In this document: piece after piece, positions 1-64,000 of the stretch | Numbering within the stretch: the stretch's first letter is position 1 | Layout of the letters: each line of letters opens with the position of its first letter | Source of the DNA: Promethearchaeia archaeon | Lineage (GTDB): Archaea; Asgardarchaeota; Lokiarchaeia; Sigyniarchaeales; SOKP01 | NCBI GenBank assembly: GCA_029856045.1 | Contig: JAHQWG010000047.1 | Span: 32,001 to 96,000 of the forward strand | Reading direction: 5' to 3' | Length of the DNA stretch: 64,000 bases | Position numbers and translations under genes: made by a program | The notes under the pieces: model-generated | Database searches by the model: none | Told to the model about the DNA's origin: nothing | Seen by the model: the letters and a program-made list of their open reading frames with translations, nothing else

Positions 1-1
1 A

Positions 2-571
2 CACAGTCAATTGATGTATTATAAAGATGATAACAATACTCATCGTAAAGGGATTGTATATTTAAAACGAAAAGATAAGAAAACTGGAAAGATATACATT
101 GGTAAAATAGAATATAAAGGGACAAACATAGATTATAAGACTAAATACACTTCTGAAGATGGTGATAATGATATATTTGGTTATTTAAAGGATAAAACTG
201 CTAGTAAATTACTAGATGGTAAATTTCATTCAAATAGCGAATGGATGGACGGCACATATCATCTTGATTTTCCAATGTATCCTGATTTAATTCCACGTCA
301 TTTTAAAAACCCTCGAAGTGGTGATATTATCCTAAGCACCGATGGGAGTGTTATTTTTAATATTACCCATGGTAAGCGAAAAAGTGAAAATATTTATTTC
401 CATGATTTGGGTCTTAGAGACTGTGCAATTGTGCCTTTATTAATTGGAGGTTCTTCAGAAATTTCTCATAAAGAAATTCCTTATTGTGCAACAACAGATA
501 TTGTTCCAACATTATTACAAATGCTAGGTAGAAAAGCACATCCAAGCATGGTTGGAAGCTCTTTGATTTAA
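2..571 (+). CDS. Alkaline phosphatase superfamily (nucleotide pyrophosphatase/phosphodiesterase-like) protein, 5'-truncated by window edge
   Basis: Frame open to window start. C-terminal GDIILS...HDL...TTDIVPTLL motifs; clear paralog of 43965..45491. Confidence 0.8.
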   Translation, partial: HSQLMYYKDDNNTHRKGIVYLKRKDKKTGKIYIGKIEYKGTNIDYKTKYTSEDGDNDIFGYLKDKTASKLLDGKFHSNSEWMDGTYHLDFPMYPDLIPRHFKNPRSGDIILSTDGSVIFNITHGKRKSENIYFHDLGLRDCAIVPLLIGGSSEISHKEIPYCATTDIVPTLLQMLGRKAHPSMVGSSLI

Positions 572-592
572 TTTTTTGGTTGCATTAATATT

Positions 593-3310
593 TCATATTT
601 TAATAATGAAGCTCAATATCTCTTGTGGATTTGATTCATAAGTAAATGAATTGTCATTCTCAATCTTCATCTCCTCAATTGGTAATTCTAATAAATTTAC
701 TTTTTTAACATTCTTAATTTTTTGATTGAATTTTACTGTACCTTTTGATTTTTTTCCAGATGTTTCTAATAATCTAATTAAGAGTCCATTATTTCCATCT
801 TCAGGTTTTTTAATTGATGTTACTATAAAATTTTCGGGTTCAATTGAAAAAAGACTAAATTCACTTCCTAATTTGCCCTTATTATGCTTGATCTTCCGAA
901 CAATCAAGGGTATGTTAAAATTTTGAGCTTCTCTAGCTATTAGGTTATTAGAAAAATCACCATTGTGTAAATATAAAGAGTATTTAAATGTATGATCTCC
1001 AATTGCATAAGCTTTAGGAATCCTATAAAAAGGTCCAGCCATGGCGGGAACAGTTCCATATATTATATTTGTAAGTAATCCAGTACTTCGCATTAGAGTC
1101 AGGAGGCAGGAGTCTTTATTTTTGCCAATTTCATATTCTGGTATTCCATAATTTATAATTGAAACTCCTTTTTTCTCCTTAATATTCGAAAAGTCCATCC
1201 AATTAATAACAGGTTTTATTCTATCATAATGTTCAAAATGTTTATTTATTTCCTTCCATGATTTTCCCACTTTTGGTTCAATATTTCGCTCAATAAATCC
1301 ATATGGAATTTCAGATCTTATAGTAGGGTTTGATATAGGTATTGGAAAACATGCTTGAATACGAATGTTTCTTATGTTATTGTAAAATATAGTAATAAAA
1401 TCAATTCTTACATCACCAAAATTAGGCATTATGATATATTGAGTGATTTCGTTAATTGATTTAAATAAAATCTTACTTTTGCATTTTAATTTCGCATTTA
1501 ATTTAACGACGGTTCTAACTGGTCCTTTTTCGAGAACTTCCAGTTGAAGATCATACATATGATGGATTTTTCCAATTCTTCCAATGTAATAACCATCTCC
1601 TCGATCATTGTGTATTCTTAAACCTCCAATTGAATATTTTCCTTTAGAATTAAGCTCAAATTTATCTTTTTTATTAAAAATACTAATTAATTTTCCATCT
1701 TTAAAACTCAATCTAAGAATATTATTTTCAATAGTTAGGGTGCTGATTTTTTTTTTTTCTAATATAGATTGCCCCTGATTTAAAGATTGGTTTTTCCTAA
1801 TGGAATATGAGGTATAACCGATTGGAGGAATATCTTTAGCCAAGAAAATGTAAGAATTTTCTTTCTCATTGATTTTTTCTTTTTGATAAGGGATTTGTTT
1901 ACCAATTTGATTTAATATACTAAATTCTTTTATTTCATTGGGTATTTTTATCTTTTCAATGCTTGTGCGTTCCCAAGAGAGTGGATTGAAGATTAAAAGG
2001 GGCATATCATTTTTTAAGATATTAGATGTATCTATATTTTTAATGAAATAACTTAATGCACTTTTAAATAGTCTTTTTAATTGTAATTCCGAGAGTTTTA
2101 ATTGCTTCATTATATTATCATATGCTGCATCTATATGAACTCCAGTTATTCCATCATGGAAATCACAACAAAGAATTCGATTAATAGCCTTATTAATTTC
2201 TTCTTTAGGATAAGGAATATTATTTAATAAATTGGATAATGTCGAAGATAATTCTGTTAAGTAAAATTGATTCTCTAAGAAACGTATTTGGTGCTTTAAT
2301 TTAGGTCGATTACCAAACGTTCCTGGGAATAAATCTGGAGGTCCTAAAAATTCATAGTTTTCTACAACACCAAATTTCTTCCTTGATTTTTTTAGAGCAG
2401 AGTGAAATTCTGAAGGAATTGCAATAATTACTTTATTTTTCTTATTTTTTTTGTTATAATAATCAACTGCATCAAGGATATTGGTACTCGGAGGAAGATT
2501 ATCTGTTCCATTTAAAATTAGAATATTATCAGTAGTTGACCTAACAATTCTATTTTTAATTGAAAACTTTAAGCCCCCCATATCCAATCCGAATACTGAA
2601 ATTCCTAACCCGGTGTTTGATAATCTACGAAAAATGTATTTAAATGGAGGAAAAATTTTTATTAAAAATTCATACACTCTGAAATTTTGTGGGATTACTT
2701 GGAGAGTTCCGGGAATTGGAACGAATGGAAAAATAGGAGGTAAAATCGTCATTGCAAAAGGAGGAGGTATATATGTATAAGTTGAATACATCCAATGAGT
2801 AAGAATTTTGGAACCATCGAAACTTTTCCACCAAAATTCTTGTGGGAGGCTTCTATTTCTTGCTCCTCTAACAAAAATAAAAAATTCAAAACCAGCTTTT
2901 TTTAATATCTGTGGAAGTTGGGGTGTTTGACCAAATGAATCAATAAGATATGCAATCTTTGAATCGATTCCAAAATGTTTTTTAAAATACCTACAACCAT
3001 ATAAAAATTGCCTTACAAGGCTTTCCCCGTTGGGTAAGAGAGTATCCGGAGCTACAATATCTCCTCCAATTAACTCAATTTTCCTTTCTTTCACCCGCTG
3101 TTGGAGTTCTTCCCACATATCAGGATGATTTATGCGAAAATATTCACAAGCCATCACTGAATCAATAATATAACGATATTTTTCATGTTTTCTCATAATC
3201 AGTAAGGCTTCTTTTATCAACTTAGCATTTTTGCTGCCCATTCCATCAGGTGTATCACACCATAAATAATCATAGTGAGAATGTGGAGATAAAAATATTT
3301 TTTTTCCCAT
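593..3310 (-). CDS. Glycoside hydrolase family 38 (alpha-mannosidase)
   Basis: HSHYDYLW Zn motif, IDSFGQ nucleophile, NGTDN, DFHD; 905 aa GH38 architecture. Confidence 0.9.
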   Translation of the reverse strand: MGKKIFLSPHSHYDYLWCDTPDGMGSKNAKLIKEALLIMRKHEKYRYIIDSVMACEYFRINHPDMWEELQQRVKERKIELIGGDIVAPDTLLPNGESLVRQFLYGCRYFKKHFGIDSKIAYLIDSFGQTPQLPQILKKAGFEFFIFVRGARNRSLPQEFWWKSFDGSKILTHWMYSTYTYIPPPFAMTILPPIFPFVPIPGTLQVIPQNFRVYEFLIKIFPPFKYIFRRLSNTGLGISVFGLDMGGLKFSIKNRIVRSTTDNILILNGTDNLPPSTNILDAVDYYNKKNKKNKVIIAIPSEFHSALKKSRKKFGVVENYEFLGPPDLFPGTFGNRPKLKHQIRFLENQFYLTELSSTLSNLLNNIPYPKEEINKAINRILCCDFHDGITGVHIDAAYDNIMKQLKLSELQLKRLFKSALSYFIKNIDTSNILKNDMPLLIFNPLSWERTSIEKIKIPNEIKEFSILNQIGKQIPYQKEKINEKENSYIFLAKDIPPIGYTSYSIRKNQSLNQGQSILEKKKISTLTIENNILRLSFKDGKLISIFNKKDKFELNSKGKYSIGGLRIHNDRGDGYYIGRIGKIHHMYDLQLEVLEKGPVRTVVKLNAKLKCKSKILFKSINEITQYIIMPNFGDVRIDFITIFYNNIRNIRIQACFPIPISNPTIRSEIPYGFIERNIEPKVGKSWKEINKHFEHYDRIKPVINWMDFSNIKEKKGVSIINYGIPEYEIGKNKDSCLLTLMRSTGLLTNIIYGTVPAMAGPFYRIPKAYAIGDHTFKYSLYLHNGDFSNNLIAREAQNFNIPLIVRKIKHNKGKLGSEFSLFSIEPENFIVTSIKKPEDGNNGLLIRLLETSGKKSKGTVKFNQKIKNVKKVNLLELPIEEMKIENDNSFTYESNPQEILSFIIKI

Positions 3311-3339
3311 TTTTAAAAACCTTACTTCATTACATTCTT

Positions 3340-3720
3340 TTAATCATAGTATACAATCATTTGAATTACACCTAAAATAGCAAGGCTCAAATCTATAAAA
3401 AAGTCTGCTGTAAAAGATAAAGTAAACAAATTAATGATTACAATTATTGGAAAATAAATTGCACAATAAAATAAAAATGGTTGGGAAATTATTCCACCCC
3501 AACCCCAGCGATCCTTCCTTAAAAACTCACAAATTGCCCAGAACCCCAAGATTGGCCAAAATAGACCTATAATATCTATAAATTCGGAATAGGGAAAAAA
3601 TTTAAATAATAATAATATACAATTAGCAAAATAAATCCCGCTTAAAGTAAAGGTATATTTCTTGGATTCACTCATAGTTAAAGATAAGTTTGAGAATATA
3701 TTAATTTGTTTAAGTTTCAT
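3340..3720 (-). CDS. Small membrane protein (about 4 TM), hypothetical
   Basis: Hydrophobic 126-aa ORF; real start probably at MSESKK. Confidence 0.6.
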   Translation of the reverse strand: MKLKQINIFSNLSLTMSESKKYTFTLSGIYFANCILLLFKFFPYSEFIDIIGLFWPILGFWAICEFLRKDRWGWGGIISQPFLFYCAIYFPIIVIINLFTLSFTADFFIDLSLAILGVIQMIVYYD

Positions 3721-3784
3721 TCAATAAAATTAAAATAAATGTGAAATTAAAAAAAACAATTAGAAATAGAAATTATTGGTTTAA

Positions 3785-4228
3785 ATGTCTGTCAATGAAG
3801 AAAGAGATAAACAAATCAAGGAAAAACTTCGGGGAATAGAAGATTATATTGAAGTTGCTGTGAGAGCTGAAGATGTAGATTTTATGTCCATCGTGCATTT
3901 TAATGAATATCTAAATTATTTTGATTTTGGATTTGTGAGTATTACCTCTAAATTAAATTTTAATGTATTCGAATCTGTTAAAAGTGGCATCGTATTTCCT
4001 GTGAAAAAAGTTGAAATTGAATATGTAAATTCTGCCATTTTTGGGGATATTATAAAAGTTCATAGTCGTCTTTTAAAAATTGGTAATAATTCTATGACAT
4101 TTAATCATGAATGTTATAGGAAATCAGATAATGTATTATTAACAAAAGGTGTAATGGTAAGATTAATTATGGATATGAATACTAATAAATTGATTAAAAT
4201 TTCCGATTTTTTTAACGACATCATATGA
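3785..4228 (+). CDS. Acyl-CoA thioesterase (4HBT/YbgC hotdog family)
   Basis: VRAEDVDFMSIVHFNEYLNYFD motif. Confidence 0.85.
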   Translation: MSVNEERDKQIKEKLRGIEDYIEVAVRAEDVDFMSIVHFNEYLNYFDFGFVSITSKLNFNVFESVKSGIVFPVKKVEIEYVNSAIFGDIIKVHSRLLKIGNNSMTFNHECYRKSDNVLLTKGVMVRLIMDMNTNKLIKISDFFNDII

Positions 4229-4386
4229 ATTTTAAAATTAAATTCAAATATTGAACAATTTTTGTTTTTAAAACTAATTTAAAATAAATTTAATTGAAAA
4301 AATTATATCAATTTTAGGGTAAAATTTTAGTTTTATTTAAAAACATAGATATTGATGAAACAAAAAAGAACTATGATTTGATTTAA

Positions 4387-4632
4387 TTGTCAGAAAATAA
4401 GAAAATGAATTTTAACAGCGAAAACTCTAAAAAAAAAAGCGCCATAATTGCCAACCGAATGGAAGAGCATTGGTCGGGTAATGGTGGAAGTGCTTCAGAG
4501 ATGCATATGATTAATATCCAGTTAAAGTCTAAAGGAAATGAAAATAAAAGCCTAATAATAAAATTGAAAGCAAACAAGATTTCTGATGAAATTTTAAATG
4601 ATCTTCCAGCTTTAGTTAGGAAATTTTTCTAA
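4387..4632 (+). CDS. Hypothetical protein
   Basis: 81-aa ORF in an otherwise non-coding gap. Confidence 0.45.
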   Translation: MSENKKMNFNSENSKKKSAIIANRMEEHWSGNGGSASEMHMINIQLKSKGNENKSLIIKLKANKISDEILNDLPALVRKFF

Positions 4633-4710
4633 TATTAGATATAATTAATTTTACTTGGGATTATTTTTTAAAAAAGTTAAATTTAAATATTAATTTATAT
4701 TTTTTTATTA

Positions 4711-4724
4711 TGAATAATTATTCA
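4711..4724. promoter_or_regulatory. Perfect palindrome TGAATAATTATTCA, candidate operator
   Basis: 14-bp perfect inverted repeat about 45 nt upstream of the DUF5320/NifB-NifX operon. Confidence 0.5.
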
Positions 4725-4767
4725 GAATTAAAATAAAAAAATTAAAAAAAGGAAGTGTATGTAAAAA

Positions 4768-5184
4768 ATGCCAGGTGGAGATAGAACTGGTCCTGGTGGT
4801 TTGGGACCAATGACAGGAAGGGCTTTAGGGTATTGTGCAGGTTATTCTACTCCAGGATATACAAAAGGCGGCGGTTTGGGTCTTGGCTGGGGTAGAGGTT
4901 GGGGAAGAGGTAGAGGTTATGGAAGAGGCATGGGATGGGGTAGAGGTTATGGAAGAGGTCTTGGGATTTATCCAGGATATCCGATAACAGCTCCGGTATA
5001 TTCACCTATCACAGCAGGTTATCCTGTGGCTCCAGGAGTATCGCCTCAATCAGAATCTGCCATGCTAGAACAAGAAAGAAAATTTCTTGAGGCAGAATTA
5101 AATTCAATGAAAGGTGCGCTAGGAGATATTGATAAAAGGCTTTCAGAATTACAGAAAAACCAAACATCAGAAAAATCAGAATAA
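4768..5184 (+). CDS. DUF5320 family protein
   Basis: MPGGDRTGPGGLGPMTGRALGYCAG N-terminus, GRG repeats, C-terminal coiled coil. Confidence 0.9.
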   Translation: MPGGDRTGPGGLGPMTGRALGYCAGYSTPGYTKGGGLGLGWGRGWGRGRGYGRGMGWGRGYGRGLGIYPGYPITAPVYSPITAGYPVAPGVSPQSESAMLEQERKFLEAELNSMKGALGDIDKRLSELQKNQTSEKSE

Positions 5185-5255
5185 ATTTTTTTTTTTTTAT
5201 AATTTTTTATAAGAAAATTTTTAAATCATATTCAAATACAAATATTAAAAATAAA

Positions 5256-5759
5256 GTGGAATTATTAATTATGGTAGATAGAATTATTGCAGTGCCTACT
5301 TTTGGAGAAGGAGGTCTTCAGTCCTTTATTAATCCACGATTTGGTAGGTGTGAATCATTTACATTTGTTAAGCTCCTCAATAATGAAATTGCATCCGTGA
5401 ATGTTGTTAGTAATGCAGCTGCAGGAGCAATGGGTGGTGCTGGAATTCAATCAGCACAGATATTAGGAAATAATGGTGCAACAGAAGTTATTGTTGGACA
5501 GTTAGGTCCAAATGCATTTTATGGACTTAATTCATTAAATTTAACAATATACCAAATAGGGCAACAAAATATAACGGTTAATGAAGCAATTAAATTACTT
5601 ATTGAAGGAAAACTTACTCCTTTAAGTAATGCAAATGTTGGAGCACATTATGGAGTTGGTGGAGGCATGGGCGGTGGTGGAGGCATGGGCGGTGGTCGAG
5701 GCATGGGCGGTGGTCGAGGCATGGGTGGCGGGGGCGGTATGGGACGACGCCAATCTTAA
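5256..5759 (+). CDS. NifB/NifX family Fe-Mo cofactor-binding domain protein
   Basis: PRFGRC, GGAGIQ, GPNA motifs; Gly/Met tail. Confidence 0.88.
   Translation: MELLIMVDRIIAVPTFGEGGLQSFINPRFGRCESFTFVKLLNNEIASVNVVSNAAAGAMGGAGIQSAQILGNNGATEVIVGQLGPNAFYGLNSLNLTIYQIGQQNITVNEAIKLLIEGKLTPLSNANVGAHYGVGGGMGGGGGMGGGRGMGGGRGMGGGGGMGRRQS
5661..5744 (+). repeat. Coding tandem repeat, 18-bp unit (SGAGGCATGGGCGGTGGT), about 4 copies
   Basis: Directly visible; encodes (G/R)GMGGG repeats. Confidence 0.8.
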
Positions 5760-5797
5760 CTATTTTTTCATATTAGATACAAAAAAGAATAAACGTT

Positions 5798-6718
5798 ATG
5801 AAACCAAAAATAATTGCTGTAACCGGTGGGAAAGGAGGAACCGGAAAGACTTTAATTGCCGTTAATTTTGCTATAATGTTTAAAAATCTTGGTAAGAAGG
5901 TATTATTAATCGATTGTGATGTTGATAATCCCAATACTTATTTGTTATTAAGTGGAAAATTAGAAAATCAAAAAGAAGTGCCTTTTTTTCTTCCTGAATT
6001 TAATAACGATATATGCACGAAATGTGGATTATGTTCAGAAAATTGCATGGCTCATGCAATACTTCAGGTAAAAGATCAATATCCTATTCCAATGTTAACA
6101 TTATGTTCAGGATGCAAATTGTGTTATAAATTATGTCCAGTCAAGGCGATTATATCTAGTTCAAAAATAATCGGATGGACATATGAAACAAAAATTAGAG
6201 ATATAGATTTATGGGTTGGGGAATTAAAAGTTGGAGAAGCACGTTCAGCTGCAATTATAGAAAAATTAATTGACAACATGGAAAAGGAAATAGAAACAAA
6301 TCCTGACAAATATGATATTGTTATTTTAGATACAGCGCCAGGAGCCCATTGTGATGTTGAGAAAGGAATCTCAACCGCAGATTATGTAATCAGTGTAACG
6401 GAACCAACTCCTTTTGGTGCTCTTGACTTAAGAAGAATAATAAAACTCATAAAATTATTAGGTAAATCGACTAAAGTTATACTAAATCGTTCATCATTAC
6501 TTGGAAATAAAGAAATTTTTTTAAGAGAATTAAGTAGTGATGGAATAAACGCATTAGGAGATATTCCATTAGATAAGGAAATTGTCAATTCCTATGCAAT
6601 TGGCGTGCCAATAATGGATGAAAATACTAAATTTGATACTAATGGAAAAGGATATATAGGTTTCGAAAGGGTTTTTAATAATTTACTTGAATGGACAAAT
6701 ATCAAAGGAGAGGCGTAA
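5798..6718 (+). CDS. MinD/ParA-like P-loop ATPase with inserted 2x[4Fe-4S] ferredoxin domain
   Basis: GKGGTGKT, DCDVDNPN, two CxxCxxCxxxC motifs, DTAPG, VTEPTPFG. Confidence 0.9.
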   Translation: MKPKIIAVTGGKGGTGKTLIAVNFAIMFKNLGKKVLLIDCDVDNPNTYLLLSGKLENQKEVPFFLPEFNNDICTKCGLCSENCMAHAILQVKDQYPIPMLTLCSGCKLCYKLCPVKAIISSSKIIGWTYETKIRDIDLWVGELKVGEARSAAIIEKLIDNMEKEIETNPDKYDIVILDTAPGAHCDVEKGISTADYVISVTEPTPFGALDLRRIIKLIKLLGKSTKVILNRSSLLGNKEIFLRELSSDGINALGDIPLDKEIVNSYAIGVPIMDENTKFDTNGKGYIGFERVFNNLLEWTNIKGEA

Positions 6719-7653
6719 TAAAGCTGAGTCAGAGTGAACCATTTAAAATAGGTATCTTAAGCGGAAAGGGAGGAGTCGGAAAAACTTCTATTGCTGCATC
6801 TTTGGGATATCTGGCAAGGAAAGATCCAGAGATTAAAGGTGTAATTTTATTAGATTGTGATGTAGATGCACCAAATTTAGCTTTACTATTCAAATCGAAG
6901 AGTGATATTGTGAACAAAGACTTATATACTACATTAAAAGCTAATTTTCTGGAAGAGAAATGTGTGCATTGTAAAAAATGTATTGACGAACATTATTGTG
7001 AATTTAATGCACTAAATTGGAATGATGAACAACAAATTCCAATTATAGATTATCTTTCATGTGAAGGCTGTGGAGCGTGCGCATATTTATGTCCTGAAAA
7101 AGCATTTTTAATTGAAGCAGTAAAGAGTGGAGCAATTAAATCTTATACAACAATAAATGATATACCTTTAATATACGGCGAAACTATATTAGGCTCTACA
7201 ACTTCAGGTAAGACGGTTACTGAATGTAAGAATTTTGCTGAAGAAGTAAATAAATCAATTTCTGCACAGTTAGAAGTAATAGACGGACCACCTGGAATTG
7301 GATGCCCGGTAATTGCAACAATTTCCGGACTTAACTATGTTATTGCTATTGTAGAACCTACACCCTCTGCTTTACACGATGTGATACGAGTGATTGAAGT
7401 AGCTAATCAATTTAAAATTCCATTTAGTATTATTGTAAATAAAGCAGATTTAGAAAGTGAATTTCAAGAAAAATTTAAGCAATATATAAGAGAAAATAAC
7501 TATAATGTTATTGGGAGAATTCCTTTTGATTTTTCCGTGGCACGGGCCATTTCAAATGCACAACCAGTTGTTGAATATGCCCCAAACTCAAGCGCAAGTA
7601 TTGCTATAAAAGGGATATATAAAAATATTAAAAATATAATACAAAAAGCATAA
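6691..7653 (+). CDS. MinD/ParA-like P-loop ATPase with 4Fe-4S domain (paralog of the preceding gene)
   Basis: SGKGGVGKT, DCDVDAPN, CEGCGAC, DGPPGIGCP. Real start probably near 6718-6724. Confidence 0.9.
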   Translation: MDKYQRRGVIKLSQSEPFKIGILSGKGGVGKTSIAASLGYLARKDPEIKGVILLDCDVDAPNLALLFKSKSDIVNKDLYTTLKANFLEEKCVHCKKCIDEHYCEFNALNWNDEQQIPIIDYLSCEGCGACAYLCPEKAFLIEAVKSGAIKSYTTINDIPLIYGETILGSTTSGKTVTECKNFAEEVNKSISAQLEVIDGPPGIGCPVIATISGLNYVIAIVEPTPSALHDVIRVIEVANQFKIPFSIIVNKADLESEFQEKFKQYIRENNYNVIGRIPFDFSVARAISNAQPVVEYAPNSSASIAIKGIYKNIKNIIQKA

Positions 7654-7724
7654 TTATTTTTTATAAAAATTGAATATAAATAAAATTGTAAATTTATAAA
7701 TTTAAAATATAAGGTGTAAATAAT

Positions 7725-8105
7725 ATGAGAGTTGCAATTAGTACAGATTCTGGAACAGTTTCTGCACATTTTGGAAGATGCCCTTCCTATACTTTATTAG
7801 ATATCGAAAATGGAGAAATAATTAATCGAACTGAGATTGGTAATCCAGGTCACGCTACTGGAGCTATTCCTCAATTTTTGAGCCAAAATGGAGTAAATGT
7901 TATGATCGCGGGTGGGATGGGATGGCGTGCTCAAGATTTTTTCAAACAATATGGAATAGATGTAATTCTTGGAATTACTGGAAGAATCGATAATGTCATC
8001 CAAAAAATAAAAGATGGAACATTAGAAGGAGGAGAAAGTTTGTGTTCTCCAGGTGGTGGAAAGGGTTACGGAATTGCAAAAGAAGATGGACATTCTCATG
8101 AGTAA
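7725..8105 (+). CDS. NifB/NifX family protein
   Basis: VSAHFGRC, GGMG motifs. Confidence 0.9.
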   Translation: MRVAISTDSGTVSAHFGRCPSYTLLDIENGEIINRTEIGNPGHATGAIPQFLSQNGVNVMIAGGMGWRAQDFFKQYGIDVILGITGRIDNVIQKIKDGTLEGGESLCSPGGGKGYGIAKEDGHSHE

Positions 8106-8162
8106 AATATAAAGGAAATATTTAAAGACAAAATTTTTATTTTTCTTTAATTTCTTTTTACT

Positions 8163-8609
8163 ATGAATAATCTGAATGATCAATTCGAAGAATTCATCAA
8201 AAACCTCCAAAAGGAGATTGACGAAGAAGAGTCCAAGATATTTTCTAGACGAGTGATTGAGTTATCTCATAATCCTAAAAATTGGGGAAAAATGGAAAAT
8301 CCAACAGTCGAAGATAAATTCTTAGGACCTTGCGGAGATACAATGCAATTTTTTTTAAAAATCAACAAAAAAGAGAATATTATAGAGAAAATAACTTTTG
8401 TAACTGATGGTTGTGGGCCCTCAGTTGCTTCGGGAAGCCAACTCACGATTATGGCAGAAAATAAAAGTATTGAAGAGACCTTAAAAATTACACCTGATGA
8501 TATTTTAAAAGTACTAGAAGGATTACCTTCAAGTCATACTCATTGTCCTGTTCTCGCTATAAATACATTACAGAAAGTATTAAAAAAATATCTTGAAAGT
8601 AAAAAATAG
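8163..8609 (+). CDS. NifU/IscU-like Fe-S scaffold protein
   Basis: GPCGD, DGC, HCP cysteine triad. Confidence 0.88.
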   Translation: MNNLNDQFEEFIKNLQKEIDEEESKIFSRRVIELSHNPKNWGKMENPTVEDKFLGPCGDTMQFFLKINKKENIIEKITFVTDGCGPSVASGSQLTIMAENKSIEETLKITPDDILKVLEGLPSSHTHCPVLAINTLQKVLKKYLESKK

Positions 8610-8610
8610 C

Positions 8611-9054
8611 TTAAGGCATTTGTTGCAACAAATCTTTTTTTAAAAAATACACATTTTTTGATTTACATTCAGGACATACTAAAGATTCTTTATTGATTTC
8701 TGATGCTTGTTTATCTTCCCATTCGTTCATACAATTCAAACAACCGTATCCAAAAAAGAATTTTTTTATTCCGATGGAACCACCTGCAATTCGAATTGCC
8801 TTACCGTGTATTAATGCCTCTGCAATTTTTTTATGGGCCAAATCTAATACTCGAGAGAAAGTAGGTTGTGAGATATTCATCAGTTCAGCACATTCTATCT
8901 GTGTTTTTCCTTCATGATGTTTCAATCTCATTGCCTCAAATTCTGCAACAGTTAAAATTACTTCAAAACCTTTTTGAAAAGTATCACCGTGGGGTCTAAA
9001 ATACGTAAAATCTGGAAATTTTTCAATGTGGCGAATTCTATGAGGTCTTCCCAT
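8611..9054 (-). CDS. DUF134 HTH protein with C-terminal zinc ribbon (probable regulator of the adjacent operon)
   Basis: MGRP...EFEAMRL...ISQPTFSR...A.ALI.G; CLNC and CPEC. Confidence 0.88.
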   Translation of the reverse strand: MGRPHRIRHIEKFPDFTYFRPHGDTFQKGFEVILTVAEFEAMRLKHHEGKTQIECAELMNISQPTFSRVLDLAHKKIAEALIHGKAIRIAGGSIGIKKFFFGYGCLNCMNEWEDKQASEINKESLVCPECKSKNVYFLKKDLLQQMP

Positions 9055-9327
9055 ATCCCATCATTTAGAAATATAAAATTACTATTTTTTTTTTTTTAAA
9101 AATTTAATACTTACTATCTTTTTATCTATACAAGTTATAAATTAAAAATTTATATCTTATAAAATAAAAAAGTATTATCAAACTTATTATTTTAATTATT
9201 TATAGTCAGATTTTTTATTAATTCGGCACCTCTAAGAAATAAAAAATTAATTTTTAATTAATAAGTCATTGAAGTAAAATATTTAATAGTTCTCACATAT
9301 TTCATCTTCAAATTTTTAACTTTTAGG

Positions 9328-10512
9328 GTGTTTAGTATAAAAATTGAATTAGCAGATCGTGTTAAAAAATTACCTGAATACATTTTTACGGCAATAAAAG
9401 AACTCAAGTTGAAAAAAGAAAGAGAGGGAATGGATTTAATTTCACTCGGGATAGGAGATCCAGATTTAACAACTCCCGAATTTATACTTAATGAAATGAT
9501 TGAACAAGTTAAATTACCAAAAAATCAGAATTATCCAGCAAGTATGGGAGAGGAAGATTTTAGAACTGCAGTAGCTAATTGGTATAAAGTACGGTTTGGA
9601 TTGGATTTTAACCCCGAAAATGAGATTTCAAATTTAATAGGTGGAAAAGAAGGAGTTGCAAATATAGCCAGAGCTTTTATTAACCCGGGCGATATAGTTT
9701 TATGTCCAAATCCTGGGTATCCGGTTTATGAAAATGGTGCCACAAAATTCTGTGATGGTAAGCCATATCTAATGCCATTATTAAAAGAAAATAATTTTCT
9801 TCCGGATTTAGAGATAATAGAGACAAATATTCTCAGAAAAGCTAAAATGATGTATTTAAATTACCCAAATAACCCAACTGGGGCGATTGCACCAATAAAT
9901 TTCCTTAAAAAAGTTGTTGATTATGCGGAAGATTATAATTTTTTTATTGTCTATGATAATCCCTATTCTGAATTCACATTTAACGATTATATCGCCCCAA
10001 CCCTTTTACAAATTAACCAGAATCATATAGAGATTAACTCTGCTTCAAAAATGTTTTGTATGACTGGATTTAGATGTGGTTGGGCAGCTGGAGATGATTA
10101 TTTAATTAGTGGATTAAGGAAGATAAAATCTCAAATTGACTCAGGGTGTCCTATTTTTATCCAGAAGGCTGTTATCAAAGGTTTAAATGAATATAAATCG
10201 GAAAAAAAACCAAAATTTGTGGAAAAAAATATGAAAATATATGAAAAAAGACGAGATGTCTTAATAAATGGATTAAATGAAATTGGATGGAAAACTGAAA
10301 AACCACAAGCAACTTTTTATGTTTGGACACCAATCCCTCCAGGTAAAAAGAGTTGCATGGATTTTGTGAAAAATCTGATAGAAGTTGGTGTTGTTATTAC
10401 TCCAGGAATTGGATTTGGTCAATATGGAGAAGGTTTTGTTAGATTTGCGTTAACTCAACCAATAGAGAGAATCAAAGAAGCATTAGAAAGAATTTCACAA
10501 ATTATTAATTGA
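9328..10512 (+). CDS. dapL: Class I/II PLP aminotransferase, LL-diaminopimelate aminotransferase-like
   Basis: LGIGDPD, GGKEG, YPVY, LNYPNNPTG, SASKMFCMTGFRCG. Start may be ATA at 9337. Confidence 0.75.
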   Translation: MFSIKIELADRVKKLPEYIFTAIKELKLKKEREGMDLISLGIGDPDLTTPEFILNEMIEQVKLPKNQNYPASMGEEDFRTAVANWYKVRFGLDFNPENEISNLIGGKEGVANIARAFINPGDIVLCPNPGYPVYENGATKFCDGKPYLMPLLKENNFLPDLEIIETNILRKAKMMYLNYPNNPTGAIAPINFLKKVVDYAEDYNFFIVYDNPYSEFTFNDYIAPTLLQINQNHIEINSASKMFCMTGFRCGWAAGDDYLISGLRKIKSQIDSGCPIFIQKAVIKGLNEYKSEKKPKFVEKNMKIYEKRRDVLINGLNEIGWKTEKPQATFYVWTPIPPGKKSCMDFVKNLIEVGVVITPGIGFGQYGEGFVRFALTQPIERIKEALERISQIIN

Positions 10513-10567
10513 AGTTTAAAAAAATTCCTGATAAAAGATTTCTTAATACAAAATAGGATGTAAATTT

Positions 10568-11245
10568 ATGTCTAAAGACCTATTATTCGAAATGTATCTA
10601 GACCATTTTAGAGAAAACTTTAATAAATATACAAGAAAAGCATTTCGACTGCTTCCTGAATTGGAAAATCCACGTATTCTTGATATAGGGTGTGGTTCGG
10701 GTGTTGCAACTATTGAATTGGCAAAGTTGAGTAATGGTGAAATAATTGGAATAGATATCGACCAATCTCTCCTAGATAAACTGAATAGAAAGATTGATGA
10801 AAAAGGCTTTTCAAATCGAATGAAAGCTTTAAAATGCTCTTTATTCGAGATCGATTTCCCTGATGATAGCTTCGATATCATCTGGTCTGAAGGTTCAATA
10901 TTTATAATTGGTTTTGAAACAGGTCTTAAGGAATGGAGTCGGTTACTTAAAACTAACGGTTTCTTAGTTGTCCATGATGCGAGAAAAAATATTTCAAATA
11001 AGCTTAAGAAGATACCTAACTATGGCTATAAACTTATAAATTATTTTTCATTGCCCGAGGATGTTTGGTGGACAGAATATTATAATCCTCTAGAAAAACG
11101 AATCAAAGAACTACGTAAAAAATATGATAATGATCCAGAAACTCTTAAGATATTTAAAAAGCATCAAAATGAAATAGATATGGTTAAAAAGAATTCTAAA
11201 GATTATAGCTCAATATTTTATATAATGCAAAAATTAATCCATTAA
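10568..11245 (+). CDS. Class I SAM-dependent methyltransferase
   Basis: ILDIGCGSG, FDIIWSEG. Confidence 0.9.
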   Translation: MSKDLLFEMYLDHFRENFNKYTRKAFRLLPELENPRILDIGCGSGVATIELAKLSNGEIIGIDIDQSLLDKLNRKIDEKGFSNRMKALKCSLFEIDFPDDSFDIIWSEGSIFIIGFETGLKEWSRLLKTNGFLVVHDARKNISNKLKKIPNYGYKLINYFSLPEDVWWTEYYNPLEKRIKELRKKYDNDPETLKIFKKHQNEIDMVKKNSKDYSSIFYIMQKLIH

Positions 11246-11339
11246 GATGTAAAATTCAAAATTATGTTAAACAATTAAACAAAACTAAGAATTGGTTTTA
11301 CTTCAATATTAATTGGAACTTTTGTTGTTTCTTTTAATT

Positions 11340-11714
11340 TTATTTTTTTATATTTTTAATACTCTCTTTACCATTCTTTTTTCTCTTTTTACTCAAGTCC
11401 AATACCTGCTTCATCTTTTTCCGATAATCTTCGAAGGCGTTTCTTCCCACCCCAGTGAGTTTATACATTGTATGTGGCTTTTTTCCCTTGAATTCCTTTT
11501 TAACTATGATATAGTTCGCATCCTCGAGTTTGCTCATGTGCGAAGATAAATTACCATCTGTCAGACCAGTTTGCCCTCTTAAAAATACGAAATCTGCTTC
11601 TTTGCTAATATATAGATACGCCAAAATCATTACGCGGGCGGGCGCGTAGAATATTTTGTCAATGTCGGTTAGAGATTTCAGTCCTTCACTGCTATTTATT
11701 TCGTTTTCGCTCAT
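11340..11714 (-). CDS. Winged-helix (ArsR/MarR-like) transcriptional regulator
   Basis: PARVMIL...LTDGNLSSHMSKLEDANYI...KKPHT.Y.LT..GR.AF. Confidence 0.88.
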   Translation of the reverse strand: MSENEINSSEGLKSLTDIDKIFYAPARVMILAYLYISKEADFVFLRGQTGLTDGNLSSHMSKLEDANYIIVKKEFKGKKPHTMYKLTGVGRNAFEDYRKKMKQVLDLSKKRKKNGKESIKNIKK

Positions 11715-11718
11715 TGAT

Positions 11719-12351
11719 CTACTCCTCTTTTGGTAATGGATATTTTCGAAAAAAGCGGATTAAAACTACAACTCCCATAATTAATATAATACTTCCCGAA
11801 ATACTAAACGCTATAGCAAAGTGAAAAGGGCTATCGATAAAGGGGTGAATTAGTTCAGAGACAAGCAAACTTAATCCCATAACTATCGCCGTTATATATA
11901 ATCGTGGCGTTTTTAAAAAATAGGCTAAACCACTCATTGGTAAAGTTAAGAATAATAAACCTATGACTAACATAGTAAGTATGGGGTCTGTTTGAATCCC
12001 AAATGGTCTTATTAGCGTAAAAATGAATATAATAAAGGTGATGATTACATTGATTAATAGAAATAACAATAACCTTTTGCTAGTCGGGCTTGTTTTAACG
12101 CTGATTTTAGCAATACCTGTGCGGGGAGCGGCAATATATTTCTTAGCAAAGTAATAAAATGGGAACGCTATCGAAATTATGATAGAATATAATAAAACAA
12201 TATTCCAGGGTAGTGGGATCAACTCCCAAAATACTCCAAAAAATCCCATTCCAATGAATAAAATTGCTAAATAAATATCTAATATCCCATCTTCGCCGCT
12301 AGTCTTGAAAATCTTTTTCTCAACCGTCTTTAAATCGATATTTTCTTCCAT
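11719..12351 (-). CDS. Multi-pass membrane protein (paralog of 12361..13017)
   Basis: EDGILDI and PRTG motifs; about 7 hydrophobic segments. Confidence 0.8.
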   Translation of the reverse strand: MEENIDLKTVEKKIFKTSGEDGILDIYLAILFIGMGFFGVFWELIPLPWNIVLLYSIIISIAFPFYYFAKKYIAAPRTGIAKISVKTSPTSKRLLLFLLINVIITFIIFIFTLIRPFGIQTDPILTMLVIGLLFLTLPMSGLAYFLKTPRLYITAIVMGLSLLVSELIHPFIDSPFHFAIAFSISGSIILIMGVVVLIRFFRKYPLPKEE

Positions 12352-12360
12352 TTTTTCATC

Positions 12361-13017
12361 TCATTCATTAATTGGCTCACTATTTTTTAACGGATATTTT
12401 TTAATAAATCGAGATAAAACAACTAATCCCATAACTATTATAGACCCCCCGGTAATGCTAAAAGCTATGAGGCTATCAAGAGGGCTACCGACTACGGGAT
12501 AAAAGATTTCGGTGAGAAAAAAACCCAACCCCAATACTATTGCAATTATGTACCAGCGAGGCGTTTTCGAAAAATAAGCTAATAAGCTTATAGGTAGAGC
12601 AATGATACCTAATCCAATAGATAACGTAAAAATAATTGGATCAATTTGAACGAATTGAAATAAATCTAAAAACGTCAAAATGAAAAAGATAAAGGAAACG
12701 ACTACATTAATACTTAGGGTTATTACTAATTTCTTCTTGGTTGGACTCGTTTTTACGCTGAGTTTAACGATACCCATACGGGGGGTGGTAATTTTTTTCT
12801 TGCCTATGATTAAAAATGTAAATGCAAAAGCTATTAAAATTAAATATATTCCTAAATATCCCATAACTCCAGGCAATATATCACGAAAAAGTGCTTGTAT
12901 CCCCAAGCTCATAAATAAAATGCCAAAATAGATATCCATTAAACCATCCTCGTTGGTTGTTTTAAATATTTTTTTATCGAGCGCCTTTAAATCAACATTT
13001 TCAGCCATATTTTCCAC
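12361..13017 (-). CDS. Multi-pass membrane protein (paralog of 11719..12351)
   Basis: EDGLMDI and PRMG motifs; colinear similarity to its neighbour. Confidence 0.8.
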   Translation of the reverse strand: MENMAENVDLKALDKKIFKTTNEDGLMDIYFGILFMSLGIQALFRDILPGVMGYLGIYLILIAFAFTFLIIGKKKITTPRMGIVKLSVKTSPTKKKLVITLSINVVVSFIFFILTFLDLFQFVQIDPIIFTLSIGLGIIALPISLLAYFSKTPRWYIIAIVLGLGFFLTEIFYPVVGSPLDSLIAFSITGGSIIVMGLVVLSRFIKKYPLKNSEPINE

Positions 13018-13019
13018 AT

Positions 13020-13262
13020 TTAACTTATATTTTTAACTTGTATAATATTGCCGCTTTTATACAATTTTGCTATCTTATTTACTTTTACGAGATAATATAT
13101 CAAAAACCCGATTATTACCCCATTAACTATTGTAAATAAAAATCCTAATAATTCGTTTGCAAAAAACATGTTAAATGGCATCTCCATACATACAAAAATG
13201 CACGTAAAAGACGCTAGAGCAAGCAATTTGCGCTCTTCTTCGCTGTATTCTTTTTTTACCAT
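13020..13262 (-). CDS. Small 2-TM membrane protein
   Basis: GGAGGTGA SD upstream; two hydrophobic helices. Confidence 0.65.
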   Translation of the reverse strand: MVKKEYSEEERKLLALASFTCIFVCMEMPFNMFFANELLGFLFTIVNGVIIGFLIYYLVKVNKIAKLYKSGNIIQVKNIS

Positions 13263-13386
13263 TCTTTTCTATTCACCTCCTTTTTCATTATCAACTTTCA
13301 TTTCCATTGCCATGCTTAACCGAAACGATCAAGAATCGACGGAAATAAAAAAAAATAAAAATTGGTATTTATTAATTTTTCAGATT

Positions 13387-15075
13387 TCACTCTAACTTAT
13401 TCAATTTCTTCATGCCAAAATATAACAGTGGAAGGCTAACCCCAATATTGTAGAGAAATACACTCCCATGCATAATAAACATCATTGATTCGCCTGGTAA
13501 TCTCAGGAACATGTCCAACATAATTCCCAGACCAATCGGCAGAAATAATAATGGTTGCAGTAAAAGCATTGATATCATAGTGTTTCCTTTCATTTTTGAG
13601 TCTTTTTCTCCAAATGCAGGAGATATACATTGAATACCCATAGCTGAACACATGGAGATTTGCGAAAATGCCAAAAACTCGCCAAAGAAGATCACCACTC
13701 TTACGATATCGAGATTTGCCAGAATTGAGAATATAGTTGTAATGACAGTTGCTAAGATAATGTTAAATACAAACAATGCTAACAAGTATGAATAAACAAG
13801 TCCTTTTAATCCTCTTGGAGATCTTTTGTAAACCCATATTAGATCTTTAGAATCGACGAAAGCTAGATGTCCGAGAATTATGCTTCCTATGCCTCCACCA
13901 ATTGCAATTAACATTGCTGTTCCAAATCCGAATCCAAAGATATCAGATGCCATACTTGAGATAAACCATGTCATAAATCCTAGAAGACCGACTACATAAG
14001 CAACTCTACCTAAGTTTGCTTTTTTCCTAAAAAACCTCTTTAACTGCATGACAATTAAGCCACCCCACTTGCGCCCTGACGCTTTTCTTACGAGCTTATA
14101 AAACGCATTTTCGTGTTCAACAACAGTTATACTGCTCATCTCGCCTTCACCTTCTAAGCTATAAAAAGATTCAGCTTTTTTATAAGAAACATATAGAATT
14201 GCTAATGGAACGCTGACAGCGAGTAAAAGGTTAACCCATATATTTAAAATGAATGCATCAAGTAAAATCGGATCTATGCTATACAAGATAATATTTGAAT
14301 ACCACAGAGATGGGTAAAACGCTAACCAATTTTTAAGTTCGGGATGTGCCATCAGTTCGTTAAGGAAAAACATTACCCCATACATTATAACAATCGAGAC
14401 AATCGTTAAAACCCATATTAACGCCTTTCCATAATCTCTTGCTTTCTCGCTCTTCGAAATTTTATGTTCAATCCAACTCGCTATAATTGAACCAACCAGA
14501 TTAGCAAAATATACGGTTGCAAAAACACACCCGTATATCGCCACATATTGTATGAAAGTCAAATCTATGATAGGATTTATCAAACCAACTACTATTGGAG
14601 CAAATATTAAAACAAACATCGTATATATCGGCATCTTACCTAAAAATTCTCCTAGAAAGATGTCGTTTGGCTTAACAGGTGTCGCTAACAATGATTCTTT
14701 AAAACCAGTTTCGCTTCTACTATACACATTGTTTAACGGATACATCAAAAGAAATAAAAACATCATCATCATAATCGATTCGATGAGTATCGCAACAACA
14801 GGTTTGAAAATATCGGAGTATTGCACAGCTAAAGTCGGCATAAACAAATCAAATAGGAGTGGTGCGACTATAAACGCCCACAAGAGTAGTAGCGAATATA
14901 ATGAAGTAAAAAATAATATTCGATGGTTTCGGACGCCGCTTGTTCTAATTCTTATCTCGTTTTTCGCAATAGGCTTCCATAAACTCTTCTTTTTATATCT
15001 TATATCAATTGTGCGTTGTTTACTTTCATCGCTGACAGAAGTTTCCAACATTTCTTCTGTGGTTAATAATGTCAT
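13387..15075 (-). CDS. ABC-2 type exporter permease (about 12 TM)
   Basis: LLATPVKPNDIFLGE ABC-2 signature; adjacent to an ABC ATPase. Confidence 0.8.
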   Translation of the reverse strand: MTLLTTEEMLETSVSDESKQRTIDIRYKKKSLWKPIAKNEIRIRTSGVRNHRILFFTSLYSLLLLWAFIVAPLLFDLFMPTLAVQYSDIFKPVVAILIESIMMMMFLFLLMYPLNNVYSRSETGFKESLLATPVKPNDIFLGEFLGKMPIYTMFVLIFAPIVVGLINPIIDLTFIQYVAIYGCVFATVYFANLVGSIIASWIEHKISKSEKARDYGKALIWVLTIVSIVIMYGVMFFLNELMAHPELKNWLAFYPSLWYSNIILYSIDPILLDAFILNIWVNLLLAVSVPLAILYVSYKKAESFYSLEGEGEMSSITVVEHENAFYKLVRKASGRKWGGLIVMQLKRFFRKKANLGRVAYVVGLLGFMTWFISSMASDIFGFGFGTAMLIAIGGGIGSIILGHLAFVDSKDLIWVYKRSPRGLKGLVYSYLLALFVFNIILATVITTIFSILANLDIVRVVIFFGEFLAFSQISMCSAMGIQCISPAFGEKDSKMKGNTMISMLLLQPLLFLPIGLGIMLDMFLRLPGESMMFIMHGSVFLYNIGVSLPLLYFGMKKLNKLE

Positions 15076-15082
15076 TTGAAAT

Positions 15083-15922
15083 CTACCTCGATTTTTTGTT
15101 TTTTTTCTTTCTTTTTCTTTCCTTCTTATTATTGTATTCGTAATTATTAGAGTTTTCGTCTCTCCAAGCTAATAAATCATCGATATGAGACGCACCGGTA
15201 ATTTTTAAGTACGCTTCTTCCAAGTCTTTAGCACCAACAGATTCAATTATTTCTTTTGGAGTACCTTCAACTTTTAGTTCTCCGTCAATAATAATACCAA
15301 TCATATCGCATAATTCTTCAGCCGCATCGAGAAAGTGAGTACAAATGAAAATGGTCTTGTCCGCTTTTTTAGCGAGTTCAGAAATAAGGTCTTTTACCAT
15401 TCTGGCAGCAGCAGGGTCTAAATTCGATGTCGGTTCGTCTAAAAAGATTATTTCAGGATCTTGGATCAACGCTGCACATAAACAAACCTTCTGTTTCATA
15501 CCCCTAGAATAACTCTCTAAAAGATCGTTTTCTCGACCTTCTAAGTCAAACATCTCTAATAACTCATCAATGCGAGTGGAAATCACATCTTTCGGTAAGT
15601 AATACAACTCACCGATAAATTCTAAGAATTCTCTCGCACTAAGTTTAGAATATAAACCAGGAGATTCTGGTAAAAATCCGCAAATCCTTCTTATATCATC
15701 GCTTTGAGTAATTAAATTATACCCGCCAACCGATGCATTCCCAGAAGTTCTAGAAATAATTGCGTTAAGTACTCTTACAGTTGTGGTTTTACCTGCCCCA
15801 TTTGGTCCTAATAGACCATAAGTTTTTCCGTAAGGAATCTGTAAATTCAAATTATTAACTGCAAGAACATTCCCAAAATTTTTTGTAAGGTTTTGGGTCC
15901 TTATAGCATAACTTTCAGTAAT
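15083..15922 (-). CDS. ABC transporter ATP-binding protein
   Basis: GPNGAGKTT, YSRGMKQK, FLDEPT. The frame extends upstream of the track start (AIRTQNLTKNFG...AVNNLNL) to an ATT at 15922 behind an AGGTGG SD. Confidence 0.92.
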   Translation of the reverse strand: MTESYAIRTQNLTKNFGNVLAVNNLNLQIPYGKTYGLLGPNGAGKTTTVRVLNAIISRTSGNASVGGYNLITQSDDIRRICGFLPESPGLYSKLSAREFLEFIGELYYLPKDVISTRIDELLEMFDLEGRENDLLESYSRGMKQKVCLCAALIQDPEIIFLDEPTSNLDPAAARMVKDLISELAKKADKTIFICTHFLDAAEELCDMIGIIIDGELKVEGTPKEIIESVGAKDLEEAYLKITGASHIDDLLAWRDENSNNYEYNNKKERKRKKKNKKSR

Positions 15923-16176
15923 TTTTGACCACCTTATTTTTTTTTGATTTTTTGGTAATTTAATTTAATTTATAATTATAAAGCACTCTGTGATATATAA
16001 GGCTTTGCATCCCAAAGTCATTTGCAATTATTAATTTTTTTATTAAAATATTTACTTCCTTTCTAACGTCCAAAATTAGGGCGTAAAAATATTTATCATA
16101 AAAAAGAAACAAGATTTTCAGAATTAAAACGAAAATTTAAATAAAATGATAAAAAATGGCATTTTATTAAAGAAAC

Positions 16177-16371
16177 TTAAACAAAATTCAGAAGAGTCTC
16201 TTGGAATTTTTTTTTTTCATTTCTCGATTTTATTGAATTTTCCAGATCTGACAATTCAAAGGGGAAGATATTTTCAAATGCACGAGTTAGGAGTTCTTTA
16301 TATTTTTTCTTATCATATTGATGTTTTTTGGAGTCGTACAATTCTGTGAGGATCATTTTTTTATACGCCAT
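16177..16371 (-). pseudogene. Duplicated 3' fragment of polB2 (64-aa ORF)
   Basis: 49/63 aa identical to the C-terminus of 17082..19475, counted by eye. Confidence 0.85.
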
Positions 16372-16373
16372 AT

Positions 16374-17027
16374 TTAATTGAATGTTTTAATTAGCCTGAC
16401 ATAATATATTATTATTAATGTTATTAAAAAACTGAAGAAAATAAGGATAAACGGATAAAAAATAAAAAAAAATAATATTGGGAAATATTCTAGCTGATAG
16501 AAACGAAAAATTTGTAATAAGAATACATAAAGAACAACTATTAATAAAAAAATTCCAATGTTTACTCTTCTTTGATATTTATTATAGCATTTTTTACAAT
16601 AATAGCCCTTAGTTGAAAAAAATGTTTTGGGTTTAATGAATTGTCTATTTTTATTCCTAAATATTTCGTTAGAAATAATAACTCCGCAACCTCTACAAAA
16701 TGTTTCATTTCCTAATTCTATGTGAACTTTATTGCTTACATTTCTATAATAACGGATGTGATATATTGATGCATTCTTTCTCATAAAATATGATAAAAGG
16801 AACTTAATGATACAGAGTAAACAGACGGAAATCCATAAAAAATCTACTACAACTCTAGGATCATACATAATAAAGTTAAAACTCTCAAGATGAATAAAAA
16901 GAATTAAACAACCTAATATAGTCAATATAGTATAGAGAATAAAAGCAAGAATTGGTTCAGATGAACCATATTTTTGTTGGGGAATTTCTTTAAATTTTTG
17001 GACTTCCTGAATTTCAATTTTTTGCAT
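16374..17027 (-). CDS. Membrane protein with CxxC...CxxC zinc finger, hypothetical
   Basis: Four hydrophobic segments; CRGC and CKKC between the TM pairs. Confidence 0.7.
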   Translation of the reverse strand: MQKIEIQEVQKFKEIPQQKYGSSEPILAFILYTILTILGCLILFIHLESFNFIMYDPRVVVDFLWISVCLLCIIKFLLSYFMRKNASIYHIRYYRNVSNKVHIELGNETFCRGCGVIISNEIFRNKNRQFIKPKTFFSTKGYYCKKCYNKYQRRVNIGIFLLIVVLYVFLLQIFRFYQLEYFPILFFFIFYPFILIFFSFLITLIIIYYVRLIKTFN

Positions 17028-17081
17028 AGCTCACATTCTTTTTAGTAAATAGGCTATTTAATAATTAGCATTCTTAACAAA

Positions 17082-19475
17082 TTAAGCAAAATTCAACAGC
17101 GTCTTTTGAAGTTTTCTTTCTTCATTTCTCGATTTTATTGAATTTTCCAAATCTGGCAATTCAAAGGGGATGATATTTTTAAATGCACGAGTTAGGAGTT
17201 CTTTATATTTCTCCTTATCATATTGATGTTTTTTTGGGTTGTACAGTTCCGAAAGGATTACTTTCTTATGTGCTGAACCTGGGTCAGCTTCAGCGTTTGT
17301 AATGATAAATTTTACTTTTTGACCCGCAGACACTGGCACCCCTGCCTTCTCCTTTTGGTTAGCAGCAACTGCTTGATATGAATTTACTTTGTACTGCGAA
17401 GGTTTTCGGGAAACTCTTATTATGACGCTAAGCTCTTCAGTCGTTACATTTCCACTATCAATTTTATCTAAATAATGATATAAAACGCGTTTTGCTTCAG
17501 GGATCTTTGACAAAAATTGTTCTTTGGTTTTCACATTCAAAAAGACATTAATCATTGCCTTCTGTGCCTCTTTCACGATTCTTGGTGTATCTCTGCGTCT
17601 AATATCAATTCCTCTCAGTTTAGTTGTCCCATCGACTCTTACCCCCCAGTAATGATTGAGTGTAGGTATTTTTGGATTCGCACGAGAGGGCATGAATACA
17701 ATGAAATTATATATTCCTTCAATATTAATTGGAATTTTTGTTGCTTCTTCTATTCTTTTGCAAATTTCTTCGCAATCTTTACTAAATTGCTCACTTGAGG
17801 TACCTTTTTTATTTTCTATGAATAGGGAGTCTACAATGCCGTGAATTATTTTATAGCCATATTCACGAGCAATTTCTGCCGATTGCAGTAAGAACTCACG
17901 AGAATACGCACAAACAGTTTGATGCGCCTCTATTCGCCCAAATCGTGAATTCTTGAATCCCAAATATCCAAATGAAACAACGAGTATCCATTTTAACGCT
18001 TTCTGCATATATTTGTACTTAATATCTCCAGTCTCTTTCGCGATTCGTTTGTATACTAATCTTTTTCTCAAAGGAATCTCAATTGATTTTGAAACAATAC
18101 CCCGTCGTTTCTTACAGATATGAAAGTTCAATCCCGGAACTTGAATTGCTGAAGGATCATCTTTGCAACATTTACAATTGAGGGTTTCGGGTGAGATATT
18201 ATATATACTCATTAATGAGGGGTACATTGAAGCAAAATCTAATTCAGCAACATTATTAAACACTCCGATCTTTGGCTCAAAGATATGCCCACCCCTATCT
18301 GCTAAAATTAAATCGAGAGCTGTTTTGAAGTCTTCTGCATTACTTTTTAAAGGTGGAATAAGAATATCCGACTGATAAGCGTTATAGAATTGAATTGATT
18401 GTAGGGCGCCACCAATTGTAACTCGGGTAAGTCGTTGTATTGGAACTCGGGACACTCGCGCAACTTCAAGGACCCCTGGTATGTTGCCATCGATGAAATG
18501 AAGGCTTCCGTAGGCTGAAGAGTCCAAATGAAATCGACCAGTTAAATAACATTGGGTTTGCGAACGACGATATATGATCCCGTAGGAAAAAAAATGGTCC
18601 TCACCATTTAACTTGAATATTCCGCTCTTAAGGGGAGTTTTAGTCCGAGAGAGATAAAATCTTCTTGTAATTCGATTTGTTGAAGCCCGGGCAACTAAAT
18701 AGGGCATTCCAAATTCGTCACCCCTTGTTGTAAGAATAATATCTGGATCAATTCTTTCGATAGTTCGGACTATCTCCAACAAATTTTCCTCCTCGTCACC
18801 ATTATCAATAAGTATGGTTCTTCTAATCGGAGAATCGGCTCTAGGCATGTCTGCCTTTCTTTCATTCTCGACAATTCCTATTTCCGCGTATGCCATTGGC
18901 TCATTGAATTGTGGTTTCAAACCCTTCTGCTGGACTTTGATCTCCAACCAAACCGCCCTCAAGGGAGGCGTCTCATAAAACAAATCTTCGTTGTTATCCT
19001 TTAACTCATAAGAGAGCAAATACATTTCATTATTTTCACCCAAACTCACTGAAAAGCAACACAAAGCCATTGGAAAGAGACTATTCACGTAGAAATACAT
19101 TTGAGCAATTGGAATGTCAGTATTATATAACGTGAAATAATCAAGTTTTTCGATATCTTTTATTGTAGATTTAAATACAGAAGGCTTTTTTACTGACACC
19201 CCAAAAATCATCCTTTTTTCGCAATCGTCAATCGAGACATACTTACTGCAAAGTCTTGCTCTGACAATATTTGGGTGGGATTTGAGGATCTGCTTCAGCC
19301 TTGGAAAATCGCTTCCAAATCGCCCTTTTTTTGGAACTGCGAAAAATTCTGGCTGAAACTCAGATTTAATCTGAACTACTTGGTTTTCTTTTTTTGTTTT
19401 GACCCATAAAATAATCCCACTTGCATATGTGGTGACGTCCAATATCCATCCGTAGAAGTTCTTTATCTCAGTCAT
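17082..19475 (-). CDS. polB2: Family B DNA polymerase, PolB2 group
   Basis: DFASMYPS (motif A), KWILVVSFGYLG (B), HGIVDS (PolB2-type C); degenerate exonuclease; characteristic operon context. Confidence 0.9.
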   Translation of the reverse strand: MTEIKNFYGWILDVTTYASGIILWVKTKKENQVVQIKSEFQPEFFAVPKKGRFGSDFPRLKQILKSHPNIVRARLCSKYVSIDDCEKRMIFGVSVKKPSVFKSTIKDIEKLDYFTLYNTDIPIAQMYFYVNSLFPMALCCFSVSLGENNEMYLLSYELKDNNEDLFYETPPLRAVWLEIKVQQKGLKPQFNEPMAYAEIGIVENERKADMPRADSPIRRTILIDNGDEEENLLEIVRTIERIDPDIILTTRGDEFGMPYLVARASTNRITRRFYLSRTKTPLKSGIFKLNGEDHFFSYGIIYRRSQTQCYLTGRFHLDSSAYGSLHFIDGNIPGVLEVARVSRVPIQRLTRVTIGGALQSIQFYNAYQSDILIPPLKSNAEDFKTALDLILADRGGHIFEPKIGVFNNVAELDFASMYPSLMSIYNISPETLNCKCCKDDPSAIQVPGLNFHICKKRRGIVSKSIEIPLRKRLVYKRIAKETGDIKYKYMQKALKWILVVSFGYLGFKNSRFGRIEAHQTVCAYSREFLLQSAEIAREYGYKIIHGIVDSLFIENKKGTSSEQFSKDCEEICKRIEEATKIPINIEGIYNFIVFMPSRANPKIPTLNHYWGVRVDGTTKLRGIDIRRRDTPRIVKEAQKAMINVFLNVKTKEQFLSKIPEAKRVLYHYLDKIDSGNVTTEELSVIIRVSRKPSQYKVNSYQAVAANQKEKAGVPVSAGQKVKFIITNAEADPGSAHKKVILSELYNPKKHQYDKEKYKELLTRAFKNIIPFELPDLENSIKSRNEERKLQKTLLNFA

Positions 19476-19732
19476 TTACTTTTTTCCAATTCGCTTATTC
19501 TTTTTTCTAATTCCTCAATTCTTTTCTCTTGTTCAAGTGCTACTGAGAAAAAGAGAAATTCAGATAACACAGGTCTAGCTGCCATACTCCCAGCATCAGC
19601 ATGAATTCGAGCGTGATCCATTACTTGATCGAAAAATTTTCTCTCTTCAGGGCTTAGAGCCCTTTTGAAATCTTTCCAGCTCTCAATCTCCATTTCAAGC
19701 GCTGGACGGAAAGACGGAACTGTTCTACCCAA
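19472..19732 (-). CDS. Small PolB2-associated protein (arCOG07300-like)
   Basis: MGRTVPSFR N-terminus; overlaps the polB2 start; GAGGTGA SD. Confidence 0.85.
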   Translation of the reverse strand: MGRTVPSFRPALEMEIESWKDFKRALSPEERKFFDQVMDHARIHADAGSMAARPVLSEFLFFSVALEQEKRIEELEKRISELEKSK

Positions 19733-19765
19733 TTATTTCACCTCAATTTTTATTTTAGCTTGGTT

Positions 19766-20515
19766 TTAGGAAAACCAAAAATCTAATGTCGTATTTTTTA
19801 AGGTTTTAGATCTATCTACTTTTTGCTTGCGGGCTTTCCATCTGACAACCTTTTTATTAGGCAAGTATGGATGTTGGATTAGTCGATACTCAGTAAAGCG
19901 ATCCTCATCGTTAATCAGAACTAATACATTTGCGAAATGAGAGAGTATATTACCCCCCTTTACTCGAACATAAGAATATTCATGAAGTGGTGCCGTTAGA
20001 ATAACCAATGATTTCGTTTTTTGTGCGACTTTCTTTATGCCATTTATAGCCCTTGATAAGTCTTCAAATGTACTTTGTTCATAATTCCCAAATAGCTTGG
20101 TTATTCCAGAAACCAGAACCATTCTTATATCATCAATCTTTAATAACTTATTCTCTAAGATTTCGACCATTTGAGGCCATGTGAATGCCCGAGAGATCAA
20201 AATATTGCCTAACACTAATGAAGGACTTAATCGCATTGATAAGGCTAGAGTACTTATTTTATAGGGACTGAATCTATTTGTTGCATCGATGTAGGCGATT
20301 CTCCCACCGAGACCGTCATCAAGAAATCTTTTTTGAAAACTTACCGCCGTCGAATGCAAAATATCATTTGTGATTTTTTTGGAGCCATATAGTAAATATA
20401 TTAATTCTTTGTGAAATCCTCCTTGTAATAATTCATCTAGTTTAGAATCCCCACTCGGAATTAAAGGATATTTGCTGTTTTCTTTGTGATATGCGTAGCC
20501 TGAAAGCAACTCCAT
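19766..20515 (-). CDS. RadA/RecA-like protein with degenerate Walker A (PolB2 operon)
   Basis: SGDSKLDELLQGG, YIDATNRF, ISRAFT; Walker A reads LYGSKKIT. Confidence 0.85.
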   Translation of the reverse strand: MELLSGYAYHKENSKYPLIPSGDSKLDELLQGGFHKELIYLLYGSKKITNDILHSTAVSFQKRFLDDGLGGRIAYIDATNRFSPYKISTLALSMRLSPSLVLGNILISRAFTWPQMVEILENKLLKIDDIRMVLVSGITKLFGNYEQSTFEDLSRAINGIKKVAQKTKSLVILTAPLHEYSYVRVKGGNILSHFANVLVLINDEDRFTEYRLIQHPYLPNKKVVRWKARKQKVDRSKTLKNTTLDFWFS

Positions 20516-21108
20516 CTTATTAAAGAATTTTCACTAAGATTTATTATTTAACCCCTCGACAAATTTTTAATTTTTCCTCAGTCTTCTTTAAAATAAATTA
20601 TTTTTATTGATTTACAAATCTGGGTGATTATTACATTTAAAGTGAACAATTGTCTATAGAGAGGGGGGTCATTAAAAATAAAAAATAGAATAAGTAAGGG
20701 AATTTAAGATTTACACCGACAAAACTATAGTATCAATGAAATATAACTGAAATCAGTGATATTGCAGTTAATATTACAGATTATATTAAATTTTAGAATC
20801 AAATTTATATAAAAGTCTGAAACAGTCCAATTTATTCCCATCGATCTATTTATTTTTCATATTGAAAACGTTTATATCTTTATTTTATAATTTTGGACTG
20901 GGAATTATTAGAGGTAATCAATTCAGAGATTTTTAATTATAATACTATTAAAATTCTGTTTTAGATGAAAAGTATTAAAAGTATTATAAAAATAATACCT
21001 TATACAAATAAGTTATTATTTGAATTAATTTAGCCAGTTCCAAGGCTAGATTTTAATAAAAATTTGCAAATTTTTTAATAAATTTCTCAAAATAGAGAAA
21101 AACAAATA

Positions 21109-21900
21109 ATGAAACGCGATCAAGAACTCATTGAACGACTTCAAAGGCATAATATTAAGGGAGTTATATTTGATTTTGATGGAGTGCTCCTTGACGTTAG
21201 AGAACCTCTTAATGAAGCAGTTGATAAGGTTTTCAATAAACGCTCTATTAATGTAAACATGGATGTTGCATTACAACAAATCGGTGCAGTTTTAGAATCA
21301 GTTCAAGGATATCCAATGTCCCAAATAATACTCCAATCTTACCAAATGTTCAAATACGTTACCGTGCTTGAAAATTACCGGTTATTTAAAAAATTAAGGA
21401 TTGCTATAGAAATTTTTGCTAAATATCAAGAACTTACAAAAGAAGCAAAATTCCATCTAGGCTCAAAATTACTTTTAGAAACTCTCTCAAAACATTGTGA
21501 TCTTTTTATTATATCACATAATATTACAGAAAGTGTCTTACGCCATTTAAAGCGGGAAGAACTTGAGGGTTATTTTCTAGATATTTACGGTCAAGATAAG
21601 CTCCCAGCACTAAAACCAGACCCTGCAAGTGTTGAACCTCCCTTGAATCATTACAAATCCTACACCAAAGAGGATTTTATTGTTATTGGAGATATGCCTT
21701 CAGATATTGAAGCAGGTAAAAAAGCAGGTTTCTGGACAATAGGAGTATTGAGTGGTCTTTGTAATAGGGAGCTTTTAGCTGAATACGAGCCAGATTTACT
21801 ATTAGAATCAATTGCTGATATCCTTACTTTGCTTGGAGTCGATACTGGTCGCATTACTAAATCTCAAGCTCATAAAAAGTTAAAAACAGAATCATCATGA
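21109..21900 (+). CDS. HAD-superfamily phosphatase
   Basis: FDFDGVL, SHN, KPDP, GDMPSD motifs. Confidence 0.9.
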   Translation: MKRDQELIERLQRHNIKGVIFDFDGVLLDVREPLNEAVDKVFNKRSINVNMDVALQQIGAVLESVQGYPMSQIILQSYQMFKYVTVLENYRLFKKLRIAIEIFAKYQELTKEAKFHLGSKLLLETLSKHCDLFIISHNITESVLRHLKREELEGYFLDIYGQDKLPALKPDPASVEPPLNHYKSYTKEDFIVIGDMPSDIEAGKKAGFWTIGVLSGLCNRELLAEYEPDLLLESIADILTLLGVDTGRITKSQAHKKLKTESS

Positions 21901-21911
21901 GGTAATAAAAA

Positions 21912-23585
21912 ATGGAAATGGAAGAAATCGATCTCGAAAGTTTGTCTATACAAACAACTAAAGCAGAAGAAATTAAAGATGAGAAGAAGCATGTCTCTGG
22001 CGCTTCAAAACAATTTCAAGAAATACTTAATTTTATCTTGAAATATAATCCGATTGATCCTTTAAATAGGCTGGTTAGGAAATTTTTCGGGACATTTGAT
22101 CTATTAGATAAAACCGATAGACTGTTTTATTGGGGTGCATTTCCAATAATTCGAAATATTTGTCGAATGTATTGGAATATGCGAGTTGAAGGAGAAATGT
22201 TTCCAGATTACGGTGGCGGAATAGTTGCATCAAATCATGTTTCACATTTAGATCCTTTCTTTGTCAGTTCAGCCGTTCAGAGACGAATTCGTTGGATGAG
22301 TAAAATTGAAAATTTTGAAACACCATTAGTGACGACACTCTTTACAAATCTTGGAGCTTTCCCCTTACATCGTGGGGAGCAAGATTTGAAAGCTTATAGT
22401 ACAGCAACAAAGATTATTTTAAACGGTGAATACTTAGGTATGTTTCCAGAAGGAACTCGTTCATATGATGGTATTCTCAAAGAAGAATTTCATACAGGTA
22501 CAATTCGATTAGCGGTAGAAACAGGTTGTCCAATTGTTCCAGCTTGCGTATTAGGAACCGCTGGTGCTTTGGCTAAGGGTAAATTATTAATGAAACCTAC
22601 ACAAGTGCTTGTTCGCATTGGAAAACCAATATATTACACTGATTACTACGCAAAAGAACTCACCTATCCAGATGCTAAGAAATTATCGGATGATCTCAGA
22701 GAAAAAATCAAAGATTTAATTCAAATGGGGTATAGCAAGGGATTAGAGAAAGATCCTGAGCTCTCTATAGAAAATCTATCAGATATGATAAAATTCCAAA
22801 AAAATGATGCATTGAAAAGTCATTTAAAACCCAAAACTACTGCTAAAAAAATTCTAAAATTCATCGATGATACATGGTATGGATTTTTGAGAGCTTTAGA
22901 AGTTTTTGATTTGCGAACACACTTTCAAGAAGCAATACAAATGTTTTCTGGAAACCTCGTGCATCAGTTGTGTAATACTTTAATTCCATATAAAACCATT
23001 GACTTCGATAAATATATTCCAAAAGAAGGAGCCGCCGTGATTGCTCCAAGTCATAATTCTGAATGGGACGTAATTATGATTGCTACAGCTATTACTCAAA
23101 AACCAAAACGAATATTACATCAGATGTCTAAACAATCACTATTCAGAACTCCGATTGTAAATGCATGGGTTAGGAATCATCATGCTTTCCCACTTAAACG
23201 AGGTGGACATGATGTAGAGAGTTTTCTTTATGCTAAAGAACTGCTAGAAGCCGAACAACTTGTGTGTACATATCCGGAGGGAACTACAAATCCTGGTAAT
23301 GGTCAACTTTTAGAAGGACATACAGGAGCTGTTCGATTAGCAATAGAGGCAAAAGTTCCAATCATTCCAGTTGGAATTACTGGTACTGAGAATATATACC
23401 CCAAACACGCAAAGATGCTCAATTTCGGAAAATCATGTGTATTGAAAGCGGGAGAACCTTTTATGGAACATGCAAAATATTGGGATGCACCAGAAATGCC
23501 ATCATTTGAAGTGTTAAAGGATTTAACAAGTAAAATGATGGCTCGAATTAAGGATTTACAAGTTTACAACTCACCAGGTCTGTAA
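21912..23585 (+). CDS. plsC: Tandem two-domain PlsC-family glycerolipid acyltransferase
   Basis: Domain 1 has NHVSHLD and FPEGTRS; domain 2 has SHNSEWD and YPEGTT. Confidence 0.9.
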   Translation: MEMEEIDLESLSIQTTKAEEIKDEKKHVSGASKQFQEILNFILKYNPIDPLNRLVRKFFGTFDLLDKTDRLFYWGAFPIIRNICRMYWNMRVEGEMFPDYGGGIVASNHVSHLDPFFVSSAVQRRIRWMSKIENFETPLVTTLFTNLGAFPLHRGEQDLKAYSTATKIILNGEYLGMFPEGTRSYDGILKEEFHTGTIRLAVETGCPIVPACVLGTAGALAKGKLLMKPTQVLVRIGKPIYYTDYYAKELTYPDAKKLSDDLREKIKDLIQMGYSKGLEKDPELSIENLSDMIKFQKNDALKSHLKPKTTAKKILKFIDDTWYGFLRALEVFDLRTHFQEAIQMFSGNLVHQLCNTLIPYKTIDFDKYIPKEGAAVIAPSHNSEWDVIMIATAITQKPKRILHQMSKQSLFRTPIVNAWVRNHHAFPLKRGGHDVESFLYAKELLEAEQLVCTYPEGTTNPGNGQLLEGHTGAVRLAIEAKVPIIPVGITGTENIYPKHAKMLNFGKSCVLKAGEPFMEHAKYWDAPEMPSFEVLKDLTSKMMARIKDLQVYNSPGL

Positions 23586-23608
23586 GTGGTTCGAGGTTTT
23601 CAACTAGA

Positions 23609-24727
23609 ATGCAGTCGAAGAAAACGACAAACCAACGAGAACTAAAACATTTAAAAGATGCATTGGAATCTTATCGATATGACCAGAAATCGAAGATCAA
23701 AGTGGGCATTCCCCGAGCTCTTCATTTTTATAGGTTTTTTCCTTTTTGGAAAAAATTATTGGAAGAGTTAGGTTGCGAACTTATACTTAGTCCTCACACT
23801 AATAAACAAATAGTGGAAGAAGGGGCTTTTCAAGGATTTGGGGAACTCTGCTTGCCTGTAAAAGTATATTATGGGCATACATTATATTTAATTAGAGAAC
23901 ATCCCGAATTGGATTATATTTTTGTCCCACGATATGTATCCGAGCGAGTAGAGGGATATTTTTGTCCTAAGTTTTTATCACTCCCCGACGTTATTAGAAC
24001 CTTGCCAAATATCCCCAAAATCTTAACCTTTACTGTTAATGTGAAAGAAAATCCAATCTCAAATTCAATTATTTCACTTGCTAAAACGCTTGGAAAAGGA
24101 CAACGCGAAGCCTTACAGGCATATGAAATAGCAAAAAAATACCATAAACAATATCAAGACTTCTTGAGAAAAGAAATCCCCGTCGGATATGCATTAAAAC
24201 TTGTAGAAAAAGACAAACCTTTTAAAATACTTAAAAAGAAAAGCCCTAAAAATATCAAATTTCTCTTACTTGGGCATGGATATAATATTTTTGATACCTT
24301 TGTAAATCTAGATTTTCAGAAAAAACTAACTAAACATGGAGTAGATGTGCTAACTATTGAAAATTTACCAGAAATTCTATTCAAGGAGCCAGTAATTATT
24401 AATAAGCAATTTAGACCGTATTGGCTTCATGAAGATGAAATCTTAGCCGCAGTTAGATATTTTCTAGTCCAAGGACGTAAAGAGATTGACGGAGTCATAT
24501 TTCTAATCAGCTTTGCGTGTGGTCCTGACAGTTTGATAGCTGAGTTAATTATGAGAGACATGAAAGTGATCGGGCTTCCTTTCTTGCAGATAATAATGGA
24601 TGAGCATACAGGTGAAGCTGGACTGCTAACAAGAATCGAAAGTTTCGTGGAAATGATTAAGCGGAAAAAAAGAAAACTAGATGCAATGAAAGAAAAGCAA
24701 GATTTAAAAATCTTTGAAGTAGCATAG
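23609..24727 (+). CDS. DUF2229 acyl-CoA dehydratase activase-related Fe-S protein (PlsA/Ger reductase-domain-like)
   Basis: VGIPRAL, CLPVKVYYGH, FCPKF, SFACGPD, DEHTGEAGLLTRIESF. Confidence 0.85.
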   Translation: MQSKKTTNQRELKHLKDALESYRYDQKSKIKVGIPRALHFYRFFPFWKKLLEELGCELILSPHTNKQIVEEGAFQGFGELCLPVKVYYGHTLYLIREHPELDYIFVPRYVSERVEGYFCPKFLSLPDVIRTLPNIPKILTFTVNVKENPISNSIISLAKTLGKGQREALQAYEIAKKYHKQYQDFLRKEIPVGYALKLVEKDKPFKILKKKSPKNIKFLLLGHGYNIFDTFVNLDFQKKLTKHGVDVLTIENLPEILFKEPVIINKQFRPYWLHEDEILAAVRYFLVQGRKEIDGVIFLISFACGPDSLIAELIMRDMKVIGLPFLQIIMDEHTGEAGLLTRIESFVEMIKRKKRKLDAMKEKQDLKIFEVA

Positions 24728-24986
24728 AAAAAAACGAAGGGAAATAAATTTATATGCAAAAAATTTATGGCAATTTAAATTTAAAGCGTCATTTTCTAAG
24801 AATTCTAAAAATATGAAATAATTCATAATTTTTTTATATGATCTTACCTATTTGTATAGAAAGTTATTTGAGAAAATATGTTTGCATTTAATTATTAAAA
24901 AACTCGAGAAAATAAAGTCTAATAGAGATATAGCTTAGAGCTAATGATTCAAAGTATAAAGATAGAAGAGGAGCAATAAGAATTTA

Positions 24987-26177
24987 ATGATAGTATCATT
25001 TCCAAACATGGGATATAGTTGGCCTGCTTTCAAGACTCTCATTGAGTGTATGGGTGTGAAAGTGGTATTACCAGATCCCACAAATCGTGAAGCTGTGAAA
25101 ATCGGAGTCAAATACTCTCCTGAGTTTGTCTGCTTTCCCTTTAAAGCAACTCTTGGAGATTTTGTAAGTGCGATTAAAAAGGGAGCGGATACTTTGGTTA
25201 TGGCTATAGATTGTGGCCCCTGTAGATTTGGATTTTACCATGCTGTTCAAGAACGTATTTTACATGATATGGGATATAAAGATGTCCGTGTGATACCTCT
25301 TGACCAAGCAGACTTATTAGAATTTAAATGGGTAAAAACCTTGTTTGAAGTAACTCCAACAAAAAATCTATTTCTATATACAAAAGCTGTTAAAGCAGTT
25401 CAATATTTTATAAAAAAAACCAAATATATTGATGATATTTCGACCGCAGAGGGATTAATCCGATGCTATGAACGAAATAAGGGGGATACCACTCGGGTTG
25501 TAAAGAAACTCCTAATAAAACTTGATGAAACTAATAAAATAAATGAATTACGCAAATTCAAATCTGTTATCACAAATGAGTTTAAAAAAATTGATATAGA
25601 CCGAAGCCGCAACCCTTTGAAAGTGGCATTATCAGGAGAGATCCATATCACATTAGAGCCAAATGATAATCTCGATATTCGTCGCAAACTCGGTGAAATG
25701 GGAGTTCAATTATATCAAAACCTAAGTGTTTACGATTGGGTTATTCATAAATTTCATTTAAATTATCATAGAAAATGGTTGGAATATTTAGCGCGTCCTT
25801 ATATGCCAATGGATATCGGGGGTGAAGCCGTATGGGTTATTGGCGAGTACATCGACAGAGCAAGGTCTGGTTTCGATGGTTTCATCCATGCATATCCTTT
25901 CACCTGTATGCCTGAGATCAGTGCTAGAACCATTATAACGAACGTATTACATAAAAAATATGATTTGCCAATAATTTACTTCTCATTTGATGAACATGCT
26001 GCTGAAAGTGGCTTCAGAACACGTTTAGAAGCGTTTGTAGATTTAATTCAAGGAAGGAGAGAACAAAAAAAACATAAGAAGGAAATTAAATTAGAAGAGA
26101 AATCAAAAGAGCCCTTATATGAGATTCATGGGGGTAGTCTATATAATAACATAGTGCAATTTATTCAAACAGGATAG
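24987..26177 (+). CDS. 2-hydroxyacyl-CoA dehydratase-like subunit (PlsR-like)
   Basis: FPNMG, CFPFKATLG, GPCRFGFY, GEIH, PFTCMPE, DEH...TRLEAF. Confidence 0.85.
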   Translation: MIVSFPNMGYSWPAFKTLIECMGVKVVLPDPTNREAVKIGVKYSPEFVCFPFKATLGDFVSAIKKGADTLVMAIDCGPCRFGFYHAVQERILHDMGYKDVRVIPLDQADLLEFKWVKTLFEVTPTKNLFLYTKAVKAVQYFIKKTKYIDDISTAEGLIRCYERNKGDTTRVVKKLLIKLDETNKINELRKFKSVITNEFKKIDIDRSRNPLKVALSGEIHITLEPNDNLDIRRKLGEMGVQLYQNLSVYDWVIHKFHLNYHRKWLEYLARPYMPMDIGGEAVWVIGEYIDRARSGFDGFIHAYPFTCMPEISARTIITNVLHKKYDLPIIYFSFDEHAAESGFRTRLEAFVDLIQGRREQKKHKKEIKLEEKSKEPLYEIHGGSLYNNIVQFIQTG

Positions 26178-26190
26178 GTATTTATGAAAT

Positions 26191-27219
26191 ATGGTTCAAG
26201 TTAACGAAAAAATACACGTGTCAAAAGATGGAAAGCGTGATAGTTATCTAGGTATAGATGTTGGGTCGGTTACTCTCAAATTTGTATTAATGGATAATGA
26301 TCAAAGGGTTTTATCTAATGTTTTTTTGCGAAATCAAGGCAGTCCAATAGATTCCGTCAAACTTGGAATGGCAGAAATGAGGAGTAAAATTGAGAAAAAT
26401 CCAGAGCTGCAGGAATATGCAATAAGAGCTTGCGGAACAACAGGGTCAGCAAGATATTTAACCAAGGCGGTGGTCGGAGGAGACCTTGCCAAAACGGAGA
26501 TTATAGCTCACGCGGTAGCAACCCAATCGATGTACCCTGATGTGAGAACGATCTTGGAAATTGGGGGTCAGGACTCTAAAATAATAATTTTAAGAGATGG
26601 AATCATTGTGGACTTCGCTATGAATTCTGTATGTGCAGCTGGGACTGGTAGTTTTCTCGATCACCAAGCAACTCGCCTTAATATTCCAATTGAGGATTTT
26701 GGTGATTATGCCGTGAATTCAAAAAATCCTGCTTCAATTGCTGGTCGATGCACGGTGTTTGCAGAATCGGACATGATTCACAAGCAAAATGCTGGATATT
26801 CAAAGGAGGATATTATTGCTGGGTTATGCGATTCTTTAGTAAGGAATTATTTAAATAATTTATCAAAAGGAAAAGATTTGGAAGAGCCTATTGTATTTCA
26901 AGGAGGAGTTTCATCTAATAAGGGTATTATTAAATCATTTGAACGACATTTAGGTTGTAAAATAACTGTTCCTGGGGGAGGTTTGAATGTATTAATGGGA
27001 GCGCTTGGAATGGCAATTCTTTCACGAGAATATTATATAAATAATGAAATTGATACAGTGTTTAGAGGGCTTAGAATGACTGATATTGATTTTAGGACGA
27101 GAACATTCAATTGTGGGGATTGCCCTAATAATTGTTCCATAGTAGAATGCTCCATCGTTGAAACTAATGAAGTTATTGCCAGATGGGGTAGCAGATGCGG
27201 TAAATGGGAAGTATTCTAA
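26191..27219 (+). CDS. CoA-substrate-specific enzyme activase (BadF/BadG/BcrA/BcrD ASKHA ATPase)
   Basis: GIDVGS, EIGGQDSK, CAAGTGSFL, RCTVFAESD, FQGGV; C-terminal CxxCxxxC...RC. Confidence 0.92.
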   Translation: MVQVNEKIHVSKDGKRDSYLGIDVGSVTLKFVLMDNDQRVLSNVFLRNQGSPIDSVKLGMAEMRSKIEKNPELQEYAIRACGTTGSARYLTKAVVGGDLAKTEIIAHAVATQSMYPDVRTILEIGGQDSKIIILRDGIIVDFAMNSVCAAGTGSFLDHQATRLNIPIEDFGDYAVNSKNPASIAGRCTVFAESDMIHKQNAGYSKEDIIAGLCDSLVRNYLNNLSKGKDLEEPIVFQGGVSSNKGIIKSFERHLGCKITVPGGGLNVLMGALGMAILSREYYINNEIDTVFRGLRMTDIDFRTRTFNCGDCPNNCSIVECSIVETNEVIARWGSRCGKWEVF

Positions 27220-27344
27220 GGAGGAGAGAAACGATAGAGAGATTTAATATTATTTCCAGAATTATAGATTATTTTTCGGTCAATAAATTCTTTATATATA
27301 TTGTAAGGTTAAAAAAAAATGAATAAAAAAGAGTTGTTTTAGAG

Positions 27345-27539
27345 ATGTCCAAATTTTTTGAACAATTAATTGATATGGGAAAAGAATATTTAGACACTTT
27401 AAAGCATAAGACAAAATTATCAACCATATTTGATTATTTTACGGAAACAGTGATACCGAATTTTGTATCTGAGAAAGATTTAAAATCATTTTATGAAAAA
27501 CGTATGGATGAATTAAATGAATTTATATATAAATTGTAA
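27345..27539 (+). CDS. Small helical hypothetical protein
   Basis: 64-aa ORF, co-oriented and 16 nt upstream of the next gene. Confidence 0.6.
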   Translation: MSKFFEQLIDMGKEYLDTLKHKTKLSTIFDYFTETVIPNFVSEKDLKSFYEKRMDELNEFIYKL

Positions 27540-27555
27540 AGAGAGGTAAAGAAAT

Positions 27556-28341
27556 ATGGAATCGAATAGTAATGAAAAATCTGAGATAACAAAAGTTGAT
27601 AAGCCAGTTTCTCTTGAAGAAGAAAAGGAGTCCGAGAAAGTGAATATGAAAGCGGTGACTGGTGATTTACTTTATGGAGCCTTAAAATATATTGGTGGTT
27701 CTGCGTTAATGTTATTTAACGATTTAGCAATTAACGGCCAGGAAAATGTTCCGTTGTTCGGAAAAGCAATTCTTTCAACGATTAGTAAAAATGTGATGCT
27801 TGATATGCTCATCATAAGTCAAGTATCCGGAAGAAAGATACATTTTATGTTGCCCGTAAAACTAATAAGAAATCCTGTTGCTGGGCCAGTTTTAAAGATG
27901 TTAGGAATGTTTCGAAGTACAGAGAATAAGGAAGATATGGAGCCTATCGAGAAAGTTTTCGATTATTTAAACAAAAAGGGTGATCTTGTGGCGATGACAC
28001 CTCAAGCGAAAGCATCTGACGAGGTGCAGCTCAAGTCAATGGCAGCGATTATAAAGTTTGCAGTTGCTGCTGATGCACCAATAATTCCTTTAGCGATATA
28101 TACAGAACAGAAGACGTTGTTTAACATCATTCCTAGTACTAAGCTAAAAATGAAGATTGGTACTCCAATTAATTTCGATAAGAAATTAAATAAGGATAAA
28201 TTTAGAGACGAGAGATATAAACAAGCTGCGGAAATCATAAAGATTATCGATGTTCTTCGGATTGAAAGTAAGGAAGAAGCCGAGAGAGAAGAAAAAGAAA
28301 AGGAAAAAGAAAAAGAAGAAAAGAAAAATCAGAAAGTTTAA
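27556..28341 (+). CDS. PlsC-fold protein with degenerate catalytic motifs
   Basis: GQENVP, IHFM, APIIP, KIGTPI fit the fold; HX4D is replaced (SKNVMLD) and PEG reads PQA. Confidence 0.75.
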   Translation: MESNSNEKSEITKVDKPVSLEEEKESEKVNMKAVTGDLLYGALKYIGGSALMLFNDLAINGQENVPLFGKAILSTISKNVMLDMLIISQVSGRKIHFMLPVKLIRNPVAGPVLKMLGMFRSTENKEDMEPIEKVFDYLNKKGDLVAMTPQAKASDEVQLKSMAAIIKFAVAADAPIIPLAIYTEQKTLFNIIPSTKLKMKIGTPINFDKKLNKDKFRDERYKQAAEIIKIIDVLRIESKEEAEREEKEKEKEKEEKKNQKV

Positions 28342-28387
28342 TTTTAAAATTTTTTAAATTCTATTTTTTTATAACAATTAATTCCTA

Positions 28388-29068
28388 TTATTCACCTTCT
28401 AATATTACAGGGTTTGATAAAGTCCCAATTTTTTCGATTGTTGCTTCAATTAGGTCTCCGGGTTTAATTGGACTTATTCCGCTTGGAGTGCCAGTTGCGA
28501 TTATATCGCCCGGTTCCATTGTAAAAAACTTACATATATAATGTAAGATTTCCGGAACATTGAATAGAAGGTTTTTAGTGTTTGATGATTGTTTTATTTC
28601 TCCATTTAGCTTTAATTCAATTTTCAAGTTATGGGGATCTGAAATTGTATTTGTATCAACAATCTTAGGACCTATTGGTCCAAATGTATCGAGGCTTTTT
28701 GAGCGAAACCATGGTTTATTTGAGGCATAATCCTTTATTTGCATTTTGCGGGCGGTTACATCATTAAATATTGTGTATCCTAAGATATGGTCGTATGCAT
28801 CTTCAATAGAAACATTTTTGCATTTATCTTTTATAATAAAAGCTAGTTCTACTTCATAATCCACGCGATTGTATTTTCGATTTTCATATAACATTTTAGG
28901 ATATACGATTGGTTCTTTGTTTTGGATTAGGCAATTTAGAGATTTTGTGAATAATACGGGTTCAGTGGGCAGGGCTTGTCCGGGTCTCGTTTCTTCGATG
29001 TGATCTTTATAATTGAGACCTAAGCATATTATTTTTGTAGGGTTTATCTCAATGTCTCCAATTAACAT
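28388..29068 (-). CDS. Fumarylacetoacetate hydrolase family protein
   Basis: KIICLGLNY, DYEVEL, NDVTAR, GDIIATGTP. Confidence 0.92.
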   Translation of the reverse strand: MLIGDIEINPTKIICLGLNYKDHIEETRPGQALPTEPVLFTKSLNCLIQNKEPIVYPKMLYENRKYNRVDYEVELAFIIKDKCKNVSIEDAYDHILGYTIFNDVTARKMQIKDYASNKPWFRSKSLDTFGPIGPKIVDTNTISDPHNLKIELKLNGEIKQSSNTKNLLFNVPEILHYICKFFTMEPGDIIATGTPSGISPIKPGDLIEATIEKIGTLSNPVILEGE

Positions 29069-29241
29069 AAATACTCATAATTTTCTGAAATTAAAATACT
29101 TTCTGTCTAAAAAAGAGCAAGATATGCATTATCAAAATTTTTTAATTATCAAAATTTGTTTATTTCGAACTAATATATAAGTATAAAAACTTAGTTTTTT
29201 ACTATATTAATTGTCAAATAAAAATTTTAAGGGCGTGAAAA

Positions 29242-29595
29242 TTGGCAAGATACTGTAATATATGTAAAAGAAATGTGGTACCAAAATCTCCAGATTTCAA
29301 TGTTGGGGCCTTTCTCCTTCTATTTTGTTGTACTGGGTGTTTATGGATTCTTTATTTAATTTATTATGTCTTACAATCACCTGTCTGTCCATTTTGTGGG
29401 AGTACTTCTTTTTCACCAGCTCAGCCAGAAGTATTTGCTCCAACTACTCAACCAGTACCACAAACAATCATTATAACACCCCCATCAAATACGGCTGATA
29501 TTCCTCCTAAAAGGGAGTATAAATTTTGTCCTCTATGTGGAGCTGAATTATCATCTGAAGTAATTTATTGCCCTAACTGTGGAACTAAAATATAA
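29242..29595 (+). CDS. Zinc-ribbon membrane protein
   Basis: CxxC pair flanking a hydrophobic hairpin, plus a C-terminal CPLC/CPNC ribbon. Confidence 0.75.
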   Translation: MARYCNICKRNVVPKSPDFNVGAFLLLFCCTGCLWILYLIYYVLQSPVCPFCGSTSFSPAQPEVFAPTTQPVPQTIIITPPSNTADIPPKREYKFCPLCGAELSSEVIYCPNCGTKI

Positions 29596-29605
29596 ATTCT
29601 TTTTT

Positions 29606-30202
29606 TCATTTTTCTTCAATATTTTTCTTTTTAAAATTACCTTGTTCATTAAAGAAACTCATACCAGGGCAATTATTCCAATCAGCTTTATATTCACATC
29701 TTTTACATATTCTATAGGTTCCGTATCCATGGTACGCATTTAATATGGATAGTAATATGAAAAAAGTAATTCCAAATATAATAAAATTGACACTATTTGG
29801 ATTTGGTGAGGTAAATATACTCCAGAAAAGAAAACCAGCTCCAACACCGATTGAAATCTTAGATATAATTTTAATGGATTTTCTTTTTGTTAAGCCAAAT
29901 AGACTGAGTAAAAAACTGGATAATAAAATAATTGAAATTATTAACAAATCCGTAGGAACTAAAATATTGAATATTCCCGTAAAAGGTAAAGTAATAATTG
30001 TAATTATTGCAGTTGGGTATCCAATAAAGCATCCAATGCAGAAATCGATTCCTTTAATTTTAAATGTATGTCCTTCAAATTTTTCACATATTGGATGATG
30101 TCTTAACAAAAGTGGTTTTGCTGAATTGAATGCTGTTTTTATTCTTTGTTTTATTGATAATTTTGAATTTTTATCGTTATTAGAGTTCGAATTTGAAGTA
30201 AT
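29606..30202 (-). CDS. Membrane protein with His/Cys motifs (DUF2085-like)
   Basis: HHPIC...CIGC, 4 TM, CKRC...C. The frame extends upstream of the track start to an ATT at 30202 behind GAGGCTG. Confidence 0.65.
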   Translation of the reverse strand: MTSNSNSNNDKNSKLSIKQRIKTAFNSAKPLLLRHHPICEKFEGHTFKIKGIDFCIGCFIGYPTAIITIITLPFTGIFNILVPTDLLIISIILLSSFLLSLFGLTKRKSIKIISKISIGVGAGFLFWSIFTSPNPNSVNFIIFGITFFILLSILNAYHGYGTYRICKRCEYKADWNNCPGMSFFNEQGNFKKKNIEEK

Positions 30203-30266
30203 AATTGACAGCCTCGTATAAAAGTTCGTGATAAAAGTGTTATTTCATAATAAATTAATAATAGAA

Positions 30267-31364
30267 TTAAATCCTTTTTTTTAAAATATTCGCTTGTTCC
30301 TTAAACGTATATGAAAAAAAGTTCTTATAACTTTCACAAAAGTATGTTTTTTCTGGATGTGGATTATCTGTGAAAAATCTATCTTTGAGACATCCTCCGA
30401 AACACAATTTTTTCCATTCACATTCCAAGCAGTCTTGAGGAAGTTTTTCTTTTTGTATGGCAAATGTAGTGTTGCGTTTTTCAATTAATTCTGCAAAACT
30501 ATTTTGCATTATATTCCCTAATTTATATTTTTCATATACAAAAAAATCACAAGGATATATATCTCCGTTCCATTCTACAACCATATAATTTGCACATTTT
30601 TCCTCGAGAGCGCAGTATCCTTTTGGATATCCTAAATGACCAGCCAAAGTTGCATCGAAAGTTCTTATTGATGCTTTTCGATTAGAATTTATCCACTCGT
30701 CGTAGAGGTCACATAAAAATTTACCATACTGGGATGCATTAATGCAATAAGATGCTTTTTTTCCTGTCTTATCTGCTTCAAGAGCGGGAATAAATTGCAA
30801 ATAATAAAAACCGTTATCAATGAAGAAATTATAAACCTCCCTAACTCGATTGACATTTGCTTTACTTACGACACATAATATATTGAATTCTACATTGTTT
30901 TTTTTTAAGCATTCAGTGGTTTTCATTACTTTTTCCCAAATTGACTTACTGCCAATACTTTTTCTATAACGATCATGGATTTGCTTAGGACCATCAAGAC
31001 TTAAGCCAATCAAAAAGTGATATTCATTAAAAAATTTTCCCCAATCATCGTTAATAAGAATTCCATTAGTTTGAAGAGCATTTCCAATTACTTGCCCAGA
31101 GATACCATACTGTTGTTGGAATTCTACAACTTTTTTATAGAAATTGAGCCCAATTAAAGTAGGTTCCCCGCCTTGCCAATTGAAAACAGATTCATTAAAA
31201 CGATATTGCAAGAATTTTGATATTATTCTTTCGAGAACTTTATAATCCATACGAGGGTGTACATTATTTGAATATAAATCAGCCACTCTCAAATAAAAAC
31301 AATACTTGCATCTTAGATTACAATCAAAAGAGACTGGTTTAATTAAAAGTTGGAAAGGTTCCAT
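30267..31364 (-). CDS. Anaerobic sulfatase maturase (radical SAM/SPASM)
   Basis: KPVSFDCNLRCKYCFY, WQGGEP, YPCDF, CxxC...C.GGC. Confidence 0.9.
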   Translation of the reverse strand: MEPFQLLIKPVSFDCNLRCKYCFYLRVADLYSNNVHPRMDYKVLERIISKFLQYRFNESVFNWQGGEPTLIGLNFYKKVVEFQQQYGISGQVIGNALQTNGILINDDWGKFFNEYHFLIGLSLDGPKQIHDRYRKSIGSKSIWEKVMKTTECLKKNNVEFNILCVVSKANVNRVREVYNFFIDNGFYYLQFIPALEADKTGKKASYCINASQYGKFLCDLYDEWINSNRKASIRTFDATLAGHLGYPKGYCALEEKCANYMVVEWNGDIYPCDFFVYEKYKLGNIMQNSFAELIEKRNTTFAIQKEKLPQDCLECEWKKLCFGGCLKDRFFTDNPHPEKTYFCESYKNFFSYTFKEQANILKKRI

Positions 31365-31408
31365 TATTGATTTAGGTTTTAAATTTAAATATTTATTTAT
31401 ATTGAAAT

Positions 31409-32176
31409 TTATTTTTTATTGTATTCAATTTCGACAATTTCAACAATTTTTGGAAGAATTTCTGCGATACTTCCATGTATGACAACAAGACATTGATGGT
31501 CAATATTTGTTTTTTCTCTATTTATTATGCCTAATTTGGCATCAACGTTTAAAGCTTTATATGGTAAAAAATTTGCCGGTGATACTAAAAGGCTTGTGCC
31601 CAAAATCATCATTAAGTCACAGTTTGCAATTAGGTCATCAGTTCTTTCAAGTGCTTCTATAGGTAATTGTTCTCCAAAAAAAACTGCATTTGGTTTTAAA
31701 ATACCACCACAATCAGGACATTTTGTTGATGGGTTTCTACTTAATAATTGAGTAACTAGAGTTGTTATAGGAAATATTTTTCCACATTTCCCCATGCATA
31801 TCGCTTCATTTATACTACCGTGTAATTCAATTACATTTTTAGTATGAGCTCTTTTGTGTAGACCATCTATATTCTGGGTCATTAACCCATTTAATTTTCC
31901 CATTTTTTGCAATTTTGTCAGGCTTTTATGGCCTGCATTTGGTTTAGCTTTAATCATATTAAGACCCATTTCTAACATCGTCTTATAGAACGCAGTTGGA
32001 TTTCGCGTAAAAGTAGATATATCTGCAAATGAAGGATCCATTCGCTCCCACAATCCTGTGCCGGGACTGCGAAAATCTGGAATACCGCTTTCTGTGGACA
32101 TCCCCGCTCCAGTAAGCGCTAATATATTTTCTGATTCAAGTATTAATTCAGCAAATTTTTGAAATTTTTCTTTCAT
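31409..32176 (-). CDS. cobB: Sir2-family NAD-dependent deacylase
   Basis: TGAGMSTESGIPDFRS, TQNIDGLH, ELHG, zinc ribbon, GTSL. Confidence 0.92.
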   Translation of the reverse strand: MKEKFQKFAELILESENILALTGAGMSTESGIPDFRSPGTGLWERMDPSFADISTFTRNPTAFYKTMLEMGLNMIKAKPNAGHKSLTKLQKMGKLNGLMTQNIDGLHKRAHTKNVIELHGSINEAICMGKCGKIFPITTLVTQLLSRNPSTKCPDCGGILKPNAVFFGEQLPIEALERTDDLIANCDLMMILGTSLLVSPANFLPYKALNVDAKLGIINREKTNIDHQCLVVIHGSIAEILPKIVEIVEIEYNKK

Positions 32177-32259
32177 TTCTTTTCAATACAATTCTTTTGG
32201 AATTTAATTTTATTATATTTGTTAATATCTTAAATAAATATTGATATAATGAATAAGGT

Positions 32260-34749
32260 TTAAATTTTAAAAGTTCGAATTTTCCATGGATTAATTTTAT
32301 CTATTCGATTTTTTTTAGATTTTATTTCATTGTAATTAAAATTGATTTCTCTTAGTTGTTTTCTAACTAATGCTCCTTCAAATTGGATATTATTTTGTTT
32401 ATCACTGGGATTAAATATACGTAAATAGGAATTATTTTTCCGTCTCCATAAGTTAATAAGTTTAACCGGTTGGTTTATTGTAAGAAATGACATAGATTTC
32501 TTTTCAAATTTATAATTATTATTAATTCTTATCCCCAATAATCTAAATTGAAATGAATTTGTATAGTTTAAGGCAGAATGTAATTCATCCCCATTAGTAA
32601 TTGATAAAGCAAATTCAAATCTTCCCTTAGAAGTTAAAAAATTACGTATTTTGAAATTATGACGGTCAATATGGAATTTCTGACTATTTTTTTGCATGAA
32701 AATAATGCCTTCATTTTTTCCTTTTAACCATAGAAAGTCAAGCGCCTTAATATTTGTTCTTTTTGTCTCTTCGATACCAAATGGATAATTAATAAAAACT
32801 TTTGAAATCTTAATTTTGGGAATAAGTATTATTTCTCTTAATAAATTAGAATCCAAATTGAATTCAAGTCTATTCACACCGTTATATTGAATAAGTTCAA
32901 TTTGGAAAGTTTTTTCATCCAATTCTCCGGTCAATATGAATTTTTCTTCAATGTTATCTTTATAATGCTTCTTTATTGATAGGTTGTAATCAAATTTTGA
33001 TTGAAATTTCAATTCACATACATTTTTATCCTTATATTTTATCTCAATTGTTTTATGATCTTCCAGAATTTTCACTATATAAGAATAAACTGTATTTGGT
33101 TTAGAGATTTTAGCATTTTGTTGAGTTAATGAATATATCTTGAAACCTATTCCTGGGATTTCAGCCATAAATTTTAAGGTAGAATTTTGATATTGAAAGG
33201 GAATTTCTTCATTATCTTCAATAAGTCTCATTTTGGAAGGATTTTCTAACCATAATTGAATTGAAAAGGCATCTCGTCTCGGAATTGCCGTCGGGTTGAA
33301 TATTAGAAAACTGATATTATTGTTTTTAATAACTTTAGTTTTTGAGCCCAATTTTTCTGCTAATTTAGAAAGAGCCTCACGAGAATAATCTCTACATCGA
33401 TTTTGGATTTCATTCTGTAATTTAAGACTTAATTCAGAAATTGAAATTTTATCATATTCTATCTCCAATTTATGTAATTCTTCACGACTCAATTGTTGCG
33501 CAGAATAGTCTCCTGATCGTATAAATGGAACCGCATAATTATCATGGGCTTGAGTAAGTAATAGTTTCTTCCACAAATCATCAAAAAAAAAATCACTTGA
33601 TGTTTCATTATATAACCCCAAAATGCAATTTAAAATCTCGGCAGATAATAAACTAATCTCACATTTTTTATTATTAAGGAATAGTTCATTTGAAACAAAG
33701 ATACTATCTGCTAATACGAAATTATCCCGGAGAAATTTGAACTCTCCATCCTTTTCAATTTTTTGAAAAAATTCAGAACATGAAATAAATTTTCCAAATA
33801 TCTCAGAAAATCTCGAAATCCTCCAAATCTCTTCTTGATAAGGTTGTGGCATAATAAAATCCTCAATGGAAGAATATACAATGGAATTCATGAATGGACG
33901 AGAAACAGATTGAAATAAAAGATTTGGGATTTCTTTAAAAAATGTTCCATGCCAATATTCTCCATTAAAAACTCCAGACTGCTCTGTGATTGTATTTATT
34001 TTAGTATTGTCTAAACCAATCCAATCGATATTTCCAGAGGGGGTAGTAGGATTTAATCCAATAAGCCGCGTCCTTAAAGAACCAAATTCAATTTCAAATC
34101 CTTTTAAAATTTGAGGGATTTGAGGATATATCGAACTTTCTGAACAATAATAAATCTTGCAATCTAATCCCAATTGTTTTAATACATTTAATCCGTATTC
34201 GAATTGCTTAATATTCGACTCCGCACCAATGATTAAACTGTATGGTTGTGAAAAAGTAGGATTAATTATCTCAAACCTACCGAGTTTAAATAATCTTAAA
34301 AATTCTGAGATTTTTTCGGGATATTTTTTATTCAACCATTCCAAACAACTTATTGCAATTTCAATATGATAGGGCATATTGGTCTTAATTGCGAGTTCCA
34401 TTTTTTCTAACAAGCGATTTATTGCAAATTTTGGAGAGTCAAATTCACAAAAACCAAGATCATTGATTATTACACCTCCATGACCTCCAATAATGAAAAA
34501 TAATTCTGGATGGAATTCTCGCTTGACAATTAACTTTAATTTTCTTAAAATGATTTTAAATAAATTATATTTCGATTCATTATCTTTATCTTTTAAACAT
34601 TTTAATTGATTTACTTTTTCTTTAATATTCTTAAAATTAATTTTATACTTCTTAATTGGATTCTTATTGGAAAAATCTTTAATTAAATTAATAACTCTGT
34701 CAAGGGCTAAAATATCTTCAATATCTATTTTTGAATTGTTACTTTTCAT
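32260..34749 (-). CDS. Divergent GH38-like (alpha-mannosidase fold) protein
   Basis: PQIPQIL, WIGLDNT, QAHD, FNP, YPFG match GH38, but HxD and the nucleophile Asp are altered. Confidence 0.7.
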   Translation of the reverse strand: MKSNNSKIDIEDILALDRVINLIKDFSNKNPIKKYKINFKNIKEKVNQLKCLKDKDNESKYNLFKIILRKLKLIVKREFHPELFFIIGGHGGVIINDLGFCEFDSPKFAINRLLEKMELAIKTNMPYHIEIAISCLEWLNKKYPEKISEFLRLFKLGRFEIINPTFSQPYSLIIGAESNIKQFEYGLNVLKQLGLDCKIYYCSESSIYPQIPQILKGFEIEFGSLRTRLIGLNPTTPSGNIDWIGLDNTKINTITEQSGVFNGEYWHGTFFKEIPNLLFQSVSRPFMNSIVYSSIEDFIMPQPYQEEIWRISRFSEIFGKFISCSEFFQKIEKDGEFKFLRDNFVLADSIFVSNELFLNNKKCEISLLSAEILNCILGLYNETSSDFFFDDLWKKLLLTQAHDNYAVPFIRSGDYSAQQLSREELHKLEIEYDKISISELSLKLQNEIQNRCRDYSREALSKLAEKLGSKTKVIKNNNISFLIFNPTAIPRRDAFSIQLWLENPSKMRLIEDNEEIPFQYQNSTLKFMAEIPGIGFKIYSLTQQNAKISKPNTVYSYIVKILEDHKTIEIKYKDKNVCELKFQSKFDYNLSIKKHYKDNIEEKFILTGELDEKTFQIELIQYNGVNRLEFNLDSNLLREIILIPKIKISKVFINYPFGIEETKRTNIKALDFLWLKGKNEGIIFMQKNSQKFHIDRHNFKIRNFLTSKGRFEFALSITNGDELHSALNYTNSFQFRLLGIRINNNYKFEKKSMSFLTINQPVKLINLWRRKNNSYLRIFNPSDKQNNIQFEGALVRKQLREINFNYNEIKSKKNRIDKINPWKIRTFKI

Positions 34750-34820
34750 TAGATAATAATAGAGAAATCAATTTTAAAAAACTTGATAATAAAAAAATAG
34801 GAGGAGGGGAAAAAAAAATA

Positions 34821-35276
34821 TCAGATTTCATATTCAAGAGGTATAATTGCATGTTCTGGGCAAAGTGTTTCGCATTTTAAACAACCCTTACACTTACCAA
34901 CCACTTTATAATTAAATTTTATTATTTCAGTTTCATTACCATTAACTTTTGCCTTTCCAAGATAAAATAAGTTATTAGGACAAAATGAGCCATCATCTTT
35001 TAAGCATTCCTTACACATTGTGCATTTATGATGATCTATTTTAATAGTAAGTACTTGGTTGGACGTTGTTACAGAAGTGATAACAATTGCATTCCTTGGA
35101 CAAACTTGAACACATGTTAAACAACCTTTGCACTTAGTATAATCTATGTGTCTTAGGCTATTTTCAAAATAAATAGCATTATTTTTGCAAGCTCTCAAAC
35201 ATCGTTCGCATCTTATGCATAAATCGGGATCAATTTGAACAGGGATAAACTTCTCTTTAAACATTTCCTTAATCAA
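34821..35276 (-). CDS. Polyferredoxin / 4Fe-4S dicluster protein
   Basis: Four CxxCxxC...C motifs. Confidence 0.88.
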   Translation of the reverse strand: MIKEMFKEKFIPVQIDPDLCIRCERCLRACKNNAIYFENSLRHIDYTKCKGCLTCVQVCPRNAIVITSVTTSNQVLTIKIDHHKCTMCKECLKDDGSFCPNNLFYLGKAKVNGNETEIIKFNYKVVGKCKGCLKCETLCPEHAIIPLEYEI

Positions 35277-35664
35277 CCTTGAAATTCTGAATAAACCGTT
35301 TCATTTGGCTATACCACTCTTCTAAAAGGGTATTAAATCTTTTCTTAATCTGTTTTTTATCGATGGTATCATAAAGATATAAATAACCACTTTTCCTATT
35401 ATTTTTCTTCGATTTTTTATTTAATTCTTTAATAGAAATTGGTTCACGTAGAATTAATTCCAAATTTATAAGGTTTTGTAAAGCCCTTTGAATTGTACTT
35501 CTATCTTTCTTTAGGTTTTGAGCTATTTCTAATGTTTCTGAGGCATGATTTTCAATTAGATAATATAAAACCTCAATCTCAACCTGATTTAAACCTAATG
35601 TGCATTTGAATAAATCTTTATTTGAAAAATTTCCACGTTTTAGAAGTTGGTTTAAATTTTCCAA
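35269..35664 (-). CDS. TrmB-like HTH transcriptional regulator
   Basis: C.LGL..., EIAQNLKKDRSTIQRALQNL, GY.Y.Y. Confidence 0.85.
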   Translation of the reverse strand: MENLNQLLKRGNFSNKDLFKCTLGLNQVEIEVLYYLIENHASETLEIAQNLKKDRSTIQRALQNLINLELILREPISIKELNKKSKKNNRKSGYLYLYDTIDKKQIKKRFNTLLEEWYSQMKRFIQNFKVD

Positions 35665-35685
35665 AATCTTATCTCCTCAGATTTT

Positions 35686-36093
35686 TTATGATTTAAACCT
35701 CAGAAGGAGTTCTTTCATTTTTTCATAAGGTAATGCTCCTTTTAATTGATTAATCATTTTTCCACCTTTTAAGAAAACTGTCGTAGGAACCACGGCAATA
35801 GCAAATTGCATAGCAATATCCCGAGCTTCATCAACATCAACATTGGCAAAAATAAAATCGTTTCCTAATTCTGTTTGAAGTTTTTCGAAAATAGGAGAAA
35901 ACCATTGGCATGGACCGCACCAAACTGCCGAACAATCTATTATTATAACTGTATTAGGATATTTATTTGCTAAGTTTTCCAATTCAGAGGAGTTTTTAAG
36001 ATGTAGAACATCTCGTGGCATTTGCGGCATAATAAGCATTTCTTTTAATAATTTTTCCTTTTTTCTACGAATATCAATCAAATTTTCATCCAT
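35686..36093 (-). CDS. trxA: Thioredoxin
   Basis: WCGPC active site, VPT. Confidence 0.9.
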   Translation of the reverse strand: MDENLIDIRRKKEKLLKEMLIMPQMPRDVLHLKNSSELENLANKYPNTVIIIDCSAVWCGPCQWFSPIFEKLQTELGNDFIFANVDVDEARDIAMQFAIAVVPTTVFLKGGKMINQLKGALPYEKMKELLLRFKS

Positions 36094-36505
36094 TTTATAT
36101 CATCTTAATAATTTTATTTTTAATTGTGGTAATTATGCGAACAATATACATAATTTAATTTTTATTCTTATAAATTATAAAAAATTAATACTTAAAATTT
36201 AACCAAAAAAATTTTCATGCCATCATTTAATTTAAGATTTTTCAAATTTTATAATGCAAGCAAGGCAATACATTTTATATAATGATTTTTCTCCTTTTTT
36301 TTACTTTTGTAATGATTTTAATACCTCTATCGTCTTGCATTCTTCTAAAAACCGATAAAATTTCACCTCAAATATAAGAATCAAATTTTACTTCTTATAA
36401 TTTAATTAAAACAGGAATTGATTCTATATTATATAACGATAATTGTTTGTAAGGCTTAAAAATTAATAGTAAGATTTAAAGTGTAATCTAGCCCATATTT
36501 ATATT

Positions 36506-36799
36506 ATGCCTATATATATACTTGCAACCAAACTTCAACATCCTGACCTAGTTAAGAAAAGGAAAGAACAGGGTGAAAAGTGGTTAAAGCTAGTCAGAGA
36601 AAAAGTTCCAGATATTAAATGGATCGCACATTATGCTATATTAGGTCCTTATGACTTTCTTGATATTTTTGAAGTGATAGATGAAAAAGAAGCTGCAAAA
36701 GTTTCGCTACTTTCCCGTTCTGCGGGGGCTACTTTCGCAGAAAGTTGGACGGCTATTGCATACAGAGAATTTCTTGAATTAGCTGAGGACTTGAAATAA
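36506..36799 (+). CDS. GYD domain protein
   Basis: YAILGPYDFLDIFE motif. Confidence 0.85.
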   Translation: MPIYILATKLQHPDLVKKRKEQGEKWLKLVREKVPDIKWIAHYAILGPYDFLDIFEVIDEKEAAKVSLLSRSAGATFAESWTAIAYREFLELAEDLK

Positions 36800-36878
36800 A
36801 AAAACATTAATAGCGCGAATGTGTTTAGTAATAAAGGTAATCTTATTTTGAAACAATTAAAGCGAGTTTGTTTGTAAT

Positions 36879-37643
36879 ATGGAAAATTTCATATTTGCTC
36901 TAATATTAACGACTATTGCTGGTTTATCAACCACAATTGGTAGTGTAATTGCGATTTTTTTTAAGGAACCCGGTCCAAAATTTATTACAATCTCTATGGG
37001 CTTTTCCGCTGGAGTAATGATTCTCGTATCTTTTGTTGAACTATTACAGCAAGGTATAGATTCCTTAGGATTTTTTAATGGACATCTATGGTTTTTTATT
37101 GGAATGATAGCTATGTTTGCAATTGATTTGGGGATTTCACATAAATATGAATTTGAAGATTCTTATAAAAAAGAGGAAATTGAAAAAAGAGAACCTAAAT
37201 TAGAAAAAACCTCACTATTAGTTTGCCTTGGTATTTTTATCCATAACTTTCCAGAAGGAATGGCTACATTTGCGGGTACATTAAAAGATGTTGAAATAGG
37301 GATTTTATTGGCGGTCGCTATTGCACTTCATAATATTCCGGAAGGAATAGCAGTGGCAGTTCCTGTTTATCAATCAACAAAAAGCAGTAAAAAAGCTTTT
37401 TTATGGTCCTTTTTCTCTGGAGTTAGTGAACCTATAGGTGCTCTAATTGCAGGATTAATACTTTTGCCTTTTTTGAATGATTTCATATTAGGAGTAATGT
37501 TATCTATTGTTGGAGGATTTATGGTGTTTATTTCATTGGATGAATTACTACCCGTTTCTCGTTCGTTTGGTAAAGAACATCTCTCAATTTTAGGAATTAT
37601 TGCAGGAATGATTGTAATGGCATTGAGTTTATCATTATTATAG
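36879..37643 (+). CDS. zupT: ZIP-family zinc transporter
   Basis: AGVMILVSF, HNFPEG, HNIPEG, DELLP. Confidence 0.92.
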   Translation: MENFIFALILTTIAGLSTTIGSVIAIFFKEPGPKFITISMGFSAGVMILVSFVELLQQGIDSLGFFNGHLWFFIGMIAMFAIDLGISHKYEFEDSYKKEEIEKREPKLEKTSLLVCLGIFIHNFPEGMATFAGTLKDVEIGILLAVAIALHNIPEGIAVAVPVYQSTKSSKKAFLWSFFSGVSEPIGALIAGLILLPFLNDFILGVMLSIVGGFMVFISLDELLPVSRSFGKEHLSILGIIAGMIVMALSLSLL

Positions 37644-37687
37644 GGGGAAAAAGTAGTAATTTAATATGAAAACATATTGGAATGAAT

Positions 37688-38836
37688 TTAATAAAAAGGG
37701 AATGCATTTCTTGCTTGTGCCTGATCTTTTAGATATTTTCGTTTAATTTCTTTATTAATAAGCCCTTCAATTTTACATAAATACTCATATTCATCCTTTA
37801 AACAGAGGGTAATTGCTGTTCCTTTTTTACTCATGCGAGATGTTCTTCCTATCCGATGTACATAGTTTTCCGAGTACTTTGGTAAATCATAATTTATAAC
37901 ATGAGAAATATTTTCAATATCTAAACCTCTTGCAGCCACATCAGTAGCGATGAGCATATTAATCTTATGAGATTTAAATTCTTTTAAGATTTTTTCTCGC
38001 TGAAATTGGGATAAATCACCGGATAATAATCCGATTTTATACCATGTTTTCTTTCTATTTAATTTATTAAACAGCCAAGATGCTGTTTTTTTTGTATTGA
38101 CAAATAAAAGAACATTTTTGGGGTTTTCTTTTTTTAAAATTTGAAGAAAAGTGCTAAATTTTTGTTCAAATAAATCAATTAAATAAAAAAATTGTCTGGT
38201 ACTTCTTACAGTTAGGTCATCTCTACTTAAATTAAGAAATGTAAATTTATTTCTTGTATATTTTTTAACTAACTCTCTTATATCATAATCTAATGTGGCT
38301 GAGAATAACATAAATTGATATTTAGTTTTAATTAAGCTTAAGATGTATTTAATGTCCGGTGCAAATCCCATATCCCAGAGCCTGTCTCCTTCATCTAAAA
38401 CCACAAATTTAATATTATTAAAATTTATTTTACCTCTTTTGTAGAGATCAATGAGTCTTCCGGGTGTTGCAATGATTATATGGATACCTTGCTCCAATTT
38501 TCTTATCTGATTAGTAATTGAAACTCCACCATATATAGGTAAAGATTTTACTCTATTATCTCTCAAATCATTTATTACTTCATAAACTTGTTTTGCAAGT
38601 TCGCGTGTGGGTACTAAAATTAGACATTCATTATTATGAAACTTTAATTTTTCCACAATTGGAATAACATATGCTAAGGTCTTTCCCGTTCCAGTCTTGG
38701 CTTGAGCCATTATATTATGATTCTCTAGAATTAAAGGAATAGCTTTTTCTTGAACTGGTGTTGGTGATGTAATATTCATATTGCTTTTTAAAGCATTAAT
38801 ACGTTCTACGCTAATATCTAATTCTTCGAAATTCAC
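37688..38836 (-). CDS. DEAD/DEAH-box RNA helicase
   Basis: Q motif, TGTGKT, PTRELA, DEGD, SAT, ARGLD, HRIGRTSR. Confidence 0.93.
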   Translation of the reverse strand: MNFEELDISVERINALKSNMNITSPTPVQEKAIPLILENHNIMAQAKTGTGKTLAYVIPIVEKLKFHNNECLILVPTRELAKQVYEVINDLRDNRVKSLPIYGGVSITNQIRKLEQGIHIIIATPGRLIDLYKRGKINFNNIKFVVLDEGDRLWDMGFAPDIKYILSLIKTKYQFMLFSATLDYDIRELVKKYTRNKFTFLNLSRDDLTVRSTRQFFYLIDLFEQKFSTFLQILKKENPKNVLLFVNTKKTASWLFNKLNRKKTWYKIGLLSGDLSQFQREKILKEFKSHKINMLIATDVAARGLDIENISHVINYDLPKYSENYVHRIGRTSRMSKKGTAITLCLKDEYEYLCKIEGLINKEIKRKYLKDQAQARNAFPFY

Positions 38837-39066
38837 TGAAATTCACTTTCAAAGTTTGCTTTTTTCATCATTTGTTAAATAAAAAAATATTTCATAATTA
38901 TTAAACTCTTGCAAATTCAATTTTAGAGATACTTCAGGAAATATTTGCAACGCTAATTGAATTTTCTAATTTTTAAAAATTATTTTTTTTTCTCGCTATT
39001 AAGTAAATAAAATTTAATTTAATTTACAAGGATAAAAACAAGGTTTCTATAAAAAAATTGAATTAA

Positions 39067-40230
39067 TTAATCAGTAAAATATAAATGTTCATCAAATCCT
39101 GTTTCAGCAGTTAGATCTTGCCCTAACTTCTGGATTCGCTCTTTTGTTGGATTTGCAAGAAGCCTATTCATAATTTTTATAACTTTTTCTAATTTTCTTT
39201 CAGAAAATTCTTCTACAATTCTGTCATACCGACCGAATGGAATTCCCGCAGTATACACTCCTGCTTGGGACCTTGTTGCTTGGGAGGAAACTTGCCAATG
39301 TTCTACTTTTACATCAATATTTTCTAAATAGTAGGATAATTTAAACCATTCCAACAATAAATTGAATCTTTTACTCTTTCGATTAAAATTTTTTAAAATA
39401 TTATTAATTCGATTTAATCTATCTGGATGGATTTCGTGAAAAATTGATTCTTGATCTTCTGTAAGTGAATCTTTAGCTTTTTCTTTAATTAATTTCATTA
39501 TTTCCTCAACTTTTTTTGCTCGCTCCTCAGTAATTTCGGGAACTTGCCTTCGTAGATCTTGAGGGGAAAATTCTAATGTGTCATCAGCCCCTCCTACACC
39601 TTCAGATAGACCTTGTCCTATCGTTTCACCTGGAGATGTTCTTTGAGGTTGCGAAGGTTGAGAATAAATAGTTTTTTCTGGTAATGAAAATAATGTATCC
39701 AAGTTTTTTGGATCTTCACCTGCTTCTTTAATTCTTTGTTCTATTTCTTCATGTGGGTATCCCATTTCTCTAAGATAAAATCGAATATTTTGTAGTGTAT
39801 TATCAAAAGAAATCTGTTGCTGATTAAGAGAACCTCCAAATTCTTTCTCCAAGAATTCATCTGCAATTTGATTTATTTTTTCAGAAACAATATCTTCCAT
39901 TTTTAAAATCTCAATTTTTTCAAGAATGTATTTGACTTGTTCTTCGGTTAAATATGATAATTCACCTAATGGCCCTACAAGATAAGAAATTTTATTTAAT
40001 TTATTTAAAAAATTAACAAAATCTTGGTTTGATATCCCTTTTAATTTATGAAAAAAGAATTCTAAAAATTTTTTATCAAAACCTACAATATGTTCTAATG
40101 TATCAAGGGGAAGTATGGTCAAATATTTTTCAAGATTCTCCCCTTGTAGATGATCTGGTAATTGAATACCTAGAACCAATACATTATCTTTTATCATATA
40201 AATATAATCGGATTTTTCCATATTAAACAA
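39067..40230 (-). CDS. Hypothetical helical protein
   Basis: 387-aa ORF; no family recognised. Confidence 0.75.
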   Translation of the reverse strand: MFNMEKSDYIYMIKDNVLVLGIQLPDHLQGENLEKYLTILPLDTLEHIVGFDKKFLEFFFHKLKGISNQDFVNFLNKLNKISYLVGPLGELSYLTEEQVKYILEKIEILKMEDIVSEKINQIADEFLEKEFGGSLNQQQISFDNTLQNIRFYLREMGYPHEEIEQRIKEAGEDPKNLDTLFSLPEKTIYSQPSQPQRTSPGETIGQGLSEGVGGADDTLEFSPQDLRRQVPEITEERAKKVEEIMKLIKEKAKDSLTEDQESIFHEIHPDRLNRINNILKNFNRKSKRFNLLLEWFKLSYYLENIDVKVEHWQVSSQATRSQAGVYTAGIPFGRYDRIVEEFSERKLEKVIKIMNRLLANPTKERIQKLGQDLTAETGFDEHLYFTD

Positions 40231-40341
40231 AAAAATTAATTTACGATTGGTTTAGTTACAATAGTAATTTGTTTTCAAAATTAAAATTTTCACTACTCAA
40301 TTCCCATTTATAAATTCTTCAAATATAAAAGAATAGTAAGA

Positions 40342-40824
40342 GTGAAAAATACTGTGAGAAAAAAAAAGAAATTAACAACATATGACACACGAAAATATCC
40401 TGTTAGACCTCATATTGGCGTAGGTATTCTCTTAGTTAGGGATGATAATTTATTATTAGTTAAAAGAAAATTTGATCCTGATGCAGGATATTGGAGTATT
40501 CCAGGGGGTCATTTGGAGCTAGGAGAGAGGACTCAGCATGCAGCAGAAAGGGAAGGTTTTGAAGAAACTGGTTTTAAGGTTAAAGTAACAAAATTAGCTG
40601 GAATAATTGATAAAATAATGTATGATGAGAATAACAGAATAGAATATCATTATGTACTAATCAATTATTTTGTCGAACAAGTTGAGGGAGATTTTTCTCA
40701 ACCTCCAAAAGCATCTTCTGACGCTTTAGAAGCTAAATTTGTTCCATTTGAGGAATTGAATAAATATCAATTGACTGATTCTTTAATCGAACTTTTAAAA
40801 CAGTTAAAAATTGGGTTCGACTAA
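40342..40824 (+). CDS. NUDIX hydrolase (ADP-ribose pyrophosphatase-like)
   Basis: PGGHLELGE...AAEREGFEETG Nudix box. Confidence 0.92.
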   Translation: MKNTVRKKKKLTTYDTRKYPVRPHIGVGILLVRDDNLLLVKRKFDPDAGYWSIPGGHLELGERTQHAAEREGFEETGFKVKVTKLAGIIDKIMYDENNRIEYHYVLINYFVEQVEGDFSQPPKASSDALEAKFVPFEELNKYQLTDSLIELLKQLKIGFD

Positions 40825-41013
40825 GTAAGTTATGTGGAAAAAAAAGATTAAGTATAATATTTTTGAAATAGAGAATACTTCTTTTTTGGAAAATTTCTTC
40901 TGATTTTTATTTGAAAGCTATAATTCTTTTTATAAATATGTAAAAATTTAAATACGAAAATATCGAATTATCGATCTGGTAGAATCTAAATTATTAAAAA
41001 AAAAAACTATTAA

Positions 41014-41349
41014 ATGAGGTTTAAGAAAATGCCAATTGTTATTACAACTTTTGCATATCCGAGTCACAAACAAAATGAAATTGTGAAAAGATATCTTCAA
41101 GTAAGAAAAAAATATCCCTTGGATGAATCTCTCGGAGAAAACGTTGCATCGCCTGTAAAAGTAACTACAGATGGAATAAGAGTTTTAAACATTATAATTG
41201 TAAAAGAAGGGAAACTTGAAGAAGTTTTAAAAAATCGACAAAAGGATAACCAACAGTACATGGACATAGAGGGATTTGAATTTTCATTTGAAGTTTGGAG
41301 TACATTCGAAGAAGCCTTAGGAATAGTAGGATTAGAAATACCAGAGTAG
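41014..41349 (+). CDS. Hypothetical protein (small alpha/beta)
   Basis: ORF with a GAGG SD before MPIVITT (likely start 41029); followed by a T-tract. Confidence 0.7.
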   Translation: MRFKKMPIVITTFAYPSHKQNEIVKRYLQVRKKYPLDESLGENVASPVKVTTDGIRVLNIIIVKEGKLEEVLKNRQKDNQQYMDIEGFEFSFEVWSTFEEALGIVGLEIPE

Positions 41350-41700
41350 TCAAAAAACAACAAAAATCTTTCAAATTCTTTTTTTTTTTTGTCTGGTTTA
41401 ATTTGATTTTTTTTGCAACTATTCTTATGCGATTCTTCAAAAGAAGATAAAGAACTTTATAGATGGATAAGTTGAATTTCTGTTTTAACTGCAACTTAAC
41501 ATATTATTTTGAAAATAAAAATTCCAATTATTAAAAAACTTAAAAATACTCAAATAGAGATTATTTTTTTTATAAAAATTGAAAAAGGAATTACATTTTA
41601 ATAAAAAATAAGAATAATAATCAAATATCCATATTTATATTTATATTCTTAAGAATTGTTTAATTTATTACATTATAATAGCACTCTTTAAAGATTTTTT

Positions 41701-43014
41701 ATGACAACGCAAGTTGATATAGCAAAGCAAGGAAAAATTTCAGAAGAAATGAAAATAGTTGCTCAGAAAGAAGGTGTAGATGCTGAATTTGTTAGAAAAG
41801 GATTAGAAGCCGGCAGGATTATCATACCAAAATCTAACATACGTGATTATGAACCAATTGGTATTGGAAAGGGTTTGTTAGTCAAGATAAATGCCAATAT
41901 TGGATCAAGCATGACTATTTGTAATATTGAGGAAGAATTAGAAAAAGCAAAAATTGCGGTGAAATTTGGCGCTGATACTGTTATGGATTTAAGCACTGGT
42001 GTAACTGAACAAAATTTAATTAATATTAGGAAAAATATTCTAAAAGAAGTAAAAGTCCCCCTCGGAACGGTTCCGATATATCAAGTAGGTCTAAGGAGTT
42101 TGGAAAGAGATGGAGCCATCATAGATATGACCGAAGATGATATGTTTAAGATTGTAGAGGAACAAGCCAAAGAAGGTGTAGATTTTTTTACAATTCATGC
42201 AGGCGTAACTAAAGAGATTATTAATTACCTGAAAGATCATCCTAGAATGATGGGCGTAGTTTCAAGAGGAGGGACTTTTTTGGCTGCTTGGATAATTCAT
42301 CATGATTTAGAAAATCCTTATTATAAAAATTTTGATTACCTTCTCGAAATGGCAAGAGAGTATGATTTTTCACTCTCTTTAGGAGATGGAATGCGCCCAG
42401 GAGGGATTTTTGATTCAACAGATTATGTGCAAATCCAAGAATTATTAACGATATCAAAATTAGTAAAAAGATGTTGGAAAAAAAATATACAAGTTATGGT
42501 TGAAGGTCCGGGACACATTCCAGCTCATGAGATTGAACGGAATGTAAAACTCCAAAAATCAATATGTAATGATGCCCCTTTTTATGTTTTGGGTCCTTTA
42601 GTTACTGATATTGCAAGTGGTTATGATGAAATTGTAAGTGCAATTGGTGGAACAATTGCAGGGTTAGCCGGAGCTGACTTTTTATGTTATGTTACTCCAT
42701 CGGAACATTTAAGCCTTCCTAATATCGAAGAAGTAAAACGAGGGGTAATTGCAACGAAAATAGCAGCACATGCTGTAAATATTTCAAAATACGGAGAACG
42801 TGCTTCAAATTGGGATCGAAAAATGAATATTGCACGCAATAATTTAAATTGGAAAGAAATGATAAAGTTATCAATAGATCCCGAAACAGCGAGAAGCATA
42901 CATAATAGAAGTGGAGAATCTATGGATATGGAGCCTTGCTCTATGTGCGGAGACTTCTGCGCAATTAAAATACTGAAGGAAGCTTTAAGCAGATCTAAAA
43001 AGAAAAAAGGCTAA
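41701..43014 (+). CDS. thiC: Phosphomethylpyrimidine synthase
   Basis: KINANIG, GADTVMDLSTG, VSRGG, EGPGH, CYVTPSEH, CSMCGDFC. Confidence 0.95.
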   Translation: MTTQVDIAKQGKISEEMKIVAQKEGVDAEFVRKGLEAGRIIIPKSNIRDYEPIGIGKGLLVKINANIGSSMTICNIEEELEKAKIAVKFGADTVMDLSTGVTEQNLINIRKNILKEVKVPLGTVPIYQVGLRSLERDGAIIDMTEDDMFKIVEEQAKEGVDFFTIHAGVTKEIINYLKDHPRMMGVVSRGGTFLAAWIIHHDLENPYYKNFDYLLEMAREYDFSLSLGDGMRPGGIFDSTDYVQIQELLTISKLVKRCWKKNIQVMVEGPGHIPAHEIERNVKLQKSICNDAPFYVLGPLVTDIASGYDEIVSAIGGTIAGLAGADFLCYVTPSEHLSLPNIEEVKRGVIATKIAAHAVNISKYGERASNWDRKMNIARNNLNWKEMIKLSIDPETARSIHNRSGESMDMEPCSMCGDFCAIKILKEALSRSKKKKG

Positions 43015-43364
43015 CTTTTATTTCTGATAATTGGAACAATACAAATAAAAATTAAATCATTTTGGCCTAAATTTTTTATTCCATGTTTTTCATTGGGAGG
43101 AATATATAATACGTCTCCTTCATTTACTATTTCCTCTTGTCCAGCGTCATTATAAAAGCTTGCATTACCTCTTAAAATATAGATTTCATGATCTTCGGAG
43201 TGTTCATGAAGAGGAATACTACCTTTTGGTTTTACTTCAAATCGTCTCATAGCATAGTATTTAGCTCCATCACTTTCATCAATCAGCCACCTTACATAAG
43301 CATCTTTGGTATTCTCTAAAGCTACGGGAATACTATCTACGTCTTTATAATTTTTTTTTAACAT
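43011..43364 (-). CDS. Cupin domain protein
   Basis: HEHSEDHE...GD..YIPPNEKH. Confidence 0.9.
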   Translation of the reverse strand: MLKKNYKDVDSIPVALENTKDAYVRWLIDESDGAKYYAMRRFEVKPKGSIPLHEHSEDHEIYILRGNASFYNDAGQEEIVNEGDVLYIPPNEKHGIKNLGQNDLIFICIVPIIRNKS

Positions 43365-43554
43365 AATAATTTAAAGTAATTTTTTCACATTAAATAATTT
43401 TAATTTAATTTAAATTGAAATCCTAATGAGTTTTTTTAAGTCATAAATGAACTTCATTACAAACTCAAACAAGGCATATCCATTTTTATAAAAATTAATA
43501 TATTATAAAAATAAATTTTGGATATAAAACTATATCAGAAATAGTGTTATAATA

Positions 43555-43941
43555 ATGTTAGAAAATTTACCTATAGGTTTGATAGAGAAAATTATAGATA
43601 GTTTACCTGTTGAAATATCTTTTATTGACGCGGAAGATACGGTTAGGTATTATAGTAAGGGGGATAAAAGAATATTCAAGCGAAGTCCTGCTGTAATTGG
43701 AAGAAAAGTTCAAAAATGTCATCCACCTAAAAGTATTGATAAAGTAGAAGCTATTTTAAATGATTTTAAACAGAATAAGAGAGATGTTGCGCAATTTTGG
43801 ATACATTTGGGAGATCTATTTGTATATATTCGATATTTTGCAGTGCGTGATAAGGAGGGAAATTATTTAGGAACTTTAGAAGTATCTCAAGAAATTACTG
43901 ATATACAAAATCTAAAGGGAGAAAAAAGGCTTTTAGATTAG
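43555..43941 (+). CDS. Stand-alone PAS domain protein (DUF438-associated PAS type)
   Basis: LPVEISFID, GRKVQKCHPPKS, YFAVRD..G.YLGTLEV. Confidence 0.88.
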   Translation: MLENLPIGLIEKIIDSLPVEISFIDAEDTVRYYSKGDKRIFKRSPAVIGRKVQKCHPPKSIDKVEAILNDFKQNKRDVAQFWIHLGDLFVYIRYFAVRDKEGNYLGTLEVSQEITDIQNLKGEKRLLD

Positions 43942-43964
43942 AGAAAAATCTTAAAAACTAAATC

Positions 43965-45491
43965 TCACTTATAATTCAACAGGGATTTTCCTACAACACT
44001 CCAATGCGGTTTAATACCCAACAAATCTAATAAGGTTGGAACTACATCCGTAGTTTTACAATAAGGAATCTCGAGAGATGGAATTTCAAGAGAGCCTCCT
44101 ATAATCAACGGGACGGTCATTGATTTTTTAATAGCAATGTCGTGAGAATATGGATAAGTAGCAACTGTCTTACCGTGTTCGTATCCAAAACCATATTCAC
44201 CAATTGTAGAGATCATAATATCACATGCCCTTGGATTTTTGAAATATCGTGGAAGTTGGTCTATGAAGATAGGATAATCGATTTGGTTAGTTGCTATTAA
44301 CCATTCATCAATACTGTGTGCTTTATAATCTAAAAACCTTTTTGCATCCTCATGATTCTCGTACCCAAATAAATCCTGACTATCAAAAGTGTATTTTGTT
44401 TTTTGGTTTTTTCCATGTCCATCATATTCAATCCTACCTTTCAAAATTTTTCCCGTCTTTTTATCCCGTCGCTCAAGATGGATTATACCTCGATCTGGTG
44501 TATTGTTATCATCACGATAATACATTAATTTTACACCTGGAATTTCCCATAAGGTTTCGAATAAATCCAATTTTTTACTCCCTATTCCACTTGGTTCAAA
44601 ATTTCGCATTTGTTTAATAGTAGGATGATGATGCCAAGTATCTCCTCGGAAATTGAAAAATCCGATAGAGCCGAATGCTGCGTCAAAATCGCCAACTTCT
44701 TTTTTAGGGATATAAGGGATTAATCCTTTTTTCTGGAAGAAAGGCTCTAGGTCATACATATTTTGTGCTTTATAATTACCATGATCTGAAATAATACAAA
44801 TTGCTGTATCCTCATAATATCCTGTATCTTTAAGTGTGCTAAGTAAAGACCCAATATACTCATCACAACTTAAGACTTCATTAATATAATCTGGATGGTC
44901 AAATCCTTTATGGTGCATAAGATCATCCGTTTTTGGTATATATCCTACAGTGATTTTTGGAACTTCCTTAATAGAAAAGAATTTTTCTGGTTCTTGGTAA
45001 GCCTCCTCAATAGTTTTTAATGTTGTTTCTGTTTCAAATTTTTTAGGAGTCTGAAAAAGTGAACCACGAAATATTACGTTTAATGCGCTTAGAAAGTTTC
45101 CTTCACCAGCTTGTTCGAAAATTGTTTGAACATTAGGTCCCAGATCTTTACTAATTTTCCATACTTGCCGTCCATCTCCGTAATTGCGAATAAAAGGAAG
45201 CTTTTTACCTTCTGATGTGGGGGGGTCTGTTCGATTAACCCAATGATAAGTCGGAATACCACTTCCTTCTTTAGGGTAATAACCTGAATAAGCGCCAGTT
45301 ATAATATTGCAATAACAAGGATAAGTGATGCTCGGAAAAGTTGTAATACAATTCTGGCACGAGATTCCATTTTTAGCAAGTTGTGCCATGTTTGGAAGTT
45401 TTCCTCGGTTAATCCATCCATAAAGATGCGAAGCCCTAACATCATCAATAACAATTAAAATTACTTGATTGACTTTAGCAGTTCGATTCAT
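43965..45491 (-). CDS. Alkaline phosphatase superfamily / type I phosphodiesterase-nucleotide pyrophosphatase
   Basis: IDD, FPSITYP (Thr nucleophile), DDLMH, SDHG, SHD. Confidence 0.88.
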   Translation of the reverse strand: MNRTAKVNQVILIVIDDVRASHLYGWINRGKLPNMAQLAKNGISCQNCITTFPSITYPCYCNIITGAYSGYYPKEGSGIPTYHWVNRTDPPTSEGKKLPFIRNYGDGRQVWKISKDLGPNVQTIFEQAGEGNFLSALNVIFRGSLFQTPKKFETETTLKTIEEAYQEPEKFFSIKEVPKITVGYIPKTDDLMHHKGFDHPDYINEVLSCDEYIGSLLSTLKDTGYYEDTAICIISDHGNYKAQNMYDLEPFFQKKGLIPYIPKKEVGDFDAAFGSIGFFNFRGDTWHHHPTIKQMRNFEPSGIGSKKLDLFETLWEIPGVKLMYYRDDNNTPDRGIIHLERRDKKTGKILKGRIEYDGHGKNQKTKYTFDSQDLFGYENHEDAKRFLDYKAHSIDEWLIATNQIDYPIFIDQLPRYFKNPRACDIMISTIGEYGFGYEHGKTVATYPYSHDIAIKKSMTVPLIIGGSLEIPSLEIPYCKTTDVVPTLLDLLGIKPHWSVVGKSLLNYK

Positions 45492-45620
45492 AATTAATTC
45501 TATTTTTTATAAGTTATAAGTTTAAATTTAAAATAAAAGAACGATTATGATTTGAATATAAAAATTTGTATAAGTAATAGAAGTTAATTTTTGGTAGCAT
45601 AAACCAAAATAAAATATTAT

Positions 45621-46493
45621 TTAAACGATAACATAAGAAAGTTTAATTCCTACATCTTCTTTAAGATTTAATGTTCTTCTAATGGCATTTCTAACTAATA
45701 TGCCCCCTATATGAAGGATTGTATCCTTTAATATATTATCTTGATCCATAGAGGCATTACAAGGATATGAGTGATGGGCTTTACTAATATATTCATTTAA
45801 GGAAAGCTCTTTATCGTTAATCTCTTTTGATTTCAATTGCTGGGCAATATAATAAGTAGAACCGCATGGAGCGGATTGTATTACGCATGTATCTTCAATT
45901 GTTTTTCTATCTTTACTTATTAAAAAAGAAATAATCGGCTCTCCAATCTTAAAATAATCAATAAACTCATCAATATTAGAACTTTCTTGTGTTATATTAA
46001 AGCCGGGTTTATTTAGTTCATTTATTTCTTTACTCAGGGAACAAAATGGTTTTGGAAATGCTGCTTGAATTCCGAATTTTTCAAATTCTTCTAATACTTG
46101 TTGTTGAAGTCCTGGAGATACCCATTTTGGATCTTCGATTGGAATAATAACTGCCTTTATATTTTGATCTTTTAAATATTCCGGAAGTCCAGTTAATAGG
46201 TCTGGATGAATTCCAACTACTAAAAGGAAATCCACTTCAGGAAGATTTTTAGGAAAAAAATTCAGCGGTTCTTCAACAAATTCAGGAAGATTTTCGCCAA
46301 TTTGCTCATAAAAAAAAATGATATCAGCATAGCTTTTCAAATGTTCTCTGCAATGATCACATTTTATTTTAACTACCATTTCCTCGCAAGCTTCACAAAA
46401 TTTGTCATCGTTAATCAAATTACCTACAAATCTTTGAGTTAACATCTCTGTGTCTGAGTCGGTTCCATAGAATATTCCCAGTTTATATACCAA
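45621..46493 (-). CDS. DUF166 family protein
   Basis: HPDL, PKPFCSL, SAPCGST, YPCNASM, H..G. Confidence 0.85.
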   Translation of the reverse strand: MVYKLGIFYGTDSDTEMLTQRFVGNLINDDKFCEACEEMVVKIKCDHCREHLKSYADIIFFYEQIGENLPEFVEEPLNFFPKNLPEVDFLLVVGIHPDLLTGLPEYLKDQNIKAVIIPIEDPKWVSPGLQQQVLEEFEKFGIQAAFPKPFCSLSKEINELNKPGFNITQESSNIDEFIDYFKIGEPIISFLISKDRKTIEDTCVIQSAPCGSTYYIAQQLKSKEINDKELSLNEYISKAHHSYPCNASMDQDNILKDTILHIGGILVRNAIRRTLNLKEDVGIKLSYVIV

Positions 46494-46630
46494 AGATTAT
46501 CCCTAACAATTATTTATTTAATTCTTAAAATTAATTTATATTGTTCATTTTATTAAGATTGAAACGCAAATTTCAAAATTGTGATTATTTTTTATAAGAA
46601 AATACAATTTAAAACGATTAACGAACATGT

Positions 46631-48043
46631 TCAATTAGATTTTTCTAAATAATTTAATATTTTTTCAATTTTCATAATCATTTCCTCTGCGTTTTTTGCA
46701 AAAACTCTCATAATTGGCTCTTTACCAATTTCACCTTTATCCCATATAATATCTGGAATTGTTCCATGTTGTTCAAAAATTTTCTTTATTATCCACTGCA
46801 TTGTTGATTCCTCTTTTAAGCTTATATTTTCAGGTTGTTTGCTTCTATCTATTTCCGCAATCTTAAAGAATGAGTCGTTTTCTAATTTTTGTATTAAATC
46901 CGGAACATATTTCATATTCATGACAATGTTTAGTGAATTATCAAATTTTTTAGCGGTTAATATCAGTCTTGCAGTATGATCAGATACACCGAATTTTATT
47001 TTTCCTATAGCCTTAGGATACCCATTAATGATACTAATTCGCCCTTCAATCGCAGCAACCTCAATTGTCGATTGCGCATTAGGTAAAGATACAGAGATAT
47101 TAGTTCTAACTTCTGGAATTAATCTTGAGAAATTTTTTGAACTTGAAATAAAGTTATAAATTTCTTTTACTTGATTTAATACTGCTTTTTTTTCTGGTGA
47201 ATAATCCAATGCTAGAATATATGCTCTATCGCTAATTTTCGTGATATTTTCAAAATTTTTATCAAAAAATTCTTCTGCATTTTGTATTGCAAAATTTAAA
47301 TCCTTTTTAATGGCTAATGCAGCTGTTAAAGCAGCTGAAAAAACACATCCAGTGCCATGAACGTTTTGTTCAATTGGTTTCTGATCTTTTAAGAATTTTA
47401 AGAAATATTGTTTTTTTTTCTTGTTTTCAAAATCAGATATTAATGCTATGTCAGCTATTTTGTTTTTTTCAGGATGACCCCCTTTAATAATAACTGCCTT
47501 AGATTTATGCTCAATTCTTTCATTAGTCATCATAGATAAAATTTCTAAGGCTGCCTTTCTCATTAATTCAATATCATCAAATTCTTGTGTTTTAATATTA
47601 ATACCGGAGAAATACTCTGCTTCTTTAAGATTAGGAGTAATAATTTGTGCACTTGGGAAGAGAGTTTTTTTAAGCTCTGATTCAGTACCTTCTTCTGCTA
47701 GTCTCACTCCAACGCTAGAAACAGTTACTGGATCAACAACGTAATGTACTTGATATTTATTTAAATATTCTGCGATAATTTTTACAGATTCTTTTGTTGG
47801 AATCATACCAGTTTTTGCATATTTTATGGGGTATTTTTCAAATAATATTTTTAATTGTTCCTCTAAAGACTTAATTGGAATCGGAAAATACCCTGAAAAT
47901 GAATCTGCCGTTTGATATGTAACAGCAGTAATAACGGAAAAAGGATAGACTTCAAATTTCTCAAAAGTTCTAATATCAGCCTGAATTCCGGCACCACAGC
48001 TTGGGTCGGTTCCTGCAATTGTTAAACAAAATATTTTTTCCAT
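46631..48043 (-). CDS. thiDN: Bifunctional HMP/HMP-P kinase and thiamine-phosphate synthase (ThiD-ThiN)
   Basis: AGTDPSCGAGIQAD, TPNL.EA, HGTGC; ThiN motifs IPEVRTN, SDHTAR, GKEP. Confidence 0.92.
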   Translation of the reverse strand: MEKIFCLTIAGTDPSCGAGIQADIRTFEKFEVYPFSVITAVTYQTADSFSGYFPIPIKSLEEQLKILFEKYPIKYAKTGMIPTKESVKIIAEYLNKYQVHYVVDPVTVSSVGVRLAEEGTESELKKTLFPSAQIITPNLKEAEYFSGINIKTQEFDDIELMRKAALEILSMMTNERIEHKSKAVIIKGGHPEKNKIADIALISDFENKKKKQYFLKFLKDQKPIEQNVHGTGCVFSAALTAALAIKKDLNFAIQNAEEFFDKNFENITKISDRAYILALDYSPEKKAVLNQVKEIYNFISSSKNFSRLIPEVRTNISVSLPNAQSTIEVAAIEGRISIINGYPKAIGKIKFGVSDHTARLILTAKKFDNSLNIVMNMKYVPDLIQKLENDSFFKIAEIDRSKQPENISLKEESTMQWIIKKIFEQHGTIPDIIWDKGEIGKEPIMRVFAKNAEEMIMKIEKILNYLEKSN

Positions 48044-48067
48044 GAAAATACTTCTTTTGCTTTAAAA

Positions 48068-48661
48068 TTAGGACTTTGATTCTTCAGAAGGAACTCGATC
48101 AAATGCCCATTTTGCTTTGTCATCAAGACCCAAGGCTTGGTATGTTTTTCCTAAATAATAAAAACCTTGAGGATATTTAAAATCTTTTTTTACTAGTTTC
48201 ATTAAATGATTTACAGCTAATGCAAATTGTTTATCTAAATAAAACGCTTTTCCTATTAAAAATAAAACATCTAAATTTTGGCCGTTATCATCTATCAAAA
48301 CAAATAACTTTTCTAATGCCTTTTTAAACTCCTTTTGTTTGATTAATTTCCGTGGAAGTTCCAATTTTTCTAAAAGAATAATATCATCCGCAATACTACT
48401 AAAAACTTTCTCTAGTTCTATATCAACTTTTATCTGTTTTTCTTGCTCTTTTTGTGCTTCTATTTTATTAAAATAGTCTGTAAATTCTGAAATTGTATTT
48501 GAGTCATATTTTTCAGTGCATAATGGACAAACTTGAGAATGAACTAACCATTCTTCTAAACATTTTCTATGAACTTGATGTCCGTTTGGGCAAGTGTAGC
48601 TTTTAATGTTAGAACCTTCTTCTATTTCAATTTTTTCATGGCAAATTATACAAGTAGGCAT
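48068..48661 (-). CDS. RING-H2 finger plus TPR protein (putative E3 ligase)
   Basis: CxxC...CPNGHQVHRKC..EW....CPLC; C-terminal TPR helices. Confidence 0.85.
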   Translation of the reverse strand: MPTCIICHEKIEIEEGSNIKSYTCPNGHQVHRKCLEEWLVHSQVCPLCTEKYDSNTISEFTDYFNKIEAQKEQEKQIKVDIELEKVFSSIADDIILLEKLELPRKLIKQKEFKKALEKLFVLIDDNGQNLDVLFLIGKAFYLDKQFALAVNHLMKLVKKDFKYPQGFYYLGKTYQALGLDDKAKWAFDRVPSEESKS

Positions 48662-48774
48662 TTTGCACCAAATTCAATAAAGCTTCTACACTATAAGAGT
48701 GATTAGATATTAAAAAATTTATTTTTTTCTTAATTAATTTCATTAAAATATACAAAAGATATATTAATATTTTT

Positions 48775-50346
48775 TTGTATTTTCATTTTGAGCATCTTAT
48801 GTCAAAATTAGAATTATTTAATGGTTTGCTAAAAAATTTTATAAGTGTTGTACCTGATGTTGAAGCGGTAATTGTTTCTGACGATGAAGGGTTGATAATT
48901 GCTGCGAAATTAGATAAATCTCTTGAGGAAAAAACGGATTCTATATCTGTACTTTCTTCTCTTGTAAACCCAATTTTAGAAAGAATTAGGTACGAATTTT
49001 CTTTTAAAAAATTTGGAACTGCTAGTTTTGAAACTGAAGATTCTAGAATTTTATTTGTATCTGTAAAAGATAATGCTACTGTAAGTATTATATTAAACAC
49101 ACTTGCTTCTATTGATAAAACTGCTCCCTATGCCTACTTCTTAGCTGAAAAATGTGCCCAAATATTGACAGAGGATAACATAAATCGGATTCAGATATAT
49201 ATTCCAAATTTTGAATATGACGAAAGACAAGAGTTTGATAGGTTAAAAAATCAAATTTATCAAATGAGACTCGCCAAGGGACAATATAAATTTAAATTTA
49301 TTATTGTTGGTGACCACACGGTTGGTAAGACATCAATCGTAATGAGATTTGTTGAAAACAGATTTTCAACCGATTATCGTGCCACTATTGGTTTAAATAT
49401 TTTAACACATAACTATAAATTCTTAAATACAGTGATTAATTTAATGATTTGGGATATTGGAGCCCAAAAATTCTTCCAAAGAGTTCGAAAGACTTATTAT
49501 CAAGGAGCTCATTCAGCATTTTTAGTATTCGATCTTACAAATAGATCTTCTTTTGAGAATCTTGAAAATTGGTATAATGAATTAAAGGGTTTTATTAGTA
49601 TAGATATTCCGGTTGTTGTTGTGGGGAATAAAACCGATTTAAGTAAGGAAAGAAAAATATCTTATCAAGAGGGTGTTTCATTAGCAAATAAGCTAAGAGC
49701 TTCTTATATAGAAACTAGTGCAAAAACAGGGGAAAATGTAGAAGATGCGTTCTCTTTAATCTCCTATCACTATATAGTAAAATCACAACTTGAAGAGGAA
49801 AAAATAGTAAAAGAGAATCTAATTTCAGAAATTAATAGAATAATTGATGTTAAAGGTAAATTAATTTTATCATTTATTGGTTTAAATAAATACTGGAATC
49901 CTGCTCTACAATTGTTTACTGAATTTCGAGATTGGGGTGAAATGAAGACATTGAAAAATGAAGAATTAGAAAAAATTTATTCATTTAATGATAAAGTTAT
50001 TGTTCAAAATTATATAAATCATATTGGAGAGATTAGAGAATCTGATGGAGTTTTATTTATATTTGATGCTAGAAATAAAAAATCCATTGATTTAGAATGG
50101 CGAAATTTAGTAATTAACGGTTTAGATAAGATGAATGAAAATACGAGTGTATTAATTGGCTTAAGAACTTCCGAAGACCATACTCAAACAGGAGTTTGGT
50201 CTAGACTCATCGAAGAATTTAACTTAAATGAATATCTTGAAAAAAAGATGATTTCCATATTATTCTTTAAAATAACTACTGAATATCGATTGGAATTTTT
50301 GGATCAATTCAATACTTGGATTAGTACAATAAGCTCTTTCTTATAA
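48775..50346 (+). CDS. Roadblock/LC7 domain fused to a Rab-like small GTPase with a C-terminal extension
   Basis: N-terminal VEAVIVSDDEGLII; G1 GDHTVGKTS, G2 ATIG, G3 WDIGAQ, G4 NKTD, G5 ETSAK. Confidence 0.88.
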   Translation: MYFHFEHLMSKLELFNGLLKNFISVVPDVEAVIVSDDEGLIIAAKLDKSLEEKTDSISVLSSLVNPILERIRYEFSFKKFGTASFETEDSRILFVSVKDNATVSIILNTLASIDKTAPYAYFLAEKCAQILTEDNINRIQIYIPNFEYDERQEFDRLKNQIYQMRLAKGQYKFKFIIVGDHTVGKTSIVMRFVENRFSTDYRATIGLNILTHNYKFLNTVINLMIWDIGAQKFFQRVRKTYYQGAHSAFLVFDLTNRSSFENLENWYNELKGFISIDIPVVVVGNKTDLSKERKISYQEGVSLANKLRASYIETSAKTGENVEDAFSLISYHYIVKSQLEEEKIVKENLISEINRIIDVKGKLILSFIGLNKYWNPALQLFTEFRDWGEMKTLKNEELEKIYSFNDKVIVQNYINHIGEIRESDGVLFIFDARNKKSIDLEWRNLVINGLDKMNENTSVLIGLRTSEDHTQTGVWSRLIEEFNLNEYLEKKMISILFFKITTEYRLEFLDQFNTWISTISSFL

Positions 50347-50565
50347 AATAAGTAATTCTAATAAATGTTTGTTTATTCAAATTTTTTAAATATTTCAAAT
50401 GAATAATTAATTATTGGTTTATTCTTCATTCATTGATAACTATATCGTCTTCCTTTAAAATAGAAAAATTTTTGAGAAAACAGATTTTAGTGAGAATGAT
50501 TTATTTACTAAAGCTCGTTAAAAAGACTAAGAATTCGTAAATTTAACCTATAAATTCAAATAGAG

Positions 50566-51900
50566 TTGAAATATATGAATAAAAAAATAGTACTTATAGG
50601 GGCTGGTAGTGCAATGTTTGGACCACCTACTTTGACTGATATCTTCCTGAGTAAGGTATTAAGCGATTCAACAATAGTTTTGCATGATATTAATGAAGAA
50701 AAATTAGAAATGATTTATGATTTAGTTGTAGTTGAGAATGAAAGAACTGGAAATAAATTTAAAATAGAAAAAACTATAAGCAGAACTACAGCACTTAAGA
50801 ATGCAGATTTTATATTATGTTCTATTGAAAAAGGTGATAGATTCAAGTTGCGTTGGCAAGATAATACATTCCCAAGAAAACATGGCTCGACTGAAATGAT
50901 GGCTGAAAATGGTGGTCCAGGAGGTTTTTTCCATTCAGCTCGACAAATTCCAGAAATTGTGAAGATTGTAAAGGATGTTGAAAAAATATGCCCTGATGCT
51001 TTATTTATCAATTATTCAAATCCTATGTCTCGAATTTGTTTAGCAATTAAAAGAGTTGCTCCAGATTTGAAGTGTATCGGCCTTTGTCATCAAATAGAGC
51101 TTTTGACAAATTATCATCTATCTAGAATGCTAAATCGGAAGTTAGAAGATATGCAAATAACTACAGGAGGATTAAATCACTTTGCTTTTATCCTTGGAAT
51201 AAAAGATTTAACAACAGGAATAGATTTAATGCCAGAATTTAATTCAAAATGTATTGAATATTTTAAGGACAAATGGGATCGATTTGAGTTTGCAGATTTA
51301 ACTTTTGAAATATTTTCTCGTTTTGGATATTTCCCGTATGTAGGTGATAATCACATATGTGAATATGTCCAATGGTCATCTAATTATATTAAAATCGAAG
51401 ATATCCGAGATTGGATAAAATTAATGGAAGGATCAGGAAAAGTGATAAATGACAAAGTCTTTCGATATCATAAAAGACTTAGAAACGGAAGATATCCAAG
51501 AAAAGGTATGTTTCTTAAAAACCCTTCAGGAGAAAGGGCAATCCCTGTTATTGAAGCAATTATTGAAGATAAAAACTCCCATGAAACAGCTGTAAATATT
51601 CCCAACGATAATATTATCGAAAACCTACCCAAAGATTTATTTATTGAATGTTCTGCCATTGTTAATAAGGATGGTGTTCATGGAAAAAAAATTGGAATAA
51701 TACCTAAAAATATTGCTGCCATTTTGAGGATTGAAGCTTCAATTCAAGATTTATGTGTTGAAGCAATTCTAAAAGAATCTAAGGATCTCGCAATTGCTTG
51801 CTTGGCAATTGACACAAATTGTGGAAGTTTTAAAATGGCTGAAAATATATATAACGAGATGATTGAGATTCAGAAGGATTATTTACCTAAGTTTAAATAA
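50566..51900 (+). CDS. Glycoside hydrolase family 4 (alpha-galactosidase/alpha-glucosidase)
   Basis: IGAGS, GPGG, NYSNP, GLCH, GLNH. Confidence 0.9.
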   Translation: MKYMNKKIVLIGAGSAMFGPPTLTDIFLSKVLSDSTIVLHDINEEKLEMIYDLVVVENERTGNKFKIEKTISRTTALKNADFILCSIEKGDRFKLRWQDNTFPRKHGSTEMMAENGGPGGFFHSARQIPEIVKIVKDVEKICPDALFINYSNPMSRICLAIKRVAPDLKCIGLCHQIELLTNYHLSRMLNRKLEDMQITTGGLNHFAFILGIKDLTTGIDLMPEFNSKCIEYFKDKWDRFEFADLTFEIFSRFGYFPYVGDNHICEYVQWSSNYIKIEDIRDWIKLMEGSGKVINDKVFRYHKRLRNGRYPRKGMFLKNPSGERAIPVIEAIIEDKNSHETAVNIPNDNIIENLPKDLFIECSAIVNKDGVHGKKIGIIPKNIAAILRIEASIQDLCVEAILKESKDLAIACLAIDTNCGSFKMAENIYNEMIEIQKDYLPKFK

Positions 51901-51926
51901 AATATCTTTTCAAGAACATGTAATAT

Positions 51927-52076
51927 TTACTTTTTCAACCTTTCTTTTAATTTATTAGTAATTAGATTGCCCATATCAACTGTAGAAAGAATTTTTAATT
52001 TATCTGATTTAATATCCACAGTTCTACCTTCACCTAAGGCCTGTTCTATACAATTCTCAATATCATTTCCTATATC
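51927..52076 (-). pseudogene. Duplicated 3' fragment of leuB
   Basis: 43/49 aa identical to the C-terminus of 54361..55431. Confidence 0.88.
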
Positions 52077-52196
52077 ATATTTCTGAATCTCTACTAATGC
52101 AAGAGATTGAGATAATATTATTTTAACGTACATCTTATTTAAAACGAATAAATGCTGAAAATTGACTAGATCCTTAAAAGCTGTAGAAAGTTGGGA

Positions 52197-53075
52197 TTAT
52201 TCATTTAGATTTATCTTTTTTTGTTTTCTTCTTTTCTGAATCAGTATATAAGCGAAAATTCCAGCAAAGGAACCAATTATTATTATAATCAGAACAAAAA
52301 ACCAAGTGAAATCTAAACCTTCGGGAATAGGTTCACAATAAATCACAATTTCTATATCTTCGGATGTTACCGTAACAATTTTTTGTCCGATTAAAACAGC
52401 TTCTTGATATACTTCAAGTTTATATATGCCAGCTGCTACCAAGAAAAAACCACTTCCATTATGGGTAAACTCAGATGTATATTCTAAATAGTTATTCGTA
52501 TCCATCAAACGATGTATTACAACTTCCACATTTGGAATTATCTCATCAGTTATATTATTTTTCACAATAAAGGTTATTTTACGAGTTTCTAAAATTTCAA
52601 ACAAGATGTTAATTTTTGCGGATGTTACTACTGGGTTTCCAGCCTGTTCTCCGCTTAATCCTAAAATATTAATACTGCTGATTCCTGTTATGGCGGGGTC
52701 TGTTATATTAATCGAGAAATCAACTGCTTGATTAGTTCCTTTCTCGAGAAGGAAATTATTTTGATTAGGAGAAAAAGTTATTCCACTCTTTTGAAAGCCA
52801 ATAGAGATGATGAGATCCTCATCACCAGTATTATAAATTCTAATCGTATTTTGGCTACCGTTAATAAATTGACCTTGGCAAACGACAAGATGTTCTATTT
52901 CTGGGGAATATGATATACCTATGCCTGTATTAGCAGTATGCGGAGAAAAAATTTGATTTATGTATTGAATTCTATTAATTGGATGCGAAGTTGAAAATAT
53001 TATTAAATTAATTATAACGGAATATAATAATAAAAAAGAAAAAAAAGATTTTATTTTTGCTTTTACAAATTTCAA
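52197..53075 (-). CDS. Cell-surface protein: signal/TM, Ig-like domains, C-terminal TM anchor
   Basis: N-terminal hydrophobic segment, IYNTGD Ig-like motif, C-terminal TM plus KRRKQKK tail. Confidence 0.75.
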   Translation of the reverse strand: MKFVKAKIKSFFSFLLLYSVIINLIIFSTSHPINRIQYINQIFSPHTANTGIGISYSPEIEHLVVCQGQFINGSQNTIRIYNTGDEDLIISIGFQKSGITFSPNQNNFLLEKGTNQAVDFSINITDPAITGISSINILGLSGEQAGNPVVTSAKINILFEILETRKITFIVKNNITDEIIPNVEVVIHRLMDTNNYLEYTSEFTHNGSGFFLVAAGIYKLEVYQEAVLIGQKIVTVTSEDIEIVIYCEPIPEGLDFTWFFVLIIIIIGSFAGIFAYILIQKRRKQKKINLNE

Positions 53076-53095
53076 CCATTATTCACATACTAGTT

Positions 53096-54007
53096 TTATA
53101 CCGAAGCTATAGTTGCAGTAAGAGTAAATGTATATGTTGTATCGGGAACGCCCGTATCAACATCGAGGAATAGAGATAATTGGTGCGTTGTGCCAGCTTC
53201 TGCTGAAGGTGCATCTTGGTTCGTCTTCCAATCAGCTGCATTTGTTGTTATTTCAGTTCCACCACCCGAATCACGAGTTATTTCGAATTTTGAATCGAGA
53301 GAACTCCAAGAGCTCCTACTCAATTGCATTGTGTAATTATAATTCGCAATAGCCGTAATAGTTAAGTAACCAGAAACAGGATCTGCGATCACATTATCAT
53401 CTGTTCCAGGATTAACGCTACCAAAATTAAAATTCGCCTCGCTGATGTCAAGTGAGAAATACTTATTAACTGTAAAAGCAGTAGAAGTCATAGTACCTTC
53501 ATTACCATCATTATCAGTTGCTTTTACTCTAACATACCAATAAGCCCCAACAGCTTGCGATACTGTTGAGAATTTGAAATATGCTTTATAGTCTCCACTT
53601 ACTACAGTTTTATCACTAGGTTCTATAGAATTAGCAGAATCTACATAACCAGAAGGAGAAGATGTCCAAGTATCAGTAGAATTTACATATGTGAGTGTAA
53701 AATGATCAGTGACATTATCCGTTCCATCCCAAGCAGAATAATTAGAGTTATAAATGTAGAAAGTTAGATTATCAATATCATTCAAAGTATTATCATCACT
53801 AATAGTTGCATTAATGTAAAAATATGTATTTACATCTGTAGAAGATGGCAATGCAATTGCTGTAACAGACGGGCTTGTTGAATTTATGATAACAGAACCA
53901 TTTGAAGTATCAGATAGAGCATTAGGAATGAATATACAAAACAAAATGATAAGAAGAGCACTAAATGATAATTTGGTTAATTTTTTATATTTCATATAAA
54001 TTTTCAC
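53096..54007 (-). CDS. Secreted Ser/Thr/Asn-rich beta-sandwich protein (putative fibre/pilin-like subunit)
   Basis: Signal peptide, many NxS/T sequons, no C-terminal TM, ends in YTFTLTATI strand. Confidence 0.7.
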   Translation of the reverse strand: MKIYMKYKKLTKLSFSALLIILFCIFIPNALSDTSNGSVIINSTSPSVTAIALPSSTDVNTYFYINATISDDNTLNDIDNLTFYIYNSNYSAWDGTDNVTDHFTLTYVNSTDTWTSSPSGYVDSANSIEPSDKTVVSGDYKAYFKFSTVSQAVGAYWYVRVKATDNDGNEGTMTSTAFTVNKYFSLDISEANFNFGSVNPGTDDNVIADPVSGYLTITAIANYNYTMQLSRSSWSSLDSKFEITRDSGGGTEITTNAADWKTNQDAPSAEAGTTHQLSLFLDVDTGVPDTTYTFTLTATIASV

Positions 54008-54054
54008 ATTCTTGTCTTTTTATAGTTTTGTTAGCAAAATTGTATATAATTTTT

Positions 54055-54073
54055 AATATATTTAAATTTATCG
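54055..54073 (-). promoter_or_regulatory. Candidate BRE-TATA promoter (CGATAAATTTAAATA) for the surface-protein pair
   Basis: Archaeal BRE/TATA-like arrangement 50-65 nt upstream of the ORF. Confidence 0.4.
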
Positions 54074-54360
54074 TAATAAATGCTATTTCATCTCCTACTT
54101 AGATCTAGTTTTGTGTGTGTAAGGAGAGAGTTGTGTGTAAATAAGAATAGTAAAGTACTAAATTCAACTATTTACTCACCTTGAAAATACCCATTGAATC
54201 TTATATATAATCACCCAGCGTGTGAATTGAACGTATAAGTTCAGATACAAAAATTGTACTGTACAAATCGAAAAAAAGGGCAAGGAATAGAATTTAAAAC
54301 AAACAATTTTTTGAAATATTTATTTAAATTTTTTTTCAAACACTATCATAACTAAATTAT

Positions 54361-55431
54361 TTACTTTTTCAACCTTTCTTTTAATTTATTAGTAATTAAA
54401 TTACCCATGTCAATTGTTGATAGAATTTTTAAGTTATCTGATTTAATGTCCATGGTTCTACCTTCACCTAAGGCCTGTTCTACACAATTCTCAATATCTT
54501 TACCTAAATCTTTCCGTTGAAAAGATTCTTCAACCATCAATTTTACACTTAATATTGTTCCCACAGGGTTTGCAATTCCTTGACCCGCAATATCGGGAGC
54601 AGCGCCATGAATTGGTTCGTACATTGATAGATTCCCAGGATTAATATTACCGCTCGGTGCCATGCCCAGACTTCCTAAAAGATAAGCAGCCTCGTCGCTA
54701 ATAATATCTCCAAATAAGTTACCAGTAACTACAGTTTGACATGTATATGGTTTGCGAATTATCCATTGACAAAACGAATCAATTAAGAAGTTCTCTTTAT
54801 CGATATTGGGATATTTCATACCTATTTCTTCAAATATCTTTCTCCACAATTGACTGCATGCTAAGACATTAGCTTTATCAACTGAAGTGATTTTTTTATG
54901 ATTCCTTTTTTTTGTATATTCAAAAGCATATTTGATAACTCTCTCGCATCCTTTACGGGTATAAAGCATAATATTTGTAGCAATTTCATCTCTTAAGATT
55001 CCCCCAATTTTTGCATATAAGCCCTCAGTATTCTCTCGAACGATAGTCATATCAATACCATCTCCTATATATTCATCTTTCAACGGACAACAATCTCTTA
55101 TCGTATCAAATAATTTAACAGGTCTTAGGTTTATATATAAATCAAAATTTTGTCTTATTTTTAAGATAGCAAGCTCAGCAACACCAGGTGGTAAATCAGG
55201 TAATCCTATCGCACCAAAAAGAATTGCATCCGACTTTTTTATAATATTTAACGATTTTTCTGGGAGGCTTTCCCCGTAAGTTTTATAGATAGATCCACCA
55301 GCAGGAGCCTCAATATATTCCATACTTAAATCTGAATACTCATTAATAATCTTAAGAATTTTTAATCCTTCATTTACCACTTCGGGACCTACTCCATCCC
55401 CCTTTATAATCGCAATTTTTTTTGTTTCCAT
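54361..55431 (-). CDS. leuB: 3-isopropylmalate dehydrogenase
   Basis: GDGVGPEV, NLRP, RENTEGLY, DKANV, NLFGDIISD, EPIHGAAPDIAG. Confidence 0.88.
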   Translation of the reverse strand: METKKIAIIKGDGVGPEVVNEGLKILKIINEYSDLSMEYIEAPAGGSIYKTYGESLPEKSLNIIKKSDAILFGAIGLPDLPPGVAELAILKIRQNFDLYINLRPVKLFDTIRDCCPLKDEYIGDGIDMTIVRENTEGLYAKIGGILRDEIATNIMLYTRKGCERVIKYAFEYTKKRNHKKITSVDKANVLACSQLWRKIFEEIGMKYPNIDKENFLIDSFCQWIIRKPYTCQTVVTGNLFGDIISDEAAYLLGSLGMAPSGNINPGNLSMYEPIHGAAPDIAGQGIANPVGTILSVKLMVEESFQRKDLGKDIENCVEQALGEGRTMDIKSDNLKILSTIDMGNLITNKLKERLKK

Positions 55432-55599
55432 ATTAATTCAGACACCTAATAATAATATTTTAGAACATTATTTAAAAAATAAGTATATTAGAACAATTAA
55501 AAATGCAAATAACTCAATTTTTTATTGATAAAAATTGGCTCATAGAAGATTTAAAAATAATTAAATAAATTATTATCAAAAATAAAAGGAGAAAACTTT

Positions 55600-56067
55600 A
55601 TGGATGAAATAAAAACTAGATTAGAATATCGAGAAGCAGTTATTGGATCATGCACAGCTTTTATTATTGTTATAATTGTCATGATCATGCTCACGATAAC
55701 TATTTTCAGAGTGTGGCAGTTTTGGATGTGGTTTCCTGTTTTTGGAGTGTTAATTGCTGTTCTTGTTACCACGATTCAATATTTTACTGAGGGGAATATA
55801 AAAATTTGCCCAAAATGTGGAAAAAGGCTTGAAGGGACATCTCAATTTTGTAATAATTGTGGAATGAAAATCCTATCTAGATGTCATTCTTGTGGTGCGA
55901 AAGTTAATGGAGAAGTCAAATTCTGTGAACAATGCGGGCAAAAATTAGGAGATGTGATTACACCGAATGCAACCACAAAAATGGAAAATAGTAAATTCTG
56001 TCCCGAATGTGGCATTGAATTTAACCCCAATGCAAAATTCTGCTTCCGTTGCGGCACTCAATTATAA
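55600..56067 (+). CDS. Membrane-anchored double zinc ribbon protein
   Basis: Two TM helices followed by six CxxC motifs. Confidence 0.82.
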   Translation: MDEIKTRLEYREAVIGSCTAFIIVIIVMIMLTITIFRVWQFWMWFPVFGVLIAVLVTTIQYFTEGNIKICPKCGKRLEGTSQFCNNCGMKILSRCHSCGAKVNGEVKFCEQCGQKLGDVITPNATTKMENSKFCPECGIEFNPNAKFCFRCGTQL

Positions 56068-56630
56068 TTTTTTTTATATCTCTTTTTTTTTTCAAATTTT
56101 AAGGAAAATTAAAACTTTAAAAAAAGAAGCATATAACTAATGACTTGTTTGAATTAATTAACTACTAAATCTCAAGATTTAATAAACTAATTTATCTACA
56201 ATAAATAATCTAAAAACTAATTTTAATTAGAATATTAGCAAATAATTTTAATCATGGATTATCAGAGCATTAATAATTTTAGAGATTTAAAATCTTTTTT
56301 CTTAGGCTATTTTCGTGAAGATTTGTAATAATAATTTATGAATTTTTAAATTTCTTTAACGATTAGTTAGGGTTTATGGCATTATTTTTTTTAGTCGATT
56401 TTCATATTCTCAATTTTCTAATTTTAGTTTGAGATCTCTGATTTAATGGCTCAGAGATGTTTCCAGCATCATACTTATAGAAAATCAATATTTTTGTCGA
56501 AGCATCAAAAATTTTAACCAAACTACTATTTATCGCAACATTTATTAATGAGAAAGAAGAAATGATAAATATACACCTTAAAATTAAAAATTAAAAAATT
56601 TTAAAAATAAAAAATTGGAGGAAATAAATT

Positions 56631-56843
56631 ATGGTCAAAAAAGTATTTGCATGGAGCCCAATCCGCTCACTTATGAAAAATAATGGTGCTGAAATGGTTG
56701 CAAAAGATGCAGTAGACGCATTAATTGGATATCTTGAAAAATTAGCAAAAAATGTCACTTGTAAAGCTCTAGAATTTTGCCGACACGCTGGTAGAAAGAA
56801 ATTAACCTTATCGGATATGACTCTAGCAATCAGTACATTATAA
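56631..56843 (+). CDS. Archaeal histone
   Basis: PIRSLMK..GAE.V..DA...; HAGRKKLT..D histone-fold signature; GGAGG SD. Confidence 0.92.
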   Translation: MVKKVFAWSPIRSLMKNNGAEMVAKDAVDALIGYLEKLAKNVTCKALEFCRHAGRKKLTLSDMTLAISTL

Positions 56844-56848
56844 ATTTA

Positions 56849-56893
56849 GTTTAAAAAAATTCAAATTTTTTAACTTTTTCTTTTTTTTTTTTT
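56849..56893 (+). terminator. AT hairpin plus long T-tract terminator of the histone gene
   Basis: GTTTAAAAAAATTCAAATTTTTTAAC followed by a T run. Confidence 0.6.
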
Positions 56894-57104
56894 CCAATTT
56901 ATGTAATAATCTTAGATTTCTATCGTTGATTCTGAAATTAAAATTATTAAAAGATAATAAAAGTAGTTCTTAGAAACTTAACAAGTTAATAAATGAATAT
57001 TTATTTATTTTAGTTGAGAAGAATTAATTATTATAGACAGAATAAAAAAAATTATCTTTGATTTTATCGATATTAATGAATTAGAAGCAATTTTGTGATC
57101 AATT

Positions 57105-59141
57105 TTGAATGACATGAATATAAATTTAGAGGAAAAAAGATTTCAGAAATATCTTGATTTTGCAGGTGTTTTAATTGTAGTTATTGAAGCTGATCAAAGA
57201 GTTAGCTTTATCAATAAAAAGGGTTGTGAACTTTTAGGTTATAATAAGGAAGATGTTATTGGTAAAAATTGGTTCGATAATTTTATTCCAGAAACAATGA
57301 AAAATAAAGTAAAATCAGTATTTGATGAATTAATGGCTGGAAAAATCGAACCTATTGAATTTTTTGAGAATCCAATCATAACAAAGAAAGGTAAGGAAAG
57401 AATTATTGAATGGCACAATACAATATTAAAGGATGAGCAAGGTAAGATTTACGCAACATTAAGTTCTGGATTGGATATCACCGAGCGCAAGAAGGCGGAA
57501 GAGAAGATAAAACATCTAAATTTAGTGTTGCGAGCCATTAGGAATGTTAATCAACTTATTACAACAGAAAAGAGTTGTGAAAAATTACTTCAAGGTATTT
57601 GTGATAACCTTACAGAAACTCGTGGCTATTTTAATGCTTGGGTCGCCTTATTAGATAATTCCCACAATGTTATTATGACCGCTGAATCTGGTTTGGGTGA
57701 AGATTTTTTACCTATAGTTGAAACGTTAAAAAAAGGAGAGTTTACTAAATGCGGCCAGACAGCACTAACTCAATCCGAAGTATTAATAATTGAAGAGCCC
57801 CGTTTGACTTGCCTTGACTGTTCTTTATCAAAAAAATATGAAGGTAGAGCTGCAATGGTCGTTCGGTTGGAACGTGGAGAAAAAATTTTCGGTTGGTTAT
57901 CTTTATCCATTCCTAGAAATGTAGTTAAGGATGAAGATGAGCAAAAATTATTTAAAGAAGTCGCGAATGATATTGCTTTTGCACTTTATAGCATTGAACT
58001 TGAGGAAGAACGTGAGAAGGTGGAAAAAGCTTTAAAAGAGAGAATGAAGGAACTCGAAGCTTTTTATGAACTTTCTAAAATTGTAGAGGAACCTAATATT
58101 AAGGAAGAAATCTTAATACAAAAAATTATCAATATGATTCCAAAATCCATGCAATATCCTGAAATAACCTGTGCTAGAATTAAATTAAAGGGTCAAGAAT
58201 TTAGAACAGAGAATTTTGAAGAAACAAAATGGGTTTTAAAAAGTGATATAAAGATACTTGGAGAATTAGAGGGAACATTTGAAATTTATTATCTAAAAGA
58301 AAAACCTGAAATTGACGAAGGACCATTTATGAAAGAGGAGAAGGCTTTAATAGACGCATTAACCGAAAGGTTGGGAAGGATTATACAACGTATGGAAGTT
58401 GAGCAAAAATTAAAAGAATCCGAGGAAAAATATCGTGTGGCTTATAATCGGGCAGAATTTTATAAGGATATTTTTACTCATGATATTAATAATATACTTC
58501 AAAATATGAAATCCTCCATGGAGCTTCTTTCAACTTTTAAAAATATGTTAGAAAAATCGGATGAAGTTAACGAATTAACTAATATTATTGAAGAACAAAT
58601 CGTAAGGGGTTCAAAATTAGCTTGGAATATTCGGAAGCTGTCTCAAATTGAGGAAACCGAGAGCTCATTGGAACCTGTAGAAATATTTCAGGTTTTAAAA
58701 GAAGCTATTAATTTTATTCAAAAAAGTTATCATAATAAAGAGATAGATATTCAAATTGATTCTCAAATCAAACAGGGTTTTGTTCAAGCAAATGAATTAC
58801 TATTAGATTTGTTTGAAAACATCCTATTCAATGCAGTAAAACACAATGAAAATCCGAAAATTGAGATTTCAGTTAAAATATCTAAAGTGGATAAAGATAG
58901 GAAAAAATATGTGAAATTTGAATTTTTAGATAATGGAATTGGTGTTCCAGATGCATTGAAAAAACATCTTTTCAAGGATATTTTAAGTATAAAAAGGAAA
59001 ACTAAAGGAATGGGCTTAGGCTTATTACTTGTGAGCAAAATTCTTTCTATTTATGAAGGACAAATTTCGGTTGAGGATAAAATTAAAGGAGACCCCTCTA
59101 AAGGAAGTAATTTTATCATTTTACTTTCGGAGGTGATATAA
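57105..59141 (+). CDS. PAS-GAF sensor histidine kinase
   Basis: PAS/PAC, GAF, H-box THDINN, N-box NAVKH, DNGIG, GMGLGL. Confidence 0.93.
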   Translation: MNDMNINLEEKRFQKYLDFAGVLIVVIEADQRVSFINKKGCELLGYNKEDVIGKNWFDNFIPETMKNKVKSVFDELMAGKIEPIEFFENPIITKKGKERIIEWHNTILKDEQGKIYATLSSGLDITERKKAEEKIKHLNLVLRAIRNVNQLITTEKSCEKLLQGICDNLTETRGYFNAWVALLDNSHNVIMTAESGLGEDFLPIVETLKKGEFTKCGQTALTQSEVLIIEEPRLTCLDCSLSKKYEGRAAMVVRLERGEKIFGWLSLSIPRNVVKDEDEQKLFKEVANDIAFALYSIELEEEREKVEKALKERMKELEAFYELSKIVEEPNIKEEILIQKIINMIPKSMQYPEITCARIKLKGQEFRTENFEETKWVLKSDIKILGELEGTFEIYYLKEKPEIDEGPFMKEEKALIDALTERLGRIIQRMEVEQKLKESEEKYRVAYNRAEFYKDIFTHDINNILQNMKSSMELLSTFKNMLEKSDEVNELTNIIEEQIVRGSKLAWNIRKLSQIEETESSLEPVEIFQVLKEAINFIQKSYHNKEIDIQIDSQIKQGFVQANELLLDLFENILFNAVKHNENPKIEISVKISKVDKDRKKYVKFEFLDNGIGVPDALKKHLFKDILSIKRKTKGMGLGLLLVSKILSIYEGQISVEDKIKGDPSKGSNFIILLSEVI

Positions 59142-59143
59142 AA

Positions 59144-59539
59144 ATAGCAACAATAATGATTGTGGAAGACGAGTTATCAATCCAAAAAATATATAAGATA
59201 TTGTTAACTTCCTCTGGATTTGATATTATTGGGATGGCAAAAAATGGAGAGGAAGCAGTAAATATGTATAAATCATTTTTAAAAAAACCTGATATTATAA
59301 TAATGGATCATCGAATGCCTGTAAAAGATGGCATTGAAGCTACAAAGGAAATCCAACAGATTGATAAACATGCTAAGATTATTTTTGCTAGTGCAGATAT
59401 AACTACAGAAAAATTAGCTATGTCATTAGGAGCACTATCCTTTAAGATTAAACCTTTCGATAATGAAAGGTTAATTAATAATATTAAAGAAAAGTTAGGA
59501 ATAGAGCCTTTTTCTAAAAAGGTTAAAAATTTAATTTAA
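59144..59539 (+). CDS. Single-domain response regulator (CheY-like receiver)
   Basis: IVEDE, MDHRMP..DG, KPF; likely ATA start at 59144 behind GGAGGTGA. Confidence 0.92.
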   Translation: MATIMIVEDELSIQKIYKILLTSSGFDIIGMAKNGEEAVNMYKSFLKKPDIIIMDHRMPVKDGIEATKEIQQIDKHAKIIFASADITTEKLAMSLGALSFKIKPFDNERLINNIKEKLGIEPFSKKVKNLI

Positions 59540-59838
59540 AAAAAATTCAAATTTTTTAACTTTTTTTTTTCCCCCCAATTTATTTAGTTTAAGTAATTAT
59601 CATAGATTTTTATCGCTGATTCTAAAATTACAATTAAATATAATAAATTTTTTATTATAAGCTATTAAATATAATTGATAAGAATATTAATTGGTTTATC
59701 AGTAGGAACTTCTAATTTTGCCTTAGATACAAAAATTAGATCTTTTTATATTGACTGAAAATAAAAAGATATTTATAAAAAAGTTTAAATAAATCTAAAT
59801 GAAAAAATAAATATTACAAAAAAAGAAGATTCAATATT

Positions 59839-60537
59839 ATGGCTTCAACTATTTGTTGGTTAGATGGTATTACTGCAGTAGGAGTTGTGATTTTTGGTAT
59901 TGTAGTTGGAATTTTTTCTTATTATAAATCAAGAAAATTGGAACAAAAACTCCTTAAGTATTTTGGAATAATGATTGTTTGCGTTGGACTCCTGTATCTC
60001 GGTCCCTCCATAGATTTTTTATCAATCTTTTTTACAGGGAATAATATGGATAATTCTTTTGGATTGTACGGTATATTATGTTATATGTGGGTGGCGCCAG
60101 GCTTAATTTTTGCAATGTATCTTGGTGCAGTTCTTATCGCTCCAGAGAAGAAAACATATATTCTAATATTTTATATGATTTTAGGTATTATTTTTGAGAT
60201 ATTTTTATTTTTAGATACAGAAGGAACCTTTACATATGATTATCCCGCTATTCCTGGTGAAGATCTTATTAAATCTCACTTAAATTTAACAAGTCCAGCA
60301 TTCATATTAATAGTAATATTTCTTTTATCTGTCCTTTTTTTTAATGGATTTGGAGCATTATATAGAGCAATTCAATCAACGGGTGAATTGAGGAAAAAAT
60401 TTTTATATATTTCTTTTGGGTTCTTTTTATTTTGCATTTGTTCGATTTTTAACGCGTTTTTAGAAGATGTTTTATTTTTTGTAGTGAATATGGGAATGAT
60501 AATATATACCGTGTTATTGTATATTGGTGTAAAATAG
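59839..60537 (+). CDS. About 7-TM membrane protein, hypothetical
   Basis: Seven hydrophobic segments. Confidence 0.75.
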   Translation: MASTICWLDGITAVGVVIFGIVVGIFSYYKSRKLEQKLLKYFGIMIVCVGLLYLGPSIDFLSIFFTGNNMDNSFGLYGILCYMWVAPGLIFAMYLGAVLIAPEKKTYILIFYMILGIIFEIFLFLDTEGTFTYDYPAIPGEDLIKSHLNLTSPAFILIVIFLLSVLFFNGFGALYRAIQSTGELRKKFLYISFGFFLFCICSIFNAFLEDVLFFVVNMGMIIYTVLLYIGVK

Positions 60538-61014
60538 ATAAATTAAATGCAAATATTTTATATTAAAAATTTTTTTTTTCGAAAAAAGATATAGAAATCA
60601 AATAATAATAAAAGTGAAACCTTAAAACTAGTCCTTGTTATTATTTTAGATCAACTAATTGACTAGTAGGCAATTATTGAGTAACATAAAGACACTTTGG
60701 CATATTATTAATATTATTATGGATAATATTATGATTTAATCCTCGAATTTTATTTTTAATTAGACTTAGTTAATTTTAAGGAATAGAAATTATAAAAAAT
60801 GGAAAAAATTGGACTACAAAAATATTTTAATAAAGTAAATTTTAATTTTTTTTATAAAAATTTCATTTTTTTATCGAAATTTAAAATGAATAGATACTCT
60901 CATAATTTTGAAGATATTATTTTTTAGCAATATTATTATCGAGATAAAAGGAATTGCAAGAAGTGATTAACTGGAATCTTTAACGTTAATTTAAATGCAA
61001 TTGGTGGTTAATAA

Positions 61015-61629
61015 ATGAAAATGACTAAAATAGAAAAGAAGTTTGTTAATAGTAAAGGGCATGCTCAAAAGAATATAGAACTTATTGATCAATTGTTTAG
61101 TAAAGTCGATTTAAGTAATGTTAATAAAGTATTGGAAATCGGATGCGGAGTCGGAGTAGTTTCCGCACATTTGAATAAGAATTATAAGATGGATGTTGTT
61201 GGAACAGATTTAGATCAAGAGCAGATTAAAATAGCAAAAATATATAATAAAATGAATGAAAATTTAAAATTTATTAAAGCAGATGCTATAAAACTTCCAT
61301 TTGAGAATAATAAATTTGAGATTATCTTATCACTATGGGTTATGCATCATATAAATGATTGGGGTAGGGCGTTGAAAGAAATTAATCGAGTTTTAAAGCC
61401 AAAAGGTTTTCTTATTTTCTCTGACCTCGCATATTCAAAGATATTGCTGAGTGTCGGTAATATGGTAAATTCTATTAGAATTTTTAATCCCATTGTGAAG
61501 AATTATGGTTTTTATACAATTAATGATATAATCCATTTTTTGAAGAAAAATAACTTTGAAATTATTTATAAAGAGAAGCCTAAAGGAGTAATATTTAAAA
61601 ATCATACTATAGTGTTTCAGAAAAACTAA
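61015..61629 (+). CDS. Class I SAM-dependent methyltransferase
   Basis: VLEIGCGVG, DAIKLPF, RVLKPKG. Confidence 0.9.
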   Translation: MKMTKIEKKFVNSKGHAQKNIELIDQLFSKVDLSNVNKVLEIGCGVGVVSAHLNKNYKMDVVGTDLDQEQIKIAKIYNKMNENLKFIKADAIKLPFENNKFEIILSLWVMHHINDWGRALKEINRVLKPKGFLIFSDLAYSKILLSVGNMVNSIRIFNPIVKNYGFYTINDIIHFLKKNNFEIIYKEKPKGVIFKNHTIVFQKN

Positions 61630-61870
61630 AATGAAACTTCAATATGGTGTATGTAACTCACCATGATCATATGAATTCCTAACTTTACAATTGATTATTA
61701 TGGTAATTGAATTAAGAGTAAAATGGATAGGGAATATGATATAGACATTTAAAAAAAATACATATTATTAGTTTTATTAAATATTATATGGAATTAGTAT
61801 ATAAACGAGTTGTATAAAATTATCCTTAGCATTATAAAAAGGAGGGCCATTTAGTGACTCCCGCTGAAGT

Positions 61871-62416
61871 ATGGGGAAGGTTAAAATTATGAAGAGAATA
61901 ATGATCAGTGCAAAGAGATTGGGAACTATTGCACATTACATTGGAGTGATTTGTGAGTATCTCTTTGTAATCTTTTTGGCAGTATGGCTTAATAATGTTT
62001 TGAAATTACCAAATTTGTTTAATTTTCTAATCAGGATATTTGGTCTTTTATTGTCTGCTTTTGGGTTGTTTCTTATCTTTTGGAGTAGCTGGCTTCAGTT
62101 TAAGATAGGGCAAGGAACTACTGGGTTTTCTGAGCCTACTAAGAGGTTGGTCACTTATGGGCCATATGGACATGTAAGGAACCCTATGATGGAGGGTCAA
62201 TTTCTTTTTTTTGCAGGTTTTGGATTTCTTCTGGATCTTTTAGCAATGTTTATTATACTACCAATTTTAATTCTTGCAATACATGGATTTATCGTTTATA
62301 GTGAGGAACCTAATTTAAAAAGACGATTTGGACAAGATTGGGTAAGTTATACCGAGAGAGTGGCTAGATGGTTTCCTAGAATTTATAGGACTCACAACAA
62401 CACATATACAAAGTAA
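61871..62416 (+). CDS. Isoprenylcysteine carboxyl methyltransferase / PEMT family membrane protein
   Basis: LVTYGPYGHVRNPM, EE..L..RFG..W..Y...V.RW.P. Confidence 0.88.
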   Translation: MGKVKIMKRIMISAKRLGTIAHYIGVICEYLFVIFLAVWLNNVLKLPNLFNFLIRIFGLLLSAFGLFLIFWSSWLQFKIGQGTTGFSEPTKRLVTYGPYGHVRNPMMEGQFLFFAGFGFLLDLLAMFIILPILILAIHGFIVYSEEPNLKRRFGQDWVSYTERVARWFPRIYRTHNNTYTK

Positions 62417-62549
62417 TAATAAAATACAGAATTTAGGCGGGGTGAGATTGAGAATTTGCCAGTTGCAAATAATTCAGTAGATGTAATTATAATATGAAAA
62501 ATCTAATTAAGTATTTCAATAATTGAAATAAATAAAAAATTTTACAAGA

Positions 62550-63437
62550 TTAAGTAATTTCTTGCTTTGAAGGTTGTGGAGCCTTTTCAGTTAGTTTTCG
62601 CTCAGAAATATCTTGAACTATAACTTGAATTTGGATTTCATTTTGTAATTTAACTAAAGTATTTATAACATTCACCCAAATTAATTCACCATCTTTGGTA
62701 TAAATTTGAATCTCAATAGGATTTAACTTTTCTCCTCTACACAACTTTTTATAAGCATTCTCAATCTTAGTATATGCTTTTGAAGGAAATGCTGCCAATT
62801 CTAGAAAATTTCTGCCAATTAATTCATCTTTTTTTAGGTTAAATAATCTTTCAGCAACAGAATTGCAGTCTATAATTATACCTAGAAATTTTAGTAGAAA
62901 TATCGCAAATGGAGATGTTTCAAATAAATGACGAAATTTTTTTTCTGATTCTTTAAAATCTATTGTTGTTTCTGAAACTTTTTGTTCTAACTTTTTGCAT
63001 AATTCTTTATACTTTTCTTGGGATTCTTTTATTTTTTGTTCTGCTTTTTTTTGTTTGGTAATATCTCTAATAACTGCAATGAATTTGGTATTTCCATTAT
63101 CCTTATATATTCCTCCTCTCGCTTGAACAGGAATATAATGACCATTTTTATGGCGTGTTCTATATATAACTTCTACAATATCTCCTGAATAAATTGCTTT
63201 ATTCATTTTTTTTGCAATTTCTGGCAAATCTTCTGGATGGACGAAACTGAATGCATTCATTCCAATAATTTCCTCCAGTTGATACCCAAACAAATCAAAA
63301 GATCGCGGATTTACGAATGTAAATGTCCCATTTGAATCCAATTCTATAATAGCATCTATTATACTATTAATAAGTGTGCGGTATTTTTCCTCGGAATTTC
63401 TTATTTTTTCAATAGATTTTCTTTTTTTTGATCCCAT
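62550..63437 (-). CDS. Tandem PAS domain protein without an output domain
   Basis: Two PAS/PAC repeats ending DIT and DIS; stop shortly afterwards. Confidence 0.8.
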   Translation of the reverse strand: MGSKKRKSIEKIRNSEEKYRTLINSIIDAIIELDSNGTFTFVNPRSFDLFGYQLEEIIGMNAFSFVHPEDLPEIAKKMNKAIYSGDIVEVIYRTRHKNGHYIPVQARGGIYKDNGNTKFIAVIRDITKQKKAEQKIKESQEKYKELCKKLEQKVSETTIDFKESEKKFRHLFETSPFAIFLLKFLGIIIDCNSVAERLFNLKKDELIGRNFLELAAFPSKAYTKIENAYKKLCRGEKLNPIEIQIYTKDGELIWVNVINTLVKLQNEIQIQVIVQDISERKLTEKAPQPSKQEIT

Positions 63438-63776
63438 AAAAATTTACACCTATATGGAATATCTCTTTTTAAAATTCACTCGATTTTAAATTTTTTTTTA
63501 CTAATAATGTATTCCCTTACAACTACATCTTTTTTAAACAGAAATTAATTGTTCAAAGAAATTTAATATTCTTTAACTATATAATATTTTCTATCTAATA
63601 TTACAACCATTTTCTAAAAAATAAAAAATTTGTATTAAAAAAAAAAATTAAAAAAAAAATCTAGGTTTTTTTTGACAATCTTAATCATTTAATTCTGAGA
63701 TTTAGTTAAATAAATTGTTAAATAATAATAAGTGTAAAATTATAATATATTTTTAAAACTTTAGATTTGTGCTAAT

Positions 63777-64000
63777 ATGAATATTAAAGAAGTAAATGAA
63801 CTCATTTCTCATATTTCTGAAATTATAGATTACCAAGTTAAGAAAAGAGGTCTTTTGGAATCACAACTGTTTCCAGTAACTGCTTATGTTTGTGTTTCTT
63901 TTTATAATGCCTATGATATGCTTTATGATATTTTAAAAAAAATATCTGAAAAAACCACACCAGAGCGTATGGGGAAAGAGAGTAGAAAGATTCTCTCAGA
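63777..64000 (+). CDS. Hypothetical protein, 3'-truncated by window edge
   Basis: Open frame MNIKEVNELISH...RKILS to the end of the window. Confidence 0.65.
   Translation, partial: MNIKEVNELISHISEIIDYQVKKRGLLESQLFPVTAYVCVSFYNAYDMLYDILKKISEKTTPERMGKESRKILS

Follow-up and report, generated by a model that had tools for sequence, protein, structure and literature searches.

Described ester-to-ether reductases

The closest described counterparts of the locus analysed here are the bacterial PlsA/PlsR and Ger systems. PlsA/PlsR is represented by CPE1194/1195 of Clostridium perfringens and, as a single-gene PlsA, in Enterococcus, Lactococcus and Bifidobacterium, and it belongs to the oxygen-sensitive BCR/HAD radical enzyme superfamily. 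Ger is represented by Tmari_0479 of Thermotoga maritima and SHJ90043 of Desulfatibacillum alkenivorans and has a fused BBDHDDH architecture. Fused enzymes of these kinds have been shown to produce plasmalogens or alkyl ethers from ester lipids (PMC13159169, PMC9702350, PMC12838417), and according to Sahonero-Canavesi et al. the fused BBD core is conserved in every confirmed producer of alkyl ethers (PMC13159169). Earlier work has described Ger homologues from Lokiarchaeota and Heimdallarchaeota (PMC13159169) as well as PlsC from Lokiarchaeota (PMC6737245), so the novelty claimed in a preliminary description of the present locus was overstated. No description of the operon as a unit was found in the literature searched. 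The published Ger screen required at least 30% coverage of a query of ~1,400 aa (PMC13159169), and split subunits of ~350 aa were therefore probably missed. The published Asgard matches probably correspond to fused proteins of ~1,400-1,490 aa, such as those found in the Asgard family f4 and in Harpocratesius.

Models that derive the eukaryotic host from an Asgard-like archaeon have yet to solve the lipid divide, which is one of their central difficulties. In Lokiarchaeota, PlsC and Ger homologues were previously separate inventory matches; here they are coupled, physically and evolutionarily, in an operon of ~7 kb that is kept in most genomes of one Lokiarchaeial family and occurs in an unfused version in a sister family. 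A vague "genetic potential" is thus turned into one clonable unit that predicts non-isoprenoid ether or ester glycerolipids, and that provides the first functional context for an uncharacterised split branch of the PlsA/Ger superfamily. We regard the operon as a testable but unproven candidate for a pathway by which close archaeal relatives of eukaryotes could make non-isoprenoid ether lipids. Our main reading, to which we assign a probability of about 0.5, is that the operon makes and modifies acyl-glycerolipids and that its split reductase would, by analogy with the fused enzymes, convert an acyl ester into a vinyl ether or an alkyl ether.

A conserved seven-gene cluster on an archaeal contig

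Seven open reading frames on the plus strand were verified at positions 21109-28341 of the window, the whole 64,000-nucleotide stretch of Promethearchaeia DNA that was analysed, which comes from an uncultured Lokiarchaeial (Asgard) archaeon. All seven co-oriented genes of the preliminary description are present, with domains supported by the Pfam and NCBIfam searches used to assign families. The gene order recurs over many genera at 45-80% protein identity, which places the arrangement far beyond chance. A synteny survey confirmed that linkage to plsC is conserved: the gene for the tandem acyltransferase PlsC2 is present in 87 of 102 family genomes, of 28 species loci, 27 have it next to the gene for the first Fe-S subunit, DH1, and 12 have the complete set of seven genes. 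On the upstream side, the HAD gene adjoins PlsC2 in every locus that has this side (27/27). The sister family is represented by Ca. Harpocratesius repetitus, whose closed 4.36-Mb chromosome carries the unfused order PlsC-PlsC-DH1-DH2-activase. Fused reductase genes elsewhere had no lipid-gene neighbours, and the split relatives, both bacterial ones and those of Asgard family f4, had neither acyltransferase nor other lipid genes beside them; the link to lipid genes is therefore confined to one archaeal order, which counts against the ester-to-ether reading. One locus, L081, has kept the acyltransferases, including the PlsC-like gene described below, while the reductase genes are missing, and this is a further point against that reading.

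Genes for PlsC-type fatty-acyl glycerolipid synthesis are typically bacterial or eukaryotic, and the estimated contamination of this genome is 3.5%. Both points would fit contamination by a bacterial contig, or genes brought together by chance through mis-binning of the MAG, but such an origin is extremely improbable and was rejected. The contig was confirmed as archaeal (Promethearchaeia). Beside the cluster it carries genes for a DNA polymerase of family B and for a RadA-like protein (Rad51 family). A MAG of the same genus has these flanks on a contig of 342 kb, GC content is uniform, and the cluster is present family-wide, in the 87 genomes given above, and on the closed Lokiarchaeial chromosome. 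Short contigs from run X20, which is labelled metatranscriptomic, match parts of PlsC2, DH2 and the PlsC-like gene identically; they are probably DNA and were rejected as evidence of expression. No RNA data set was listed among those containing the cluster. A scan for promoters and terminators performed no better than on shuffles, with a bacterial consensus that is inapplicable to an archaeal host.

The redox subunits and their relatives

Three genes in the middle of the cluster encode the putative reductase. DH1 (23609-24727, plus strand, 372 aa) is a Red1-like Fe-S subunit with the full DUF2229 domain (153.6 bits). It is followed by a spacer of 259 bp (24728-24986) and by DH2 (24987-26177, plus strand, 396 aa), a Red2/PlsR-like Fe-S subunit matching DUF2229 in its N-terminal part (38.2 bits). 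The third gene (26191-27219, plus strand) encodes a single Act2-like activase ATPase of 342 aa, of the BcrAD_BadFG type (PF01869, 149.7 bits; TIGR00241, 187 bits). Fused PlsA/Ger-type proteins of ~1,400 aa are collinear with activase, activase, DH1 and DH2. In hhalign comparisons DH1 matched module 3 (Red1) of the fused proteins with a probability of 100 and an E value of 9e-61 over 306 columns, and DH2 matched module 4 (Red2) with a probability of 100 and an E value of 4.9e-41 over 344 columns. Against the host's own canonical HGD-D proteins the E value for DH1 was 1e-6 and the comparison for DH2 was not significant. The HGD-D profile itself was matched by DH1 only in its last ~60 positions (281-342; 27.8 bits, cut-off 28.4) and by DH2 in the same tail (25 bits against 28.4), whereas the host's true HGD-D proteins, of which the genome has three canonical sets, score 142-286 bits across the whole profile. 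Beyond the operon's own, no DUF2229 protein was found in the host genome, and no fused form of ~1,400-1,490 aa. Sequence comparison thus supports a module-by-module homology of the trio with PlsA/PlsR/Ger-type proteins, as opposed to the dehydratases of amino-acid fermentation. The second subunit had been proposed to be HGD-dehydratase-like; it is a paralogue of the DUF2229 protein and not a canonical HGD-D subunit.

Conserved cysteines point in the same direction. In every class compared, three are invariant in DH1 (C81/C119/C304; 72 sequences) and three in DH2 (C49/C79/C307; 68 sequences), while in the activase C148 and C187 are invariant in the f1, split, Act1 and Act2 sets. The activase also ends in a Cys4 tail (C308/C311/C315/C336) shared with Act2 of the fused proteins (13/13), and all four of these residues are absent from Act1, except for one Cys in one sequence. 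Three invariant Cys per Red module, the activase Cys pair and the Act2-type tail are accordingly common to the operon and PlsA/PlsR, as are the module types (activase, Red1 with DUF2229, Red2) and the enzyme superfamily; Ger and the operon likewise both contain PF01869, PF09989 and PF06050 fragments. The DH1 model from AlphaFold2 (pLDDT 89.7) gave its best Foldseek matches to HadBC beta, DCCP, BzdNO and MbdON (E values 1e-10 to 1e-6, TM about 0.5), so the predicted fold of DH1 is that of ATP-driven radical Fe-S enzymes. A sequence search of the PDB matched only the C-terminal 60 residues of DH1 and, for DH2, found nothing. With HadBC/HadI, HgdABC, BzdNOPQ, MbdONPQ and the double-cubane proteins the operon shares the fold, the principle of an ATP-dependent activase and the three-Cys cluster sites; it differs from this group of 2-hydroxyacyl-CoA dehydratases, benzoyl-CoA reductases and double-cubane proteins in having no CoA-transferase and no fermentation context. 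In the bacterial relatives P0124-P0133 DH1 and DH2 are fused, which implies a DH1/DH2 complex.

The architecture differs from that of the characterised enzymes. The tandem-activase plus Red1 fusion, the BBD core, is absent: the operon trio consists of three genes with one activase module, in its own gene after DH1 and DH2, giving the order Red1-Red2-Act as compared to Act1-Act2-Red1-Red2 in PlsA/PlsR and to the fused BBDHDDH of Ger. It also differs from the fused PlsA-type genes elsewhere in being embedded among acyltransferase and HAD genes. To our knowledge, the fused Act-Act-Red architecture is the only one with demonstrated activity. In our trees the fused clade, which is labelled by architecture and not by named characterised enzymes, had SH-aLRT support of 100%, and the operon's DH1 fell outside it, together with an FAD-fused paralogue (99%). 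The activase, too, lay apart, in a clade made up of single activases (SH-aLRT 95). In both trees, then, the redox subunits of the operon sit outside the fused clade, among split systems. Of the proposed relationship to PlsA/PlsR and Ger, homology of the modules was therefore retained and placement inside the fused clade was not.

This placement and the missing BBD core count against the ester-to-ether reading, as does the only lipidomic work on a cultured Lokiarchaeon cited in the literature searched, which reported archaeal lipids only (PMC13400652, citing Imachi 2020), though that strain is of a different lineage. The separation from the fused clade would fit another ATP-driven radical reduction or dehydration by DH1, DH2 and the activase, with the operon making or remodelling ester lipids rather than ether lipids. 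The target might be an acyl-CoA or hydroxyacyl thioester feeding the acyltransferases, or an acyl chain or head group on the lipid. In favour of this, substrates vary widely across the superfamily, which takes in dehydratases, aryl-CoA reductases and double-cubane reductases, the extra flavin domain on the sister paralogue suggests varied chemistry, and in some relatives an acyl-CoA dehydrogenase and an OYE-type reductase adjoin DH1. On the other hand, DUF2229-type Red modules are known from PlsA/PlsR/Ger-type proteins only, in the literature searched, where just four papers name the domain; the cluster ligands, the Cys4 tail and the module order are all kept; and for acyl-CoA chemistry the host already has its three canonical HGD-D sets. 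We consider this alternative possible but rather doubtful. On the points at which sequence could have overturned the preliminary description, the homology was of the PlsA/PlsR/Ger type, the linkage to plsC was conserved and the contig was archaeal.

Acylation genes and a possible pathway

The acyltransferase PlsC2 (21912-23585, plus strand, 557 aa) is a tandem two-domain member of the PlsC family, with two PF01553 stretches (184.6 bits) and no predicted transmembrane segment. It has the PF01553 domains and the HX4D and EGT motifs in common with bacterial PlsC (1-acyl-sn-glycerol-3-phosphate acyltransferase), and both motifs are present in each domain: NHVSHLD and FPEGTR in the N-domain, SHNSEWD and YPEGT in the C-domain, the latter two being at least 95% conserved among orthologues. 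Unlike bacterial PlsC, it contains two complete domains per chain, an arrangement hardly found outside this archaeal family; among 1.84 billion representatives, only one other cluster had the full-length two-domain form. A further difference from the bacterial enzyme is that PlsC2 has no PlsY/PlsB partner and that a His-less third copy sits in the operon. This third protein (27556-28341, plus strand, 261 aa) keeps a PF01553 match (33.6 bits) and had correctly been described as degenerate, as the catalytic His and the PEGT motif are absent. It reads SKNVMLD at the HX4D site and PQAKAS at the PEGT site, and all 21 orthologues have S-x-N-x3-D and MTP instead of the two motifs; it was therefore not classed as an active PlsC member. 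Many of its other positions are at least 95% conserved in these orthologues. Between the activase gene and the PlsC-like gene, always in this position in relatives, lies a gene for a 64-aa protein (27345-27539, plus strand) which belongs to no Pfam family, has a conserved core and is 52-92% identical in relatives. At the upstream end, the HAD-IA type phosphatase (21109-21900, plus strand, 263 aa; HAD_2, 80 bits) has all four HAD motifs, DFDG(V), SH, K-P and GDMP-D, conserved in 35 orthologues; no equivalog model reached its cut-off in the NCBIfam search.

Supply of the backbone was assessed from the host genome, in which no PlsY was found, leaving the tandem PlsC as the main candidate for acylation. 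No convincing G3P dehydrogenase (GpsA) was found either, which also counts against the ester-to-ether reading. The Fe-ADH_2 and NAD_Gly3P_dh_N matches were one protein weakly resembling G1P dehydrogenase (120 bits against a cut-off of 413 bits), a GpsA-like match confined to the N-terminal part, and ordinary alcohol dehydrogenases. The claim of a self-contained pathway could thus not be upheld. The absence of PlsY and of a convincing GpsA would suit an operon that scavenges or remodels exogenous bacterial lipids, by re-acylation of lyso-lipids, dephosphorylation and reductive modification and with no de novo synthesis; lyso-lipids are common substrates of PlsC-family enzymes, and the organism comes from marine sediment and salt marsh, which are rich in bacterial lipids. 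However, two intact acyltransferase domains per protein fit two successive acylations, and the cluster has no conserved gene for a lipase, a phospholipase or a transporter. Scavenging is an unlikely explanation.

For the ester-to-ether reading, we infer the subunit assembly, substrate, product, acyl donor and backbone stereochemistry along the following lines. The tandem PlsC most likely adds two acyl chains, presumably from acyl-CoA, to glycerol phosphate or a lyso-lipid acceptor. The most probable assembly of DH1 and DH2 is a heterodimer in which each subunit carries one three-Cys [4Fe-4S] cluster; a homodimer of the single activase would drive a low-potential electron into this heterodimer by ATP hydrolysis. 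As in PlsA/PlsR and Ger, by analogy, an acyl ester carbonyl of the glycerolipid would then be reduced, giving a vinyl ether or an alkyl ether. The HAD enzyme would remove phosphate from the backbone or from an intermediate of the head group. The His-less PlsC-like protein and the 64-aa protein are best viewed as putative non-catalytic accessory parts. Only tentatively do we propose, as a wider consequence, that Lokiarchaeia of this order make fatty-acyl-derived non-isoprenoid ether glycerolipids through an archaeon-specific operon, the split reductase acting on products of the double acyltransferase. Such ether glycerolipids may be built on a non-canonical backbone or occur as hybrid isoprenoid/alkyl lipids. 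If this wider proposal is true, mixed membranes would exist in close archaeal relatives of eukaryotes, and the coupling of ester-to-ether chemistry to acylation would have arisen there independently of bacteria.

The spacer between DH1 and DH2 corresponds to an insertion hot spot among relatives, where between 0.03 and 6 kb separates the two genes, filled by unrelated genes or by a paralogous set of reductase genes. This paralogous set (set B) carries an extra FAD domain of the generic PCMH type. Its assignment as an alkyl-DHAP synthase was rejected, as the match was weak (E value 3e-5) and ranked behind cytokinin dehydrogenases and DprE1. The genes inserted at the DH1/DH2 and DH2/activase junctions were dismissed as a clue to function, being of unrelated types; they include regulators, an ABC transporter, Ras-like GTPases, histidine kinases, MFS and SDR proteins.

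Gene content and host of the cluster

Seven co-oriented genes, reported at 21109-28341 in the preliminary description, were borne out at those positions by open reading frames on the plus strand and by Pfam and NCBIfam domains, with intergenic gaps, in gene order, of 11, 23, 259, 13, 125 and 16 bp. The first gene encodes a HAD-IA phosphatase (Pfam and NCBIfam) with four of four motifs conserved, and the second a double acyltransferase of 557 aa, PlsC2, with two PF01553 domains, both of which retain HX4D and EGT. The third gene product, DH1 (372 aa), carries the full DUF2229 and the last ~60 positions of HGD-D. It is followed by its paralogue DH2 (396 aa), with the N-terminal part of DUF2229 and the same HGD-D tail, and by a BcrAD/BadFG activase of 342 aa (Pfam and NCBIfam). 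DH2 had been described as an HGD-dehydratase-like subunit; the gene is there, but its product is a second DUF2229-type module. The last two genes encode a 64-aa protein without a family in Pfam and NCBIfam and a PlsC-like protein of 261 aa (PF01553), which has SKNVMLD at the HX4D site and PQAKAS at the EGT site. No clear transmembrane segment was found in any of the seven cluster proteins.

The contig is archaeal and belongs to Lokiarchaeia. The cluster is flanked by genes for a family-B DNA polymerase and a RadA-like (Rad51-family) protein, GC is uniform at about 30%, and the host genome (3.34 Mb, 100% complete, 3.5% contaminated) encodes a clear GGGPS. Contigs with close relatives of the cluster have Promethearchaeota or Promethearchaeia in their titles, CR_4, Loki_b31 and AMARA bins among them, and the identical flank arrangement was found on a 342-kb contig of a congeneric MAG. 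Contamination or chance as the source of the cluster is thereby refuted and is given almost no weight. The organism was detected in metagenomes of marine sediment and salt marsh. Downstream of the cluster (30267-31364, minus strand) lie a radical SAM/SPASM gene and a Sir2 gene, both probably unrelated to the operon because their synteny is limited to the window's own genus (loci L012, L060 and L061).

Redox subunits and their place in the superfamily

The modules of fused proteins of about 1,350-1,490 aa, recovered alongside DH1, are collinear with the genes in the window: Act1 occupies about residues 1-260, Act2 300-640, a DH1-like module 650-990 and a DH2-like module 1000-1400. The same module order, Act1-Act2-Red1-Red2, has been published for PlsA and Ger (PMC12838417, PMC13159169). 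In profile comparisons, DH1 matched module 3 of the fused proteins with E 9e-61 and DH2 matched module 4 with E 4.9e-41. Against the three canonical HGD-D sets of the host, the DH1 match was limited to 125 columns at the C terminus, with only E 1e-6, and DH2 gave no significant match. Each Red module of every class has exactly three invariant cysteines (C81/C119/C304 and C49/C79/C307); HadBC-type enzymes show this same three-Cys [4Fe-4S] pattern. Both cluster cysteines of the activase, C148 and C187, are kept, and its CxxCxxxC...C tail is invariant in split-type activases and fused Act2 and absent from Act1. A confident structure model of DH1 (pLDDT 89.7) most closely resembled 2-hydroxyisocaproyl-CoA dehydratase beta, double-cubane cluster proteins and BzdNO/MbdON. 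Module order, profile matches and cysteine patterns thus argue against a grouping with fermentation dehydratases and uphold the proposed PlsA/PlsR/Ger type. The host's canonical full-length HGD-D dehydratase/reductase sets lie elsewhere in its genome, on contigs C36 (264009-266298 and 295239-297611) and C14 (11680-13940); one is an 839-aa reading frame with two HGD-D modules. A short activase lacking the Cys4 tail is encoded separately (C15:78828-79622). All these genes indicate ordinary radical chemistry on acyl-CoA.

In split systems the activase is a gene of its own, and in the activase tree these single activases grouped in a clade (SH-aLRT 95) distinct from Act1 and Act2; its members come from the window's family f1, Asgard family f4, bacterial systems with a DH1-DH2 fusion, and an FAD-fused paralogue. 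The Red1 tree was rooted with Red2 modules; here the fused proteins formed one clade (100), and the window's DH1 fell outside it as sister to the FAD-fused paralogue (99). The fused clade was defined by architecture, not by named PlsA/Ger reference sequences. These positions place the window's reductase in a split, functionally uncharacterised branch of the superfamily. The enzymes with demonstrated activity are all fused or PlsA+PlsR. That the split branch acts on a different substrate is possible but less likely.

Ger homologues (PMC13159169) and PlsC (PMC6737245) in Lokiarchaeota have already been published singly, and a 2026 review still treats Asgard lipids as an open question; our literature search found no paper on the operon as a conserved unit, on PlsC in tandem form or on the split arrangement. 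The published Ger screen required at least 30% coverage of a ~1,400-aa query (PMC13159169), and so probably overlooked the split subunits of ~350 aa.

Some relatives carry a second, paralogous reductase set after DH1 (L085:13473-18249; also L071, L070 and L032), in which a FAD_binding_4-DUF2229-HGD-D fusion of 806 aa is accompanied by an activase of 343 aa and a DH2-like protein of 444 aa; it is absent from the window's genome. The DH1 module of this set is the sister of DH1 in the window. Its flavin domain is of the generic PCMH type, with no specific likeness to alkyl-DHAP synthase. Just after this set, a 979-aa reading frame with a LAGLIDADG endonuclease domain (L085:18687-21623) may be intein-bearing. 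In genus g2 (G008 and G173; L026:12019-14976 and L092), the split DH1 is followed within a few hundred bp by the gene for a 985-aa PlsA-like protein, Act1-Act2-Red1 (BBD), so that split and fused systems coexist in one locus.

Linkage to acyltransferases

Occurrence in family f1 was 38/41 genomes for DH2, 40/41 for the activase and 87/102 for PlsC2. With PlsC2 as anchor, 28 species-representative Lokiarchaeial loci were surveyed. HAD adjoins PlsC2 in all 27 testable loci and PlsC2 adjoins DH1 in 27 of the 28; the complete seven-gene set is present in order in 12, and 8 further loci end with the contig just past DH1. The 64-aa gene (52-92% identity) and the His-less PlsC-like gene (41-90%) are found together, apart from L081. 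Outside this family, Ca. Harpocratesius repetitus, of the sister family f22, has in its closed genome two separate PlsC genes (352 and 269 aa) followed by DH1, DH2 and activase (47%, 50% and 57% identity), flanked by housekeeping genes. Coupling of acyltransferase and reductase therefore predates fusion of the two acyltransferase domains, and the expected conservation of reductase-plsC linkage holds in both forms. Acyltransferase or HAD neighbours were found neither at the split trios of family f4 and of bacteria nor at fused genes in three other organisms. Tandem PlsC is rare, with one further full-length cluster among 1.84 billion representatives.

Insertions recur at the DH1/DH2 (window 24728-24986) and DH2/activase junctions (L014, L020, L021, L022, L024, L025, L079 and L086), consisting of 1-9 kb of unrelated genes, e.g. 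Ras-like GTPases, regulators, an ABC transporter and histidine kinases, and several MAG assemblies break at the same junctions. In one species representative (L081:9202-12408), HAD, PlsC2 and the His-less PlsC-like gene are adjacent, and DH1, DH2, activase and the 64-aa gene are missing; this looks like a natural reductase deletion that left the acyltransferase part. A single locus has a 487-aa B12-binding radical SAM gene between HAD and PlsC2 (L024:6186-7649, minus strand). Membrane-spanning lipids in bacteria and archaea are made by radical SAM enzymes.

Proposed pathway

A pathway of acylation plus reduction is the best-supported reading of the operon. PlsC2 would form acyl-glycerol(phosphate) esters; an activase homodimer would use ATP to inject an electron into a DH1/DH2 heterodimer, implied by the existence of bacterial DH1-DH2 fusions, which by analogy with PlsA/PlsR and Ger would reduce an ester carbonyl, giving a vinyl or alkyl ether; and the HAD enzyme would remove the phosphate. 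We infer the substrate, product, acyl donor and backbone of this pathway. Neither PlsY nor a convincing GpsA was found in the window's genome, and its G1P-dehydrogenase candidate is a weak match. Recent work on bacterial PlsY and PlsC shows that they accept either stereoisomer of glycerol phosphate (PMC13400652). That the operon serves instead to scavenge or remodel exogenous lipids we consider improbable. The operon holds most, not all, of the acyltransferase domains of the genome, since a fourth, divergent PF01553 protein of 251 aa with the motifs HEGGYD (HX4D-like) and FPEG is encoded on contig C34 (13190-13945; L039:2190-2945), with a gene for 3-hydroxyacyl-CoA dehydrogenase 3 kb away.

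Follow-up and report, generated by a model that had tools for sequence, protein, structure and literature searches.

A fused two-unit PlsC/AGPAT-family acyltransferase linked to Ger/PlsA-like genes in Lokiarchaeia, a candidate route to fatty-acid lipids

Introduction

The 1-acyl-sn-glycerol-3-phosphate acyltransferase of Thermotoga maritima (TmPlsC; PDB 5kym) has a fold, a pair of N-terminal helices and motifs I–IV that recur in each of the two units of the archaeal protein described here. The archaeal protein differs from TmPlsC in having two such units per chain, in carrying PEGT-T-N instead of PEGT-R in its C unit, and in belonging to an archaeal host without ACP. PlsC homologues of the same superfamily have been listed from the same organisms and are very likely the same genes (Villanueva et al. 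2017; Coleman et al. 2019, PMC6431249). The available portions of these reports treat PlsC as a presence/absence marker and make no mention of a fusion, of two paralogue types or of a Ger-like linkage; in the portion available, Coleman et al. 2019 judged a membrane role of Asgard PlsC unlikely.

Ger homologues in Lokiarchaeota have also been published previously. Ger is defined by the Pfam domain set PF01869, PF09989 and PF06050 (PMC13159169). Among DUF2229 proteins, those whose function has been tested, Ger and PlsA (of PlsA/PlsR, the anaerobic plasmalogen synthase), are reductases of lipid esters (PMC13159169). These domains are shared with the genes downstream of the archaeal fusion but not with the fusion itself. 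Unlike Ger and PlsA, the putative Lokiarchaeial reductase is split over three genes, includes only one activase domain and is encoded in tight linkage with a double acyltransferase.

A single polypeptide with two acyltransferase domains that performs two successive acylations is known in OlsF, the bifunctional ornithine-lipid synthase (10.1101/2022.08.18.504050). However, the OlsF domains, an N-acyltransferase and an HX5D O-acyltransferase, are mutually unrelated, and the OlsF model gives the archaeal fusion 15 bits against a cut-off of 620. Mycobacterial PlsM, a PlsB/PlsC-like pathway acyltransferase, and PlsB2 are acyl-CoA-dependent and use G3P as well as lyso-PA as acceptors in a host that lacks PlsX/PlsY (PMC10593935); these are separate proteins, compared with the fusion here by their described function. 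PlsC and Ger homologues of Asgard archaea are already published, while the fusion is apparently undescribed: our literature search, incomplete in coverage, returned no paper on a tandem PlsC or PlsC fusion.

Results

The acyltransferase gene was analyzed within a window of 64,000 nucleotides, the whole stretch of a Promethearchaeia archaeon contig under study (Table 1). The ORF opens with an ATG, and its product contains two PF01553 domains (184.6 bits, E 8.7e-55; cut-off 23) and two matches to TIGR00530 (154.4 bits; cut-off 102.95). A sequence-only reading of this DNA had described a single polypeptide with two intact PlsC domains that retain the HX4D and PEG motifs, and this description stands. 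Motifs I–IV are complete in both units and invariant in 36 homologues; here the HX4D motifs read NHVSHLD and SHNSEWD, and the PEG motifs FPEGTRS and YPEGTTN. Because at least 80 species-level genomes (MAGs) of Promethearchaeota have the fused form as one ORF, it is neither an assembly nor a frameshift artefact. Pfam found no AMP-binding (acyl-ACP synthetase) domain in the fusion. In the AlphaFold2 (AF2) model the paired helices of the N unit span residues 48–61 and 65–88. No 19-residue window of the protein exceeds 1.39 on the Kyte–Doolittle scale, which indicates that there is no transmembrane helix, so the fusion is predicted to act on the membrane from the cytoplasmic side.

Table 1. Positions, within the window, of the fused acyltransferase, its units and motifs, and its neighboring genes.
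Feature	Position	Strand	Evidence or remark
HAD-IA type phosphatase	21109..21900	+	PF13419 E 2.8e-22; ends 11 nt 5' of acyltransferase
Fused two-unit PlsC/AGPAT-family acyltransferase, 557 aa, P0001	21912..23585	+	Pfam, NCBIfam, alignment, AF2
N unit, residues 36-272, N-type paralogue	22017..22727	+	AF2; two long helices, then alpha/beta core
N unit motif I, HX4D, H109-D114 (NHVSHLD)	22236..22253	+	H109, D114 in 36/36
N unit motif III, FPEGTR, F178-R183 (FPEGTRS 178-184)	22443..22460	+	R183 in 36/36
Linker, residues 275-303, disordered, poorly conserved	22734..22820	+	pLDDT <50; low identity
C unit, residues 306-557, Asgard-specific C-type paralogue	22827..23582	+	Two long helices, then alpha/beta core
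C unit motif I, HX4D, H381-D386 (SHNSEWD)	23052..23069	+	H381, S383, E384, W385, D386 in 36/36
C unit motif III, YPEGTTN, Y454-N460, no Arg after PEGT	23271..23291	+	T459 in 35/36, N460 in 36/36
DUF2229 + HGD-D protein, Ger/PlsA-like reductase part 1	23609..24727	+	PF09989 E 8e-45; starts 23 nt 3' of fusion
Second DUF2229 + HGD-D protein, part 2	24987..26177	+	Pfam
BcrAD_BadFG / acyl-CoA dehydratase activase-type ATPase, PlsR-like	26191..27219	+	PF01869 E 1.5e-43
Conserved 64-aa ORF, precedes third acyltransferase-like gene	27345..27539	+	tblastn 55-86% identity in relatives, order kept
Third PF01553 protein, pseudo-acyltransferase	27556..28341	+	PF01553 E 3.9e-8

The protein is a true fusion: two Asgard paralogues of the PlsC/AGPAT family that diverged long ago have been joined in one chain. 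In the tree the N-type units (support 100/99) and the C-type units (100/100) form separate clades, distinguished by a canonical FPEGTR block in the former and a YPEGTTN block, present throughout the clade, in the latter. In a sister family the N-type and C-type copies are two adjacent genes, one from each clade. A recent internal duplication was ruled out, as the two halves are only 31% identical (189 aa, E 3e-24), fall in separate well-supported clades and both have stand-alone counterparts. Other proteins also carry several PlsC domains on one chain, with different origins from that of the fusion: P0252, P0264 and P0276 have two PF01553 domains each that are mutual closest relatives in the tree, which points to independent internal duplications, and P0245 and P0385, one labelled Promethearchaeota and the other Helarchaeota, have three each. 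Among C-type profile hits above 270 bits that bear a source name, all are archaeal, mostly with Asgard labels, and bacterial PlsC-like proteins follow after the archaeal-labelled hits. No eukaryotic affinity of the C-type shows in these named hits, a weak test given that most hits are unnamed. In GPAT3/4 and LPCAT the corresponding block is PEGT-C-x-N.

Conservation was assessed across the 36 aligned homologues, which share about 50–60% identity. Residues H109, D114, R154, F178, P179, E180, T182, R183, P207 and P210 are invariant in the N unit, and H381, D386, R430, Y454, P455, E456, G457, T458, N460 and P483 in the C unit. These include motif II (F-x-x-x-R; F150/R154 and F426/R430), the PEGT of motif III (P179–T182 and P455–T458) and the conserved proline of motif IV (P207/P210 and P483). 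Core identity is 0.65 and 0.69 for the two units, corresponding to equal purifying selection, and mean pairwise identity is 0.43 in the linker region (residues 273–305). HX4D and PEG are gone from the C-type copy where the sister family has split genes, and from P0307, whereas all fused C units examined keep both (23/23 in the C-type comparison and 36/36 in the alignment). Decay of the motifs in split relatives suggests that selection has maintained them in the fusion, and on sequence grounds both units look catalytically competent. In the literature the motif II Arg is linked with binding of G3P or LPA as acyl acceptor, and the residue following PEGT also binds the acceptor; Arg at the latter position is typical of AGPAT1–5, GPAT1 and DHAPAT and is essential in AGPAT1 and GPAT1 (PMC4280512). 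The PEGT-R of a strict LPAAT occurs in the N unit only, its place in the C unit being taken by a Thr. This invariant difference in motif III fits two different acceptors.

In profile and structure comparisons TmPlsC, an LPA acyltransferase, is the nearest match of each unit, and neither unit shows a specific likeness to GPATs. The N unit superimposes on 5kym with Z 21.8 (VIA alignment; 218 aligned residues, rmsd 3.8) and the C unit, folded alone (pLDDT 86.6, pTM 0.84), with Z 19.6 (221 aligned), above its Z of 14.8–16.6 with GPATs. In the PDB the N-type profile scores 94 bits against TmPlsC and 39 bits against GPAT1, and the C-type profile finds TmPlsC only (71 bits) and no GPAT. Assignment of the C unit as a GPAT, suggested by a whole-protein comparison that placed GPATs on the C unit and TmPlsC on the N unit, was rejected because TmPlsC is the best match of the C unit alone. 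PatA and LpxM-type enzymes are also among the structural matches, at Z 10–13, with TmPlsC and the GPATs well above them. Scores against function-specific models fall below their cut-offs: 56.6 bits for the E. coli-type PlsC equivalog NF011593 (cut-off 501), 106 bits for the Aas-type NF006386 (cut-off 1221) and 15–25 bits for the OlsF/OlsA models NF052615, NF052552 and NF052553 (cut-offs 300–620). The sequence-only reading had further proposed that one protein could acylate both the sn-1 and sn-2 positions; the competent look of both units and their differing motif III blocks are in keeping with this proposal, while the lack of specific GPAT likeness in either unit tells against it.

For the HAD phosphatase all NCBIfam matches (PpaX and phosphoglycolate phosphatase models) are sub-threshold. 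Among 74 loci, 44 have it immediately upstream of the fusion and 64 have it within 8 kb. A DUF2229 gene follows the fusion immediately in 60 of 69 loci and lies no more than 8 kb away in 66. Among 26 loci with enough flank, the second part of the reductase is found downstream in 14 and the 64-residue ORF, which matches no Pfam family, in 11. The activase-type ATPase scores 187 bits against TIGR00241 (cut-off 125). The neighbors of the fusion, conserved in their linkage to it, carry the B, D and H domains that define Ger (PF01869, PF09989 and PF06050), with the PF06050 matches just below the Pfam cut-off (27.8 bits against 28.4 in reductase part 1). The third PF01553 protein lacks the catalytic His and the PEG motif, having SKNVMLD and TPQAKAS at the respective positions, and groups with the third domain of the three-domain Helarchaeota-labelled proteins (support 100/99). 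Two complete genomes (G077 and G171) have the fusion without a DUF2229 gene, so the fusion is not strictly dependent on the reductase.

Of 40 genomes sampled from the source's own GTDB family, 37 have the fusion, and in most of the sampled genomes its two domains are the only strong PF01553 matches. Its hit list also includes a homologue from a marine-sediment metagenome record (LCGC14_1041950). In one marine-sediment run, labelled metatranscriptomic but probably DNA, short identical contigs cover 21913–23024 and 25095–25350 of the window. In the source genome, which is 100% complete by markers, searches found no PlsY domain, no PlsX and no ACP, and its only four PF01553 domains include no PlsB-sized ORF. 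The proposal that the fusion replaces PlsB or PlsX/Y plus PlsC is in line with this gene content. PlsY was likewise not found in 18 other sampled fusion-bearing genomes of the family. However, PlsY-like genes accompany the fusion in 21 of the 40 family genomes, so that replacement of PlsX/Y fails as a family-wide statement and the fusion need not perform the first acylation everywhere.

Searches of the source genome with GpsA and GlpK models gave no clear source of G3P. No PF01210 hit is a GpsA equivalog; the hits to PF01210 and PF13685 comprise 3-hydroxyacyl-CoA, prephenate and alcohol dehydrogenases. The best FGGY kinase clears the cut-off of XylB but not that of GlpK. The only G1P dehydrogenase-like ORF (C36:166700-167764) is a weak match, at 120 bits against a cut-off of 413. 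The genome encodes GGGPS and two CarS homologues; a bacterial-type CdsA was not found.

Discussion

The conserved linkage to Ger/PlsA-like genes, which did not figure in the sequence-only reading, is the strongest clue to the function of the fusion. Our preferred reading, put forward tentatively and as a real possibility rather than a probability, is that the protein would catalyze two successive acyl-CoA-dependent acylations of one glycerol-phosphate backbone and feed the neighboring ester reductase. Each unit forms a full TmPlsC-like module, in which a two-helix membrane-interface element precedes the alpha/beta core. We infer that both units are active, each with its own acceptor, the motif III block being PEGT-R, the canonical lyso-PA type, in the N unit and PEGT-T-N in the C unit. 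Because the genome lacks ACP, the donor is probably acyl-CoA; either G3P or G1P could serve as backbone. The reactions would yield a diacyl, phosphatidate-like lipid, and the co-operonic split Ger/PlsA-PlsR-like iron-sulfur reductase would then convert an ester bond of this lipid to an ether. A phosphorylated intermediate is the probable substrate of the upstream HAD phosphatase. Bacterial PlsY and PlsC take both glycerol-phosphate stereoisomers, according to the part of PMC13400652 available to us. Counting against the model are the lack of a clear G3P source and of a bacterial-type CdsA in the source genome, and the published lipid analysis of a cultured Lokiarchaeon, which, as discussed in that part of PMC13400652, reported archaeal lipids only.

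It is somewhat unlikely that both units are lyso-lipid acyltransferases with different acceptors, that neither uses free glycerol phosphate and that another enzyme supplies the first chain. One unit might, for example, take lyso-PA and the other a mono-ether (1-O-alkyl-glycerol phosphate from the reductase, or archaeal GGGP), with ether/ester hybrid lipids or remodelling as the outcome; hybrid lipids made by acylating archaeal lyso-ether lipids had also been raised in the sequence-only reading. The nearness of both units, in profile and fold, to an LPA acyltransferase and not to the GPATs would suit such an arrangement, as would the PlsY-like genes found beside the fusion in the family, the GGGPS and CarS homologues, which imply that mono-ether glycerol phosphates are available, and the tolerance of bacterial PlsC for both backbone stereoisomers (PMC13400652, available part). 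It is harder to reconcile with the fusion-bearing genomes that have no PlsY, with the lack of PlsX and PlsB in the source genome, where the origin of the first acyl chain would be unaccounted for unless an isoprenoid ether serves as acceptor, and with the conserved partner of the fusion, an ester reductase-type enzyme that needs an ester at the reduced position.

That both units acylate one other molecule, not a glycerol-phosphate lipid, appears improbable; such an acceptor might be a head-group sugar or inositol (PatA-like), an amino-lipid (OlsA-like) or a soluble metabolite of the neighboring radical enzymes. PatA and LpxM-type enzymes do belong to the PF01553 fold family, the source genome is without a clear G3P source and without CdsA, and CoA thioesters are the usual substrates of HAD/BCR-family enzymes. 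However, PatA and LpxM score well below TmPlsC and the GPATs, the lyso-ornithine-lipid and OlsF models are far under their cut-offs, the motif II Arg of both units and the PEGT-R Arg of the N unit are tied to G3P/LPA binding (PMC4280512), and the tested DUF2229 proteins are reductases of lipid esters (PMC13159169). It is highly improbable that one unit alone is relevant in vivo and that the other serves as its partner in a pseudo-dimer, in a structural or regulatory role, with motifs that have not yet been lost. Non-catalytic PlsC-fold proteins occur in the same clusters, namely the pseudo-acyltransferase and the C-type genes that have degenerated in the sister family, and the whole-protein model (pTM 0.72) may reflect a defined packing of the two units; yet neither unit varies at any catalytic or acceptor residue among sequences only about 50% identical, the same residues have decayed in split relatives, and the two cores are equally conserved.

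The lipid divide is the unsolved question of how an isoprenoid-ether host yielded eukaryotes, whose membranes consist of fatty-acyl esters; earlier listings of Asgard PlsC, PlsY and Ger contributed scattered markers of doubtful function. What is now defined is a family-wide product with two non-equivalent fused units, often the only PlsC-type enzyme of its genome, beside an ester-reductase-like system, in a compact gene set that can be directly expressed and assayed, anaerobic expression in E. coli having already been used for Ger. A negative assay would drop a recurrent argument from the debate on the origin of eukaryotes, and a positive one would mean that Lokiarchaeia can make non-isoprenoid glycerolipids. 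The fuller scheme, in which a self-sufficient two-step acyltransferase and a split Ger/PlsAR-like reductase would give Lokiarchaeia fatty-acid ester/ether glycerolipids, possibly on G1P, without PlsB, PlsX/PlsY or ACP, is speculative and on balance unlikely. If this scheme is true, the nearest relatives of eukaryotes known so far would possess an archaeal pathway to membrane lipids that resemble those of bacteria or eukaryotes, or are hybrids, and the fusion is a testable but unproven candidate for such a route to fatty-acid lipids.

Two acyltransferase units in one polypeptide

The fusion gene begins with ATG and encodes 557 aa, in which PF01553 is matched twice by Pfam (E 8.7e-55) and the AGP_acyltrn domain twice by NCBIfam. 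The sequence-only reading had claimed two PlsC domains with HX4D and PEG motifs in each half, and this is borne out: NHVSHLD and FPEGTRS occur in the first half and SHNSEWD and YPEGTTN in the second, and the motifs are kept across 36 aligned homologues only ~50–60% identical to the window protein. In both halves of these homologues the motif I His and Asp, the motif II Arg, the P-E-G-T of motif III and the motif IV Pro are invariant, apart from residue G181 of the first half, which is kept in 35/36. The N and C halves share 31% identity over 189 residues (E 3e-24). Mean pairwise identity is 0.65 and 0.69 in the two cores, which are thus equally conserved, versus 0.43 in the linker.

In an AlphaFold2 model of the whole protein (pLDDT 79, pTM 0.72), two units span residues 36–272 and 306–557, each consisting of two long helices followed by an alpha/beta core, whereas residues 1–33 and the linker (275–303) are disordered. 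The best structural match of the N unit is Thermotoga maritima PlsC (PDB 5kym; Z 21.8, Foldseek and VIA-align). The C unit folded alone (pLDDT 86.6) again places 5kym first (Z 19.6), in an alignment of 221 residues that takes in the helical element. No 19-residue window of the fusion is as hydrophobic as a transmembrane helix (the maximum, 1.39, lies within the core), so a peripheral protein is expected rather than one that spans the membrane.

Gene cluster

The fusion sits in a same-strand gene run with short spacers, in a window of low G+C (~30%) that also carries archaeal genes nearby, including those for a family B DNA polymerase and a RadA/Rad51-like protein (Pfam).

Features of the acyltransferase cluster in the window, and CDP-archaeol synthase homologues in the same genome (G000; C, contig)
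Feature	Position	Strand	Remark
HAD-IA phosphatase	21109-21900	+	
Fusion	21912-23585	+	
DUF2229 + HGD-D protein 1	23609-24727	+	
DUF2229 + HGD-D protein 2	24987-26177	+	
BcrAD_BadFG activase	26191-27219	+	
Conserved 64-aa ORF	27345-27539	+	no Pfam family; precedes third PF01553 protein
Third PF01553 protein	27556-28341	+	lacks catalytic His and PEG
CarS homologue	G000:C32:105681-106271		
CarS homologue	G000:C27:254600-255385		

The third PF01553 protein looks non-catalytic, since SKNVMLD and TPQAKAS replace HX4D and PEG. In the tree it joins (100/99) the third domain of longer proteins (~860–870 aa) that have three such domains, one labelled Helarchaeota and one Promethearchaeota.

A 259-nt gap (24728-24986) separates the two DUF2229 genes. 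The cluster is not always one unbroken operon, because in some relatives 2–4 kb of other DNA separates the second DUF2229 gene from the first (locus L042) or from the activase gene (locus L046). The (-) strand downstream (28388-34749) encodes a fumarylacetoacetate hydrolase-family protein, a radical SAM/SPASM protein, a Sir2 deacylase and a large GH38/GH57-like protein. The window also encodes a complete GH38 alpha-mannosidase (593-3310).

The glycerol ester reductase Ger, known from T. maritima and D. alkenivorans, is defined by the domains PF01869, PF09989 and PF06050, and Ger homologues have already been reported in Lokiarchaeota (PMC13159169). The neighbours of the fusion carry the same set, PF06050 falling just below the Pfam cut-off. 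Synteny was counted in the best 80 of 127 species-level loci, limited to those with enough flank. The first DUF2229 gene is directly downstream of the fusion in 60/69 loci and within 8 kb in 66/69, and a HAD gene is directly upstream in 44/74 and within 8 kb in 64/74. No DUF2229 gene was found in two complete genomes of the family (G171 and G077), although both keep the fusion and the pseudo-acyltransferase.

Distribution and origin

The proteins nearest to the fusion form ~120 clusters, every one of 548–575 aa. Their named sources are Asgard (‘Promethearchaeota’, ‘Lokiarchaeota’ and similar), and their annotation is generic, as lysophospholipid or 1-acyl-G3P acyltransferase. In a phylum-wide sample of 200 genomes (E <= 1e-20), the fused form is found in 37/40 genomes of the window's own GTDB family and single-domain relatives in 3/3 genomes of a sister family of the same order. 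One fragment was detected elsewhere; the remaining 24 families had no relative at this threshold. A second scan, of one genome per GTDB species, identified a relative in 127 genomes; the best 80 relatives are all full-length fusions, nearly all from Promethearchaeota MAGs.

In a maximum-likelihood tree of 80 PF01553 domains, the N-type and the C-type form distinct clades (support 100/99 and 100/100, respectively). A single branch sets off the ten sampled fused N units (91/96), and another the ten fused C units (100/100). From this topology, the fusion is a joining of two old paralogues. In the sister family (loci L049 and L053) the N-type and C-type are separate adjoining genes, followed directly by the same pair of DUF2229 genes and the activase gene. 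The split C-type genes of that family, and homologue P0307, have lost both HX4D and PEG, whereas HNSEWD (one HSSEWD) and YPEGTT persist in each of the 23 fused C units of a second set, with N as the next residue in 22; the 36 of the first set keep both motifs as well. Because the motifs decay in split relatives, their strict retention in the fused C unit argues for catalysis by this unit. Some C-type proteins that stand alone have intact motifs too, among them P0130 of ‘Promethearchaeota archaeon CR_4’.

In a C-type profile search, named matches above 270 bits are all archaeal and mostly Asgard-labelled, and bacterial PlsC-like proteins come next, scoring at most 158 bits; among these named matches, the C-type is Asgard-specific. 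In the metagenomic proteins P0252 (444 aa), P0264 (434 aa) and P0276 (470 aa), the two PF01553 domains of each are mutual nearest relatives, so that at least three further tandem PlsC architectures are of independent origin. Relatives of P0276 occur on contigs of up to 699 kb.

Acyltransferases and lipid genes of the genome

The 3.34-Mb genome (55 contigs, 100% complete by markers) has four PF01553 domains in total: two in the fusion, one in the pseudo-enzyme and one in a 251-aa protein outside the cluster on contig 34 (G000:C34:13189-13941; locus L061:7190-7942). This last protein has intact motifs (HEGGYD and FPEGN), and its branch in the tree is very long; the genes around it encode a Gtr1/RagA-like GTPase, a NAD kinase/DAG-kinase-like protein, an aminotransferase and a 3-hydroxyacyl-CoA dehydrogenase. 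PlsX, PlsY, an ACP-type PP-binding domain and a bacterial-type CdsA were not found in this genome. It has GGGPS, several 3-hydroxyacyl-CoA dehydrogenases and two CarS homologues (145 bits on C32 and 157 bits on C27; cut-off 148); with two copies, one could in principle activate a non-canonical phosphatidate. A G1P dehydrogenase is represented by one weak-match ORF only, and no GpsA or GlpK equivalog was present among the matches examined.

PlsY-like genes occur in 21/40 genomes of the window's family, and in most of its genomes the two fused domains are the sole strong PF01553 matches. The PlsY-like domains of this family lie in ORFs of ~405 aa, twice the usual PlsY length (e.g. G171:C6:56828-62954 and G077:C106:5555-8769), sometimes three or four in a row. 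The Asgard family f5 (sampled genomes, e.g. G074:C1:2344950-2345576 and G026:C1) has the opposite combination, with single-chain Ger-like proteins of ~1400 aa in 20/21 genomes, PlsY in 21/21 (up to three or more genes) and PF01553 in 0/21.

Acceptor sites and proposed function

Motifs II and III bind the acyl acceptor, and the residue after PEGT is an essential Arg in AGPAT1–5, GPAT1 and DHAPAT and Cys in LPCAT1/2 (PMC4280512); GPAT3/4 have FPEGTCIN (PMC6353168). Both units of the fusion keep the motif II Arg (R154 and R430). After PEGT, the N unit (FPEGTR-S) has R183 in 36/36 homologues, and the C unit (YPEGTT-N) has T459 in 35/36 and N460 in 36/36. This pattern fits two units taking different acceptors, without telling which takes which. 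Against the PDB, the C-type profile matched T. maritima PlsC alone (71 bits) and the N-type profile matched it (94 bits) and GPAT1 (39 bits); on present evidence, neither unit can be called a GPAT.

Together, the data support a real two-module enzyme, with both modules under selection for catalytic function and with a different acceptor site in each. We infer its activity, acceptors, reaction order and coupling to a reductase, the most economical function being two successive acylations of one glycerol-phosphate backbone with acyl-CoA as donor. The resulting ester lipid would be a substrate of the neighbouring Ger/PlsAR-like system. Published precedents are OlsF, whose two acyltransferase domains carry out two successive acylations (10.1101/2022.08.18.504050); mycobacterial PlsM and PlsB2, from an organism that lacks PlsX/PlsY, each of which acylates G3P as well as LPA (PMC10593935); and bacterial PlsY and PlsC, which accept both glycerol-phosphate stereoisomers (PMC13400652). 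In the main rival explanation, which corresponds to the hybrid-lipid idea of the sequence-only reading, the acceptors of both units would be of lyso type, among them ether intermediates (1-O-alkyl-glycerol phosphate or GGGP, for example).

Homologues of PlsC, PlsY and Ger in Asgard archaea have already been published (PMC13400652, PMC6431249, PMC13159169); no account of the two-unit fusion, of how it arose from two paralogues or of its near-constant pairing with a DUF2229 gene turned up in the searchable literature. The fusion makes a long-standing question directly testable.
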